This document shows, piece after piece, positions 1 through 43,199 of a stretch of 43,199 bases of DNA. The notes beneath the pieces are model-generated. The model searched no databases and had not been told where the DNA came from. It saw only the letters and a program-made list of their open reading frames with translations. The DNA is from a virus. The stretch's first letter is position 1; each line of letters begins with the position of its first letter. The stretch lies in the IMG/VR virus record IMGVR_UViG_3300028902_000016; one strand, written 5' to 3'. A program made the translations under genes and the position numbers.

Positions 1-141
1 ATGGGTGCGGGAGTAGGATTCGAACCTACGACTTTAGGTTCAAGGGGGTGACAAATTGCCCCCAGATTTGAACCTACAGGTTCAGTAGACAGACGTGCGG
101 GGTGACACCTGCGATAGAGGAGGAAAGAAGATATGAAATAC
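1..141. repeat. Terminal direct repeat, copy 1 (identical to 43059..43199)
   Basis: Read directly: bases 1-141 equal bases 43059-43199. The repeat sits exactly at both window ends and cuts through the start of ORF 133..354. It therefore behaves as the overlap of a circular assembly rather than as attL/attR. Confidence 0.9.
2..43 (-). other. tRNA 3'-half-like segment (T-arm, acceptor 3' strand, CCA); probable attP core
   Basis: Minus strand reads TTGAACCTAAAGTC-GTAGG-TTCGAAT-CCTAC-TCCCGCA-C-CCA. That is a canonical T stem/loop, a 7-nt acceptor strand, a discriminator base and CCA. There is no D-arm and no partner for an anticodon stem upstream, so it is a fragment and not a gene. The integrase gene lies about 0.7 kb away across the circular junction. 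Confidence 0.75.
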
Positions 142-354
142 CCATTTACGATGCGATGTCATTATTGCGACCGCATATTCACGATTGCTTGCGGTGACGA
201 CAATCTGAATGCTTATCGCATCGGGTGGAAAGCCTGGTCCAATCGCGCATGGGCAGAATACCGATACCTTTGCCCTCGACATGCTGAATTACACATGAAG
301 AAATGGGCAAAGCGACTGGAAAAGAAAAGAGAGTCCTCTAACTGGGAAGATTAG
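133..354 (+). CDS. Small Cys/His-rich (zinc-ribbon-like) protein, 73 aa, adjacent to attP
   Basis: ORF preceded by GAGGAGGAAAGAAGAT-ATG. Contains CxxC (CHYCDR) plus C..CPRH. Function unknown. Confidence 0.6.
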   Translation: MKYPFTMRCHYCDRIFTIACGDDNLNAYRIGWKAWSNRAWAEYRYLCPRHAELHMKKWAKRLEKKRESSNWED

Positions 355-410
355 GCAACGCAACCCGCCACTTCTTCCCGTCCACCCATTCACCCTTGAC
401 GCCCGAGAGA

Positions 411-716
411 TTATTCGAACGTCACTCGCCCGACCTTGCGAACCGGTGCTTCCGGCGAATCGGTGATCTTGATCCACAGGTCGTACTTGCCAGCCGTCTT
501 CGCGCCGACCGTAGAGCCTGGACCCACTTCGAGCCTTGCGTAGTATTTGCCGAGCGATGTCTCCCAGCTTCCAGTCTTCCAATCGCCCGACGAAGGGCTT
601 CCGCTCACCATGAGCGCCAATTGGACGGTATCGGCCGTTGGATCCGATGAGACGCCATTGAGCCCCGCTTCGACTTCAACGCAGATGTATTCGCGGCTGA
701 GAACTGAGATCGTCAT
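411..716 (-). CDS. Hypothetical beta-rich protein, last gene of the fibre operon (101 aa)
   Basis: Start moved to the internal ATG at 716 (MTISVLSREY...). It has an AGGAGG 10 nt upstream and an ATGA overlap with the stop of the upstream ORF. The longer track ORF (to 767) would overlap that gene. Confidence 0.65.
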   Translation of the reverse strand: MTISVLSREYICVEVEAGLNGVSSDPTADTVQLALMVSGSPSSGDWKTGSWETSLGKYYARLEVGPGSTVGAKTAGKYDLWIKITDSPEAPVRKVGRVTFE

Positions 717-907
717 CGGGAAGGGCCTCCTATGGACCACCGGGAGCCAGGGCAGCCATAGGTCCACCTAGGAACAGGGCAGCCGAATTGCCAGCGAGAG
801 ACCGGGCAACCGAACGCCCAATCCAGATTGCGAAGAACCGCGTCGCTCGAAGCAAGTCCTCGAGTGAGCAGGTAGGGACTCTTCATCCCTCGAATGACGA
901 TGGTCAT
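713..907 (-). CDS. 64-aa protein with three tandem 9-aa GCPxxRW repeats
   Basis: ATGA start/stop overlaps at both ends (904-907 and 713-716) and a GAGGA upstream. The C-terminal half is FGCPVSRWQ-FGCPVPRWT-YGCPGSRWS-IGGPSR, encoded by a 27-nt tandem repeat at 713-811. Confidence 0.6.
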   Translation of the reverse strand: MTIVIRGMKSPYLLTRGLASSDAVLRNLDWAFGCPVSRWQFGCPVPRWTYGCPGSRWSIGGPSR

Positions 908-2505
908 TGGCGAGTCCTCGATGTCGGAGCGTCGGCATCGTCAAGATCGAAGACCACTGCGGTCGCGCCGCCTGGCGTCTTCTTGGTGTATTCGACGCCG
1001 ACAACCGTCTCGTCGCCCAGCTCGCTGATCGCGCCAAGGAGAGCCTCGCCTACGCTATCGGTGACAGGAGTCGTATCGAGAGCCTGGGTGAGATCGAGAG
1101 TCATCGGGCTTCCAACGGCGGCAGGGCTTGCTGGGATCAGGTCGGTCTTGGCCTTGATGGCGAGTATCTCGGTGTCGACGTAGGTCTTCAGATCCGCGAT
1201 AGCCGCCTCAAGGAGCGACTCGTCGGCAGGATCGCTCGGAAGGTTGTCCGTCTTGGCTTTGATCGCCGCGATTTCCGTATCGACCGCCGCCAGGATCGCT
1301 GCAACCTCCGTGTCCACATAGGTGAGAAGGTTGGCGATTGCCGCTTGGATGTTCGATTCGTCTGCCGGGTCGGTTGGCAGATTATCGGTCTTAGCCTTGA
1401 TGGCAGCGACTTCGGTATCCACGTATGCGGTCAGCGTGTCGATGAGCGTCTTGATCGCAGAGAGGCCGTAGGTGACGTTATTGACCTTGGACTGGATATC
1501 TGAAGTTTCCGCCTCGATGTTGGTCAGTTGGGTGTCGAGATTCGCCGAGCCCAGTCCGATTGCCGAGCGGATAGCCACCGCCGCAATGGTCGTCCAAGCC
1601 GCATCGCCACGATCCCTCACCGCTTCCAGTGAATCCGTCGTCTCGTCGTAAGTGCCTGAACCCGCTCCGGTAGCCCTTAGCTCTGTCCTGGCTGTCGAGT
1701 TTCCAGTTTGTTTTCCAGCGATGAGTCCAAGCCATTGCGCGAGCGATGTGATGCCGCTGAAGAGCGTCGAAGTGATTCTGCTTAGTAGCGTCGTGACATC
1801 GGTTTGCAGCGAGGACAGCGACGAAGCCAAGGCCACCGCGCCAGCGCTCAGGTTGTCGAGGTAGCCAGCCCTGGCAGACGAGAGCCTTGAAAGCAATGTC
1901 GTCACGCCGCTGGAATCGCTTGGAGCGTTGGTCAATGTCGTCGTCGTGTCGACAAGCGTCACCTGGTTCATGGTGCTCGTCGGAGTCGCCACGTTGAAGA
2001 ACTTCTTGAAGCCTGCCGCGAGGTAGCCAGCGGTCTCGGTGAGTGCGGTGCCAAGAATCTCGCCAAGGTTCGCTAGAGCCGCGCCGGTTGATGAGACGGT
2101 GAGCGTCCTAGCCGCCGTTGCGGGTTGAAGCGCATAGTCGATGGTGACCAGGTGATTGAGTTGCGCCATGTTGGTGACGCCCTTGATCGTTAGGATCGCC
2201 GCCGTCCTCGCGTTGCCGGTCGAGAACCAATCGTTATGATAGTGTAGCTCGTAAACGCCTGGATGGTTGGTCGAGTCCAACTCCTTGATTCGCAAGTGAG
2301 CGTTAGAGGTTGGTGCTTGGTAGGTTCCCAAAGTCGAGATCGTTTCAAAAGTGAGAGCCACAGACGTGCCGCCCGGATAGATGTATCGACCCGCCAGGCC
2401 AGAGGATGCCGACGTGACACCCGTCAATCCCGCCCCCGTGGTGGAAGAGGAGTCCTGAATGAACACATAGTCGATATTGCTTTGCTTTCCAATTGGTATG
2501 TTCAT
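904..2505 (-). CDS. Tail fibre protein with coiled-coil tandem repeats (533 aa)
   Basis: Start set at ATG 2505 (MNIPIGK...), with a GGAGG 9 nt upstream and an ATGA overlap with the upstream stop. Ser/Thr/Ala-rich. Repeated YVDTE(V/I)AAIKAKTDNLP(T/S)DPADES units are encoded at about 1140-1445. Position is the distal tail module. Confidence 0.75.
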   Translation of the reverse strand: MNIPIGKQSNIDYVFIQDSSSTTGAGLTGVTSASSGLAGRYIYPGGTSVALTFETISTLGTYQAPTSNAHLRIKELDSTNHPGVYELHYHNDWFSTGNARTAAILTIKGVTNMAQLNHLVTIDYALQPATAARTLTVSSTGAALANLGEILGTALTETAGYLAAGFKKFFNVATPTSTMNQVTLVDTTTTLTNAPSDSSGVTTLLSRLSSARAGYLDNLSAGAVALASSLSSLQTDVTTLLSRITSTLFSGITSLAQWLGLIAGKQTGNSTARTELRATGAGSGTYDETTDSLEAVRDRGDAAWTTIAAVAIRSAIGLGSANLDTQLTNIEAETSDIQSKVNNVTYGLSAIKTLIDTLTAYVDTEVAAIKAKTDNLPTDPADESNIQAAIANLLTYVDTEVAAILAAVDTEIAAIKAKTDNLPSDPADESLLEAAIADLKTYVDTEILAIKAKTDLIPASPAAVGSPMTLDLTQALDTTPVTDSVGEALLGAISELGDETVVGVEYTKKTPGGATAVVFDLDDADAPTSRTRQ

Positions 2506-3620
2506 CTTGTGAAACCTCCGTTCATGCCGCGTTGACAAAGGATGCTAGAAGAGCCGCCCGATCCAGTTAGAGCGTCCTCGACAAATATCAAAATCTTCGC
2601 TACTGCGTCATCTGCGCCGGTTTGGCTCCAAGACGGCGTAGTGGCAGTAGATTTGACTGTATCGAGAACGGGTCCTACCGCCGCCGGTCTCAACGCAGAA
2701 GAAAGGTATTGGCATCCCTTGATCGTGTAGTAATTGCTTGAATCACCAGCGGTTGCATTCGTCGGGGTTACGCCAATGTAATAGACCGTGTTAGCTGTCA
2801 ATTCGTATGGAGTTGTCCACTGCCACATCGCATGGGAACTACCAATGGTAGACCACTCCCATGTATTTGCCGCAGTTGATACCTTCGTGCCACTGTCATT
2901 CCAAATACTGGCGTCCAATGTATGAGTTGGAGAACCAGACCTTCCAAGCGTAGTCCGCAGACCCCATACCTTCACATTGCAAGTGAACTGTACCTTTGCG
3001 GCAACAATGGCTACTCGTGATCCGCTAGTATTGTAGAGGCTGTTATTGATGTCGTTTTCAAAGGAAACCCAATCCGGAATGGTTCCATAGACTCCAGACG
3101 ACGCATAATTGGGCCATATCATTGCCTCTGCCCAATAGCTGTGTTGCAACTTGTAGGAGGTTCCCGAGTCCGTACTTCTTATGTGTACTCGGTCGAACTT
3201 ATTCCGCACCCCCGAGTTGTAGTACATATTGCAGTAATTCGATCCAGGTGTACCTCCGACGTTCTTTATAATGATTGCGTATGCGGTCCCACCCGTTACC
3301 GCATAGGCGGCTGAGAATGTTACGGATGTCCATCCGTTTGTTGGCGTATACGTGGCGGTCGCTAGTGACGAGCCAGTAGGTATTAATGCTGAATCCAACG
3401 CATAAAGGTCGGCCTGAAGAATGTTCGTAACCGTGCCGGTTAAACTCTGATGGACAGCATAGAATCCATTGATATTCTGTGATGAGGGCGCAACGAAAAT
3501 CGCGCCGATTCTAGCGGTCGATGAATTGAGTGTCATCACTCCAGATATCGTGGCTTCCGGGTCAATCCCAACCGGGACCATTACCTGGAGAGAGTTAGAG
3601 CTTGCCCATCCAGGAAGCAT
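2502..3620 (-). CDS. Putative receptor-binding / fibre-associated protein with two tandem beta-sandwich-like halves (372 aa)
   Basis: Long ORF in the fibre operon. Two about 150-aa halves share a pattern (..NGW.SV.F....V..GT.Y.I.. and ..W.W..P.EL.ANT.YYIGV..). One BNR-like STDSGTSY motif. Hand-sampled stretches are lower in GC than the neighbours. Confidence 0.55.
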   Translation of the reverse strand: MLPGWASSNSLQVMVPVGIDPEATISGVMTLNSSTARIGAIFVAPSSQNINGFYAVHQSLTGTVTNILQADLYALDSALIPTGSSLATATYTPTNGWTSVTFSAAYAVTGGTAYAIIIKNVGGTPGSNYCNMYYNSGVRNKFDRVHIRSTDSGTSYKLQHSYWAEAMIWPNYASSGVYGTIPDWVSFENDINNSLYNTSGSRVAIVAAKVQFTCNVKVWGLRTTLGRSGSPTHTLDASIWNDSGTKVSTAANTWEWSTIGSSHAMWQWTTPYELTANTVYYIGVTPTNATAGDSSNYYTIKGCQYLSSALRPAAVGPVLDTVKSTATTPSWSQTGADDAVAKILIFVEDALTGSGGSSSILCQRGMNGGFTR

Positions 3621-4189
3621 TAGCCAATCACCTGCGCCGCTTCTTCGAGCGTGAGGACACCATTCGATACGCCGAGCGTTTGGTCCAACTTGCTGGGCAT
3701 CAGTTCAGTCGTGACCGGGTTTGGCGTGGTCGTGATGAAGTCGTACTGCGCCTGAGTTAAGAGTCCCGCTTGCTTCAATCCCGCAAGACCTTGCGATACT
3801 CCTGGGTTCTCCAAGTTGATAGATACGAGCGGACCGGAAAGTGTCAAATCCACCATCTTGGCGAGCGCTGATGCCTCTTGGTTCGCGCTTCCCTTCATGG
3901 CTTCCAACGCTAGAAAGAAAGGCACTCCGTTCGGCAAAGACATCTGAAGCAAGACGTTGTAGAGTTCGTCTCTCTTCCATTCAGTTCGAGCGAGAGGAGG
4001 CAAACTCACGTCCACAAGGTAAGGCTTGCATACCGCCTCAACGAACGCCAATGGGTCCGTGATGTCCTTTAGGACCGGATCGCCGTTGCGCAAGTCCTTG
4101 AGTTGCTGAATCTGCTCTGGAGAAAGCGATTGCGAACCGCCAACCGCGTCGATGATGAATCCGAGTCTTTCAGGTGAAGTTAATAGCAT
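3620..4189 (-). CDS. Hypothetical protein in fibre module (189 aa)
   Basis: ORF with one-base start/stop overlaps to both neighbours. No recognisable motif. Confidence 0.6.
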   Translation of the reverse strand: MLLTSPERLGFIIDAVGGSQSLSPEQIQQLKDLRNGDPVLKDITDPLAFVEAVCKPYLVDVSLPPLARTEWKRDELYNVLLQMSLPNGVPFFLALEAMKGSANQEASALAKMVDLTLSGPLVSINLENPGVSQGLAGLKQAGLLTQAQYDFITTTPNPVTTELMPSKLDQTLGVSNGVLTLEEAAQVIG

Positions 4190-4392
4190 CAGTTCTTTCT
4201 CCTTAGCCAGCCGATGAAGTGAACGAAAACGCCGCCGATCAGAACCAGCAAAATGGGCCAGTGATCCGTCGCGTACCAGACGCCTTCCGAGAGCGTCTCT
4301 CCCTTCAAAAAGAGCAAGGCATACGCCTCATAGCCGAGGGCAAGCACAAGTAGCACGCTCCAGACCCGGAGCGCGACTTTGGGTTTCTTCAT
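4189..4392 (-). CDS. Small two-TM membrane protein (67 aa)
   Basis: Internal ATG at 4392 gives MKKPKVALRVWSVLLVLALGYEAYALLF...WPILLVLIGGVFVHFIGWLRRKN, with two hydrophobic helices. The upstream part of the track ORF overlaps gene 4401..5357 and translates as Arg/His-rich junk. Confidence 0.55.
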   Translation of the reverse strand: MKKPKVALRVWSVLLVLALGYEAYALLFLKGETLSEGVWYATDHWPILLVLIGGVFVHFIGWLRRKN

Positions 4393-4400
4393 TGGTCTCC

Positions 4401-5357
4401 TTAGGACAGTCCTGCGCCGGTAGCAACCGCGCCATTGATGAAGTCGGTGGTTAGCGTGCCGACAACGATATCGGTGCCGTTGCCGTACACAGTCGCGGCG
4501 TAGCCCATTTGGATCTGAACTCCGGTCTGGCCGGAGACCTTGCACACGAGCTTGTATCCGCCTGTGGTCTTGTTGTTGATGATCCACGTAGCGCCTGGCA
4601 CGTTGGGCAGGATGATGTCCCGGTTAGCGGTCAACGCTCCCGTGAATTCGATGATCCGGTACTTGTACTCCGCCGCGCCAAGCGTGTAATTGGCATCCGA
4701 GAGAGCGATCGACGTCTTGCCGTACTCTGCGACCGTCCCGCCCATGCGCACATGAGAGGCTCCGTTCCACTGCCAAGTGCCATTGAGCGTCTTGGTGACC
4801 ACCGGAACGCCGGCATCGGGAGAATCGGAGGGCCAATCGGCATCCGCCGTCTCTCTGATCGCCAGATTCCCTTTCAAGTACACCACTCCCGAGTAGTCGA
4901 TGGCAGCCGAGATATCCCCGCTCGCCGTGGTGACGATCCCGATCAAGGTGCATTCGCCTGCCGGTGGCGTCGTGGTGGTCGCAATCTCGAACGTCTTATC
5001 CGCCTTGGCCCAAACGTAGTTGGTGGCGTTGTCGTACATCGTGAGCGAATCCGCTTCGAACTCCACGATGGATCCGATGTAGGCATGCCCGGCAGCGACC
5101 GAAGCGGTCAAACCTGAGACGTCGGTGAGGCCGAGCCCGTAGGCGATCCCATAGACCCCGATCGCGCCATAACGGGCGAGCAGCTCCAGGAACTGCGCGT
5201 TGTGGTTGATCTTGCCCGAGACGCCCGTCGTGGACCCGGTGCTGATCGTTTGCGCTTGCACGAGCGATGGCTCGGCAGAGAGCGCGGAGGCGAGCAAAAC
5301 GAGGCCCGATGGCCCTTGTGGAGCCGGGCATTGCGACGCTAGTTTGGTGATTGCCAT
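4401..5357 (-). CDS. Tail fibre / baseplate-associated structural protein (318 aa)
   Basis: Position in the fibre module. The C-terminal pattern SDANYTLGAAEYKYRIIEFTGALTANRDIILPNVPGATWIINNKTTGGYKLVCKVSGQTGVQI recalls a motif I have seen in phage fibre-like proteins. Recognised from memory only. Confidence 0.55.
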   Translation of the reverse strand: MAITKLASQCPAPQGPSGLVLLASALSAEPSLVQAQTISTGSTTGVSGKINHNAQFLELLARYGAIGVYGIAYGLGLTDVSGLTASVAAGHAYIGSIVEFEADSLTMYDNATNYVWAKADKTFEIATTTTPPAGECTLIGIVTTASGDISAAIDYSGVVYLKGNLAIRETADADWPSDSPDAGVPVVTKTLNGTWQWNGASHVRMGGTVAEYGKTSIALSDANYTLGAAEYKYRIIEFTGALTANRDIILPNVPGATWIINNKTTGGYKLVCKVSGQTGVQIQMGYAATVYGNGTDIVVGTLTTDFINGAVATGAGLS

Positions 5358-5360
5358 ATC

Positions 5361-8300
5361 TTAGGTGACCTGCTTGAAACTGGCTCCGTCGTCCACGGAT
5401 TCCCACTCGGTGACATCCGTCTCCCCGGATATCTTCCAAACCGCGATCCAGCGGCCTGGCCCTTGGTTGTCGTAGCTGACATGGAAGGTGTCTGGCTCGA
5501 ATTGCAAGTCCACCCCTTCCGATTTCACGTTGACGGCTGATGAGAAGCTCGAATCCCCAGGCCCGCGCCTGCGCATCTTGATCTTCCCCGGCCCCGACGT
5601 TCCCGAGTTGTAAACGAACCCGAACGCAAGGATCGTCCCGAGCGGATCGGTAGCGACCGTGGCGAAATAGGCGCTTGCGATCAGCAAGGTCTCGTCCCCC
5701 CACGTCTGCCCTTCGTCGAACGATGGGCGGTAGTAAAGCCCCGAGCCGGAGCGGATGTAGAAGAGGTATAGGACGTTTCGCGCGTCCTCGACGAGCCGTG
5801 GATGGGAGCAATCCGCCGACGCCGTAACCGTGCCATCCTTCTCAAAGCCTCCAAAGGGAGCCGAGAAGCTCGCCCGGTGGTGCCACACGTCGCCATCCTT
5901 GACGCTGACACGGTGGTACTGCCCGATCTTCGAGTGCAAGCACCACGGATTCCCAAAGCCTGGCTCTGTGACGATGCCGCCCACTCGATGCTGACGCCGT
6001 GGATACACGCCGGTCGAAACGCTTCCGATCGAGCTTCCGATGTGCGAAATGGTGAGACCTCGAAACGGCCTTGCCGGTGGAATCGTCTCGAAGTAGCCGA
6101 CGCTATCGCTAATCGCAGAACCGGCAGGAGCCCCGCCCGTCGTCTCACTGGCCACAAGCAAAGCCCCGCCCACTGGCTCGAAACTGGAGTTCCACACGAT
6201 CCCATGCGCTTGGCCCCTGAAGATGTGCGAGCAGTAGAGTTGCAGCTCTGCCGTGTAGTCATCATAGTTCAAGTCTGTGAACGGGTTGCCGATGCCTGGG
6301 TAGAACTGGATCAGATCGACGTAGAGCGTGGCCTGGAGCGTCTCCAGGCCCGAAAGCGTCATATTCGTGTAATCGACCCATGTGGTCCCGTTCCAGAGCC
6401 ATCCTCCGCCGCCTACTTCGGGAGCGACGATGTTCGTGTTGGTCCATGAGTCGAGAACGTTTGGCGAGAGCGCCGTCCAATTCCAGCCGAGGAACTTGTC
6501 GCCATCGGCCACGAAGTCTGCAATGGAGCGGGTGAGGTACGAGCCGAGATACTTGTAATTGGGCCAAAGCTCGAGACTCGTCCTGCCATCGGTGATCGCA
6601 ATGGCGCCGCGCTTCACGTCGAAGCCATCGGAGACGTAGCCGCTTACGAAGTCGGTCCTCAGATCGCTATTGAGAATCGTGAGCTTCTCGAAACTCTTGG
6701 TGAAGCCTTTCAGGTAATCCAGGTCGAGGACGTCCCCCGATCCAAGCCCGGATATCTCCATGGTGGAGATTCGGTTCACTCCCTGGTACTTGGCTTCGTT
6801 GGTCGGTTCGTCCGCCGAGACGCTCGCGCAAGGCCACCGATTGTCCCGGTGATCGCTTCCGGATCCCTGATCGACGTTCGGCAGCATCGTGTCGATTTCG
6901 ATGTCTGTCCACGTGTTTGCCGCCCCGGTGACGAAAGACCACTTCTTGCCCCCGTTGACCTTGAAGTACAGCGTCTTCGGCCCGGAATTCAGCTTCACCC
7001 TCAGCTTGAGGAACCGCTTGGTCTCTGTGTTGAGCTTGGGCGAGTAGGTTCTGGTAGCCGACGCCGACGATCCAGTCGCGGTGATCGTGACGGCAGTGCC
7101 GGAGCTTCCCAGCGTGGCGTTCGTGCCTGCCCAACCGGTCGTCGATCCGAAATCGTCGTGCGTGATCTCGCTGGCGGATTCCACCTCGATGATATCGACC
7201 ACCTTGGTGATGAAACTGGCCCTGTTATCGTTGGCGTCCTCTCCGAAGCTGCTGGCATGCGCCGCATCGAGCGAGCAATAGAATGGCGAGATTTGCGCCT
7301 GCTGATTGTAAACGGACGCCCTGGAGCCCGATGGACTTGAAACCGCCGAATGCGCGTTGACCTTCCTCTCTTGGAGCGTGAAGCTCTTCGAGAAGGCTCC
7401 CGCGGCATTGTAGAAGTAGTCGTCACTCTTCAGGTTCGTGAAGAAGCGAACGGCGTTCAGATACGGATCTGAGAACTGCTTGGCGACTCCGTTGATCCTG
7501 ACCTTGAGCGGAGGCGAGACTCGAACCGTCTGAGCGACCTGGCCTCGATTCGTATAGGTCGGAAATCCGAAGTCGTAGCGGCCCGCCCCTGAGTTGAAGC
7601 TCGGCTGCGAGTACACCCCTTCCCCGGTGAACTGGTAGGTGATACCCGCCGTCGTGTTGGTGACTTTGGACCAAACCAAATCGCCCGGGTCCACCGTTTC
7701 CCAGAACGCGACATCGCTGGAGACCTTGGCGGTTTCCGTGAAGATGCCGGCCCCGCCTTCCCAGGCTCCGGTGAGGATGTTGTAGACCTGGCCCGTGTGG
7801 GAGAAGGATGTCCAATTCGCGCAGACGACATTCTCGATCTTGGCCTGTAGCGGAATGCCTGAGATAACCGTTCCGAACGCATTGGCGCCCAGCGTCATAC
7901 CGTAATCGCTCGGCCCGAAGTACAGGATGCTCGCCGAGTCTGGATCGAGCGCGGAGAAGCTCCTGGAGCCCGTCGTCGATAGGCTACCGAGCGAGACGTC
8001 CCAGCGAAGATTGTTCGCGGCGTTGGCGAATCGCTCTTCGTAGATCAGGTACCGGCTTGGCCACTGAGGAGAGGCATCGAACGGATTCGGGATCGAAGTG
8101 GTCGAGACGTTGAAGCTCTTCCAGCGAAGCACCTCGATGACGTCCATCTCGATCGAGAAGGAACCGGTCTTTTCCTTGGACTCTTGGTAGCCCGTGCCGT
8201 ATTCCACGGACGAGCTGTTGTAGACGGTTGCAAGCAAGCCCGACGTGTTCAGAATCTCAACCTTCAGGCTAAGGGTGAACTTCGGCCTGTTGGTGACGAT

Positions 8301-8585
8301 GCTCGCATTGGTCGCATACGGCCTGGCATGCTCCCAGTCTTGGACGAAGCTCGCGGTGATCCTGAATTGCAGGTTCTCGACCGATAGGTCGGTTCTGGAT
8401 GAGTTTCCACCGATGCCTTCGTTGATCTCGAAGACGTTGCGGTCCTTGCCTGGATAGTCGTATGGCGCGGTTGGCGGGAAGTTCAGAAAGACGTCGCAGG
8501 TTCTGGATTTCGCCTGAAGCGTGAAGTCGCCCGAGAAGACGAGCGTTCGAGCATTGCCCGTCGCCTTGATTGCAGGTAGTGCCAT
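5361..8585 (-). CDS. Large tail-tip / host-specificity protein with C-terminal BNR (sialidase-like) repeats (1074 aa)
   Basis: Largest ORF, downstream of the tape measure and the 902-aa tail protein. The C-terminal about 250 aa carry Asp-box motifs SFDEGQTW and SVDDGASF. Confidence 0.7.
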   Translation of the reverse strand: MALPAIKATGNARTLVFSGDFTLQAKSRTCDVFLNFPPTAPYDYPGKDRNVFEINEGIGGNSSRTDLSVENLQFRITASFVQDWEHARPYATNASIVTNRPKFTLSLKVEILNTSGLLATVYNSSSVEYGTGYQESKEKTGSFSIEMDVIEVLRWKSFNVSTTSIPNPFDASPQWPSRYLIYEERFANAANNLRWDVSLGSLSTTGSRSFSALDPDSASILYFGPSDYGMTLGANAFGTVISGIPLQAKIENVVCANWTSFSHTGQVYNILTGAWEGGAGIFTETAKVSSDVAFWETVDPGDLVWSKVTNTTAGITYQFTGEGVYSQPSFNSGAGRYDFGFPTYTNRGQVAQTVRVSPPLKVRINGVAKQFSDPYLNAVRFFTNLKSDDYFYNAAGAFSKSFTLQERKVNAHSAVSSPSGSRASVYNQQAQISPFYCSLDAAHASSFGEDANDNRASFITKVVDIIEVESASEITHDDFGSTTGWAGTNATLGSSGTAVTITATGSSASATRTYSPKLNTETKRFLKLRVKLNSGPKTLYFKVNGGKKWSFVTGAANTWTDIEIDTMLPNVDQGSGSDHRDNRWPCASVSADEPTNEAKYQGVNRISTMEISGLGSGDVLDLDYLKGFTKSFEKLTILNSDLRTDFVSGYVSDGFDVKRGAIAITDGRTSLELWPNYKYLGSYLTRSIADFVADGDKFLGWNWTALSPNVLDSWTNTNIVAPEVGGGGWLWNGTTWVDYTNMTLSGLETLQATLYVDLIQFYPGIGNPFTDLNYDDYTAELQLYCSHIFRGQAHGIVWNSSFEPVGGALLVASETTGGAPAGSAISDSVGYFETIPPARPFRGLTISHIGSSIGSVSTGVYPRRQHRVGGIVTEPGFGNPWCLHSKIGQYHRVSVKDGDVWHHRASFSAPFGGFEKDGTVTASADCSHPRLVEDARNVLYLFYIRSGSGLYYRPSFDEGQTWGDETLLIASAYFATVATDPLGTILAFGFVYNSGTSGPGKIKMRRRGPGDSSFSSAVNVKSEGVDLQFEPDTFHVSYDNQGPGRWIAVWKISGETDVTEWESVDDGASFKQVT

Positions 8586-8712
8586 GTGTTTGCAGGGCTA
8601 AGTAGCAGACAATTAGTAACTGGAACCATTGCTCGACTACGGCTAAAATGCGTCCGTGCGAATCAGTTCACCAATCTTTTGCGACAGAGTTGAAGAAGAG
8701 CCAACTGGCACA

Positions 8713-9051
8713 ATGGCGATACGTGAAGTAATTCGCGCCGTTTCTGTCCCGGAATTTCCGCGCGGTGGGAAGATGCTTGCCCTGTACCAGATTGAATTCG
8801 ACCCAGACGAAGAAGGCGTCGACCATACTTTTCGGGTTGTGATACAAAGCCCAGATTTGAAAGCGGTTGGGGGCTCAACCGAATTGTATAGCTTCCGGGC
8901 CCCATACTGCGAATTCGCTGGCCCAGCAAGTCTCTTTGTCTACTGCGAAGTAGGGGTTAACTTCGACACCGCAGGGATCTACCCAACGGTATTACTGATC
9001 GATGAAGAGCCCGTTAACGTCTTCGGGTTGCTTGTTTTGCGGGCTGTGTGA
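8713..9051 (+). CDS. Plus-strand accessory gene embedded in the tail module (113 aa, unknown function)
   Basis: ORF opposite to all neighbours. ATG at 8713 (MAIREVIRAV...); the track ORF begins at GTG 8656. A TAAAAT -10-like hexamer lies at 8644-8649. Which start is used is uncertain. Confidence 0.55.
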   Translation: MAIREVIRAVSVPEFPRGGKMLALYQIEFDPDEEGVDHTFRVVIQSPDLKAVGGSTELYSFRAPYCEFAGPASLFVYCEVGVNFDTAGIYPTVLLIDEEPVNVFGLLVLRAV

Positions 9052-9170
9052 TTTTGCCTAGCAGGACAACTCGTGGAGGCATTCCAAACTCAGTGGCGAT
9101 TCGCGTCTGATCATCAGTTCTTGATTTCTTGCTGACGCCTGGCTGTGGTTGCATCTGTTTCATTTTTCAC

Positions 9171-9419
9171 CTATAGAATCGGGTGGTTTGGATCGTCCAC
9201 CGCGTCGTAATCGACCATGTAGTAAAAGAGCCCGAAGGTATCGCTTCCTGGGTCGATGTCTTGGATGGGATCGACATGAGCCACCTGCAATTGGGCGAGG
9301 TCGGTAAATGATGTCCCTAGTTTCGCTTGCGAACTCAGTTGCCTTCTTACAGGTGGTTGCGCCATGAGTTTGGCGGCAACCTTTAAGGCCTGCCTTCGTA
9401 GATTTCCGAGTGATCTCAT
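9171..9419 (-). CDS. Hypothetical protein (82 aa)
   Basis: ATGA overlap (9416-9419) with the stop of the 902-aa gene. No motif recognised. Confidence 0.5.
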   Translation of the reverse strand: MRSLGNLRRQALKVAAKLMAQPPVRRQLSSQAKLGTSFTDLAQLQVAHVDPIQDIDPGSDTFGLFYYMVDYDAVDDPNHPIL

Positions 9420-12124
9420 ATCCCAAAAATGCTAAGTCCACACTGGACCATGTTCTCAAGAAGTAAGTCGTAGTTATTCAGAGCGGGCACGCTGAATAAC
9501 TCGTAAACCGCCATTTGGATGCGGTCACCACCCTTAGTAGCTGAATAATCAACATTACAGCTCTCCACGATGAACTGCTCGCCATTCACCAGCACGGGGT
9601 CACCGAACTGGAGCTTGCGCGGCCTGATCTGCAAGTCGTCTGACGCATCAGTCACAAGGACGACCGGTCCCTCGAAGCTGAGTCTCTTCTGAGCATGGCA
9701 AGCCATGTCATAGGTTCGCCTGCACATCAACTTGACAGCGTTCTGACTAGTGAGGCCAGGATCGAATTTCACAATTGGCACAATGCGCCCTAGGTAATCT
9801 GGGTGAGTCGGATCTGGCGCAATCGGCTGATCCGCGCTGAATCGTGCGCTTACCCAGTTAATGGCACTCTCTTGTAGCGCGTACTGCCCCTCTTGCCCCG
9901 CTGCCAATGGAGTACCCGGCACGCCCGCAGTCGTTGCCCCCTGCACCAGCACGTAGTTGCCCTCAGGCGGGACGATCCATTCCCGAAGCGTTCCGTACCG
10001 AATGAAAGCTCTCTTGATCGTCTGATCGCCATCAGTCGTAGAGACAAACGTGTCTAGGTTGACGGCGCTCGATAAGGTCGTAGCGTTAGACTCGTAGAGA
10101 AACTCCGCCAGGTTCACATAAGGCGGTCTCGGTGGAATCTTGAGCCTCCAGCAGCCGTACTTGTTGCCATCGGGCCCTTCGTTGGTGGCATTCGCATCGA
10201 ATATGAAGTAGCCGCCAAGATAGTCTTTAGCCAAGTCCGCAATCAGCGGACCAACTTCCGTGTACATCTCAAAGATGGCTTTGGAGCCAGGTGGCACGAT
10301 GAGCCTGATATTGATATCGGGCACATCCACCATCGAGATGGGATAGTAGGCGTACAATGCCTCTCGGATGACGTCCGTGACCTTCTTAGGTTGCGGGATA
10401 GCAAGGGTGGCCTGGTCGTAGCTGTAGTCCAAGAGCCTTGGAAGTTGCAGCTCGAAGAGCCGCTTCCATTCTCCGAGTGCGGTAACCGCGTAGCTTCTCC
10501 AGATGTCTCGCTCGGTGGCAGCTGCCCCTTTGAATCCCCTGGTTCGCTTGCGTGGCCTTCGGTCCGTCTTCGCCTGGATTGCCCTGCCCTGGAATAGTGT
10601 GGTCGTCTTTGTGGCGTCCGCTGGGTCATACTTCGCCTCGATCCTCATGGGCATGTCTGCCCGGAAGTAAAGCGGAAAGTCCGTACCGGATCGATCATGG
10701 ACAACCAGGCTCGCCATTTCGTGGCTCGGGTCCCCTGATGGCCCCGTGATGCTGATTCGATCCTTCTTGGAGACGGCGAACTCTTCGACCTCGGTATCTG
10801 CAAAGACGGCGTTCCTTACGAGCCGAATCGTCCTCAATGTGGGAGTCTTGCGTCCACTTGCGTTCGATGCGTTAGTCAGGATCGCATAGTATCGAGTCTT
10901 CCCGTAGATCGGGGTGAAGTACTTGTACCCTCCGAACTCGTGAGCACTGCCCGAGTCGGTCACAGTCAGGGCAGTATCGTCGGAGGCGTCGTAAAGCTGC
11001 ACGTCGACGGCAGCGTCGCCAGGAATGTCCCCGTACCAATCAAACCGGATTGGCACCGTGGTGTCCATCGGAATGAACGGCAACCCGAACGTGATCGTGC
11101 GCAGCTCGCCTTCAGGGAAGTGAATCGCCCTACTGACCTGGAAGAGCGCCCGCACGTCTCGCCGCACGTCGATCCTGATCGGGACGAGCGATGTATTGTT
11201 CGGTTCATATCTCTCCGGCACGTAGAACTGCCATTCAGGGCCACCAAGAGCCGCCACCGCGAGAGCCACGCTAGATTGCACTAGGTTGCCCATGGATTGG
11301 AACTGGAAGCCGATCCTAGTTCCAACGTATTTAGATCCAGCGGACTGGAACTTGGCGTCGCTCGCGATAGTGACGAAATGCCAGTTGCCGACCACTTGCG
11401 AGTTCTGAGTCCACCGCAGCGTATGCCGAACTCTCCATGTCTCGTCGGTCAGCCTTTCCCAGAGCTTGGCTTGCCCGTCGCCGTACATCTTGAGGCAGTA
11501 TTGGCCCTTGCCGGATGCCGCCCCTTCGGTTTGGTACTCGCTGAACGTCCTGGTGGCGAGCCCTGAGAAAAAGATCGAGATCAGGGTCTGCTTTGCCTGG
11601 CCATTAAATCCAGGAATGAAGAACCGAAAGACGATCTTCTCGTTTGGCAGGTGGTTCGTCGTGGTGATTCCCACGCGGTCCATTGCAATGTAGTCGGTCG
11701 TCGTGTCCGGGGAGGCATAAGACGATTGGTCTGCCGAGTGACGGTAGGCGGCATCGTTCCAGTTGTCATCATCGGCCACTCGCTTCTGGTTGAATTGGTC
11801 TCCAGATGCCTTCAGGCTCCCCACTCCGACGCTTGCAAGATCGTCTGGCCGCTTAAAAATAGCGAACGTCGAGAACCCGGTAGGCAGGTTTAGCGCCTCG
11901 ACGCCTGGATCAGCTTCTTCTCCTTCATGAAGGAAGGATGCAATCGAGTTATAAGACGCAATCTGCCAGCCGACGCCAGGCACATAGGTCATATGGCTGT
12001 TGAGCTTCTCGTCTTTGCTGATCTGCTCGAAACTCAACTCGTGCAGATATGCGGGCTCTTGAATATTGTCGATCGTTGGTGTGTCGAAAGTAACGACCGT
12101 CTCGCGTCCTGGAGTAACTGCCAT
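9416..12124 (-). CDS. Tail protein (distal tail / tip complex component, 902 aa)
   Basis: Large ORF following the tape measure region in the minus-strand late operon. Assignment is by position and size only. Confidence 0.65.
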   Translation of the reverse strand: MAVTPGRETVVTFDTPTIDNIQEPAYLHELSFEQISKDEKLNSHMTYVPGVGWQIASYNSIASFLHEGEEADPGVEALNLPTGFSTFAIFKRPDDLASVGVGSLKASGDQFNQKRVADDDNWNDAAYRHSADQSSYASPDTTTDYIAMDRVGITTTNHLPNEKIVFRFFIPGFNGQAKQTLISIFFSGLATRTFSEYQTEGAASGKGQYCLKMYGDGQAKLWERLTDETWRVRHTLRWTQNSQVVGNWHFVTIASDAKFQSAGSKYVGTRIGFQFQSMGNLVQSSVALAVAALGGPEWQFYVPERYEPNNTSLVPIRIDVRRDVRALFQVSRAIHFPEGELRTITFGLPFIPMDTTVPIRFDWYGDIPGDAAVDVQLYDASDDTALTVTDSGSAHEFGGYKYFTPIYGKTRYYAILTNASNASGRKTPTLRTIRLVRNAVFADTEVEEFAVSKKDRISITGPSGDPSHEMASLVVHDRSGTDFPLYFRADMPMRIEAKYDPADATKTTTLFQGRAIQAKTDRRPRKRTRGFKGAAATERDIWRSYAVTALGEWKRLFELQLPRLLDYSYDQATLAIPQPKKVTDVIREALYAYYPISMVDVPDINIRLIVPPGSKAIFEMYTEVGPLIADLAKDYLGGYFIFDANATNEGPDGNKYGCWRLKIPPRPPYVNLAEFLYESNATTLSSAVNLDTFVSTTDGDQTIKRAFIRYGTLREWIVPPEGNYVLVQGATTAGVPGTPLAAGQEGQYALQESAINWVSARFSADQPIAPDPTHPDYLGRIVPIVKFDPGLTSQNAVKLMCRRTYDMACHAQKRLSFEGPVVLVTDASDDLQIRPRKLQFGDPVLVNGEQFIVESCNVDYSATKGGDRIQMAVYELFSVPALNNYDLLLENMVQCGLSIFGI

Positions 12125-12149
12125 AGAAAACCTTTGTTATAATGCGGCT

Positions 12150-12521
12150 ATGAAGCAAGACCCGATGGACACGTCATGGGCGCCAGCTGCCGATGCTTAT
12201 CGGAGTCGAGGATTTCCAGTATGGGCAACCATTGCTGCCTCTGTCGGGATTACAATCTTTGTGCTTTGGTTGTTTTTTGGTCGCGATTGGGCTGCTGCAC
12301 GAACCTTGAGTGATGAGTTTGAGCGAAGGATAGAGGCTCAGGAACTCCGAAACAAAGCGCGTGACTCGTACTTCGAGACCGAATCAAAAATAAAGGACCC
12401 TAGGGTTGAAAAGTGGTATGGCGTTGACCGCAGGACAAACATGGGTACAGTCCTTCTTCGTCCCCCAACCGCTATCGAGCGAAGCCAAATGGAATGGACA
12501 CATGTCCCGGCGAAGCCATAG
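12150..12521 (+). CDS. Plus-strand accessory gene: single-pass membrane protein (123 aa)
   Basis: ATG at 12150 (MKQDPMDTSW...). One hydrophobic helix, FPVWATIAASVGITIFVLWLFFG. TATAAT at 12138-12143 lies only 6 nt before the ATG and there is no Shine-Dalgarno. Convergent with the Zn-ribbon gene at 12522. Confidence 0.6.
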   Translation: MKQDPMDTSWAPAADAYRSRGFPVWATIAASVGITIFVLWLFFGRDWAAARTLSDEFERRIEAQELRNKARDSYFETESKIKDPRVEKWYGVDRRTNMGTVLLRPPTAIERSQMEWTHVPAKP

Positions 12522-12737
12522 TCAGAGGCCCAGGAACTTTTGCCACCAGGATCGCTTCCTAAAGTCCGTCATGCAGTGAAGGCATGCGCCGATCCACGGA
12601 GCGTAAAGCTTTCCGCATTTTGGGCAGTTAGTTGCTAACCGCTGATCTTCCGGCGCGGCATCGGCCCTTGTCGGAAGCACGATGATCTTCTCTGGTTTGA
12701 TGACTCGAATACCATCATTATATGTGAAATGCTCCAA
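12522..12737 (-). CDS. Small zinc-ribbon protein (71 aa)
   Basis: CPKCG...CLHC motif. Lies in the late operon directly after the tape measure, with a 20-nt overlap. Confidence 0.55.
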   Translation of the reverse strand: MEHFTYNDGIRVIKPEKIIVLPTRADAAPEDQRLATNCPKCGKLYAPWIGACLHCMTDFRKRSWWQKFLGL

Positions 12738-14145
12738 GTTGGAGCGCCTGAGATTGCATCGAGTTCTCTAATTGCATGTACCGCTGAGCCGCAGGTAGCG
12801 CCCCACGGGATCGAGGGCCTCCGCCCATTTGCTCGGCTTGATCCTTCATGACGCGCCCGAGATCCTTTAGCGCCTGAGTGTTCTCCTTGATTGGGTCTCC
12901 GCCTGCTTTGTCGTAAGGGTTCTTTAGGTTGATCGGCATTGGGCCAACTAACCCAGCCATATTCGCCATGTTGACCATTGCGGACATCCATTGTGGCGAG
13001 CCAGGAGTTTTGAGCATGTCGCCAGACATGACAGCGTTAACGCCGCCCATGAACTTGCCGCCAGCCTCTCTTACGAACTGATTCCAAAAGTTTCCAAAGA
13101 TTTCTTTGTTGGCGCGGTACTCAGCTTCCTGTCTGCGCTCTTCGGGCGATCCGTAGTCTCCCATGCTTCGCTTCAACCGGTTGTAGGTACTGCTGGATAA
13201 GTCCCGATACTGAAGCTCGGAAGTCATTCCAAGGTCTCTGGCAACACGGATTGCGTCGACGTCGTTCTTGATGTTGCGAATCTCATCGATGGCTTTCAGG
13301 TAGTTCGTGGCCTTGTTGACCGTGTAGACCCCCTGATCCATGATGCCCTTGGATCGCATGTAAGCCGCGCCATAGCCTCCTCCACGCAGCCTCTCTCCGA
13401 ATTCGACCGCCTTCTCTGCCGCTTGTTGGGCAGTGAGACCGATGAAGCCTCCAAGCGCGGCGACCTGCCCGGTTTGCGCTGAATTGCCCCCTGCGGTCCA
13501 GTAGGCTCCAGAACCGGCCCTCATGCTCGATGCCGCATTCTCAACCAGTTGCCCGCCTGCAACCACGCCAGCGGCCGCTATAGCAGCGGGAATAGCAAGC
13601 TTGGTGATCATCGGGACCATCGCCCCGATGTTGGCGAACCTTTCCACTTCGGCAATGATTTTCTGAGGATCGATCAGCCCGGCAGACGCCAGCTTGTTCA
13701 CAAGCGGCATCACCTGCATCTTTCCACCGGAGAACCCGAGCCTGGAAGTCATTACCGCGTCCATCAGCTTCTCGGCCTGGGTCTTCTCGCCACCGGTCTC
13801 TAGGAGCTTCTGATCACGTGAAACATTGCGCTTGGCCCTGAGGATCGAGACGTCGAGCCCTTTAAGATCGTCCGGGGCATAGCCGTCCATCTCGGCAAGC
13901 CGTCTTTGCAGCTGTAGGTTGTCGAGCCTGGCCCATGAATCCGACCAACTCTTACCACCGCCTCCGCCAAGGATGCCGCCTCCGCCTCCTCCTGCGCGTC
14001 CACCAACGCCACGGCCGATGGAGCTAGCGTCCTGCCCTGCCCCCTTGATCTGATCCCGGATGACCTCCAGTTTCTCGGCTACCTTGTCGAAGCCAGAGAG
14101 AGCCTTCTCCAGTCCCGGCATTTCCAGTGCGATTTCGTAAGCCAT
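12718..14145 (-). CDS. Tape measure protein (475 aa)
   Basis: Lies immediately downstream of the G/GT chaperone pair. Helix-rich, Gly-run (GGRAGGGGGGILGGGGG) and Ala/Gly-rich hydrophobic segments typical of tape measure proteins. Confidence 0.8.
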   Translation of the reverse strand: MAYEIALEMPGLEKALSGFDKVAEKLEVIRDQIKGAGQDASSIGRGVGGRAGGGGGGILGGGGGKSWSDSWARLDNLQLQRRLAEMDGYAPDDLKGLDVSILRAKRNVSRDQKLLETGGEKTQAEKLMDAVMTSRLGFSGGKMQVMPLVNKLASAGLIDPQKIIAEVERFANIGAMVPMITKLAIPAAIAAAGVVAGGQLVENAASSMRAGSGAYWTAGGNSAQTGQVAALGGFIGLTAQQAAEKAVEFGERLRGGGYGAAYMRSKGIMDQGVYTVNKATNYLKAIDEIRNIKNDVDAIRVARDLGMTSELQYRDLSSSTYNRLKRSMGDYGSPEERRQEAEYRANKEIFGNFWNQFVREAGGKFMGGVNAVMSGDMLKTPGSPQWMSAMVNMANMAGLVGPMPINLKNPYDKAGGDPIKENTQALKDLGRVMKDQAEQMGGGPRSRGALPAAQRYMQLENSMQSQALQLGAFHI

Positions 14146-14147
14146 GG

Positions 14148-14854
14148 TTAGAACACGAATTCAAGTGCGGAATCTTCGGAGTCTTCGACGAGAGCGTCGT
14201 CAAACTCATCCTCTTCCATTTCCCGAAGCTCGAAAAGATCGTCCATCCAGCCTGAACCTAACGGCTCGGGCGGTGGTCCTGGGTCCTGATCGATCGCAGA
14301 GCAGAGCCTGCGAAGACATTCGGACTGATACTGCGCGTGTGAGACTTGGTGGGCGATTACGGCGACGTGTCCGATTCCGTATTGGAGTCCGAGTCGGACG
14401 GCTGCTCCATAAACGCCGTCCAGACTCCTTTTGGGTCTTCGCCACCTTGGATCAAGTAGAACGCGGCCCTGAACTGATCCCACGCTTCGGGAAGGCATGG
14501 AGCAAGGCTCAGTATCTCGATGGCCGTGTACTTCTCTTCGCCGTCTTGCGGAGACTGTGCGGCCTCCATTCGGCAAGCCAGATGGAAAGCCTTCTCGCTG
14601 AGAACGAGCGGCTCCCCATCGACTGCGCTAAGCGGGCACGGGTCTTTGACGTACCCGCGCCCCTCATCGACCCATCCGCCAGTGATGTACTTGCGGACAT
14701 GCTCTTCGGCGCTTTGCCCTGCCGCTTGTTCCTCTAGGGGATCGAGCCGGCGAAGCCACATCACCCATTCTTGCCCAGGGTTGGACTCGTCGGTGAATGC
14801 GTATCGAAGAGCGGGCCTTGACGGCCTCTTGAGAAATACAGGGTTGAGTTTCAT
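14148..14854 (-). CDS. Tail assembly chaperone frameshift product (gpGT-like; -1 shift at 14429-14435)
   Basis: Shifting -1 at C-CCA-AAA gives ...DPK|RSLDGVYGAAVRLGLQYG..., which is exactly the reading of ORF 14148..14576. That ORF ends in an acidic tail (EMEEDEFDDALVEDSEDSALEFVF) 2 nt before the tape measure ATG. Confidence 0.75.
14357..14854 (-). CDS. Tail assembly chaperone (gpG-like, 165 aa)
   Basis: Lies between the major tail protein and the tape measure. Contains the slippery heptamer near its 3' end, and an overlapping -1 frame ORF stays open to 14148. Confidence 0.8.
   Translation of the reverse strand: MKLNPVFLKRPSRPALRYAFTDESNPGQEWVMWLRRLDPLEEQAAGQSAEEHVRKYITGGWVDEGRGYVKDPCPLSAVDGEPLVLSEKAFHLACRMEAAQSPQDGEEKYTAIEILSLAPCLPEAWDQFRAAFYLIQGGEDPKGVWTAFMEQPSDSDSNTESDTSP
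14429..14435 (-). promoter_or_regulatory. -1 programmed frameshift slippery heptamer CCCAAAA (X XXY YYZ)
   Basis: Zero-frame codons are C CCA AAA. A 7-nt spacer is followed by the stem GGACGGC / GCCGTCC (plus coordinates 14396-14402 and 14415-14421). Confidence 0.7.
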
Positions 14855-14857
14855 GCG

Positions 14858-15325
14858 CTAAGCGGTGAAGGTGACGGTTGGAGTGGTTCCATCCGTGTCG
14901 AACGGCCTGAAACTAGCCTCGGCGACGTTCTTGCCAAAGCTCGACACTCCGTCTCCGAATCGGCCTCTGGTAGCCCACATCTCGTAGGACTGAGAGCCCC
15001 TTGTGAAGCTGACCTTGAACCGGTCGTAAGTAGCCATGAGCGTCGGCAGGAGAGAGACCACGGAAGGCGAAGTGATCTTCTTGCGAAGGATTTCGCCAAT
15101 CACGATCTCGTAATCCTCTAACGTGATTTCGTAGTTAGCGACCGTACCATCGACCGACTGGATCATCTCGTGCTGAGGGTCGCTGTTGAACCGAATGTAG
15201 TCCACGACTCCCGAAAGTGACGAAGTGGCCGCTGCGGTGAGGATATTATCAGCCCCTTCCGTGTAGCCGATGACGGTAACCGCCGTCAGGTGCCTGCCTT
15301 TGAGCCAGCCAGGAATGGATGCCAT
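14858..15325 (-). CDS. Major tail (tube) protein candidate (155 aa)
   Basis: Position directly upstream of the chaperone pair. Size and beta-rich composition fit. Preceded by GGAGGAG. There is no sheath gene anywhere in the window. Confidence 0.6.
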   Translation of the reverse strand: MASIPGWLKGRHLTAVTVIGYTEGADNILTAAATSSLSGVVDYIRFNSDPQHEMIQSVDGTVANYEITLEDYEIVIGEILRKKITSPSVVSLLPTLMATYDRFKVSFTRGSQSYEMWATRGRFGDGVSSFGKNVAEASFRPFDTDGTTPTVTFTA

Positions 15326-15504
15326 TAGTTATCTCCTCCGATTGGATTGTCGGTCCAATCTCGGACCGGTTCGTTGGTTTCGACCGCGCCTTCGGGAGCG
15401 GGTTCCGTGGTGTCGAGTTCGACCACCCGAGACTGACTTTGGCGAACGCCACCAAAGCCAGCAGGCGGAAGTGTTCGGGTTTCTAAGTAGCGTTTCTTCG
15501 CCAT
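15325..15504 (-). CDS. Small ORF absent from the track (59 aa)
   Basis: Hand translation: MAKKRYLETRTLPPAGFGGVRQSQSRVVELDTTEPAPEGAVETNEPVRDWTDNPIGGDN. The ATG at 15504 abuts the upstream stop (15505-15507), and the TAA overlaps the next ATG as TAATG at 15323-15327. It fills an otherwise empty 180-nt gap. Confidence 0.5.
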   Translation of the reverse strand: MAKKRYLETRTLPPAGFGGVRQSQSRVVELDTTEPAPEGAVETNEPVRDWTDNPIGGDN

Positions 15505-15975
15505 CTATTTCTCCAGTTTTGAGAGTTCGCGCTTGAGGTTCTCCATGCGGATTGGCTCCAGCGTCTTGCCGACCGCCTCATCGATTGGGCGGGCAAACAT
15601 CTTCGAGGTTCCCTTCTTCAGAAAGTCGCTCACTCGGGACTTGTTGGAGACGACCGGAACGGATTGGCCCTTCACGACTTTCGCCAGCGTCTTCCATGCG
15701 GCTTTGAAATCACCCCGCTGTGTATTGATGACCTCAGGTGGATCTTGCGGCGACCCGTGGCGAGTGGCGAACGGATGCCCTTCTCTCCTGAGTTGAGCTG
15801 ACGACTTGCGCCCAGAGCTGAAGTCCTTGGCGATCTTGACGCCAGTATCCGCGCTTCTTCGCTCTGCCGCCTCGATCAGCTTGGCCATGCGCTCGGCATC
15901 GCGCTTAATGCCACGAATGGCGGATTCAAGTGAACCTTTGGCCATCTTAGCTATCCGCGCCGACAAGTAGCCCAA
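15505..15975 (-). CDS. HK97 gp10-family tail-completion / neck protein (156 aa)
   Basis: Motif EGHPFATRHG and the overall pattern resemble the HK97 gp10 family. The start at 15975 is TTG; an alternative ATG lies at 15945. Confidence 0.6.
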   Translation of the reverse strand: MGYLSARIAKMAKGSLESAIRGIKRDAERMAKLIEAAERRSADTGVKIAKDFSSGRKSSAQLRREGHPFATRHGSPQDPPEVINTQRGDFKAAWKTLAKVVKGQSVPVVSNKSRVSDFLKKGTSKMFARPIDEAVGKTLEPIRMENLKRELSKLEK

Positions 15976-16465
15976 TGGACCAAGAGACGCATGCAGCGAT
16001 CAGTTTGACGTTCGCCTCCAGGAATGCGGCATTGGCATCGTTCATGGCGCTGCTGTCGATCTCGCACGTCTCATCGATGACTTGGAAGGTGGTAACGCCT
16101 GAGGTGACGTTCGGGTCGGCCTCATCGATGAAGTGCCCGATGTCGTAGGCCTTGCTGTGGACGTATTCCTGATTGTCTTGCCCCGTGCGGCTTCGAATCT
16201 GATCGATGTACCAAATCCTCACCGGCGCCCGTTTGGCCCTCATCGTGAGTCCGTAATCGTGATCATGGGTCAGTCTTCCAATTTCCACCACCACGTATGG
16301 AGCGGTGAGCGCCTCAGCGTCCCCGCCTTCAGATAGCGATAGCTCTTGGACGATGTTCTGCTGCAACGCCTGGAGCGACGTGAAGTAGTGGTCGGCATCG
16401 ACGCCCGCTTGCGTGAGAACAACCGCCTTGAGCTCGGCGGCGAATGCCGGATAGAAGTCTGCCAT
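15947..16465 (-). CDS. Head-tail joining / neck protein (172 aa)
   Basis: Assigned by position in the connector block between the capsid and tail genes. No motif recognised. Confidence 0.5.
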   Translation of the reverse strand: MADFYPAFAAELKAVVLTQAGVDADHYFTSLQALQQNIVQELSLSEGGDAEALTAPYVVVEIGRLTHDHDYGLTMRAKRAPVRIWYIDQIRSRTGQDNQEYVHSKAYDIGHFIDEADPNVTSGVTTFQVIDETCEIDSSAMNDANAAFLEANVKLIAACVSWSIGLLVGADS

Positions 16466-16469
16466 GAGC

Positions 16470-16862
16470 TTAGTCGGTGGTCAGTGGCGGCTTGGATGTC
16501 TTATTGATGTACACCATGCCGACGTTCGTATTTCGGGTTCTCGTTGCCTCGCGGATTCGCGGCTCGCCAAGAATCTCGTACCAGGTTCCGTTGTCGGAGT
16601 GGCCTGGAGTGATGTTGAGAATCAGGTCCTGCCCTCTCACGTCCTGGGTCGCGTCGAAGTGGATCTTGTCTTCACTGATCGACAAGTCCTTCTTTTGGAG
16701 GCCAGCCACCATCGGAGCGTCTGCATTGGTGGTCGCAAAGAGATAGCCTGGGAGCTTCTCGATATTGACCGCCCAAAGCCAGTCCCCGTTTACCGCCCTT
16801 GTCTTTCGGTAAGTCTGAAAGACGTGGACGTACAGATGCCTTTGCCTGCGATTAAGAGCCAT
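16470..16862 (-). CDS. Head-tail adaptor / head-closure protein candidate (130 aa)
   Basis: Position and size only. Confidence 0.5.
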   Translation of the reverse strand: MALNRRQRHLYVHVFQTYRKTRAVNGDWLWAVNIEKLPGYLFATTNADAPMVAGLQKKDLSISEDKIHFDATQDVRGQDLILNITPGHSDNGTWYEILGEPRIREATRTRNTNVGMVYINKTSKPPLTTD

Positions 16863-17232
16863 CGATCCAGAACTCCAACTCGATCACGAACCAACCGTCC
16901 ATCTCTTCGGCGTATTGAATGTGGCCTTCGTGAGTGGTCGTTTCGCCTTGCTTTTGGATAGCCACGCTGCATGGCCCCACGGAAATCGTATTTCCCTTGC
17001 GAGAGGGGATCACTTGCAGTTCCGTGAACACCTTTCGCCTGCCAGTTGGGAGCGTCGTATCAGCCCTCACGCTGGCATGAAGAACGGTCTCCGTTTTTGC
17101 CTCAAGCGATATCGCCGTTTTGACTAAGAACCAATCGCCTATCTCGCCGTTGAATGTCAACTGAGAGCCTTCGAAAAGCTCTTTAGTGAATGGTCGTGCC
17201 ATAAATCTCCTCACGGTGCCCGTATAGTTCAA
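16852..17232 (-). CDS. Hypothetical protein (126 aa)
   Basis: ORF in the operon frame order. Overlaps the 3' end of the TPR-GT gene by 50 nt (20 nt if the Met at 17202 is used). Confidence 0.45.
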   Translation of the reverse strand: MNYTGTVRRFMARPFTKELFEGSQLTFNGEIGDWFLVKTAISLEAKTETVLHASVRADTTLPTGRRKVFTELQVIPSRKGNTISVGPCSVAIQKQGETTTHEGHIQYAEEMDGWFVIELEFWIDGS

Positions 17233-18433
17233 ATGCCACTCGATCGAGCACCGTCGACCAGTCTCCTTGCTCTTTCTGCCGGACGATGCGGATCGATGGA
17301 TACCAGGGGCATGAATCGGTGTAATCGCGCCAACGAAAGTCGATGTACTTCGGAAGCATGAGAATCGTCGGCTTATTCAATGCTCCCGCAAGATGGGCGA
17401 CCGCGGTATCCACGGTCACAACCAGGTCCAAATTCTCGATGATCGCAGCGGTTACCGAGAAGTCGGCTAGGCAGTCTCCGAAGTCGAGCACGTCCATGCC
17501 ATGCGGCAACCGTGCGTAATTCTCAGATCCCTTCTGGAGCCCTAAGAACCGAATTCCAGCGAGTGGCGATAGCTCCTCAGGCTTGATGGACCTGAATGCG
17601 TCGTTGTCGTGCGATGCCCGTCCCTGCCATGCGATCCCGACTCGCCTGTCTTTTGGCAATGCCTCCTTGTAAGTGGAGACCAAGGCTTGATCGGCTTTCA
17701 AGTACGGTTCATTGGGAACGTCCCCGTCGCTGCGCAATCCCAGCACTCGCGGAAGGCTCATGAGGCTGATGGCACAGTCTGCTTCCACTGCCATCGAATT
17801 ATCAGTAGGTTGAGCGACTACCGGGTAACCGCTCGCCTGCATGAGCGACACAAGCGGCTCTTGCACTTCGAGCGTAAAACTCACTCCCATCTTTTGGAGC
17901 ATGGGAAGCATCTTGCTTGCCCAGATCGTGTCTCCAAATCCTTGCTCGGAGTAAACGAGAACATGCTGCCCGATGCTTGGCTTCCCGTCCCACTTCGGCA
18001 GAAGCGTCCTCACGGGTCGCATACAGTTGACGATCCCGAATTCGTAGTCCTTCCAGCCCTGTTCCCAGTTGCCGAGAGTGAGATTGGCCGACGCCCTGTT
18101 CCATCTGGCAGACGGCTTATCTGGAGCTACTGCCAGGGCCTTGTCCAAGCACTTGAGCGCCTGCTGATATTCGCCCTGCTGGATCAGAATGCCCCCCAGA
18201 ACGGTGAGGATATCTGGGTTGTGAGGCTTGAATGCCAGCCCCTTTGATAGTTCGGCCCTAGCTCCTACCATGTCTTTCGTGTGAGCGAGAGCTACTCCTA
18301 AGTTGAATCTAGCGTCTGCATGAGACGGATCGTATTGCAGGAATTCTTGAAGGGCTGGAATCGCCTCGGCGTATCGCTTGGCCTGCATGATGCCAAGGCA
18401 CGAGAGATAGAGGTCGTTCGCCGTAGGTTCCAT
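17183..18433 (-). CDS. TPR-repeat protein fused to a GT9-like (heptosyltransferase-fold) glycosyltransferase domain (416 aa)
   Basis: The N-terminal about 120 aa are TPR-like repeats (AEAIPALQEFLQYDPSHADARFNLGVALA..., YQQALKCLDKALAVAPD). The C-terminal part has SEQGFGDTIWASKMLP and VTVDTAVAHLAGALNKPTILML, signatures I associate with TPR-GT9-type glycosyltransferases. Confidence 0.7.
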   Translation of the reverse strand: MEPTANDLYLSCLGIMQAKRYAEAIPALQEFLQYDPSHADARFNLGVALAHTKDMVGARAELSKGLAFKPHNPDILTVLGGILIQQGEYQQALKCLDKALAVAPDKPSARWNRASANLTLGNWEQGWKDYEFGIVNCMRPVRTLLPKWDGKPSIGQHVLVYSEQGFGDTIWASKMLPMLQKMGVSFTLEVQEPLVSLMQASGYPVVAQPTDNSMAVEADCAISLMSLPRVLGLRSDGDVPNEPYLKADQALVSTYKEALPKDRRVGIAWQGRASHDNDAFRSIKPEELSPLAGIRFLGLQKGSENYARLPHGMDVLDFGDCLADFSVTAAIIENLDLVVTVDTAVAHLAGALNKPTILMLPKYIDFRWRDYTDSCPWYPSIRIVRQKEQGDWSTVLDRVAFELYGHREEIYGTTIH

Positions 18434-18454
18434 AGGTTTTTAACTTCAAAGTTG

Positions 18455-18481
18455 AAAAGGGTAAGACAATTGTTCTTACCC
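18455..18481 (-). terminator. Intrinsic terminator between the connector gene and the TPR-GT gene
   Basis: Minus-strand RNA is GGGTAAGA-acaattg-TCTTACCC followed by TTTTCAACTTT. The 8-bp perfect stem lies at 18459-18481. Confidence 0.6.
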
Positions 18482-18535
18482 CTGGTGGGCCTCAAGAATT
18501 GAGATTTTACCGGAGCCGGTAAATTCTCTGAGTTT

Positions 18536-18586
18536 CTACTGGCGTCAGCAAAAACCATCTAACTTGTAGCTTATTGACGCCAGTAG
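18536..18586 (-). repeat. 12-bp perfect inverted repeat (CTACTGGCGTCA / TGACGCCAGTAG) with a 27-nt spacer
   Basis: Arms at 18536-18547 and 18575-18586, immediately after the stop of gene 18593..19261. Confidence 0.6.
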
Positions 18587-18592
18587 GCTTCA

Positions 18593-19261
18593 TCAATACC
18601 TCGTCATCAGGGTGTACCGTCGCATAACCCGACGCGCCTCATTGTTCCACGTGGAACCAAACTTGGCGATCAGCTCGATGGAGTACCGCTCTTTCACGTC
18701 GTCTTCGGAGAACTCGATCATGCCTTGGCTGAGTCCCTCCTTGATCGCAGTCGACGCCAAGCTCGCCGCCAGCTTTCGGATGGCGTTCCATGCGTCCGCT
18801 GGGATCTCCGTGGCGCAGTAGCCCGGCAGACCCGAGACTTTGATGCTCCTGGGCGGGCCCCAGCGATTGACGGTGAATTCGATCGCGGTGTAAGGAACGG
18901 AATCGGCAACCGCGTTGTATGGCAAAAGTCGGTAATCGTCCCCTGCGGTGAGTTCTTCTCCGACTGCATCGTCCGGGGTAATCCCAACGGTTACGGATGC
19001 GATGGAGACGAATCCTCTGGCAAGCTCAAGCAGCTTCGCGCCGCCTCTGGTCTCATGCCTTCGGTTAGGTCCTGGGGGATCGAAGTAGAAGTCGACGTCG
19101 GCCTCGGAAGTCTGGAAGAACGGCTTGTAACCGGTCTCCTGCTCCCAGATAGCAACGGCATCGTCCGCATAGACCGACAGGTCCATTCCGCAAGCATCGA
19201 TCTCCGCCGATTTCAGCAGTTCGATGACATCGTTGCCATCCGGGTAGGCAGTGTAGTTCAT
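18593..19261 (-). CDS. Head-tail connector (gp6-like) protein candidate (222 aa)
   Basis: Position after the capsid block. The N-terminal pattern (ELLKSAEID...ADDAVAIWEQETGYKPF) resembles gp6-like connector proteins. Confidence 0.5.
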   Translation of the reverse strand: MNYTAYPDGNDVIELLKSAEIDACGMDLSVYADDAVAIWEQETGYKPFFQTSEADVDFYFDPPGPNRRHETRGGAKLLELARGFVSIASVTVGITPDDAVGEELTAGDDYRLLPYNAVADSVPYTAIEFTVNRWGPPRSIKVSGLPGYCATEIPADAWNAIRKLAASLASTAIKEGLSQGMIEFSEDDVKERYSIELIAKFGSTWNNEARRVMRRYTLMTRY

Positions 19262-19485
19262 TACTTCTTCTTGGAAGTCGCCTTAGGCTTTGTGGCCCTT
19301 GGCTTAGGTTCGGGAGCCGTTTCTGACTCCGGTGTCGGTTCGGTGATTGCCGCTGCAGGCTCCAGTGCGCTCAGCAGGACGCCGATGCGCATAAGAGCAA
19401 GCTGGGAAGCCTCCACTGCCGGAACCTCGATTGTGGAACCGGCAGGGAGTCCGTTATGCGGCTGAAGCAATTTCAGCCGTGCCAT
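19261..19485 (-). CDS. Small protein with Pro/Glu/Lys-rich tail (74 aa)
   Basis: The internal ATG at 19485 (MARLKLLQPHNG...) lies 2 nt after the stop of 19488..19949. The longer track ORF (to 19842) overlaps that gene with Arg-rich junk. Confidence 0.5.
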   Translation of the reverse strand: MARLKLLQPHNGLPAGSTIEVPAVEASQLALMRIGVLLSALEPAAAITEPTPESETAPEPKPRATKPKATSKKK

Positions 19486-19487
19486 GG

Positions 19488-19949
19488 CTAGACGAAGATT
19501 TCCTGGGCCAAGCCGCGAGTGGACATGGTTGCAGGGACCTGCTTCGCCCGGCTGAGAACTGCAATGGCGACGAAGTACGCGCCAGCAGCTCCGTCGCCAC
19601 CGGTGGCAACCAGATCGAGGTACCGCTTGCGGCCCTTGAGGTTGACCCGGAAGGCGTGGAACGTGTTGTCTCCCGTCGCGCCTGAGGCGGCAGGAAGGGC
19701 GGCCGTGTTGCCGTCGCTCATGGTTCCACCGTTGAAGGTGGCCCCGGTGATGTCGGCGTAGCTGCCGTCCGTGTCCGACTCTTGCAGCTTGAGAGCCGCC
19801 ATGGCGATGTCCGTCGCTCCAATGAGCAAGTAGATATCGCACCAGTCGTAACCCTTCGTGTCGATCGATGCCGTAGTCAACGAAGCGTTGTCTACGATCG
19901 CGCCCGGAGGGGTGATGGCGATGATCTTCTGATCTAGTGCAGTGATCAC
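19488..19949 (-). CDS. Capsid-associated protein (possible decoration/cement protein, 153 aa)
   Basis: GTG start with a GAGGAG 6 nt upstream. Lies directly after the major capsid gene. Beta-rich. The function is a guess from position. Confidence 0.5.
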   Translation of the reverse strand: MITALDQKIIAITPPGAIVDNASLTTASIDTKGYDWCDIYLLIGATDIAMAALKLQESDTDGSYADITGATFNGGTMSDGNTAALPAASGATGDNTFHAFRVNLKGRKRYLDLVATGGDGAAGAYFVAIAVLSRAKQVPATMSTRGLAQEIFV

Positions 19950-19964
19950 GTGATTCTCCTCGAA

Positions 19965-19985
19965 GGCCCGGAACCTATCCGGGCC
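19965..19985 (-). terminator. Hairpin after the major capsid gene (possible attenuator)
   Basis: GGCCCGG-ataggtt-CCGGGCC followed by TTCGAGGAG. Both 7-nt arms are the same as in terminator T3 at 28789-28816. There is no long U tract. Confidence 0.4.
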
Positions 19986-20011
19986 AAGATTTCAAGTCAG
20001 ACCCTCCGGTC

Positions 20012-21376
20012 TTACGAAGCCGCCATGATGAGGCCAACGACCGGACCGGCAGTGCCAGTCGCTCCAACGTCGTGGACGTTGATGTCGAATCGCTGGATCG
20101 CTCGAACCTGGGTGATGTCCTTGTTGAACTCGATGTGCTCGGAAGCCGCGATGCTCGTCTGCATGCGGTCCCCGAACTCAGCGGCGAGTCCCAGATCGCC
20201 AAAGACGACCGGAACCTGAGAGTTCGCGGCAGTCGTCGGCATCGACTGGGCAAGCTCGACATCGAATCCAAGGAATCGACGCGCTACCCCGTTGATGATC
20301 TCAGCGGCAGGAACGCCGCCAGCCGCCAAAGCGAGTGGCTTCATGACGCCCTCGAAGAACGCCTTGGAGCAATACCACTTGGCATTGGCTTCTGCGTACA
20401 GTGGAAGCGCCGCCGCCACCGAGTAGAAGTTGGCGATCGTCAACTCGCTGTAAGCGTTTCCTGCGCCAAGCACGAGGCCCGTACCACCGGCAGTGGTGAA
20501 GACATCGTAGAGCCGCTGGGTGACGCCGACCATGCGCCCGTAGGTGGACGTGCCGTCTCCGATGAAGCCGCACTCGTCCTCCTTCTTGGCAAAAGCGTAG
20601 GCCGCTTCCCCGGCAAACGTGTCGCCAAGGTTGATGACCCCGTCCTGGCCAAGCTCCCCGCTGTACTTCGCCAAAATGGCGACCTTCTTAGCGGTGAGGG
20701 TCACACGGTCCCACTTCATCTTGGATTCGGTGATCGAGTCCTCTTCATCCACGAAGTAGGCAGTCAGCCCTTGCGTCTGTCGCAACCGGCTGTGAGTCTC
20801 GGATCCCATTGGGGTGTACCGAGCATTCGAGCGAAAGACGCCGTACTTCTCACGAAGGAGAATGAGCGCCTGCTCGAATTCTGGGAGCACCAGGAATCCA
20901 CCCTCTTCGTTGATGCCTTCCGTGTGGCCGGCAAGAGGGATTCCGTTGTCGCGGCAGAATCGAAGGCCATCAGCCTTGCCCATTGCCGCTCGAACGAACA
21001 TGCCCATGCGGTAGCCGAGCTTCTTGGCATCTTCGGAGGCCATGCCGACCGACATCAGATGCCGAGCCGTATGGCGGGAGTTGGCGATTGCTTTGAAGGA
21101 TTCGTCCTTGTCGACGATTGCGCTCGATGCGATGGATTGCATCTTGCCCATGCCGTTCAGGAACGTATCCGCCTCTGCGATTGCCTTGGACAGGTTCTGC
21201 TCGTTTGCGATCTGCTGCTGAATAGCCGCGATTTCGCCTGGAATGGCCTCGGCTCGCTCCACGTCTCGGGAATCCTTGGACTCCTTCGCCTGGATCGACT
21301 TGGCCTCATTGATGAGGGACTGCATCTCATCGTGCAGTCGCTTTACAGTTGGGTTCATTTTTCCCTCGTCTTTCAA
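20012..21376 (-). CDS. Major capsid protein, HK97-like, with N-terminal coiled-coil (delta/scaffold-like) region (454 aa)
   Basis: The EGGFLVLPEFEQ motif and overall pattern are typical of HK97-family capsid proteins. Follows the protease gene. The N-terminal about 100 aa are charged and helical. Confidence 0.85.
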   Translation of the reverse strand: MKDEGKMNPTVKRLHDEMQSLINEAKSIQAKESKDSRDVERAEAIPGEIAAIQQQIANEQNLSKAIAEADTFLNGMGKMQSIASSAIVDKDESFKAIANSRHTARHLMSVGMASEDAKKLGYRMGMFVRAAMGKADGLRFCRDNGIPLAGHTEGINEEGGFLVLPEFEQALILLREKYGVFRSNARYTPMGSETHSRLRQTQGLTAYFVDEEDSITESKMKWDRVTLTAKKVAILAKYSGELGQDGVINLGDTFAGEAAYAFAKKEDECGFIGDGTSTYGRMVGVTQRLYDVFTTAGGTGLVLGAGNAYSELTIANFYSVAAALPLYAEANAKWYCSKAFFEGVMKPLALAAGGVPAAEIINGVARRFLGFDVELAQSMPTTAANSQVPVVFGDLGLAAEFGDRMQTSIAASEHIEFNKDITQVRAIQRFDINVHDVGATGTAGPVVGLIMAAS

Positions 21377-22527
21377 TTGGTTGCCATGGACAGCTCGGCA
21401 AGCTCGATGGACTCGGATAACCGAGCCATGAGATCGTCGACCTGTCGGGTTTCGGAACTAAGAGCCGCGCACTCGCTTACAACTTGGGTAAGCCGTTCGC
21501 TCAGGCCCTGCGCCTGCTGCAACCGCTCAGGGCTGAAGCAGCGGCCTTGCGATTCACGAAGGTCTTTCACCTCGGCAAGTCGCTCGGCGATCCCTTCCAC
21601 GGCGATAAGCGCCGAATCGAGGGCTTGCTCCAAAGTCGAACCGATAAGCGGCTCCGTCTCTGTAGCGAAATCGGATTTGATGGCGCAGGGCCTCTTGCCG
21701 CCCCTTGCCAAACTGATGATCAGATCGTCGAAGCTCGATAGCCCATCGATCAGGCCAAGGTTCATAGCCTCTTGCCCGACGTGGACGCGCCCGTCTGCGA
21801 CCGCTTCGACTGCCGATCGCTTCATACGCCGGCCGGATGCGACTGCGGCAAGAAAATGCGAGTTCAGATCGTTCACCGTGCGCTGATACTCGGCGAGCTG
21901 CTCGTCGGTGATCTTCGCGCCTTCCACGCCCGCGCCCTTGTACTTGCCGGTGCTGATCACATGGACGTTGATGCCAGCGTTCTCGTACCGCCTGGATTGA
22001 TCGTCCAGCACCATGTAGGTTCCGATCGATCCGACGATTGCCGTCGCGTTGGCAAAGATCTTCGTGCATTGGCTCGCCACCCAGTAAGCGGCGGAGCAGC
22101 ACGAGTCCTCGACGAACGCATAGCATGGCTTGGACTTTGTGGCGGCAAGAACGTCGGCGGCAAGATCGCCAGTACCCGCTACCGAGCCGCCTGGCGAGTC
22201 GATCGCAAGCACGATGGCCTTGACGTCCTCATCGCTGACCGCCTGGCGAATCGCCCTTCTCGTCATCACGGTGGAGCATCCGCCGCTGAACGACGTCGGT
22301 TGCTTGGTCATTGGCCCACTGATGGGAATCACCGCGACGCCGTTTCGGACTTCGTAGGGATCGGCCTCCGAGTACCCTTGGCCTCTGGCAGCCTGGAACT
22401 CAGCACGATGCGCCGTCGCGTCGGTGCTCTGGAGAATCCTCCAGATTTGACGCGCTGCCGCCTCCTCGATCGCCCAATGAGGGCAATGGTGGAGGACATC
22501 AATTGTCAGATTGTTCGTTGGTGTCAT
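21373..22527 (-). CDS. Prohead protease, S49/ClpP-like, with C-terminal helical extension (384 aa)
   Basis: VLAIDSPGGSVAG...CCSAAYWVASQC...VGSIGTY resembles SppA/S49 peptidases. Lies between the portal and capsid genes. Confidence 0.8.
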   Translation of the reverse strand: MTPTNNLTIDVLHHCPHWAIEEAAARQIWRILQSTDATAHRAEFQAARGQGYSEADPYEVRNGVAVIPISGPMTKQPTSFSGGCSTVMTRRAIRQAVSDEDVKAIVLAIDSPGGSVAGTGDLAADVLAATKSKPCYAFVEDSCCSAAYWVASQCTKIFANATAIVGSIGTYMVLDDQSRRYENAGINVHVISTGKYKGAGVEGAKITDEQLAEYQRTVNDLNSHFLAAVASGRRMKRSAVEAVADGRVHVGQEAMNLGLIDGLSSFDDLIISLARGGKRPCAIKSDFATETEPLIGSTLEQALDSALIAVEGIAERLAEVKDLRESQGRCFSPERLQQAQGLSERLTQVVSECAALSSETRQVDDLMARLSESIELAELSMATN

Positions 22528-23800
22528 TTCCTTGGGTGCTCTTGCCGTTCGTCTCGGCTTGGTTCGACTGCTCGCCTTTACGAAGATCGTCGCCGCCTTC
22601 GATAGGCTCCTCGCCTTCCTTCTGTCGGATTTCGTTCGGTGTCATCCATGGACCGCCACATGCGATCGCGTACCTTTTGGCCAGTTCGGTTTTGTCGTCT
22701 TGAAGGGCTTCGATAGCCTCGATTCGGAAGACAACCTCTTCACCAGGCATGCCTAGCTCTGGGATGAGATCACGAGTGAGTTGCGCCGCCTTCTTGCGCA
22801 TGTAAGGCTTCACGAAGTCCCGAGCCGCGGCAGTGGCTGCAGAGTTCGCGCTCGCCCGATTGTTGGTGTTCTCGAGACCTGTGCCGAGATTGAGCACCAG
22901 TGGCGGTATTCGAAGCACGGCGCATATGCGCTCCTCGCTTACGTTGCGGATACCCTCCAGATTCATGTCTGCCGGTGACGAACTGATCGAGTCCACCTTG
23001 ATCGGCAGTGGCATGATCAGCGGCCGCCCTCGATTGTCGCCAGTGATCTTCTCCGAGAATGCCCGGTTGATCTGTTCGACTTGATCGGGACCAAAAATGA
23101 TCTCGTTACCGTCGCCATCCTTCAGCGCCGGGCTGATCAGGTGAGGAGTGACGCCGGTATTGGCAAGAACGGTGAGAACGAAGTTCGCCGCTTGCTTGTC
23201 TGTGACTACCTCTTGGATCGCCGCTGCGATCGGGCCAAGCGACTCCTGAGGCTTCAGAGGGTTGATCGGCCCAAAGCGTTGCTGAAGCATCTCGCTCGGA
23301 TCGACCTGCATGTAGCCGCCTGAGACGCTGAGCCGGTAATAGTCGATGAAATTGCCCGAGTTCGGAGACCAAAATGGAGCAACCGAGAAGTGAGGCAGGT
23401 ATTCAAGCCCTATCAGCTTGCCCGCTCCCGATCGGTGCTTGTACGTGTAGGACGACCCAGGGCCAGCCAGTTCGCTGATGATCCAGCCAGACATGAGCGT
23501 CGTGCCGTCGTACCACGGGTTAGGGTTTTTCAGTAACTCGGTGATCGGGTGATCCGGTATCTCCTCAAATGTGCCGTCGCCTTTCGGCCTTCGCACGTAG
23601 ATGTCCACTTCGGACATCGCCGCACAGGCGTACATGATCGCCGCATAAACCACCGAGTTGTCGTAGCGAAGACCTGCCTCGCGGTTCCAATCTCGGCCAC
23701 CGCTCAGGTTCTGGGTTCCACGCCAGGAACTGCTCAGCGTGCCCCCGTAGCCGCGAGAGACCGACTTGAAGCCACGACGGGCGAGTTGTTGAATCCTCAT
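22499..23800 (-). CDS. Portal protein (HK97-family type, 433 aa)
   Basis: Lies downstream of the large terminase. Size and sequence pattern (LLKNPNPW..., acidic C-terminus) are typical of portal proteins. Confidence 0.8.
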   Translation of the reverse strand: MRIQQLARRGFKSVSRGYGGTLSSSWRGTQNLSGGRDWNREAGLRYDNSVVYAAIMYACAAMSEVDIYVRRPKGDGTFEEIPDHPITELLKNPNPWYDGTTLMSGWIISELAGPGSSYTYKHRSGAGKLIGLEYLPHFSVAPFWSPNSGNFIDYYRLSVSGGYMQVDPSEMLQQRFGPINPLKPQESLGPIAAAIQEVVTDKQAANFVLTVLANTGVTPHLISPALKDGDGNEIIFGPDQVEQINRAFSEKITGDNRGRPLIMPLPIKVDSISSSPADMNLEGIRNVSEERICAVLRIPPLVLNLGTGLENTNNRASANSAATAAARDFVKPYMRKKAAQLTRDLIPELGMPGEEVVFRIEAIEALQDDKTELAKRYAIACGGPWMTPNEIRQKEGEEPIEGGDDLRKGEQSNQAETNGKSTQGNDTNEQSDN

Positions 23801-23928
23801 TTAGAATCCTCTGAGAGCCAGCCGCGAACGATGCAGAACGCCACCCATCCGACCAGGCCAAGCAGGAAAGCCGCGAAGAGCGCCAAGGCGATCATCATCA
23901 CGTAGCCGAATAAATCGAGGTGGCTCAT
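23797..23928 (-). CDS. 43-aa hydrophobic peptide between TerL and portal (absent from the track)
   Basis: Hand translation: MSHLDLFGYVMMIALALFAAFLLGLVGWVAFCIVRGWLSEDSK. TAATG overlap with the TerL stop (23926-23930) and ATGA overlap with the portal start (23797-23800). Confidence 0.5.
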   Translation of the reverse strand: MSHLDLFGYVMMIALALFAAFLLGLVGWVAFCIVRGWLSEDSK

Positions 23929-25499
23929 TAGTAAATCGTGAGTTCAATCTGGCGAGGCTTGATCGCAAGCTCGTTAAAGGCGTCGGCTGCGGCGTCCACC
24001 TGATCGTCGTACTCGTGCTCTTCGTCTTCGCGGAATTTGCGGTGCTCTTGGATGAATTCGTGGTTCCAGTCGCTTTTGAGTAGCTTTACGTTGCCCGCGT
24101 TGACAGACTCCGCATAGCCTGCCGCACGTGTCGCTTTAGAGCCATTGCAGGGTTCAACCTTCAACCTGATGCGGTCTTTATATGGAGCAAGCATCGACCG
24201 GAATTGATCGGCTTGGTCCTTGCCCGCCTGCCCTGGATCTTGCGGAAGGTGAACGTGCTGTTTCGGGTACTGATTTGCAAAGAGCGCGGTCTTAGTGTGA
24301 ATCTCAGCCCGAACCTTATCGCTTCCTATCTGCTTTCGAAAGACGTCGACCACATAGATGACACCGTTCTTTCCCTGCGCCATCAGAACCCAGCAGGTGT
24401 AGTCGCCACCGCCTTCGGTGCCCGCAAGATCGAAAGCCAACGAGAACCGCAGTTCTTGATCTTCTGGCAGCTCGTCGATAATCTCGAACCGCTTGTAATC
24501 GAAGAAGTACCCGTCCGCCTGGGCGACTTCGTGCTGAGCCTCTCGCAGAAAGGTTTTCAGTCCCCATTCGTTGATTTGCCGCTCGCAAACCTCTAAGTCC
24601 TGCCCTTCCCACGTTGGGGTTCCGCCTACGATCTTCCAGACTTTGCGGCCATCGCCACGATCGACTGCTTCGACTTCGAGATTCTCGACGGCGACCGATA
24701 TCTCTGGGATCTCACGGTCCAGGAGAAAGTCTGCCCGGTCGTCGCAGAGTTGAGCGACGATGCCGTCTTCGTGGATCAGGTTTTGCAGAAACAGAACCGC
24801 GCAATCGCTCGATCCTGCCGGAATGATCGCCGACTTGATTGCAGCGAGCTTCTTGTCTACCGTCTTCGGGCTGTCGTCCTGCGAGTCGATGTCGTCAAAG
24901 ATGATCAGATCAGGCCTGAACTCTTCGATCTTGATGCCGCGGCTTGCAGTGTCGAGTCCCAATGACTGAACGTTGAATCCGTTCGCAACCCTGAGTAAGT
25001 TTCGACGCCAGCCCTTTGAGTGGCCGTACTTGTTCAGCGCCCTATCAATCCCCAGCTTCTCGAAGAGATCGGCGATGTTCTGAACGTGAAGGTCTGCTTG
25101 CTCCTGGGTGTTGGAGACATAAAGGCAGAACTTGCGGGTTCCCTTGTAACCGACACGGCAGACTCCCATCTCGCCCGTGGTCGACTTAGCGCCGCCTCTA
25201 GGCCAGGGTTCTACTCTTGGTGCAGGTTTGACGCCAGGGACAAGCGATTCCAGCCAATCCCAGAGCCTGATGTGTCTATCTGCGAACGGCTTGTAAACAT
25301 ATCCTGGGAACGTGTCTTTCAACCACCCCAGAAGTGAACGCGAGTCGGCTTGCGATTCTAACTCATCGCTTGCTTCTTTAAGAGTTAGAGCTATTGTCTC
25401 GAGATCGTCTCTCTCTTGCGGCGTCAAGTATTCCCACAACTCGAGCAGCTCGCTCTTCTTCGGAAGCACTTCCCTCAATCTTGCCTGAGTGCTGGACAT
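23928..25499 (-). CDS. terL: Terminase large subunit (523 aa)
   Basis: Walker A-like PRGGAKSTTG and Walker B-like LIIFDDIDSQDD, followed by a C-terminal nuclease-like region. Lies upstream of the portal gene. Confidence 0.85.
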   Translation of the reverse strand: MSSTQARLREVLPKKSELLELWEYLTPQERDDLETIALTLKEASDELESQADSRSLLGWLKDTFPGYVYKPFADRHIRLWDWLESLVPGVKPAPRVEPWPRGGAKSTTGEMGVCRVGYKGTRKFCLYVSNTQEQADLHVQNIADLFEKLGIDRALNKYGHSKGWRRNLLRVANGFNVQSLGLDTASRGIKIEEFRPDLIIFDDIDSQDDSPKTVDKKLAAIKSAIIPAGSSDCAVLFLQNLIHEDGIVAQLCDDRADFLLDREIPEISVAVENLEVEAVDRGDGRKVWKIVGGTPTWEGQDLEVCERQINEWGLKTFLREAQHEVAQADGYFFDYKRFEIIDELPEDQELRFSLAFDLAGTEGGGDYTCWVLMAQGKNGVIYVVDVFRKQIGSDKVRAEIHTKTALFANQYPKQHVHLPQDPGQAGKDQADQFRSMLAPYKDRIRLKVEPCNGSKATRAAGYAESVNAGNVKLLKSDWNHEFIQEHRKFREDEEHEYDDQVDAAADAFNELAIKPRQIELTIY

Positions 25500-25788
25500 T
25501 GGTTGTCTCGCGCCATCCTGCTTGCGCCTTCAGCCAGAAGATCGCTGCTGGAACGCTTGGCTCTGCTTTTGTTGCCTGCTTGAATAGCGACTCTGCGACC
25601 TTGGCATTGGCTTTGATCTTCCCTGTGTCGAGTTCCGTTCGGTAATGCTTACGGAGCGTCTTGGCAGTGATTCCGATCAATAGAGCGATGTCTTCTGCCG
25701 TCGCGCCATAGGCTGTCATTGCATCGACGGTCGCTCTTGTCTTTGCATCAGGCTGGTGTTCTGGTCGCGCCATTAGCTGCCTCGTCAA
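25378..25788 (-). CDS. Terminase small subunit candidate (HTH protein, 136 aa)
   Basis: Lies immediately upstream of TerL. HTH (EDIALLIGITAKTLRKHY) and an AAIFWLKAQAGWRE motif seen in small terminase-like proteins. The 122-nt overlap with TerL is unusually long. Confidence 0.55.
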   Translation of the reverse strand: MTRQLMARPEHQPDAKTRATVDAMTAYGATAEDIALLIGITAKTLRKHYRTELDTGKIKANAKVAESLFKQATKAEPSVPAAIFWLKAQAGWRETTNVQHSGKIEGSASEEERAARVVGILDAARERRSRDNSSNS

Positions 25789-27043
25789 ATGTAATGCCGT
25801 CGCGAATCCTGGTGGCTTGCTTGCCAGTGAAGTTCTGCCACCTGCGAATCGCCATGTCCACGTAAGCTGGGTTTAGCTCGATTGCAAAGCAAATCCTGCC
25901 AGTCATCTCTGCTGCGATGATCGTTGTGCCTGAACCGCTGAACGGCTCATAAACTGCTTGGCCTGGGCTGGAGTTGTTTTCAATCGGGCGCTTCATGCAC
26001 TCGACGGGTTTCTGGGTTGAGTGGCCTGTTTTTCCATCGTCCACATTCCCTTGCGTTCGGTGCATATTTGGGATTTGCCATACAGTTGACTGCTTTCTGT
26101 CGCCGCACCAATGCGCCGTTTTGCCTTTGCGCACGGCATACCAGCAAGGCTCATGCTGCATGTGATAGTGCCCTCTACCAATTACCAGCGAAGGCTTCAT
26201 CCAGATAACTTGCATCCTGCACTCGAACCCAGCTGCGTGCAATGAGCTAAGCACCTGGGCCGACAGCGGCCCAGGTGCGTGCCATACGTAGGCTACTTCT
26301 CCTGGAAAGAGTGACCATACCTCTCGCCAATCAGCCCGGTCGTCGTTTTCAACTTTCCCTTCAGCCCTCACCTGGTGCGCTTTATTAATGCCAGCCCGCA
26401 ATCGCCATCCGGCATCATATTCCACGCCATACGGAGGGTCCGTCACCATCAAGTGTGGCTTCACGCCAGCCAGGGCCTGCTCAACCGTTGCGGCATCCGT
26501 GCTGTCTCCGCAAGTAAGCCTATGATTGCCCAGCATCCATGTATCGCCAAGCTCGGAGACTGCCTTTTCCTCGAGTGCTGGGGTTTCGTCTGGATCTGTA
26601 AGGCCTTCCGACTTATCTGCAAGTAGCTCGATAATTTCGATCTGCCCAAAGCCCGTCAGCGCCAAATCGAATCCCAACTCTTGAAGGTCTTCGATTTCGA
26701 TTCTCAATAGATCGTCATCCCAGCCAGCGTTTAGCGCGAGCTTGTTGTCGGCGAGGATATAGGCCTTGCGTTGCGCGTCTGTGAGCCACGACACCTCGAT
26801 GCAGGGAACTTCGGCTCGCCCGAGCTTTTGGGCAGCTAGAACGCGACCGTGGCCGGCGACGATGCCCTTGTCGCCATCGATGATGACCGGGTTTATGAAG
26901 CCGAATTCTTTGATCGACGCCGCGATTTGGGCTATTTGCTCGGCGCTGTGGGTCCTAGCGTTTCGAGCATACGGAATCAACTCGTCGATGCTGACGCTTT
27001 TGTAAGACGGTAATAACTCGGCAGTCTTTCTCATGCAGAGCAT
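25748..27043 (-). CDS. ParB-like nuclease domain fused to an N6A/N4C DNA methyltransferase (431 aa)
   Basis: N-terminal ParB-like motif (ELIPYARNARTHSAEQI...GHGR). Catalytic TDPPYG, then the AdoMet motif EPFSGSGTT downstream (beta-class order). Confidence 0.8.
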   Translation of the reverse strand: MLCMRKTAELLPSYKSVSIDELIPYARNARTHSAEQIAQIAASIKEFGFINPVIIDGDKGIVAGHGRVLAAQKLGRAEVPCIEVSWLTDAQRKAYILADNKLALNAGWDDDLLRIEIEDLQELGFDLALTGFGQIEIIELLADKSEGLTDPDETPALEEKAVSELGDTWMLGNHRLTCGDSTDAATVEQALAGVKPHLMVTDPPYGVEYDAGWRLRAGINKAHQVRAEGKVENDDRADWREVWSLFPGEVAYVWHAPGPLSAQVLSSLHAAGFECRMQVIWMKPSLVIGRGHYHMQHEPCWYAVRKGKTAHWCGDRKQSTVWQIPNMHRTQGNVDDGKTGHSTQKPVECMKRPIENNSSPGQAVYEPFSGSGTTIIAAEMTGRICFAIELNPAYVDMAIRRWQNFTGKQATRIRDGITFDEAANGATRTPA

Positions 27044-27441
27044 CCGCCATTGACCGCAAAGACGGTGAGTTCGAACCCTTCCACCTGGCTCCAGCCTGAA
27101 TCGCGGAATCGCCTCGCTAGCTTGACGACGTTCGTGATGTACTCGTCCTCGAATCGCTCGATCTTGGCAGGGTCGGTGGCTGGAATGAAAACGACTTTGT
27201 TCGGGTTGTCGACGGCGAATTCTGCCGAGACGATCTCGCCGCTTCCGGCGTCGTGCGGCTGCGCTTTGTGCCAGTTGGCTTTGATCTTCTCGATCATCTT
27301 TTCTCGTGTCATGCGCCAGTACCTCTCTTTGGCTTCCTCAGCCCTCATGCGCTCATCCATACGTCGTCGGCGCCATGCAACAAGGTCGAAGGCGAGGACG
27401 AACGCGATCGCCACGACTCCGACCCACGTTGCGGCGTTCAT
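27031..27441 (-). CDS. N-terminally membrane-anchored protein (136 aa), end of lysis cassette
   Basis: TM helix WVGVVAIAFVLAFDLVAW followed by a charged helical segment. A spanin-like or other lysis accessory role is speculative. Confidence 0.5.
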   Translation of the reverse strand: MNAATWVGVVAIAFVLAFDLVAWRRRRMDERMRAEEAKERYWRMTREKMIEKIKANWHKAQPHDAGSGEIVSAEFAVDNPNKVVFIPATDPAKIERFEDEYITNVVKLARRFRDSGWSQVEGFELTVFAVNGGCSA

Positions 27442-27442
27442 G

Positions 27443-27826
27443 TCAGAACTTCACTTGATAGGTTAAGGAGGCCGCCAAACCAAGGCGGAAATCTCGGAAG
27501 TCTTTGAAGAAGCTGTCCAAGGAATTGATGTTCTTTGAGACTCCCACTCCGATACTGAGGGTGAGACGGTCGGCAATTCTAAGAGGCAAGGTGGCAGAGC
27601 CTCCCACTGGCGTTGAACTCTCTCCCGTTCCGGCGAACGCGCTGAGATCCACATCGAGCCATGAGATGCCCAGAACGTTGGGCAGAGTGTCGAACTGCTT
27701 GAATGCGACGACGGATGTACTTTTGTCGTGAAACTGGTAGAAGGCGCCAAGGCTCCACGGCTTGTCCTGTGCGCTTGAAATGCACGAGATTACGAGAAGG
27801 GAGAGAAGTAAGATTAGTTTCTTCAA
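27443..27826 (-). CDS. Secreted/lipoprotein-type small outer-membrane-like protein (127 aa, TTG start)
   Basis: A TTG at 27826 with AGGAG 7 nt upstream gives MKKLILLLSLLVISC-ISSAQD (lipobox-like VISC). The C-terminus is ...LGLAASLTYQVKF, an OMP-like terminal Phe. The ATG-based track ORF adds an Arg-rich 38-aa extension that overlaps the upstream gene. Confidence 0.6.
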   Translation of the reverse strand: MKKLILLLSLLVISCISSAQDKPWSLGAFYQFHDKSTSVVAFKQFDTLPNVLGISWLDVDLSAFAGTGESSTPVGGSATLPLRIADRLTLSIGVGVSKNINSLDSFFKDFRDFRLGLAASLTYQVKF

Positions 27827-28011
27827 AGCTGAACTCCTGATTGGCTCACGCCTAGAGCGGCGAGAAGCCCGGTTGCGGTTCCGGCGATCCATCTGCGGGA
27901 CGCCAGCATCCAATTGAATTTGCGTTTCGACTTGGCCCATTTCTGGAGGTCGATCACGAAAGCGGTGGCGAAGCCGGTTCCGGCTCCGATCAAAGCGGTG
28001 TTGAGGTTCAC
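27823..28011 (-). CDS. Holin-like two-TM protein (62 aa)
   Basis: Two hydrophobic segments (ALIGAGTGFATAFVI and IAGTATGLLAALGV) flank a basic loop. Lies in the lysis cassette. Confidence 0.55.
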   Translation of the reverse strand: MNLNTALIGAGTGFATAFVIDLQKWAKSKRKFNWMLASRRWIAGTATGLLAALGVSQSGVQL

Positions 28012-28322
28012 TGTCGCTCCTTCCCCGAGAGCATCGTCTCGATGCGGATCACGGCCTCATGCGTGGCGTTAGCCTTGTCCTTGACTTCCTTTGTGTCGGA
28101 CTTGATCTCCATCACCGCGCTCTTGAGGTTCTGATCCTCCCTGGCAAGCGCGGCGAGCTTCATCTCCACGCGAAAGCCCCAGCCGATGGCGGCCATGACG
28201 TAGCCAATGACGAGAAAGGTCGCCTTCTCCATGTAGGAGTCAGGGACCGTGACGGCTGCAAGGAATAGGCTGAGCATTGTTTCATGTGGCACCCTTGGTG
28301 CAAACAAAGATCTAAGGAACAC
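28008..28322 (-). CDS. Membrane-anchored coiled-coil protein (holin or i-spanin-like, 104 aa)
   Basis: Hydrophobic N-terminal half, then a charged helical C-terminal half. Lies directly after the endolysin. An alternative start lies at 28277. Confidence 0.5.
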   Translation of the reverse strand: MFLRSLFAPRVPHETMLSLFLAAVTVPDSYMEKATFLVIGYVMAAIGWGFRVEMKLAALAREDQNLKSAVMEIKSDTKEVKDKANATHEAVIRIETMLSGKERQ

Positions 28323-28776
28323 TCAAAACGAAAACGCGGCATTTGCTTTGGTAGCCTTTGCCCGTCCATGGCCTGGAGCCGGGGCCGTGGCCACCGTAGG
28401 ACTCATAGGTTCGTCCATTCAAGATGAAACCCACGTGACGGCCGACGCCCTTGCCCGGCTGCTGTGGGAGCACGAAGATTCTCAGGATGCCGTCTTTCAG
28501 TAAGCCGTTTTCGACCGTGGATTCTTTGAAGTGGTTCTGAACCAGCCATTCGAGCTGCTTTGCTGAACCGTCTGGAATGACTTCCTTGCAGGCCTTGTGC
28601 ACGATGAGCCTGGTAAAGCCTGAGCAGTCGATCTCCTTCACGTCGGCGAGCTGCACGTCCAGAAATGGAGCTTTCGCGCCAAGAAGGTACTTGCAGTCCT
28701 TCATCTTGCCCGTGAGGGCAGGGATATCCTGCGGCTCGATCGGGAGCGTCTCAAATGGGAAATCGTTCTTCGGCAT
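28312..28776 (-). CDS. Endolysin, NlpC/P60-like cysteine peptidase (154 aa)
   Basis: IDCSGFTRL (catalytic Cys motif) and GRHVGFILNG (His motif) in the NlpC/P60 order. First gene after the long leader. Confidence 0.7.
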   Translation of the reverse strand: MPKNDFPFETLPIEPQDIPALTGKMKDCKYLLGAKAPFLDVQLADVKEIDCSGFTRLIVHKACKEVIPDGSAKQLEWLVQNHFKESTVENGLLKDGILRIFVLPQQPGKGVGRHVGFILNGRTYESYGGHGPGSRPWTGKGYQSKCRVFVLSVP

Positions 28777-28781
28777 GGCGT

Positions 28782-28816
28782 AAAAAGGGGCCCGGCAGGT
28801 GTCTGACTACCGGGCC
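28782..28816 (-). terminator. Intrinsic terminator T3, 5 nt upstream of the endolysin ATG
   Basis: Minus RNA is GGCCCGG(UAG)-ucagacac-(CUG)CCGGGCC, then CC-UUUUU-ACGCC-AUG. The 7-bp GC stem (28789-28795 / 28810-28816) is extendable by 3 more pairs. Confidence 0.65.
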
Positions 28817-29580
28817 TAGAGGTTTCTTATGCTTCCCTAGCTCGTTGGCTAAGCTGTGATGCCCGTTTGGACTAGCGGGTTGGTTTGCGCAACCACGGGC
28901 ACAGGTAGGTGGCCTTGGAGGTGATCCAAGATGGATGGCGGGTCATGGCAGGCATGCTCGTCGAAGCAGAGGCTCGCTCGCCGCCAAATTGCTAACTAAG
29001 GGCTCGCTATACGGCCTTGCCGCCCCGGTGGTACCAAGAGGTCGGGTCCCCTGCGGGGTCTCGACTTAGTGCCGATTCGCCATGTTTCAGGTTAGTTAGC
29101 AAATCTTTCGGGCACGTTTCGGTGGGTTCTCCGGCACATAACGCCTGCCGTTCGAACGACAGCACCGGAGTCGGCTCGGGTCCGATTGGGTACGTCCTTC
29201 CGACCTCGCGATGGCCCAAAACTTGTACGGGTCTAAGATAAATAAAGGGCTCAACTTGCGCTGAGCCCCGGAGAAGCCGTAGTACCCAGACTAGCCGGGG
29301 TTCGGACTCCATGTTTTAAGACGAACTCGCGCATCGAAAGGGCTCCAGCGTGTATATCAATTTGCTGTCTTTACCCATTTCGACTCCTGCGGGAAGGATG
29401 CGAAATGTTGCCGCATGTTTTTCCGTTCGTCCGTCCGAATGGGATGTGCGCGGCGGGACCGGAATAGCGGCAAAACGTAGTCGATCCCTGTACGGGTGGA
29501 AGCCCTGGGATCGTCGCGGAGTCCTTTGGTCGAACTGAAAAGCTGCCGTCCTTTCGGCCCAGCTAGGGGAGGACTCAAGC
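28817..29580 (-). ncRNA. Candidate structured non-coding RNA(s) / late-operon leader between T1 and T3
   Basis: No credible ORF. Bounded and bisected by terminators on the transcribed strand. Many local helices plus an 11-bp long-range pairing (28989-28999 with 29092-29102). No family identified by eye. Confidence 0.35.
29237..29268 (-). terminator. Intrinsic terminator T2
   Basis: Minus RNA is GGGCUCA-gcgcaagu-UGAGCCC followed by UUUAUUUAUCUU. Stem at 29247-29253 / 29262-29268. Confidence 0.7.
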
Positions 29581-29612
29581 GGAAATAGAAAAGCCCCTGC
29601 GATGGCAGAGGC
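29581..29612 (-). terminator. Intrinsic terminator T1 (end of the early-left operon)
   Basis: Minus RNA is GCCUCUGC-cauc-GCAGGGGC followed by UUUUCUAUUUCC. One position is a G-U pair on the minus strand but a C-A mismatch on the plus strand, which supports minus-strand function. Confidence 0.7.
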
Positions 29613-29703
29613 GAAAGTGGTTGAACCTAACTGCTTGCTATCTTCAGACGCAAGACTCCGTGGCCCACTAAAACGATTATACGCACAAAACCGCGAAAAG
29701 GTC

Positions 29704-29874
29704 TCATGATTTTGCAGCGATGTACTTGGCGAGCTTCTTCTCGTCGATCAGCCACAGCGTGGAGACCTTCACCGCGCCAACCTGACGACAGAAAACCTGA
29801 GAGCGGTTTAGTTTCACTCTCAGGTAATCAGGGGATATACCTAGACGCTTAGAGGCTTCAGACAGTGGGATCAT
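29704..29874 (-). CDS. Small Xis/MerR-type HTH protein (56 aa, absent from the track)
   Basis: Hand translation: MIPLSEASKRLGISPDYLRVKLNRSQVFCRQVGAVKVSTLWLIDEKKLAKYIAAKS. This is the pattern of excisionase-family HTH_17 domains. Overlaps the upstream gene end by 17 nt. The RBS is weak. Confidence 0.5.
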   Translation of the reverse strand: MIPLSEASKRLGISPDYLRVKLNRSQVFCRQVGAVKVSTLWLIDEKKLAKYIAAKS

Positions 29875-30163
29875 CTAGTCGCCTATCATACACGCCCTCC
29901 GCATCCATCTGCCTTGTAAGATCAGACAATGCGACGGATCGGCACTTGGCGAAGTGAATTTCTCGCTCCCACTCCTTGAATAAATCATTCTGTCCAAGCG
30001 ATGTCAGGTCGCGTAGTTGGTCGATCATATAGTCAAACCGAACGCCAAGAAGGATGTTTCGTTCATAAATAACTCCGAACTGGTGGACGTTCAGCCTCCT
30101 AAGCATTTCATACCGAAAATACCCTTGCTCCATGCGCTCTTCGATAACTCGCTGTTTGTTCAT
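29858..30163 (-). CDS. Hypothetical protein (101 aa)
   Basis: ORF in operon order with a protein-like composition. No motif recognised. Confidence 0.55.
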   Translation of the reverse strand: MNKQRVIEERMEQGYFRYEMLRRLNVHQFGVIYERNILLGVRFDYMIDQLRDLTSLGQNDLFKEWEREIHFAKCRSVALSDLTRQMDAEGVYDRRLDDPTV

Positions 30164-30166
30164 TTC

Positions 30167-30619
30167 TTACCACTCCGTCCTGATGTCTACGTGATAATCG
30201 GGCCATTTATCTTTAACCCGATCACGAATCCACCTGTTAAACAATGGGCACTCGCCCTCTTCAATGAACGCGGTTAACACTGGTTTATTTTCCACGATAT
30301 TCCCCGGCATGTAGAATGAAACCGAAGCATCGACGCAATTCAGATCACCCCAGTTCACACAGAAATGTTCGTCTTTATCTTCCATCGCGGCAATGATTGC
30401 CTCGTCTACATCATTAGCGAATTTCGCCAGCATGTGCGTATCTCCTGGCACCCGTGACCCCTGCTTGTACACACTGACGACGACTGACTCCCCGATCAGA
30501 TCAGATGGCAGCCAATCAAACAACACACAACCCACCCGACTTGAGTCGAATGGGTTGTTCGGATACGCTTGCCTTACTGTGAAAGTCCCGACGGCTATCG
30601 GGGTTGTGTTTGATTCCAT
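30167..30619 (-). CDS. Hypothetical protein (150 aa)
   Basis: Start set at ATG 30619 (MESNTTPIAV...), with a GAGGAG 7 nt upstream. The 46-aa N-terminal extension in the track ORF is His/Arg-rich junk. Confidence 0.55.
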   Translation of the reverse strand: MESNTTPIAVGTFTVRQAYPNNPFDSSRVGCVLFDWLPSDLIGESVVVSVYKQGSRVPGDTHMLAKFANDVDEAIIAAMEDKDEHFCVNWGDLNCVDASVSFYMPGNIVENKPVLTAFIEEGECPLFNRWIRDRVKDKWPDYHVDIRTEW

Positions 30620-30750
30620 GAATACTCCTCTAGTGCTGACTTGAACTCTGGGTTCGTGAAATACTCGCGGCAGATTTCCAGGTTTGCGATTGTGTCCGCG
30701 TCTGTCTGTTCTGCAATGACTGTGTTGAAAATCTCTTTGATTTGTTCCAT
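30595..30750 (-). CDS. Small helical protein (51 aa, absent from the track)
   Basis: Hand translation: MEQIKEIFNTVIAEQTDADTIANLEICREYFTNPEFKSALEEYSWNQTQPR. Fills the gap upstream of 30619. No clear Shine-Dalgarno. Confidence 0.35.
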   Translation of the reverse strand: MEQIKEIFNTVIAEQTDADTIANLEICREYFTNPEFKSALEEYSWNQTQPR

Positions 30751-30790
30751 ACATCAATGATACGCTAGCGAATCATAAAACACAAGGGTT

Positions 30791-31225
30791 TTATGCGATT
30801 TCTTGCTCAAATTTCGCAGCCGCAACCCTCTTCATGAGCTGCACCACTGCCCGAATAGCTTCCGATGCTCCCTCTTTGCCGAGCCCTCTCGACACCCGCA
30901 TGAACGGCGTCGTCACCCGGAATGACTCGGGATTCTGCCGCATGTACAGGGTGTGGCTCAAGAACTCTCCGATCAAAGCGTCTTGCGGGTTCTCCTTGCA
31001 GTGAAGGGCTATCTGCGTTCGTACCAAGAGGTAATCGCCGTATTCAAGATCGCTCCACGCGTCCATGTCGAGATACAGGTCGTCGATATCGGGAGTCAGT
31101 CCCTTGGGCCACGGTGGAGGCTCGCTCTCGACCTTCTCAGGCTTGCTCGTCGCTCCATTGATTCGGTAGCTGGCATAGTTGCAAAGCGCCTGATATGCCC
31201 ACTTGAGGTGTCTCTTGTCGATCAT
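30791..31225 (-). CDS. Hypothetical protein (144 aa)
   Basis: ORF downstream of the helicase gene. No motif recognised. Confidence 0.55.
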   Translation of the reverse strand: MIDKRHLKWAYQALCNYASYRINGATSKPEKVESEPPPWPKGLTPDIDDLYLDMDAWSDLEYGDYLLVRTQIALHCKENPQDALIGEFLSHTLYMRQNPESFRVTTPFMRVSRGLGKEGASEAIRAVVQLMKRVAAAKFEQEIA

Positions 31226-31295
31226 CCTTGATTGCCTCCTGCGGCGGAATTTCTGGCGGGATAACGTCGAAGGGCTTGCTTGGGTCCTTGGGGTT

Positions 31296-32551
31296 TCACT
31301 CGGGCACCTCTTGGAATGTCAGGGTCCTGGGATCCCAGACGCAGTTGATCTCTTTCCCCATGCCGCCAAACCGGGAGTATTCGAGCACGATCTTCGCCGT
31401 CGATTGGTTCTCGCGTTGGATGCGAAGCACCAGACCGGCGTCCTCTTCCCACTTTCGGCTACCCTTGGTGATCGTCTTGCCGTCCTTTCCGCCCTCGGTG
31501 ATCTGGCTTCCGACGATGATCGCAAGGTTCAGCCTTTCTGCCGCTCTGCTGATCGCGTGAGATATCCAGTCACCTTCTGCGACGCCGCCGTATCTCGCCC
31601 GACGATTGTCGCTCGTAAGCTTTTGGGCATAGTCGATGAAGACCGCCCGGTACGGCTTGTCGAGGTGCTTGGCTTCGAGTTGGCCAAGGAACGATTCGAT
31701 GGTGTCGGAGTCGGTCTTACTTGCATCGAAGACTTGAGCATCCCAAACGGTGTCGATCGCGAACATCGCGCTCTCAAAGCCTTTCACGTCCTCGCCAAAC
31801 AGATCGGCGTCGGCTGGCATCTTGGACCAACCGGAAAGGCATCTGAGCATTCGCCGCTTGAGGCGCCTGGCGTTCAGGTCGGCAAACGTGGCGTACATCA
31901 CACGGTGACCGGCCTCTGCCATCTGGCAGAAAGACTGCACCATGAACGTCGATTTGCCCGCCTTGTGATAGGCCGAGATCATGGACATCTGGCCGTCTGG
32001 GTAGCCCTTGGTGGCGATTGCCATGTCGATCCCATCGATTCCTGTCGAGACCCCGGTGTCATCGCCTGATGCATCGATATCGGCAAGATCGATGAACGCC
32101 GAAGTGCGATTGCCGGAAGCTGGAATGCTCGAGACCAGTGCGCGAATCTCGTCGATTTCGTTGCCGTTGTTGATCTTCGAGATCACGTTTCGGCAGGCGA
32201 GCAAGTAGGCCCTGGCTTCGGCTTTGTCGGCCACCACTTTGGCGTAATGCAGGGCCGATGCAGGGCTTGGAACGTACTCGGCGACTTGGATAACGTAGTC
32301 GTCGTTTCCGATCTCGTCCAACTTGTTTTTGTCTTTGAGCCATTGCAGGACGATGGACAGTTCGGTCGTCGAACCTTGCCTATCGAGCGCTTCGATTGCC
32401 CTGAAAATCTCCTGGTGCGCCGGTCGGTAGAACGACTCTGCCCGGATCATTCCACGGGTCAGTTTGTAGGCCATCGGGTCGAGCATCATGCTGCCGAGTA
32501 GCGCCATTTCCATCTCGAGCGAATGGTTGGCTTCGACTTCTTGGACGCCCA

Positions 32552-32555
<4 letters not shown>
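31296..32555 (-). CDS. dnaB: Replicative DNA helicase, DnaB family (419 aa)
   Basis: N-terminal DnaB-like domain (LLGSMMLDP...FYRPAHQEIFRAI). Walker A AYHKAGKST. RecA-like C-terminal domain. Confidence 0.85.
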
Positions 32556-33253
<698 letters not shown>

Positions 33254-33316
33254 ATTGCACCTTTTCCGTCGAAATGGACGCGATGAGTGGGTACTCCGAA
33301 TGGGTACTCGCTTGTC

Positions 33317-33577
33317 TTAGATCGGCCCGTATAGATGGTCTGTGGCAAGCATCTCGGGCGCCTTCAGATCGATCTCTAGGTGCGATTCTAGGCACCGCTT
33401 CAGAGTTACAATCAGGTCGTCGTTGGCATCCGGCCACAAATGTTCGTGGACCAGATAATCCGCCCGAGTGGTCGCTAAGCACTCGATTAACGTCTGTATC
33501 TCGCGCCCGGTCAGGAATGGAATTCCCTGAACGACTTCGCGCATTCTTGGCAACAATTCTTCCGGTATCTCGTACAT
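33317..33577 (-). CDS. Hypothetical protein (86 aa)
   Basis: ORF in operon order with a protein-like composition. Confidence 0.55.
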   Translation of the reverse strand: MYEIPEELLPRMREVVQGIPFLTGREIQTLIECLATTRADYLVHEHLWPDANDDLIVTLKRCLESHLEIDLKAPEMLATDHLYGPI

Positions 33578-33617
33578 ATCTTCTCCTCATTTCAATCCTC
33601 GCCATCCCTGCCCTCCT

Positions 33618-34067
33618 TCACGCCGCCCCCAGTACGAAGCGCCGACCGTATTCAGCGATTGCAAGCGCGTCGGCCATCCCGTCGTGTGGCTTTCGCCTTT
33701 CGACTCCAAGCCGCAAATCAACCTCGGCGAAATACTTCTGGCAGAACGATAGAACTTCGCCCTTCGTGGCCCCTTTGGGAAGTTTCCCGAGCATCTTCGA
33801 CTGCCACTTGTTTGGCGTGACGGTTTCGACCTTGCACATCATGCAAAGACAGCACCCGAGGATCATGCCGTAGCTGAACGGTGTCGAGAATCGCCCGGCT
33901 TGGTGCTCGATGACCACCAGATCCGGCTTGTGCTCAAGAAGGATCGACCTCAACTCGTGGATATCGACATCTTTGCCAAGCATCGGTAGCGGGATGGCGT
34001 TCGTAACCTCTTCGCTTACAAAGGCGATGCCTCCCTTTAGGCCGGGGTCTATGCCGATGACGGTCAC
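33618..34067 (-). CDS. RuvC-like Holliday junction resolvase (149 aa, GTG start)
   Basis: VIGIDPGLKGGIAFV (first catalytic Asp), VVIEHQ (Glu) and DGMADALAIAEYG (C-terminal Asp pair), in the RuvC order. Confidence 0.75.
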   Translation of the reverse strand: MTVIGIDPGLKGGIAFVSEEVTNAIPLPMLGKDVDIHELRSILLEHKPDLVVIEHQAGRFSTPFSYGMILGCCLCMMCKVETVTPNKWQSKMLGKLPKGATKGEVLSFCQKYFAEVDLRLGVERRKPHDGMADALAIAEYGRRFVLGAA

Positions 34068-34219
34068 TTCTCCCCCTCAAACAGCCCCTTCGTCTTGGGC
34101 TGCGCTTCGTTGAGCTTCTCCTGCCAGAACTTGCGTTGGGCTTCGCACTTGGATTCGTTCAGCTTGCGTTGGTAGAACGCGATGGCTTTGTCGCGGGACA
34201 GGCGTGGGTAGTCCTTCAA
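34064..34219 (-). CDS. Small basic helical protein (51 aa, TTG start, absent from the track)
   Basis: Hand translation: (M)KDYPRLSRDKAIAFYQRKLNESKCEAQRKFWQEKLNEAQPKTKGLFEGEK. TTGA overlap with the upstream stop and GTGA overlap with the RuvC start. It replaces the junk-like track ORF 34077..34277. Confidence 0.4.
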   Translation of the reverse strand: MKDYPRLSRDKAIAFYQRKLNESKCEAQRKFWQEKLNEAQPKTKGLFEGEK

Positions 34220-34452
34220 TTGGGCCTCTCGTTGTAAGCCCCACAGATTCTAGGAGCGCATGTAAGGTTCCGCTCATCTAATCTCCACTTATCAGGGAAC
34301 TCAGCAAGGGGAACATTGACCTTCTTGCGAGTCGATGGGTGGTAGAGCGTCACGCCCGGATTCTTCCAATCGCCGCATTGCTCCCAAACGAACATGCGAC
34401 GCTTTCCGTCCGTAACGTAATCGCCAGCGTTGAGGACAACTAACTCCGGCAT
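34216..34452 (-). CDS. Hypothetical protein (78 aa)
   Basis: ORF in operon order. Confidence 0.5.
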   Translation of the reverse strand: MPELVVLNAGDYVTDGKRRMFVWEQCGDWKNPGVTLYHPSTRKKVNVPLAEFPDKWRLDERNLTCAPRICGAYNERPN

Positions 34453-34667
34453 CGTAAGTCCCTCTCGGGTGGAATCCCGTTCGCAAATAGCCTTGCCGCA
34501 ACTTCGAGCCTTGAATTAACTCCGAAGATCGTCCGCAAGTTGGCGACGTGGAAGTGAACCGTGCGTTCAGACACGCTCAACTTCCGAGCGATCATCTTGT
34601 CCGAGAGTCCCTCCATGAGCAGGAGGGATATCTCTCGTTGGCGGGGTGTGAGGTAAATCTTCGACAC
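34440..34667 (-). CDS. LuxR/GerE-type HTH regulator, DNA-binding domain only (75 aa)
   Basis: LTPRQREISLLLMEGLSDKMIARKLSVSERTVHFHVANLRTIFGVNSRLEVA is a textbook GerE-type HTH. Confidence 0.8.
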   Translation of the reverse strand: MSKIYLTPRQREISLLLMEGLSDKMIARKLSVSERTVHFHVANLRTIFGVNSRLEVAARLFANGIPPERDLRCRS

Positions 34668-35281
34668 TACGACGCCTCTTCGATGTCTAGCTCAGCCTGG
34701 GCGATGTGCTTCTTGCCAACGACTGCAAGGTCTTTAAGTTTGTTGGTGTAGAAGCCCTGCCGGTGGATCACTTCGACCGCGGTCCTGATCTCAGGCTTTC
34801 GGATCGCAAGGGCGCCGGTTTCGCGCACGTGCAGCTGCCAGAGGGTTTCGTCGAGCAGTGCCTCTTTGTCGTTCATGCCCATCGTGAGCCAGTGGCTTTC
34901 CGAGACGAGAACGAGGAAGAAGGGATCGCCTGGTCCTTCGGTAAATTCCGATGCCCCGTCCCAAAGCTGAGCAAGCCATGCCTGCAGCCCTTGGATCTTC
35001 ATCGGCTTCATAATCACGGCTTGGCCTTCGGACTTCGAGGCTTCCGAAACGAAGACGTACAGAATCCTCTGGTGGCTCAGGGCAGGGTAGTTCTGCTTCA
35101 CTAAGAGCTTGCCGAGCGACTCCACGGAGTGCGCGTACTTGAACTCTTTCGGCGGCTTGGTTTCCTCTTTGGCTGGAAACTCTTCTTCGGTGGTTTCTTC
35201 GACTGCCGAGCCGTCGAGCATCGATTCGATATGCTCTTCGGTGGCATCTGCTAGGGCGAGATGGTTCTTCTTTGGTGACAT
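34667..35281 (-). CDS. Hypothetical early protein with acidic N-terminus (204 aa)
   Basis: Second gene of the early-left operon. No confident motif. Confidence 0.55.
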   Translation of the reverse strand: MSPKKNHLALADATEEHIESMLDGSAVEETTEEEFPAKEETKPPKEFKYAHSVESLGKLLVKQNYPALSHQRILYVFVSEASKSEGQAVIMKPMKIQGLQAWLAQLWDGASEFTEGPGDPFFLVLVSESHWLTMGMNDKEALLDETLWQLHVRETGALAIRKPEIRTAVEVIHRQGFYTNKLKDLAVVGKKHIAQAELDIEEAS

Positions 35282-35290
35282 GGTTGCCTC

Positions 35291-35572
35291 CTATTGGCCT
35301 TGGTCTTGCTGGGGTACGCTCTGTGAGGCACCCTGTGGTGTCGGCGAAGCAAGCCCCTGCGACTCGTGAGGTCCGGGGGCATTTTCTTTCAGGTAGCGAT
35401 TGATGGCTATCAAAGCGCCTTGCCGGGACATTCCGTAACGGCTCGCTAACTGGCTCCGATTTGTCGATCTGGGCCACTGCTCAGCAAGGGCCGCTATGTC
35501 ATCCGCGTCTAGCTTGCGTGGTCTCCCTGTTTGGTTTGTGGTCACACAGCAATCATAACAGATTTTTGTCAT
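35291..35572 (-). CDS. Cro-like early HTH protein (93 aa)
   Basis: First gene divergent from the repressor. GRPRKLDADDIAALAE...NRSQLASRYGMSRQGALIAINRYL resembles the HTH_7/resolvase-type helix-turn-helix. Confidence 0.6.
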   Translation of the reverse strand: MTKICYDCCVTTNQTGRPRKLDADDIAALAEQWPRSTNRSQLASRYGMSRQGALIAINRYLKENAPGPHESQGLASPTPQGASQSVPQQDQGQ

Positions 35573-35619
35573 TCGACAATAATCTGGCGCAAAATCTATT
35601 GTATATTTTTTGTCACGCT
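35573..35619. promoter_or_regulatory. Divergent switch region between the Cro-like gene and cI (operators/promoters)
   Basis: Only 47 nt. Contains TTTTTGTCA copies (35563-35571 and 35606-35616), the inverted repeat ACAATA/TATTGT (35576-81 / 35597-602), and overlapping -10-like hexamers: TATATT (plus, 35602-35607) and TACAAT (minus, 35598-35603). Confidence 0.6.
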
Positions 35620-36279
35620 ATGTTCGCAATGGCAGTCGATCCACGAGCAGAGGCGATAGATCAGTTGATGAAAGAGGCAAGCATTACCTTTCGGGAGCTT
35701 GCCGCAAAGTCAGGGATAGACAATTGGCAAAACATCAGAAATTGGATCAACGGAACTTCGCCCCGGAAAGAGTCTGAAATTCAGGCGGCGCTCAATGCCG
35801 CCCAAGAGATTGCGAAATCGCGACCTAAGAGGCTCGGTCCTATGCCAATGGGACCAATCAGAATCGTCGGCAACGTGGCCGCCGGGGACGGTACCTATAA
35901 CGTGGATTCAGAACATGAGATTTTGTTGGTTCCTCTGTCGCTCACAGGGGAAGATCGGCTTGGATGGATGGTCGAGGGTGACTCCATGATGCCAAGCCTT
36001 GAACCTGGTGATGTGGTGGTCTTCAAGGAATATCGTCAGCCCAGGGGCAAACTTGCCTACCTCGCCAAGATGCCCAATGGTTCCCTTGTCTGCAAGCAGA
36101 TCAAATGGAACAACTCAACGAGCCAATGGGAACTTCACTCGATTAACCCACGATACGATCCGATCCCGATGGATGGCATTGAGTTGCTTGGCTACATGGT
36201 CGGTTACTACCGTGTTCGAGGACTTCATGAGAAGTTCGAAAGCGACCCGGATGGACTCCAGCTAGAAATATTTTCATAA
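35620..36279 (+). CDS. CI-type repressor (HTH + S24/LexA-like autopeptidase, 219 aa)
   Basis: N-terminal HTH (ITFRELAAKSGIDNWQNIRNWINGTS). C-terminal VEGDSMMPSLEPGDVVVF...LVCKQIKW (Ser/Lys dyad). The start is set at ATG 35620, because the track extension to 35461 overlaps the divergent gene. Confidence 0.85.
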   Translation: MFAMAVDPRAEAIDQLMKEASITFRELAAKSGIDNWQNIRNWINGTSPRKESEIQAALNAAQEIAKSRPKRLGPMPMGPIRIVGNVAAGDGTYNVDSEHEILLVPLSLTGEDRLGWMVEGDSMMPSLEPGDVVVFKEYRQPRGKLAYLAKMPNGSLVCKQIKWNNSTSQWELHSINPRYDPIPMDGIELLGYMVGYYRVRGLHEKFESDPDGLQLEIFS

Positions 36280-36358
36280 TTTTTTGTCAGCCTATTGTGT
36301 CCTGACAAAAAAGGTGTAATAATCTCCTATAGCCGCTCACGACGGCTAGGAGATTAAA
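36280..36358 (+). promoter_or_regulatory. Right-hand operator/promoter region with an inverted repeat and an RBS-covering hairpin
   Basis: TTTTTTGTCAG (36280-90) and CTGACAAAAAA (36302-12) form an 11-bp perfect inverted repeat. TGT-AATAAT is an extended -10-like element (36315-36323). AATCTCCTA..GCCG / CGGC-TAGGAGATT (36321-35 / 36343-55) pairs across the AGGAG of the gene at 36359. Confidence 0.55.
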
Positions 36359-36565
36359 ATGCAAACTTTCGAAACCGCTTCGTCCCTTGAGGTCCATCCT
36401 CCACACCACACGAAGAAATTCCGTGAGAAGCGACTGATCGAGTCGATCACGGTGGACGAGATCCAAGACGCCATTGATCGCGAGATCGAAGAGTACGAGC
36501 TTCGACAGGAGTTCGCCTTCGGCATCGGACTCACCAGGTCCTGCGACGTGAGGTGGGCGGCGTAA
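36359..36565 (+). CDS. Hypothetical early protein (68 aa)
   Basis: First ORF of the rightward operon, with AGGAG 7 nt upstream. Confidence 0.55.
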   Translation: MQTFETASSLEVHPPHHTKKFREKRLIESITVDEIQDAIDREIEEYELRQEFAFGIGLTRSCDVRWAA

Positions 36566-36966
36566 TGGGAGTCCGCATCTTGACCGACGGTGATAACGCC
36601 GTCCTTTATTGCTCGACATCCGATTGGGCTTTTGGTCCTGTGTTCTCGGCAGACACCCACGGACGCGACGCCGCTTACATGGCTCAGCGGTTCCTTGATT
36701 GGTTGGCTCCAGACCCGCGGGAGATCGGCGACGAACTGCTTGCCAACAAGTACGTCCAGTTCCTCGACTGGTCTGAGAACCACTTCACCAAGAAGGACTA
36801 CGACGAGGGCTTGGAAACTCCCCTTTGCCTCAAGTCCAGAGCCTATGACCTTATGGCGGAAGAACCCATCGACACGGACGACTACCGCGACCGGGAATGG
36901 GAGTACATCGAGTCGATTCTCGAAGATGAACCCTGGGAGATCAAACAGAAGGAGGTGGCGGCATGA
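36565..36966 (+). CDS. Hypothetical protein (133 aa)
   Basis: Start at ATG 36565, with a TAATG overlap with the upstream stop. Confidence 0.55.
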   Translation: MGVRILTDGDNAVLYCSTSDWAFGPVFSADTHGRDAAYMAQRFLDWLAPDPREIGDELLANKYVQFLDWSENHFTKKDYDEGLETPLCLKSRAYDLMAEEPIDTDDYRDREWEYIESILEDEPWEIKQKEVAA

Positions 36967-37208
36967 AGCTCTCCCGCGCCCTCTTCGACAGACCCAATTC
37001 CGACAAGGACCCGCTCGGCTATGGGCACAACGAACACTGGACCGAGGCGACACGCTACGGCATGGCTCCGACCATGGCAGAGCGACGCCGCAAGATCAAG
37101 ACAGAGGTCTGGGTAGTCGTCTTTGTCCTTCTATTCACCATCGGATTCGCCCTCGTGCTCGAACAGGCAAGGGCAGAGGCAAAGTTTCAAAAGGAGATCA
37201 CGCGATGA
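36963..37208 (+). CDS. Small membrane protein (81 aa)
   Basis: ATGA overlap. TM helix VWVVVFVLLFTIGFALVL. Confidence 0.55.
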   Translation: MKLSRALFDRPNSDKDPLGYGHNEHWTEATRYGMAPTMAERRRKIKTEVWVVVFVLLFTIGFALVLEQARAEAKFQKEITR

Positions 37209-38176
37209 GCGCCGCCCCATTGATCGACGATAGGCAGGCTTGGCTTGAAGCCAGACGAAATTGCATCACAGCGACCGATGTCGCAGCGATCGCCGGCCTT
37301 CACCCATACAAGACGCCACACGACGTTTATCTGGAGAAGACAGGCCAGAAGGGAGAGATTGAGCCGAATGCAGCGATGCAGACGGGTACCGATCTTGAGC
37401 CGTTCATTGCCGCGGTCTACCGACAACGGTTTAACGTCGAAACTGTCCGGGCTGACTTTGTGACTCACCCGAGCCATCCCCAGTTAGGATGCACTCCCGA
37501 CTTCTACATCGGCAGCGACACCGTTCTCGAGATCAAGTGGTGCGGGATCCATGCCGCTCAGAACTTCGGCGACGAAGGGACCGACGATATTCCCGCTCAC
37601 TACCTTTGCCAAGTGAACTGGCAGTGCTTTGTGACGGGCCGATCGAAGTGGGTTCTCTACGTCCTTGGCCCGTGGGGGTTCCGAGAGTACAAGGGCAAGC
37701 ACAACGAGGAGTTCACCCGAAGGCTTTCATTCCAGGCTTTGAAGTTCTGGGGAGAGTACATCGAGAGCGAGAACCCGCCGCCGCTGTCTGGCCATGCGCC
37801 CGATTCCGCATGGGTCAATCAGAAGAATCCGCTCGACGACGGTTCGATCATCCAAGCAACAGACCTGATCGAAGACGAAGTAGCAGAACTCGGCAACGAG
37901 CTGCAATCGCTCGACGAACTGGCCCAAGTCATCGAGGGTCGGAAGAACCGCATCAAGGACTTCATGGGCGAGGCATCGATCCTCAAGACGGCAAGCGGCA
38001 ACTTTACTTGGAAGAAGCCGAAGGACCGCGAGACGACTGATTGGAAAGCGGTCGCGATGGAACTTGCCTCTTTGATCAACGAGCCGAAGTATCTCGACTC
38101 AGCGATCGCTGACCACACCACGACCAAAGAAGGGACGCGAGTATTCAGAACGCCCTTCACTTCAAGCAAAGCATAA
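37205..38176 (+). CDS. YqaJ-like recombination exonuclease (PD-(D/E)XK, 323 aa)
   Basis: The internal ATG at 37205 (ATGA overlap) gives MSAAPLIDDRQAWLEARRNCITATDVAAIAGLHPYKTPHDVYLEKTG, the YqaJ N-terminal signature. It is paired with RecT downstream. The 205-aa N-terminal extension in the track ORF is spurious. Confidence 0.8.
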   Translation: MSAAPLIDDRQAWLEARRNCITATDVAAIAGLHPYKTPHDVYLEKTGQKGEIEPNAAMQTGTDLEPFIAAVYRQRFNVETVRADFVTHPSHPQLGCTPDFYIGSDTVLEIKWCGIHAAQNFGDEGTDDIPAHYLCQVNWQCFVTGRSKWVLYVLGPWGFREYKGKHNEEFTRRLSFQALKFWGEYIESENPPPLSGHAPDSAWVNQKNPLDDGSIIQATDLIEDEVAELGNELQSLDELAQVIEGRKNRIKDFMGEASILKTASGNFTWKKPKDRETTDWKAVAMELASLINEPKYLDSAIADHTTTKEGTRVFRTPFTSSKA

Positions 38177-38187
38177 GGAGTTTATTC

Positions 38188-39018
38188 ATGTCAGAAACCA
38201 CACCCGCAAAGATCAACGGCAGTCTGCCAGCATCCAACATCAAAGACTTCGGCGCCTTCCTCAAATCGAGGATGCCGAGTATCAAGAGCGTTGCCGCTTC
38301 CCACATGCGACCGGATCGCGTGTACCGACTCTTGGTGGCATCGGTCAGCAAAACGCCTGCGCTCCAGAAGTGCACGATGGAGAGCATTTTCCGATCGGGA
38401 CTCCAGGCGGTTGAGCTTGGACTCGAACCAGGATCGGCAGTCGGTGAGGGCTACCTTGTCCCCTACGGCAACCAATGCACCTTTATCCCTGGCTACCGTG
38501 GGTTGATTTCGCTCGCCTTTCGATCGGGCCACGTCCTGAGCGTCAAGGCGCAAGTCGTCTTTCAGGGAGACAAGTTCGAGTATGAGGAAGGGCTAGAGCC
38601 TAAACTCAAGCACGTTCCGAACTTCGAGGGAACCAGAGACGTAGCCCAAATCACCTATGCCTACTGCATCGTGAAGCTTGAGGGCGGCGGCGTCATTTAC
38701 GACGTGATGACCAGGACCGAGATCGACAATATCCGCAAGCGATCGAAGGCAAGCGGATCGGGTCCATGGGTGACGGACTTCGCAGAGATGGCAAAGAAGA
38801 CGGTCACTCGTCGCTGCCTCAAATACGCTCCGATGTCGGTTGAGATGTCGAAGGCGCTTGCGCTCGACAACGCACTTGAGGACAGCCCCAACAACGTGAT
38901 CGAAGCCGAGTTCGAATCGCTTGAGATGGACGAGTCAGAGCCAGAGACGGTATCCAAGTCGGACAAGCTGACGGAACGGATCGGCAAGGCGCCCGAGACT
39001 CAGGAAACACTTGTATGA
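38188..39018 (+). CDS. recT: RecT-family single-strand annealing protein (276 aa)
   Basis: GYLVPYGNQCTFIPGYRGLISLAFRSGHV and the acidic C-terminus are typical of RecT. Adjacent to the exonuclease gene. Confidence 0.8.
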   Translation: MSETTPAKINGSLPASNIKDFGAFLKSRMPSIKSVAASHMRPDRVYRLLVASVSKTPALQKCTMESIFRSGLQAVELGLEPGSAVGEGYLVPYGNQCTFIPGYRGLISLAFRSGHVLSVKAQVVFQGDKFEYEEGLEPKLKHVPNFEGTRDVAQITYAYCIVKLEGGGVIYDVMTRTEIDNIRKRSKASGSGPWVTDFAEMAKKTVTRRCLKYAPMSVEMSKALALDNALEDSPNNVIEAEFESLEMDESEPETVSKSDKLTERIGKAPETQETLV

Positions 39019-39611
39019 GGTTCCTCGCGCTCGACTTCGAAACATCAGGTACAGACGCCAACATTCATGCCCCGGTTTCGCTCGGGGCAGCGTTCATGGA
39101 GGACATGACGGTACTCGACTCGCAGGAATGGCTGATTGCGCCGCCGACCCATTACAAGGACAAGTCGAAGATCCAACGATGCTACGACGAACGGGCGAGG
39201 CTCATTCACGGCTACACGCTGGAATATCTGATCGAGCACGGAACGCCTGCCGACAGAGTGTGCGATGGGTTTGCCGAGTTTGTGAAGCGACATAACGCCG
39301 GGAATAACCCAGTGGTGGCATTCAACGCGAACTTCGATTGGAGCTTCTATAACACGCTCCTATTCCTTGCTGGTTCCTATGACCGCAATACCCAGTCGTT
39401 CCAGTCCTACCTATCGCCGATCAGCGGCCCATGGCAATGCGCGATGCAGCTCGCGCAACGCCGACTGCCACGATTGGAGAACTACAAGCTGGCCACGGTC
39501 GCTCCGTTCCTCAAAGTGGGCGAGCAGGGAGACGTTCACGGGGCAAGGTTAGACGCCATCCTCGCGGGCCTTGTCTTCGCCAAGTTGCGGCAGGTTGAGG
39601 TGGCGGCATGA
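39015..39611 (+). CDS. DEDD 3'-5' exonuclease (DnaQ-like, 198 aa)
   Basis: The ExoI motif FLALDFETSG is at the N-terminus, followed by FNANFDWSF and then HGARLDA (ExoIII-like). Confidence 0.75.
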   Translation: MRFLALDFETSGTDANIHAPVSLGAAFMEDMTVLDSQEWLIAPPTHYKDKSKIQRCYDERARLIHGYTLEYLIEHGTPADRVCDGFAEFVKRHNAGNNPVVAFNANFDWSFYNTLLFLAGSYDRNTQSFQSYLSPISGPWQCAMQLAQRRLPRLENYKLATVAPFLKVGEQGDVHGARLDAILAGLVFAKLRQVEVAA

Positions 39612-39826
39612 GCCTCGAACTCTTTGAATCCGCGATGGACGATTACGAACGGGCGATCGCAGTCAAGGAATGGCGACGTGCTATTCAGGCGCTGAACCGT
39701 GCCATCGAAGAGTGTCCGGTGAAGCTCGCACTGCCGGTGCTATCGTCGCTACTCGACAACGCTATCGCACAAGCAAAAGAACCCGCCTGGTGGCAAAGGC
39801 TGCTGGGATTGGCGAGGGCGGCATGA
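39608..39826 (+). CDS. Hypothetical protein (72 aa)
   Basis: ATGA overlap with the upstream gene. Confidence 0.5.
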   Translation: MSLELFESAMDDYERAIAVKEWRRAIQALNRAIEECPVKLALPVLSSLLDNAIAQAKEPAWWQRLLGLARAA

Positions 39827-39867
39827 TGTCCTACACGGAGCGTTTAGATATCAAGGAGGCAAAGTAG

Positions 39868-40182
39868 ATGGATTTGATCGACACTATCGAGGGACCGTTA
39901 GCCATTAAACGCGGACTGTCAGCCTTGGCTAATATCACATTAACGATTCAGAGTGAATCGCCCGAATCGCTTCTTGATGTCTTCGATCAAGACGATCTAG
40001 TGAACGCAACACTGATTCTCAATTCGGTGATGTTTCCTTTAGCGTTTCGTCATCATCAGCAATCACTCCGACCTGGTGGACTAGAGGGATTAGCAGCCGA
40101 GATCGGGACAAATTTGCGCCAATTACTGACGCTTGCTACGGGAATTGATGTTGCTGAAGCAGTGGCACAGGAGGCCAAATGA
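39868..40182 (+). CDS. Hypothetical protein (104 aa)
   Basis: AAGGAGG 8 nt upstream of the ATG. Confidence 0.55.
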   Translation: MDLIDTIEGPLAIKRGLSALANITLTIQSESPESLLDVFDQDDLVNATLILNSVMFPLAFRHHQQSLRPGGLEGLAAEIGTNLRQLLTLATGIDVAEAVAQEAK

Positions 40183-40397
40183 CCATCACATTCGAGGCCC
40201 ACCCAATCGGGACCGCGCCGAAGGACCGGGATTACTACGCATTGAGTAGGTTTGGTGATTGGCATAGGGTGAGACTGTATGGCAGGACGCAATTCTATTA
40301 TGGGTGCGATGGGCTGAAATACAGCTACGAACAGATTATCAGAATGTTCACGCACTGGTGCGAGATCGAGGCGATGAGGCCGGGAGGGGGAGAGTAG
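40179..40397 (+). CDS. Hypothetical protein (72 aa)
   Basis: ATGA overlap with the upstream gene. Confidence 0.5.
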   Translation: MTITFEAHPIGTAPKDRDYYALSRFGDWHRVRLYGRTQFYYGCDGLKYSYEQIIRMFTHWCEIEAMRPGGGE

Positions 40398-40895
40398 ATG
40401 GACGCAAAACAGATAACAACTACTCTTTTGAGTCGCTGGATTGGAGACCGCGCTGCTATCCCCAATTACAAGGGGAATGGATCGGGCGGCGAATCAGACC
40501 TGTTTTTAGTAACTCGCTCGCATTACTGCGAAGAAGTAGAAATAAAGGTTAGCATTTGGGATTTCCGTCGGGATTTCAAGAAAGCATTCAAGCACGGATG
40601 TCTTAACAATGATCCGCAATACGATTTCACTCGCACGAATCGCTTGTATTTATTCCCGCGGCGTTTCTGGTTTGCTGTTCCAGGGCATCTAGAGTTAGCC
40701 GTCAATGCAGAGCTTCGTAGACCATACGGGCTCCTGGTTGTGTCGGAAGGGAAAGTCCGAGAAGTACGCAAGGCGTCGCCAATTGCTGGTGCGAGAAAGT
40801 TAACTTCTGAGGAGTTGTTTGCAATCGCAAAGTGCATGACGTTTAGAGTTGCGCGAGCATATAAGGCCCCCGACGCTGACCGAGGAGGAGAGTAG
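40398..40895 (+). CDS. PD-(D/E)XK nuclease-like protein (MmcB-like, 165 aa)
   Basis: GESDLFLV ... EEVEIKVS arrangement (D...E-x-K). Family resemblance is from memory only. Confidence 0.45.
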   Translation: MDAKQITTTLLSRWIGDRAAIPNYKGNGSGGESDLFLVTRSHYCEEVEIKVSIWDFRRDFKKAFKHGCLNNDPQYDFTRTNRLYLFPRRFWFAVPGHLELAVNAELRRPYGLLVVSEGKVREVRKASPIAGARKLTSEELFAIAKCMTFRVARAYKAPDADRGGE

Positions 40896-41186
40896 ATGAC
40901 CTATTGGCACGCATGGGATTTGATGGCTATCGCGAGGTCAGGAGAATACTACTTTAACGGGAAGATGTGGGTTACTGTGTTTGGACATCCAGACCGATAC
41001 GAGCCCATATCATCTCGGTTAATGCAGTCCTTCCACCGAAGAGGGTTTATCTTAGACGGGCACCTTCCGACCACTGGAGAGCCGATTGTGAAGTTATCTC
41101 GAAAGGGTCACGAGGCATACCATAAGTATTTCGCTCGGTACCACAAGGATGCGCTGAAGAGGTACGCAACCCCCGACGCTGACTAG
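40896..41186 (+). CDS. Hypothetical protein (96 aa)
   Basis: The ORF abuts the upstream stop. Confidence 0.5.
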   Translation: MTYWHAWDLMAIARSGEYYFNGKMWVTVFGHPDRYEPISSRLMQSFHRRGFILDGHLPTTGEPIVKLSRKGHEAYHKYFARYHKDALKRYATPDAD

Positions 41187-41188
41187 CC

Positions 41189-41446
41189 ATGAATGAATCT
41201 TCGCTTGTCTCGCAGGATTGGGTTGAAGAATTCCTTGGCACCGACAGGAAAGGCGTCATGGCCCTGATTCGGCGCGGCAAGCTGCATCGTCACCCATTGA
41301 CGGGGGCATTCCTGAGAGACGAGGTTCTAGCCGTCCACAACGAAATTCAAACGGAGTTAAGATATGTTCGTGAAACCACGGTGGGACGACAAGAACAAGA
41401 GATGGGAATGCAGCACGGGTTCAGGACAAAGCCGACGCTGGTTTAG
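41189..41446 (+). CDS. xis: Excisionase-like HTH protein (85 aa)
   Basis: Lies immediately upstream of and overlapping the integrase gene. EFLGTDRKGVMALIRRGKLHRHPLTGAFLRDEV fits the HTH_17/Xis pattern. Confidence 0.55.
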   Translation: MNESSLVSQDWVEEFLGTDRKGVMALIRRGKLHRHPLTGAFLRDEVLAVHNEIQTELRYVRETTVGRQEQEMGMQHGFRTKPTLV

Positions 41447-42398
41447 ATGCAAAGTCGAGGGAGAAGAGGGGAAGAGGATCTGCGCCGAGAAGCAAAGAGC
41501 CTACTTGGAAGGACCCGCTCCATTGCTTCCGGGCTGTCTGGGTGAATTTGTCGAGACCGTCTGGTGGCCCCGAATCAAATCATCCTGCACCCTTGAAACC
41601 AGGCGCATGTACAAGGGACTCCTGGACAAGCACCTCAGTGTGTTCTATCACCGTCAATTGGATGACATCAGGCTGGAAGATTTGCAGCCGTGGGTCATGG
41701 GGATCGAACTCAGCGCGAAGTCGGTTCACAACATCTTCGGGGTGATGTCGGGAATATTGGAGCTTGCTCACAAGGTCGGACGCTACTCAAGAAAGGATCA
41801 TAGGCTCGTCGTCTTGCCTGAGATCGTGAAGCAGCAACGACAGGCGATAGACATCGACAAGGTGAAGAAGATTATTGAGGCGAGCAAGGGAAGTGCGTTG
41901 GAGGGTCCTATTTGGACAGCCGCATACCTTGGACTCAGACGCAACGAGGTCTGCGGTCTGAAAGTTCCGCACATAGAATTGGGGGAGGGGGCCAGGGTCA
42001 GCGTTCAGGACAACCGCCAAGCATGCGGCGAAACCCAGAAGCTCAAAAGCAAGCCGACCGGCCAATCGAGGGTCCTCCATCTGCCGAGATGGATGGGTGA
42101 GAAGCTGTTATCGTTCAAATCGCCCGATTCGATCTACCTCTTCATCGCGGATGGCAAACCGATTCACCCGAAGAGGATAACGGTCGGCATGGAGAGGATC
42201 TGCGAAGCGGCGGGAGTGGAGAGAATGAGGTTTCACGATCTGAGACATGCCTGCCGGTCCAACTTATCGGCTGCCGGAGTTCCCGAGGTTGTGATTATGC
42301 AGATTCTCGGACACACCGACTACCAAGCGAGCCTTGGATACCAAGGAGAGCAAGCAGGAAGACAAATGGACGCTTTTAATAGACTGGCGTCCCTATGA
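41364..42398 (+). CDS. int: Tyrosine integrase (344 aa)
   Basis: C-terminal catalytic pattern: GLRRNEV (Arg), RFHDLRHACRS (H-x-x-R), ILGHTDYQASLGY (His...Tyr). Lies next to the tRNA-like att site. Confidence 0.85.
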   Translation: MFVKPRWDDKNKRWECSTGSGQSRRWFRCKVEGEEGKRICAEKQRAYLEGPAPLLPGCLGEFVETVWWPRIKSSCTLETRRMYKGLLDKHLSVFYHRQLDDIRLEDLQPWVMGIELSAKSVHNIFGVMSGILELAHKVGRYSRKDHRLVVLPEIVKQQRQAIDIDKVKKIIEASKGSALEGPIWTAAYLGLRRNEVCGLKVPHIELGEGARVSVQDNRQACGETQKLKSKPTGQSRVLHLPRWMGEKLLSFKSPDSIYLFIADGKPIHPKRITVGMERICEAAGVERMRFHDLRHACRSNLSAAGVPEVVIMQILGHTDYQASLGYQGEQAGRQMDAFNRLASL

Positions 42399-42417
42399 AA
42401 GACAGGAGGAAAAGAAG

Positions 42418-42732
42418 ATGAAGAATCTGAGTGAAGAGAAACGTCCGGCAGATTGGAACGGATGGTCGCACGAGGAGCGATGCCGCGCAATCCTGGACAT
42501 GATTAACGATGCCACCAAGCCTAAATTTCCATACAAGATTCATGAACTCGGCTCGTTTGGTCCCGGCGAATGGGAGAAGTTAGAGGTAGTTCTCGCCACG
42601 TCATTCTATATGCTTGGAGACGACGGGCCATCAGGTGGATGGTTCCGCGACTGTATGCGCCAATGGTTTGGTAATGCTGATATCAGGATGCAGCGAATCC
42701 TAGAGAAGATGTCCGAAAGGAGTCCTGTATGA
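42418..42732 (+). CDS. Hypothetical protein between int and attP (104 aa)
   Basis: ATG at 42418 with GGAGGA 8 nt upstream. Confidence 0.55.
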   Translation: MKNLSEEKRPADWNGWSHEERCRAILDMINDATKPKFPYKIHELGSFGPGEWEKLEVVLATSFYMLGDDGPSGGWFRDCMRQWFGNADIRMQRILEKMSERSPV

Positions 42733-43019
42733 GTAATTTTCCAACCAAAGATGCGCACGACAAGGCAGAGTTGGAACACCGCGAGCGGCTTGCATCGATG
42801 CTTAAGCAAATATGCCCAAAGCAAACATGGTGCCAGTGCCCGGTGTGTGGTACGGATGGCTACCGTCCAAACTTAATGGCACTATTCTTCAACGAGGAAT
42901 CCGAACGGTATGAAAACTCATGCCCGGATTGCTATACGGCGATCACGCTTTCCATCATCAAAGCCCCAACCCCGGCCAAGAAGGTGGACAGGCGTCTCTA
43001 TGATGTCACCCCTGCCTAG
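42729..43019 (+). CDS. Zinc-ribbon protein between int and attP (96 aa)
   Basis: CPVCG ... CPDC motif pair. ATGA overlap with the upstream gene. Confidence 0.55.
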   Translation: MSNFPTKDAHDKAELEHRERLASMLKQICPKQTWCQCPVCGTDGYRPNLMALFFNEESERYENSCPDCYTAITLSIIKAPTPAKKVDRRLYDVTPA

Positions 43020-43058
43020 GTCTAGGTGTAACCCCCTGGTCGATTTTAGGTTCAAAAT

Positions 43059-43199
43059 ATGGGTGCGGGAGTAGGATTCGAACCTACGACTTTAGGTTCA
43101 AGGGGGTGACAAATTGCCCCCAGATTTGAACCTACAGGTTCAGTAGACAGACGTGCGGGGTGACACCTGCGATAGAGGAGGAAAGAAGATATGAAATAC
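43059..43199. repeat. Terminal direct repeat, copy 2
   Basis: Same 141 bases as 1-141, ending with the first 9 nt (atgaaatac) of ORF 133..354. Confidence 0.9.

What the first reader, a model, noticed from the sequence alone, without database searches (positions are those of the whole stretch)
17183..18592. TPR + GT9-like glycosyltransferase inserted in the head-tail connector module behind its own terminator
A 416-aa protein with N-terminal TPR repeats and a GT9-like glycosyltransferase domain (SEQGFGDTIW, VDTAVAHLAGALNKPTILML) sits between the gp6-like connector gene and the head-tail adaptor genes. Normally only virion proteins are encoded at this position.

It is separated from the upstream gene by 159 nt, the only sizeable gap in the head-to-tail block. 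That gap contains a 12-bp perfect inverted repeat (18536-47/18575-86) and a good intrinsic terminator (18459-81 plus a U tract). There is no Shine-Dalgarno in front of its ATG, and its 3' end overlaps the next gene.

TPR-GT fusions of this type use the TPR domain to pick protein substrates. The flagellin glycosyltransferase FlmG is an example of this architecture. The fibre proteins here are very Ser/Thr-rich. Virion protein glycosylation by a phage-encoded enzyme is a plausible and little-described function. The alternative is a lysogenic-conversion enzyme that modifies a host surface structure or receptor.
Basis: partly seen in the sequence, partly recalled or inferred. Interest (0 to 1): 0.65.

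Follow-up and report, generated by a model that had tools for sequence, protein, structure and literature searches.

The report
Phage TPR-glycosyltransferase at the head–tail junction
A temperate phage carries an intact sugar-transferring enzyme with a protein-binding arm among its particle-building genes; relatives of this enzyme sit beside capsid genes in many unrelated uncultured phages, so many environmental phages may sugar-coat their own particles, though this is untested.

Summary
The ORF is real: 17183-18433 (-), 416 aa. It has four TPR repeats (residues 5-138) and a compact GT-B domain whose best solved-structure matches are all GT9 enzymes (WaaC, WaaF, TibC). It keeps every residue that is invariant in its family.

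The 159-nt gap, the 12-bp inverted repeat and the 3' overlap are confirmed. The 'terminator' is only moderate (U4), and the missing Shine-Dalgarno is not distinctive.

'Inserted behind its own terminator' is not supported. The gap is a mosaic junction. The head genes up to g222 match phages that lack the enzyme. One of these has no gap at all. The other has a canonical terminator at the same spot.

The enzyme and the downstream connector/tail genes match a different phage group. In those phages the homologue lies between the head genes and the downstream connector/tail genes.

At least 587 IMG/VR stretches encode relatives, mostly with short TPR arms. In 17 of 48 clusters a major capsid gene lies within four genes, spread over five capsid types in all. 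Neighbours of cellular homologues showed no capsid family among the top hits.

Best reading, at about 0.45 confidence: an accessory, late-expressed cytoplasmic protein glycosyltransferase that modifies virion proteins. The acceptor and the sugar donor are unknown. Modification of a host protein during lysogeny remains a live rival.

The parts
17183..18433 (-). TPR-GT gene, 416 aa plus stop
   Evidence: ORF list. The identical gene is called on 13 public contigs. AF2 model has pLDDT 92 and pTM 0.91.
18020..18421 (-). TPR arm, residues 5-138: eight helices, about four repeats
   Evidence: TPR_16, TPR_19 and TPR_11 hits with E 1e-17 to 1e-20. Helices H5-17 through H123-138 in the model. The whole-protein fold search is topped by TPR+GT-B enzymes SPY and OGT.
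17219..17992 (-). GT9-like GT-B catalytic domain, residues ~148-405
   Evidence: The C-terminal-only model (pLDDT 87) has GT9 enzymes as its top 29 PDB hits: WaaC 2h1h (E 3e-8, TM 0.57), WaaF 1psw, 3tov, TibC 4rap/4rb4.
17930..17947 (-). EQGFGD motif (residues 163-168) after the first beta-strand; candidate catalytic-base Asp168
   Evidence: G167 and D168 are invariant in 50 homologues. The motif sits at the beta1/alpha1 junction in the model. It has the same pattern and place as WaaC VLIVKTSSMGD13. The equivalence is inferred, because no HMM alignment was obtained.
17384..17413 (-). VDTAVAHLAG motif (residues 341-350), nucleotide-sugar binding
   Evidence: Aligns to WaaC V260-D261-T-G-L-S-H266-L in phmmer, hmmsearch and hhalign. 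D342 and H347 are invariant in the family.
18434..18592 (-). 159-nt structured non-coding gap; junction between the head module and the GT/connector/tail module
   Evidence: Folds at -56.9 kcal/mol, z = -4.7. No Rfam match. Module homologies switch here.
18536..18586 (-). Hairpin 1: 12-bp perfect stem with a 27-nt loop
   Evidence: -24.7 kcal/mol, z = -4.5. The 12-mer is not enriched elsewhere in the window.
18501..18528 (-). Hairpin 2: 13-bp arms, 92% complementary
   Evidence: -13.4 kcal/mol, z = -5.9.
18447..18481 (-). Hairpin 3 plus a short U tract: moderate terminator-like element, 14 nt upstream of the ATG
   Evidence: z = -2.1. Not called by the consensus scan. A canonical terminator sits at the same junction in the GT-less relative L012.
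18593..19261 (-). g222, last gene of the head module (putative head-tail adaptor)
   Evidence: No Pfam or PHROG hit. It is 51% identical to the L234 gene that is followed directly by the next gene, with no GT.
16852..17202 (-). g116, next gene; its start overlaps the GT 3' end by 20 nt
   Evidence: GAGG upstream of its ATG, inside the GT gene.
19488..21376 (-). HK97-type major capsid gene (20012-21376) and its conserved small partner g153 (19488-19949, phrog_5707); candidate acceptors
   Evidence: PF05065 E 3e-33. phrog_5707. The same phrog lies next to the GT in L070.

Best explanation
The gene encodes a soluble, cytoplasmic, two-lobed protein glycosyltransferase. A short TPR arm (four repeats) binds a protein acceptor. 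A compact GT9-like GT-B domain transfers a sugar from a host-made nucleotide sugar.

The gene is the first cistron after a structured, partly terminating junction that ends the head gene block. It is translationally linked to the connector and tail genes. It would therefore be made late, in modest amounts, together with virion proteins.

Its most likely job is to glycosylate one or more virion structural proteins before or during assembly. It is an accessory function that changes the particle surface rather than being needed to build it.

Shown: the fold, the conserved motifs, the operon layout, presence or absence among relatives, and the repeated capsid-gene synteny of phage homologues. Inferred: enzymatic activity, that the acceptor is a protein, that it is a virion protein, late expression, and partial termination. 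Unknown: the acceptor and the donor sugar.
For: Fold and motifs:
- TPR and PF01075 hits. AF2 model with pLDDT 92.
- The isolated catalytic domain matches only GT9 enzymes at the top of the PDB search.
- The whole protein matches the TPR+GT-B protein glycosyltransferases SPY and OGT in architecture.
- D342 aligns to WaaC D261.
- All 15 family-invariant residues are retained.

Localisation:
- There is no signal peptide or membrane segment in the model.

Operon layout:
- The 3' overlap with g116, and no sigma-70-like promoter on the coding strand.

Synteny in phages:
- At least 587 IMG/VR stretches encode relatives.
- The most frequent Pfam family among +/-2 neighbours is the Gp23 major capsid protein. 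GP7 capsid and FkbM-type methyltransferases follow.
- 17 of 48 clusters have a recognised capsid gene within 4 genes, on top of the window and MW202512. That gives five capsid types.
- Neighbours of cellular homologues showed no capsid family among the top 25 Pfam families.

Conservation:
- The GT is as conserved (36-49% identity) as the co-inherited tail proteins (23-35%) in L070, L074, L077 and L066.
- The nearest GT-domain relatives are phage-borne (L066 49%, L003 48%) rather than cellular (at most 44%).

Precedents:
- The FlmG TPR arm binds its protein acceptor (PMC7591256).
- Phage-encoded virion glycosylation exists in mycobacteriophages (Freeman 2023, as cited in PMC12619734).
Against: - There is no experimental evidence, and no acceptor has been identified.
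- The head-module relatives L234 and L012 build the same type of head without the gene. It is therefore dispensable and not tied to this capsid.
- In this phage group the gene travels with the connector/tail module, and the head type differs between carriers (HK97 PF05065 versus GP7).
- In the two cultured cyanophages it lies by tail-fibre genes, not by the capsid gene.
- 29 of 48 viral clusters showed no recognised capsid gene nearby, although only six capsid probes were used (two of them, the HK97-type and podovirus capsids, recovered nothing).
- Many capsid-adjacent clusters belong to one T4-like lineage, so they are not independent events.
- Being placed in a late operon also fits any function that simply needs late expression.
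- The phage is temperate.
- The window holds no sugar-nucleotide synthesis genes, so the donor is unconstrained.
Confidence: 0.45

Rival explanations
1. Lysogenic conversion or superinfection exclusion. The enzyme glycosylates a host protein in the cytoplasm before export, such as flagellin, pilin or an adhesin as FlmG and TibC do. Alternatively it modifies the LPS inner core. Either change would alter a receptor used by competing phages.
For: - The phage is temperate: S24 repressor-like gene, tyrosine integrase, RecT and YqaJ.
- The closest characterised enzymes all act on host surface components: WaaC and WaaF on LPS, TibC on an autotransporter, FlmG on flagellin (PMC7591256).
- The gene is accessory, being absent in L234 and L012.
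- It is preceded by a non-coding region.
Against: - No sigma-70-like promoter was found on the coding strand in 12000-28000.
- The only room for a promoter lies upstream of a terminator-like hairpin that ends 14 nt before the ATG.
- The 3' end is coupled to connector genes.
- The gene lies far from the integrase/repressor region, where conversion genes usually sit.
- Homologues occur in T4-like contigs next to gp23. On general knowledge, T4-like phages are lytic.
- GC content does not differ from the flanks.
Confidence: 0.22
2. Host takeover or anti-defence. The enzyme glycosylates a cytoplasmic host protein, for example an immune sensor or a translation factor, in the way bacterial effector glycosyltransferases and EarP-type enzymes modify single targets.
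For: - The architecture is that of a soluble TPR-guided protein glycosyltransferase.
- EarP appears among the distant GT-B fold matches.
- The gene is accessory and mobile between phage modules.
Against: - Takeover and anti-defence genes are normally early genes. This one is embedded in the late structural operon and is syntenic with capsid genes in several lineages.
- No PADLOC or anti-defence evidence was sought or found.
Confidence: 0.1
3. Non-protein acceptor. The enzyme adds sugar to a lipid-linked glycan, LPS core, polysaccharide or phage DNA, and the TPR arm only docks it to a partner.
For: - The GT9 fold family is dominated by LPS heptosyltransferases.
- Some phage loci add FkbM methyltransferases, a galT-like gene, a radical SAM gene and a sialyltransferase-like gene, as in glycan-building clusters.
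- The Rhizobium phage homologue is annotated as a polysaccharide biosynthesis protein.
Against: - The window has no hypermodified-base synthesis genes and no other glycan genes.
- There is no membrane anchor.
- The TPR fusion is the hallmark of protein-directed GT-B enzymes (PMC7591256).
Confidence: 0.1
4. Catalytically dead remnant, kept as a TPR scaffold or assembly chaperone.
For: - TPR proteins often act as chaperones.
- The sequence match to GT9 covers only about 35-50 residues.
Against: - All family-invariant residues are retained, including D168, D342, H347 and R281.
- The catalytic domain is more conserved than the TPR arm across phages.
Confidence: 0.05

Closest known systems
FlmG flagellin O-glycosyltransferase of Caulobacter crescentus (PMC7591256; bioRxiv 10.1101/2022.03.25.485807)
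   Same: Soluble cytoplasmic enzyme with an N-terminal TPR arm and a small C-terminal GT-B domain (288 aa in FlmG, 282 aa here). In FlmG the TPR arm binds the acceptor protein and the GT-B domain sets donor specificity.
   Different: FlmG is 596 aa with a TPR arm of about 310 aa, against 416 aa and about 135 aa here. FlmG is linked to flagellins and pseudaminic or legionaminic acid synthesis genes and is reported as confined to Caulobacterales. The window has no such genes.
GT9 heptosyltransferases WaaC/WaaF and the protein heptosyltransferase TibC (BAHT family)
   Same: These are the best structural matches of the catalytic domain. The D-T-x-x-x-H-L donor-site motif is shared, with D342 matching WaaC D261. 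A G-D motif follows strand 1. TibC shows that this fold can glycosylate Ser residues of proteins.
   Different: Sequence similarity is limited to about 35-50 residues, and TM-scores are only 0.53-0.59. WaaC, WaaF and TibC lack a TPR arm. Their acceptors are LPS or an adjacent autotransporter. ADP-heptose use is not established here.
GT41 O-GlcNAc/O-fucose transferases (OGT, SPINDLY, XcOGT)
   Same: They are the top whole-protein fold matches, with the same TPR superhelix followed by a GT-B catalytic unit.
   Different: There is no PF13844 hit. The isolated catalytic domain matches GT9, not GT41. TM-scores are low (0.3-0.4), and the catalytic domain here is far smaller.
Mycobacteriophage virion glycosylation (Che8, Corndog, Myrna; Freeman et al. 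2023, cited in PMC12619734 and PMC12801897)
   Same: Phage-encoded glycosyltransferases modify the capsid and tail-tube subunits. The function is accessory.
   Different: The hosts are actinobacteria, and from my own knowledge the enzymes are of other GT families without TPR arms. The acceptors there are Ser/Thr-rich C-terminal tails, and no such tail exists on the capsid protein here.
Morons of lambdoid phages (own knowledge: Juhala/Hendrix definition)
   Same: An accessory gene at a module junction in the late region, present in some relatives and absent in others.
   Different: It has no flanking promoter-terminator pair of its own, its 3' end overlaps the next gene, and its GC content is not deviant.

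Membership tests
GT9 (CAZy family 9 / Pfam PF01075) | GT-B fold: two Rossmann-like lobes | tested here: met
   AF2 models. The top 29 PDB fold hits are GT9 enzymes, with E 3e-8 to 4e-5 and TM 0.53-0.59.
GT9 (CAZy family 9 / Pfam PF01075) | Pfam PF01075 score above the gathering threshold | tested here: met
   27.9 bits against a cut-off of 22, but only residues 328-359 align. 17 of 18 homologues also hit.
GT9 (CAZy family 9 / Pfam PF01075) | Donor-site motif equivalent to WaaC D261-T-G-x-x-H266 | tested here: met
   VDTAVAHL aligns to VDTGLSHL. D342 and H347 are invariant.
GT9 (CAZy family 9 / Pfam PF01075) | Catalytic Asp after strand 1 (WaaC D13) | tested here: inconclusive
   An EQGFGD168 motif sits at the beta1/alpha1 junction and is invariant. 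The pattern is like WaaC SSMGD13, but hhalign did not align this region.
GT9 (CAZy family 9 / Pfam PF01075) | Uses ADP-heptose and transfers heptose | not testable with these tools
   Needs biochemistry.
FlmG class of flagellin O-glycosyltransferases | N-terminal TPR arm plus C-terminal GT-B domain, soluble | tested here: met
   PMC7591256.
FlmG class of flagellin O-glycosyltransferases | Sequence homology to C. crescentus FlmG (CCNA_01524) | not tested
No NCBIfam FlmG model hit.
FlmG class of flagellin O-glycosyltransferases | Genetic link to flagellin and Pse/Leg synthesis genes | tested here: not met
   No such genes in the window. Flagellin was not among the top neighbour families of viral or cellular homologues.
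GT41 (OGT/SPINDLY) | GT41 catalytic domain (PF13844) | tested here: not met
   No PF13844 hit. The catalytic domain alone matches GT9, not GT41. Only the overall architecture resembles GT41.
BAHT (TibC/Aah protein heptosyltransferases) | GT9-like fold | tested here: met
   TibC 4rap/4rb4: E 5e-7, TM 0.54-0.59.
BAHT (TibC/Aah protein heptosyltransferases) | Encoded next to its autotransporter substrate; iron-binding dodecamer | tested here: not met
   No autotransporter in the window. Oligomer and iron site were not tested.
Moron (accessory gene in a phage late region) | Present or absent between otherwise related genomes | tested here: met
   Absent after the g222 homologue in L234 (51% identity) and L012 (38% identity).
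Moron (accessory gene in a phage late region) | Own promoter upstream and terminator downstream | tested here: not met
   No sigma-70-like site on the coding strand. The hairpin is upstream, and the 3' end overlaps g116. Host promoter types are unknown.
Moron (accessory gene in a phage late region) | Deviant base composition | tested here: not met
   GC is 0.55 in 17001-19000, against 0.56-0.60 in the flanks.
Phage virion glycosylation systems (mycobacteriophage type) | Phage GT encoded with structural genes | tested here: met
Phage virion glycosylation systems (mycobacteriophage type) | Ser/Thr-rich C-terminal acceptor tail on the capsid or tail-tube subunit | tested here: inconclusive
   The capsid C-terminus has no such tail. 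g155 ends in GTTPTVTFTA, and g74 has a Pro/Thr/Glu/Lys-rich tail. These features are not conserved in homologues.
Phage virion glycosylation systems (mycobacteriophage type) | Glycans detected on virion proteins | not testable with these tools
   Needs mass spectrometry or glycostaining.

The most novel reading that the evidence does not exclude
The window's gene belongs to a large, uncharacterised, phage-borne branch with short TPR arms, within a very large TPR-GT9-like family. That family has about 29,000 clusters (50% identity) at E <= 1e-10.

The novel reading is that this branch is a widespread virion-glycosylation system of uncultured tailed phages, including T4-like aquatic phages. It would be repeatedly recruited next to major capsid genes of at least five capsid types, sometimes together with sugar methyltransferases. 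It would use an enzyme class not previously linked to phage particles.
Probability: 0.35. Interest if true: 0.75.

Novelty: new variant of a known kind. Interest (0 to 1): 0.58.

Why it matters
Glycosylated phage particles are so far documented mainly in mycobacteriophages. There the glycans change how virions are recognised.

If this TPR-GT9-like family does the same job, virion glycosylation would be common in environmental phages of Gram-negative and other hosts. That would bear on adsorption, particle stability, immune and defence-system recognition, and phage engineering.

It would also give a first function to a very large family of 'TPR repeat proteins' in bacteria. The family offers compact, modular protein glycosyltransferases: a short TPR selector joined to a catalytic unit of about 280 aa.

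The system is directly testable. There is one gene, two obvious catalytic residues to mutate, and a short list of candidate acceptors.

Tried and rejected
- A PDB sequence search with the whole protein returned only TPR proteins. The catalytic domain alone, or its profile, gave only marginal WaaC hits at E 0.2-0.9. hhalign against E. coli WaaC and WaaF aligned only 36-43 columns. Family placement therefore rests on fold.
- A close-relative scan of IMG/VR with the GT found nothing.
- 58 capsid-related IMG/VR loci were too distant. None carries the GT, and only L012 shares g222.
- A metagenome scan with g222 gave one useless fragment.
- An Rfam search of the gap gave no match.
- The 12-mer of the inverted repeat is not enriched elsewhere in the genome: 5 matches with up to 2 mismatches, and 9 of 100 shuffles do as well. 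A repeated operator was therefore rejected.
- Host identification through cellular homologues failed. The best hits are 37-43% identical and spread over many phyla.
- The contexts of cellular homologues (P0064, P0107) were uninformative.
- No cultured T4-like phage carries the gp23-adjacent form.
- The Freeman 2023 paper could not be read.
- FlmG homology could not be tested.
- DNA glycosylation was considered and rejected, because there are no base-hypermodification genes and the gene lies in the structural block.
- My simple ORF picker mis-called genes in GC-rich loci, for example L001. Neighbour counts are therefore approximate.
Full report
**What is there**

The window is a complete genome of about 43.2 kb from a temperate tailed phage.

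- It is a circular permutation of a JGI contig of the same length. The GT protein occurs unchanged on 13 public contigs.
- The minus-strand structural block, in order:
  - large terminase, 23928-25499
  - portal, 22499-23800
  - S49 protease, 21373-22527
  - HK97-type capsid, 20012-21376
  - g153 (phrog_5707), 19488-19949
  - g74
  - g222, 18593-19261
  - the TPR-GT gene, 17183-18433
  - g116, g130, g172, g146, g59, g155 and g165
  - larger tail and fibre genes
- An S24 repressor-like gene (35461-36279), a tyrosine integrase (41364-42398), RecT and a YqaJ-type exonuclease show that the phage is temperate.

**Checking the observation**

- The ORF, its length and both quoted motifs are correct.
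- TPR Pfam families cover residues ~16-131. PF01075 (GT9) passes its threshold at 27.9 against 22 bits, but only over residues 328-359.
- The 159-nt gap, the perfect 12-bp inverted repeat and the 20-nt overlap with g116 are all present.
- The gap actually holds three hairpins and folds far better than shuffles, z = -4.7.
- The one called a terminator is the weakest. It has an 8-10 bp stem, is followed by only four U, and is not called by the consensus scan.
- Lack of a Shine-Dalgarno is not distinctive, because 13 of 24 genes in the block lack one.
- The fibre proteins are moderately Ser/Thr-rich, 19-24%.

**What the protein is**

- An AlphaFold model built on 50 homologues is confident (pLDDT 92, pTM 0.91). 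It shows eight TPR helices (residues 5-138) followed by two Rossmann-like lobes.
- The whole model matches the TPR+GT-B protein glycosyltransferases SPINDLY and OGT in architecture.
- The catalytic domain modelled alone (pLDDT 87) has GT9 enzymes as its top 29 solved-structure matches:
  - WaaC, E 3e-8, TM 0.57
  - WaaF
  - a Veillonella GT9
  - the protein heptosyltransferase TibC
- At sequence level only the donor-site segment aligns. VDTAVAHL matches WaaC VDTGLSHL, so D342 corresponds to WaaC D261.
- The EQGFGD168 motif sits at the strand-1/helix-1 junction, as does WaaC SSMGD13. This equivalence is inferred, not aligned.
- All 15 residues that are invariant across 50 homologues are retained, so the enzyme is probably active.
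- There is no signal peptide or membrane segment, so it is probably cytoplasmic.

**The family**

- The catalytic domain alone finds 36,744 representative clusters at E <= 1e-3, and 29,398 at E <= 1e-10. Some are giant proteins with up to six copies of the domain.
- Cellular members are spread over Nitrospirota, Planctomycetota, Proteobacteria, Acidobacteriota, Cyanobacteria and other phyla. All are at most 43% identical to the window protein.
- Where named, they are mostly annotated just as 'TPR repeat protein'.
- Cellular neighbours are mostly further TPR proteins, with a few sugar epimerases, GT2 enzymes and methyltransferases. No capsid family was among the top 25 Pfam families for 107 neighbours.

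**Phage copies and their context**

- At least 587 IMG/VR stretches encode relatives.
- The 80 best, plus four loci fetched earlier (including the window's own contig), fall into 48 clusters at 70% identity. Their TPR arms are short, with a median N-terminal extension of 168 aa against 320-343 aa in cellular proteins.
- Among 143 neighbours within two genes:
  - the most frequent Pfam family is the T4-type capsid protein Gp23 (6)
  - the GP7 capsid family is present (3)
  - FkbM (4) and other methyltransferases are also present
- With local capsid HMM probes, 17 of 48 clusters have a capsid gene within four genes, and 14 within three. The window (four genes away) and podovirus MW202512 (three genes away, with an FkbM methyltransferase and a galT-like gene alongside) add to this.
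- Five capsid types are involved:
  - HK97 PF05065
  - GP7 PF20911
  - T4 Gp23
  - phrog_371
  - the podovirus type
- In the T4-like lineage the gene is divergent from gp23 and flanked by a radical SAM gene and a weak sialyltransferase-like gene.
- In two cultured cyanophages it lies beside tail-fibre genes.
- The best matches among predicted viral structures are uncharacterised phage proteins with the same two-domain fold, TM 0.77-0.78.
- Caveats on these counts:
  - many capsid-adjacent clusters share ancestry
  - my ORF picker is crude
  - only six capsid probes were used, two of which (the HK97-type and podovirus capsids) recovered nothing
  - the counts are therefore indicative, not a statistical test

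**Is it an insertion behind its own terminator?**

Comparison with relatives splits the region in two.

- The head module up to g222 is related to L234 and, more distantly, to L012. Identities to L234:
  - portal 56%
  - g153 68%
  - g222 51%
  - terminase 44%
  - capsid 41%
- In L234 the g222 homologue is followed one base later by the next gene. There is no GT and no gap, and the downstream genes are not homologous to the window's.
- In L012 the g222 homologue is followed by a canonical GC-rich hairpin plus T6 (19218-19255) and then the next gene. Again there is no GT.
- By contrast, g130, g146, g155, g165 and g902 are homologous at 23-35% to genes of L070, L074, L077 and L066.
- Those four phages, and L003, carry the GT homologue between the head genes and the downstream connector/tail genes, at 36-49% identity.
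- In L070 the order is GP7-type capsid, phrog_5707 protein, GT, head-tail adaptor.

So the structured 159-nt gap marks a mosaic junction. A terminator at this junction occurs without the GT, so it is not the gene's own. The GT is an accessory gene that travels at the head of a connector/tail module and has diverged about as much as that module. It fails the promoter/terminator and composition criteria of a classical moron.

**How it most likely works**

- Late transcription reads from the head genes into the junction.
- The hairpins stabilise or partly terminate the abundant head transcript. This is inferred.
- Read-through then expresses the GT and the coupled connector/tail genes at a lower level.
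- The TPR arm docks a protein acceptor, as shown for FlmG (PMC7591256).
- The GT9-like domain transfers a host-supplied sugar.
- The repeated placement beside capsid and other structural genes, and the occasional companion sugar-modifying genes, make virion proteins the most likely acceptors.
- Phage-encoded virion glycosylation has a precedent in mycobacteriophages (Freeman 2023, cited in PMC12619734).
- Which protein is modified is unknown. Candidates:
  - the capsid protein
  - g153
  - the Pro/Thr-rich g74
  - the Thr-rich C-terminus of g155
  - the fibres
- I put this reading at about 0.45.

**Rivals**

- Because the phage is temperate, and the characterised relatives act on host surface molecules, modification of a host protein or LPS during lysogeny remains plausible (about 0.22). 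The operon layout and the presence of homologues in T4-like phages argue against it.
- Host takeover or anti-defence, non-protein acceptors and a dead enzyme are less likely.

**Novelty and verdict**

- The enzyme class (a TPR-guided GT-B protein glycosyltransferase) is known, and so is phage virion glycosylation.
- New here is a large, uncharacterised, phage-borne GT9-like branch that is syntenic with capsid genes.
- I found no paper describing it.
- I rate it a new variant of a known kind, with interest 0.58.

Noticed in passing
window 14146-14576 (-): A 142-aa ORF (14148..14576) overlaps the 3' part of g165 in another frame and runs up to the start of g475. This looks like the programmed-frameshift arm of a tail assembly chaperone (G/GT type), which would explain the 211-nt 'gap' at 14146-14356.
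   Followed up: no
window 8713-9051 (+): An opposite-strand ORF of 112 aa (weak PF22091 DUF6941) sits in the 830-nt space between the large tail genes g902 and g1074. It is a better candidate for an autonomous moron than the GT. There is also a 593-nt gap at 12125-12717.
   Followed up: no
window 19261-19485 (-): g74 is a small protein whose C-terminal half is Pro/Thr/Glu/Lys-rich (TEPTPESETAPEPKPRATKPKATSKKK). The sequence is mucin-like and could be a glycosylation acceptor or a DNA- or capsid-binding tail.
   Followed up: partly
window 19488-19949 (-); L070 7144-7524: g153 (phrog_5707) follows the capsid gene in most of the 58 capsid-related IMG/VR loci. It also follows a different capsid type (GP7) in L070. 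It is a conserved small head-associated protein of unknown function.
   Followed up: partly
window 25748-27043 (-): A fusion of a ParB N-terminal domain with an N6/N4 DNA methyltransferase lies just upstream of the terminase region.
   Followed up: no
window 35461-36279 (+), 36590-39018 (+), 41364-42398 (+): Lysogeny and recombination module: S24 peptidase repressor-like gene, YqaJ exonuclease fusion, RecT and a tyrosine integrase. The phage is temperate.
   Followed up: partly
L121 1785-8260 and related loci (L091, L104, L116, L125, L130, L135, L141): In a T4-like lineage the short TPR-GT (~382 aa) is transcribed divergently, one to four genes from gp23. It is flanked by conserved ~195-aa and ~260-aa ORFs. 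In L121 the ~195-aa ORF weakly resembles a sialyltransferase, and a radical SAM gene lies between the GT and gp23. This may be a small glycan cassette beside the capsid gene.
   Followed up: partly
L012 11773-18386: The GT-less relative carries about 6.5 kb of other cargo between its decoration-like gene and its adaptor gene. One of these genes encodes a Laminin_G_3 (ConA-like lectin) domain protein. This head-to-connector interval seems to be a hot spot for accessory genes.
   Followed up: partly
proteins P0127-P0275: Many cellular proteins of 1000-3100 aa contain two to six tandem copies of this GT9-like domain, interleaved with TPR stretches. This is an unusual multi-catalytic architecture.
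   Followed up: no
window 2502-3620 (-): The distal tail or fibre protein g372 has a DUF4082 domain. g544 and g372 are the most Ser/Thr-rich proteins in the genome (23-24%).
   Followed up: no
whole window vs JGI contig Ga0310364_1523322: The public contig has the same length (43199) but a different start point. This is consistent with a circular or terminally redundant complete genome.
   Followed up: no

Follow-up and report, generated by a model that had tools for sequence, protein, structure and literature searches.

What is the function of the 927 nt that separate the last early gene from the first late gene of a temperate phage? The question is raised by a 43,199-nt stretch of viral DNA (IMG/VR record IMGVR_UViG_3300028902_000016), here called the window. 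An earlier note, made from the sequence alone, had described this interval as free of ORFs, dense in hairpins and crossed by three tandem terminators, and had offered two readings of it: (a) a tR'-style late leader governed by antitermination, or (b) discrete structured RNAs of the GOLLD/ROOL class. The timing of late genes by antitermination is textbook biology in coliphage lambda and, to our knowledge, is almost unexplored beyond Proteobacteria and Firmicutes.

The genome layout is lambda-like and that of a temperate phage. On the plus strand, an S24 repressor gene (35461-36279) overlaps the region where the early operon starts; the minus-strand genes of this operon, DnaB among them, extend from 35572 to 29704. 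Downstream of the gap, again on the minus strand, come the genes for the endolysin, the holin, the terminase and the structural proteins. An Armatimonadota bacterium (Fimbriimonadaceae MAG) is the probable host, and samples containing these phages include JGI 3300028841, 3300028842 and 3300024274 and the SRR140923xx runs.

The gap and its coding status

Two genes bound the gap:

29704 to 29874, minus strand: last early gene, encoding a 56-aa helix-turn-helix protein with weak excisionase/HTH_17 similarity
28312 to 28776, minus strand: first late gene, encoding an NlpC/P60-like (C40) endolysin of 154 aa

Between the early stop codon, TGA (29704-29706), and the endolysin ATG (28774-28776) there are 927 nt, exactly the size given in the earlier note, and this is the largest ORF-free stretch among those examined within the window. 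A seeming gap at 34067-34667 is filled by small overlapping ORFs, and there is none at 35461-36279, where the S24-type repressor is encoded. The short ORFs contained in the gap score as non-coding: with a codon-usage log-likelihood trained on the window's genes, on which real genes average +0.25 and off-frame controls -0.33, all of them are negative (-0.08 to -0.26 per codon). None matched Pfam or PHROG, and a 62-aa gap ORF used as a query against 1.84 billion proteins gave zero relatives. The gap ORF that overlaps Block A, one of the conserved modules described below, served as a protein query meant to catch spuriously called ORFs in that protein set, and it retrieved nothing.

Codon-periodic conservation, which the earlier note had named as the mark of a decayed or unrecognised gene, is absent between the window and the related locus L002. 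In the conserved Block B the mismatches are distributed 8/8/9 by position mod 3, with no 3-nt periodicity, and the indels, of 1, 2, 1, 3 and 1 nt, shift the frame. A protein-coding or decayed gene is thus disfavoured by aperiodic substitutions, frame-breaking indels and negative codon log-likelihoods.

Searches for known elements gave little. At the gathering threshold Rfam had 0 matches in the whole window, and at E ≤ 10 Rfam 15 returned only chance matches for the gap and for the leaders of L002 and a second relative, L030; the GOLLD, ROOL and riboswitch models brought forward in the earlier note thus have no match in the window or in its relatives' leaders. No tRNA or tmRNA gene was found, and blastn of the region against 50,697 phage records gave no match. 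Exact patterns of Block A, Block B and the P2 motif, searched in viral, genome and metagenome (protein route) collections, returned the same L002-type contigs or nothing.

Terminators and a promoter-like site

The signals that would control transcription through the gap are the following:

29676 to 29681, minus strand: perfect TATAAT -10-like promoter element, without a good -35
29581 to 29612, minus strand: T1, predicted intrinsic terminator, 8-bp stem GCCUCUGC/GCAGGGGC (29593-29612), then UUUUCUAUUU
29237 to 29269, minus strand: T2, predicted intrinsic terminator, GGGGCUCAGC/GUUGAGCCCU followed by UUAUUUAU
28782 to 28816, minus strand: T3, predicted intrinsic terminator, 10-bp stem (28789-28816), then CCUUUUU

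The claim of three tandem canonical terminators held: a terminator scan recovered all of them on the transcribed (minus) strand, at 29612-29593 (8 pairs), 29269-29246 (10 pairs) and 28816-28789 (10 pairs). Terminator-like sites as such are no more frequent across the whole window than in shuffles. Only four in the 43-kb window have at least six G-C pairs, and T1, T2 and T3 are three of these strongest sites, the fourth lying within an ORF and carrying no U-run. Judged from sequence, transcription would actually terminate at T1-T3.

The three differ in their history among relatives. At the position of T1, L002 has a terminator with a 10-bp hairpin (read by eye, then folded) and L030 one with a 13-bp stem. 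T2 falls within a 413-nt segment (29404-28991) unique to the window, in the place of which L002 has about 129 unrelated nt without T2. A T3-like hairpin with a U-run lies 10-20 nt 5' of the first late ATG in the window and in L002, L020, L021, L027, L028 and L030; L015 has at this position a weaker hairpin, the U-run of which is not clear. The T3 core CCCGG/CCGGG is invariant and the adjoining pair varies by lineage, being G-C, A-U or C-G. Directly before the first late gene, then, the relatives keep a terminator, and its pairs covary. In the window only 5 nt separate the end of T3 from the endolysin ATG, and the late genes would therefore need terminator readthrough.

The -10-like element lies 22 nt downstream of the early stop codon, with a predicted transcription start near 29669. 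TATAAT occurs four times in the window, twice on the minus strand, and one of these two is between the early stop and T1. A promoter scan of the window did not call the site at 29681-29676, where no -35 is present. In L002 the scan gave TTTGCA-17-TATAGT with an upstream TG, followed by the 10-bp terminator hairpin; in L030, where it called no promoter-like site, TTGCAT...CATCAT was read by eye ahead of the 13-bp terminator. In L015, L020 and L017, TGCATAAT or TATAAT lies 5' of the endolysin. These sequences suggest that the TATAAT site may be an active promoter. By eye, no -10-like pause element (TAnnnT type) was seen in 29675-29630, near +1 to +25. A promoter would not fit after T1, nothing after T2 looks convincingly like one, and the stretches before Blocks A and B hold no conserved promoter, homology beginning there at the first helix. 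Block A itself, read by eye as a sigma-70, sigma-54 or ECF promoter, gave no convincing match.

Conserved modules and window-only helices

Four parts of the gap are shared with one or the other relative, and an inverted repeat is particular to the window:

29515 to 29581, minus strand: P1 domain, with long-range helices P1a and P1b and compensatory changes relative to L030
29482 to 29513, minus strand: P2 hairpin, CGAUCCC/GGGAUCG, the 3' half of its loop (CCGUACA) conserved
29404 to 29479, minus strand: Block A / P3, conserved relative to L002, its closing helix also in L030
28989 to 29102, minus strand: 11-bp perfect inverted repeat, UUGCUAACUAA/UUAGUUAGCAA, enclosing 92 nt
28777 to 28991, minus strand: Block B, conserved structured module, by identity and covariation relative to L002

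As a baseline for L002 we used the four-fold degenerate sites of four adjacent genes common to both loci, of which 89/173 are identical (51%). Block A is identical at 66/71 positions (93%; Fisher p = 8e-11 vs these sites) and Block B at 183/208 (88%; p = 2e-15). In Block A, a 33-nt run, GGACGGACGAACGGAAAAACAUGCGGCAACAUU, is unchanged between the window and L002, and the closing helix of P3, in which GCCGC (29467-29471) pairs with GCGGC (29410-29414), is kept in L030, with a different interior. Block B comprises an extended 5' hairpin (28936-28986), two further hairpins (28876-28897 and 28836-28853) and T3; among its 49 predicted pairs, 4 are compensatory and 0 broken relative to L002, a number of compensatory pairs that column shuffles reached in only 2/300 cases. 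Blocks A and B are non-coding conserved RNA under purifying selection.

P1 starts immediately 3' of the U-tract of T1. In P1a, 29579-29581 pairs with 29515-29517, in P1b, 29570-29576 pairs with 29519-29525, and the interior holds small hairpins, including CCGAAAGG at 29550-29557. Compared with L030, P1 shows three compensatory pairs and one C-G to U.G change, and P2, with 80% identity over 56 nt, shows an A-U to G.U change; both of these wobble changes keep the pair only in the minus-strand RNA. For P1 and P2 together, 17/17 pairs are kept in both loci, with 3 double changes and 2 wobble-preserving single changes, and slid controls gave 0 double changes and 26-47% pairing. The P1-P2-P3 layout is identical in independent MFE folds of the window and L030. 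Domain 1 has 65-72% identity to L030, not significantly above the 59% of four-fold sites, and a covariance model of P1/P2 run against all compared loci matched only its two source sequences.

Comparison of related intergenic regions, one of the checks proposed in the earlier note, thus revealed compensatory pairs in Block B, in P1/P2 and in the T3 flank; the statistics of this covariation are thin because each module is seen in just two or three lineages. All the helices listed in that note pair as it said (7, 7, 11 and 6 pairs, and CCGAAAGG), and the two 7-bp helices (29519-25/29570-76 and 29482-88/29507-13), which covary with L030, are the best supported of them. By a rough estimate, a sequence of 927 nt should contain 7-bp helices by chance alone, but not one of 11 bp. 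The 11-bp repeat is restricted to the window and terminates where Block B begins; both it and T2 are present as described, but lack comparative support. The same holds for the 6-bp pairing (29266-71/29295-300) that had been read as an anti-terminator of T2: it forms, but only in the window, and that role finds no backing among the relatives. As for the region being hairpin-dense, the helices exist and energy alone gives no support, since the gap as a whole folds with unremarkable stability (z = -1.5 and -0.9 for the minus and the plus strand, respectively). Nor do folding energies tell the two strands apart, the plus strand folding equally well or better; the minus strand is assigned because of the G.U changes, the U-tracts and the gene orientation.

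Other candidate interactions were discarded. An 11-nt complement (29561-29571/28832-28842) is unconserved in L002 and L030, the sequences of which were read by eye, and an apparent recurrence of GCTAGTC or CTAG...GTCC in the leaders is not an enrichment. No long-range pairing between Blocks A and B is conserved, nor is any anti-terminator pairing of Block B with the 5' arm of T3, the best by-eye candidate having 5 bp. Upstream of T3, no sequence recognisably similar to Block B is present in the leaders of L020, L021, L015, L027, L028 and L030.

The modules are swapped piecemeal, L030 lacking Block B and L002 lacking P1/P2, and they move with the lysis cassette while the early genes differ fully between phages; those of the window and L002 are unrelated even at the protein level. 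No second copy of any block occurs elsewhere in the window, which makes a pair of the nutL/nutR or putL/putR type unlikely.

Discussion

On balance, and with modest confidence, we favour the reading of the gap as a regulatory leader of the late (lysis, packaging and structural) operon that is read through upon the lytic switch, probably by processive antitermination. Transcripts from the early operon and from the TATAAT site (29681-29676) would stop at T1, and polymerases leaking past T1 would stop at T2 and T3. The switch would most likely be a processive antitermination activity made or loaded in lytic growth, the candidate factor being either a protein of the Q/AlpA type that is loaded at the promoter or one of the N type brought along from the early operon. 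P1, P2 and Block A, just 3' of T1, and Block B, ending in T3, would act in cis within the leader RNA. Lying downstream of T1, they cannot account for its readthrough, and our best guess is that they aid the modified polymerase or the mRNA 5' end through T3 into the lysis genes. We infer both that such an antiterminator exists, with one of these identities, and that the RNA modules play this part.

For the tR'-style leader of reading (a) speak the layout, the -10 element, the conserved covarying terminator and the precedent of AlpA; neither an antiterminator protein nor a binding element or pause site could be recognised. The four proteins encoded upstream of the gap (56, 101, 196 and 144 aa; at the corresponding place L002 encodes a 105-aa Cys-rich protein and L030 a 186-aa protein) gave no match to Q, AlpA or another antiterminator in Pfam, PHROGs, NCBIfam or PDB sequences, and the AlphaFold model of a 144-aa candidate (pLDDT 45) was unusable. 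The last early protein, with 56 aa, falls short of the size that the ring-plus-HTH architecture of Q and AlpA requires (PMC9371919), and its reading as AlpA-like was dropped, AlpA being a larger, Q-like protein (PMC7969949, PMC9371919).

It is possible, although we put it forward only tentatively, that the conserved modules represent a class of leader RNA not described before, modular and acting in cis, in temperate phages whose hosts are of the Armatimonadota type, the RNA conferring terminator resistance or sensing a signal and so gating the lysis and late operon. If true, this class would be a phage counterpart of put or conAn2, exchanged along with the lysis cassette.

Processive antitermination by the RNA itself seems rather unlikely. 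T1 would then be a leaky early-operon terminator or insulator, and the nascent modules, alone as in HK022 put and EAR or with a small phage protein as in conAn2 with ConAn1, would make polymerase resist T2, T3 and later terminators. This reading gains from the place of the conserved, structured modules on the transcribed strand, 5' of T3 and of the entire late operon, and from their travelling with the lysis cassette despite unrelated early genes, as expected of a cis-acting, protein-independent element. The want of a recognisable antiterminator protein points the same way, as does module size, which is within the range of conAn2, a large RNA element in a 383-bp intergenic region (PMC8191782). 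However, known RNA antiterminators directly follow a promoter with no terminator before them, whereas here T1 precedes and abuts P1. Piecemeal swapping of modules is also unexpected for a single obligatory antitermination fold, and no Rfam family of any kind matched.

Terminated late-leader transcripts of some lambdoid phages act on targets, and the gap could likewise yield discrete stable ncRNAs (a phage sRNA or a large ncRNA, for example) with a trans function on targets of host or phage, namely a promoter-to-T1 transcript of about 87 nt, a processed RNA with its 3' end at T3, or both. In the window and L002 the promoter and T1 form a unit that would give an RNA of about 80-90 nt with a 5' stem-loop and a terminator, and Block B is under purifying selection and ends in a proper terminator. 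We nevertheless consider this improbable: the promoter-to-T1 sequences of the window, L002 and L030 are unconserved, the L030 transcript would be only about 45 nt long, there is no promoter room between T1 and P1 and no conserved promoter before Block A or Block B, and an Rfam match is absent. Of reading (b), what stands is that the leader is in part conserved structured RNA (P1, P2, Block A and Block B); its assignment to discrete GOLLD/ROOL-class RNAs finds no support, given the absence of an Rfam match, of promoter room after T1 and of a convincing promoter after T2.

Block B could instead act as an attenuator of the sensor type (riboswitch or protein-binding leader), with T3 as the expression platform gating the lysis genes; the signal would be a metabolite, a second messenger or a protein of the phage or its host. 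The order of parts, in which an intrinsic terminator next to the regulated start codon comes directly after a conserved, structured domain, is consistent with this, and so is a conservation of Block B exceeding that of neighbouring coding DNA. Yet no alternative pairing with the 5' arm of T3 is conserved beyond the 5-bp candidate read by eye, the leaders of six relatives that share T3 lack recognisable Block B similarity, and no Rfam riboswitch matched, so that we hold this account to be quite improbable. Least probable is a gap without specific function (a recombination scar, a decayed gene, or filler where two mosaic modules meet, its hairpins being due to chance), which would suit highly mosaic phages, a window-only middle of 413 nt and an unremarkable folding z-score, but which is already disfavoured for the conserved blocks by a conservation of Blocks A and B far above the four-fold sites of adjacent genes, by the 8/8/9 substitutions, the indels of 1, 2, 1, 3 and 1 nt and the negative codon-usage scores, and by compensatory changes within helices.

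The favoured reading, a late leader opened by antitermination, would place lambda-type logic in phages assigned to a Fimbriimonadaceae (Armatimonadota) MAG. The terminator abutting the first late gene is kept in at least seven related lineages, and several modules outdo neighbouring genes in conservation and fit no known family. If the modules act in antitermination or sensing, they would constitute a new RNA-based mechanism of lysis control; if they do neither, they still make up a defined set of conserved non-coding elements in phages that is open to testing.

Comparison with known systems

The lambdoid late switch consists of the Q antiterminator, the promoter PR', a short terminated 6S transcript and the terminator tR' upstream of the lysis genes S-R-Rz. 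The locus studied here occupies the same place, from the last early gene to the lysis cassette, and its genome likewise combines a CI-like repressor and an early replication operon with a late operon that runs in the same direction. A strong intrinsic terminator follows its promoter-like -10 within about 60 nt, and its late genes are reachable only via terminator readthrough. It differs in showing no recognisable Q-family protein, Q-binding element or -10-like pause element, in having three terminators rather than one, the last abutting a start codon, in the approximately 700 nt of partly conserved structured RNA between the first and the last terminator, and in its host, probably of the Armatimonadota (Fimbriimonadaceae MAG).

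The put element is about 70 nt long, has two stem-loops and directly follows its promoter. HK022 put and Bacillus EAR resemble the present modules in being folded nascent leader RNA; they pass downstream terminators with no need for a specific terminator sequence. The modules, of 70-215 nt each, follow T1, and whereas put and EAR lie 5' of every terminator that they suppress, the modules precede only T2 and T3; nothing in the gap matched any Rfam model. With GOLLD and ROOL the gap shares the character of a large non-coding phage stretch that cannot be assigned by eye. It differs from them in giving no covariance-model match at E ≤ 10, in the window or in relatives, and in modules that are exchanged independently between lineages instead of forming one large conserved fold.

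The conAn system of Gram-positive conjugative plasmids likewise has a non-coding RNA of several hundred nt near the start of a long terminator-containing operon, a small protein gene directly upstream, with an HTH in some ConAn1 homologues, and poor sequence conservation between systems (PMC8191782). Its conAn2 is a large RNA element inside a 383-bp intergenic region, put and EAR being much smaller; unlike the modules described here, it has no upstream terminator and is found on Firmicutes conjugative elements, not on phages (PMC8191782).

In the AlpA-controlled operons of P. aeruginosa, one or two intrinsic terminators stand between the promoter and the first gene, directly in front of the latter: PA0807 has two, starting at +26 and +247 and both before the first ORF, and the alpB lysis genes have one, tB, upstream (PMC7969949). 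AlpA is Q-like, with a ring and a C-terminal HTH, and its DNA-contacting residues lie around 128-142 (PMC9371919). Here, as in these operons (alpBCDE, PA0807-0829), a promoter-like site and an intrinsic terminator stand right before a lysis operon, the two-terminator arrangement of PA0807 matches the T1...T3 pattern, and a regulator gene adjoins its target in the AlpA system; the adjacent gene here encodes only 56 aa, and no AlpA-binding element (GGGACG) or pause element was identified. Conserved structured RNA is not described in AlpA leaders (PMC7969949, PMC9371919).

Results

The genes of the window are those of a temperate phage, arranged in a lambda-like order, and the following features were recognised:

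35461-36279, plus strand: S24 (LexA/CI-type) repressor gene
36590-39018: YqaJ/RecT recombination genes
41364-42398: tyrosine integrase
about 35572 to 29704, minus strand: early operon, including DnaB
downstream of the gap, minus strand: late operon, beginning with the genes for an NlpC/P60-type endolysin and a holin-like protein of 62 aa, then ParB-methylase, terminase and structural genes
25748-27043, minus strand: gene for a ParB N-terminal domain joined to an N6/N4 DNA methylase, with the lysis cassette on one side and the terminase region on the other

Given this layout, the gap between the early and late operons occupies the position of lambda Q-PR'-tR'. At the head of the early operon, promoter-like sites cluster on both strands (35552-35602) and are overlapped by the S24-peptidase repressor gene, the two together being probably the immunity switch. 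A 600-nt gap that appears at 34064-34667 (minus strand) when only long ORFs are listed holds three small tandem ORFs (51, 78 and 75 aa) whose stops and starts overlap. The endolysin of the closest relative is annotated in a Fimbriimonadaceae (Armatimonadota) MAG, where the contig could be a mis-binned phage contig; among cultured phages, the terminase of the window has distant matches only (about 36% identity) and its endolysin has none.

The 927-nt separation reported in the earlier note was reproduced, from the TGA of the last early ORF (29706-29704) to the endolysin ATG (28776-28774). The ORFs within it are short and mutually overlapping on both strands, and their description as junk-like holds: codon-usage log-likelihoods, trained on 23 window genes, were negative (-0.08 to -0.26 per codon; real genes, mean +0.25, minimum about 0; off-frame controls, mean -0.33), and no Pfam or PHROG match was obtained. 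No tRNA or tmRNA genes were found. Each of the helices listed in the earlier note pairs as given; the label hairpin-dense is not supported by folding energy alone, the stability of the whole region being unremarkable (z = -1.5 on the minus strand and -0.9 on the plus strand). The three canonical terminators read by eye were all detected by a consensus scan:

29581-29612, minus strand: terminator T1
29237-29269, minus strand: terminator T2
28782-28816, minus strand: terminator T3

Terminator-like sites are no commoner across the window than in shuffles; only four, however, have six or more G-C pairs, namely T1, T2, T3 and a site (30558-30527) that lies inside an ORF and lacks a U-run. Upstream of T1, 22 nt past the early stop codon, is a perfect TATAAT (29681-29676; the window has four, two of them on the minus strand) with no recognisable -35. 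The 10-mer CCCGSUAGUC, with one mismatch allowed, occurs three times on the minus strand, just 5' of T2 (29289-29298), at 28870-28879 in the centre of Block B (the leader segment that ends in T3) and in the 5' arm of T3 (28805-28814), possibly by chance.

The informative lineages recovered are L002-type, L030-type and more distant endolysin relatives. L002-type sequences (IMG/VR contigs, a MAG contig and JGI contigs; L001-L014 and L024-L026) are identical to one another in the leader region, and the L002 endolysin is 88% identical to that of the window. The two phages have in common only the lysis cassette (74-76% DNA identity) and two leader segments, Block A (29474-29404, 92% identical) and Block B (28991-28774, 85%). 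Their early genes, over the 5 kb upstream, show no relationship even in protein sequence, and the middle 413 nt of the window leader (29404-28991), with T2 and an 11-bp inverted repeat, are replaced in L002 by ~129 unrelated nt. Between its T3 homologue and the endolysin, L002 contains an additional ORF (L002 5736-5996) for 86 aa with a single hydrophobic segment; the 8-mer ACGCCATG stands on both sides of this ORF and once in the window, at the endolysin start, so that it looks like a gene-cassette indel by microhomology.

The L030-type (Logan contigs L030, L032 and L033) is close to the window in DnaB (89% aa) and holin (90% aa) and differs in its endolysin, which is of CHAP type with an ECF-type sigma gene in front. 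Its 456-nt gap runs from a promoter-like TTGCAT...CATCAT, read by eye at a place where the promoter scan called no promoter-like site, through a 13-bp terminator and a ~290-nt leader, to a T3-like hairpin and U-run abutting the sigma-gene ATG. Window 29647-29436 is collinear with L030 1915-2145 (local-alignment z = 7.7), with a core at 29519-29466 that is 80% identical (E = 9e-7). ECF-type sigma factors (Sigma70_r2) lie beside lysis genes at L030 2295-2840, where the gene is the first downstream of the T3-like terminator, L028 350-847 and L019 2964-3620, which suggests that those phages control their late genes by a sigma cascade.

The distant relatives L015, L020, L021, L027 and L028 (endolysin identity 55-77%) have short gaps, and L015 and L020 carry the -10-like element TGCATAAT. 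In L017 (630-646), a TATAAT ends 6 nt ahead of the endolysin ATG, an arrangement that would give a leaderless mRNA, whereas leaders are long in the window, L002 and L030. L005 130-170, which precedes an endolysin of 55% identity by ~150 nt, resembles a tRNA 3' half (T-arm GGGGTTCGATTCCCC and acceptor strand); ARAGORN called no tRNA there, and the stretch may be what is left of an attachment site, or the end of a prophage. No further copies of the leader modules were found in the sequence collections scanned.

At four-fold degenerate sites of the four lysis genes common to the window and L002, identity is 51% (89/173), against 88% in Block B (183/208; Fisher p = 2e-15) and 93% in Block A (66/71; 8e-11). 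Since Block B runs on into the endolysin gene without a break, recent gene conversion limited to the blocks is unlikely. Block B is not coding: the codon-periodic conservation of a decayed or unrecognised gene is absent, with mismatches spread 8/8/9 over the three codon positions and indels of 1, 2, 1, 3 and 1 nt.

Structural comparisons were based on only two or three sequences each. RNAalifold of Block B from the window and L002 gave 49 pairs, four changed on both sides and none broken, and only 2 of 300 column shuffles reached four compensatory pairs. The elements are:

28986-28936, minus strand: extended 5' hairpin
28897-28876, minus strand: hairpin
28853-28836, minus strand: hairpin
28782-28816, minus strand: T3

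The two 7-bp helices of the earlier note gain support from L030. Helix 29570-76/29519-25 is GAGUCCU/AGGACUC in the window and GCACUCU/AGGGUGC in L030, with three compensatory pairs and one C-G to U.G change, and is lengthened by an invariant CGC/GCG; in the P2 helix, CGAUCCC/GGGAUCG becomes CGGUCCC/GGGAUCG (A-U to G.U). All 17 pairs of the 5' domain form in both sequences, slid controls giving 26-47% pairing and no double changes. The two single changes produce G.U pairs that would be A.C mismatches on the other strand, which points to a minus-strand RNA; folding energy alone does not settle the strand. Independent MFE folds of the window and L030 agree on the order of the domains: P1, in which small hairpins are enclosed by a long-range helix and into which the T1 U-tract leads directly in both; the P2 hairpin; and P3 (Block A), a domain closed by GCCGC/GCGGC. 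This closing helix is found in all three lineages around an interior of 52 nt (window, L002) or about 115 nt (L030). Domain 1 identity between the window and L030 (65-72%) is not significantly above that of four-fold sites (59%), and Block A alone has no significant covariation. T2, the 11-bp inverted repeat and the hairpin proposed to compete with T2 are present in the window only.

T3 is the best-supported single element of the predicted leader. In the window, L002, L020, L021, L027, L028 and L030, the first late gene has, within 10-20 nt upstream of its ATG, a hairpin with the invariant core CCCGG/CCGGG followed by a U-run; the pair adjoining the core in these seven lineages is G-C, A-U, A-U, C-G, C-G, G-C and G-C. 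L015 has at this position a weaker CCCAG/CUGGG hairpin without a clear U-run and with a non-standard flanking pair. There is no room for a promoter between T3 and the gene, so late transcription must pass the hairpin. Positional counterparts of T1 are a 10-bp stem with UUUUCC in L002 and a 13-bp stem in L030, and in the place of the window TATAAT the scan detected, in L002, a promoter with an extended -10.

Discussion

Selection and structure are evidence that parts of the leader may act as functional RNA. Judged from the sequences, the conserved design is a promoter-like site, a terminator, a structured leader and a terminator abutting the first late gene. On balance, we favour the gap being the regulatory leader of the late operon, gated by antitermination, with the modules as cis-acting leader RNA. 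The long tR'-style leader raised in the earlier note is thus the most likely reading, as the layout and the conserved terminators fit it; no antiterminator protein was identified. Polymerase that has come through the early operon or has started at the TATAAT site would be halted at T1, with T2 and T3 as back-ups, until a processive antitermination activity produced in lytic growth lets it pass; the conserved modules would be cis-acting RNA parts of the leader. Family and PDB comparisons of the four upstream proteins (56, 101, 196 and 144 aa) gave nothing informative; just three homologues of the 144-aa protein were found, and its AlphaFold model was unusable. The adjoining 56-aa HTH protein was considered as a Q/AlpA-type factor and is too small for that fold (PMC9371919). 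No -10-like pause element was seen near the putative start.

The main rival, which we consider rather unlikely, is that antitermination is brought about by the modules themselves, as it is by put, EAR or conAn2, with T1 only a leaky insulator. That they accompany the lysis cassette in phages whose early genes are entirely different agrees with such a role, but they sit downstream of T1 and are swapped piecemeal among lineages. The remaining explanations are less likely than either. Discrete trans-acting RNAs seem improbable. The GOLLD/ROOL class suggested in the earlier note is not supported: no Rfam family was matched at the gathering threshold anywhere in the window, and at E <= 10 the gap gave chance matches only. 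A sensor-type attenuator in Block B is more doubtful still, and non-functional filler, contradicted for the conserved blocks, is the least credible.

New here are the host group, the conservation of a terminator right next to the first late gene, and RNA elements that are modular, selected and structured and have no match among described families, each module being seen in only two or three lineages. The switch architecture itself is of a kind already known. Lambda PR'/tR' has the same logic as the promoter-like site, terminator, leader and terminator of the window. A related layout, with one or more terminators ahead of the first gene, is found in AlpA-controlled operons: in PA0807 of P. aeruginosa, terminators start 26 and 247 bp past the start site, both upstream of the first ORF, and at alpB the lysis genes are closely preceded by a terminator (PMC7969949).
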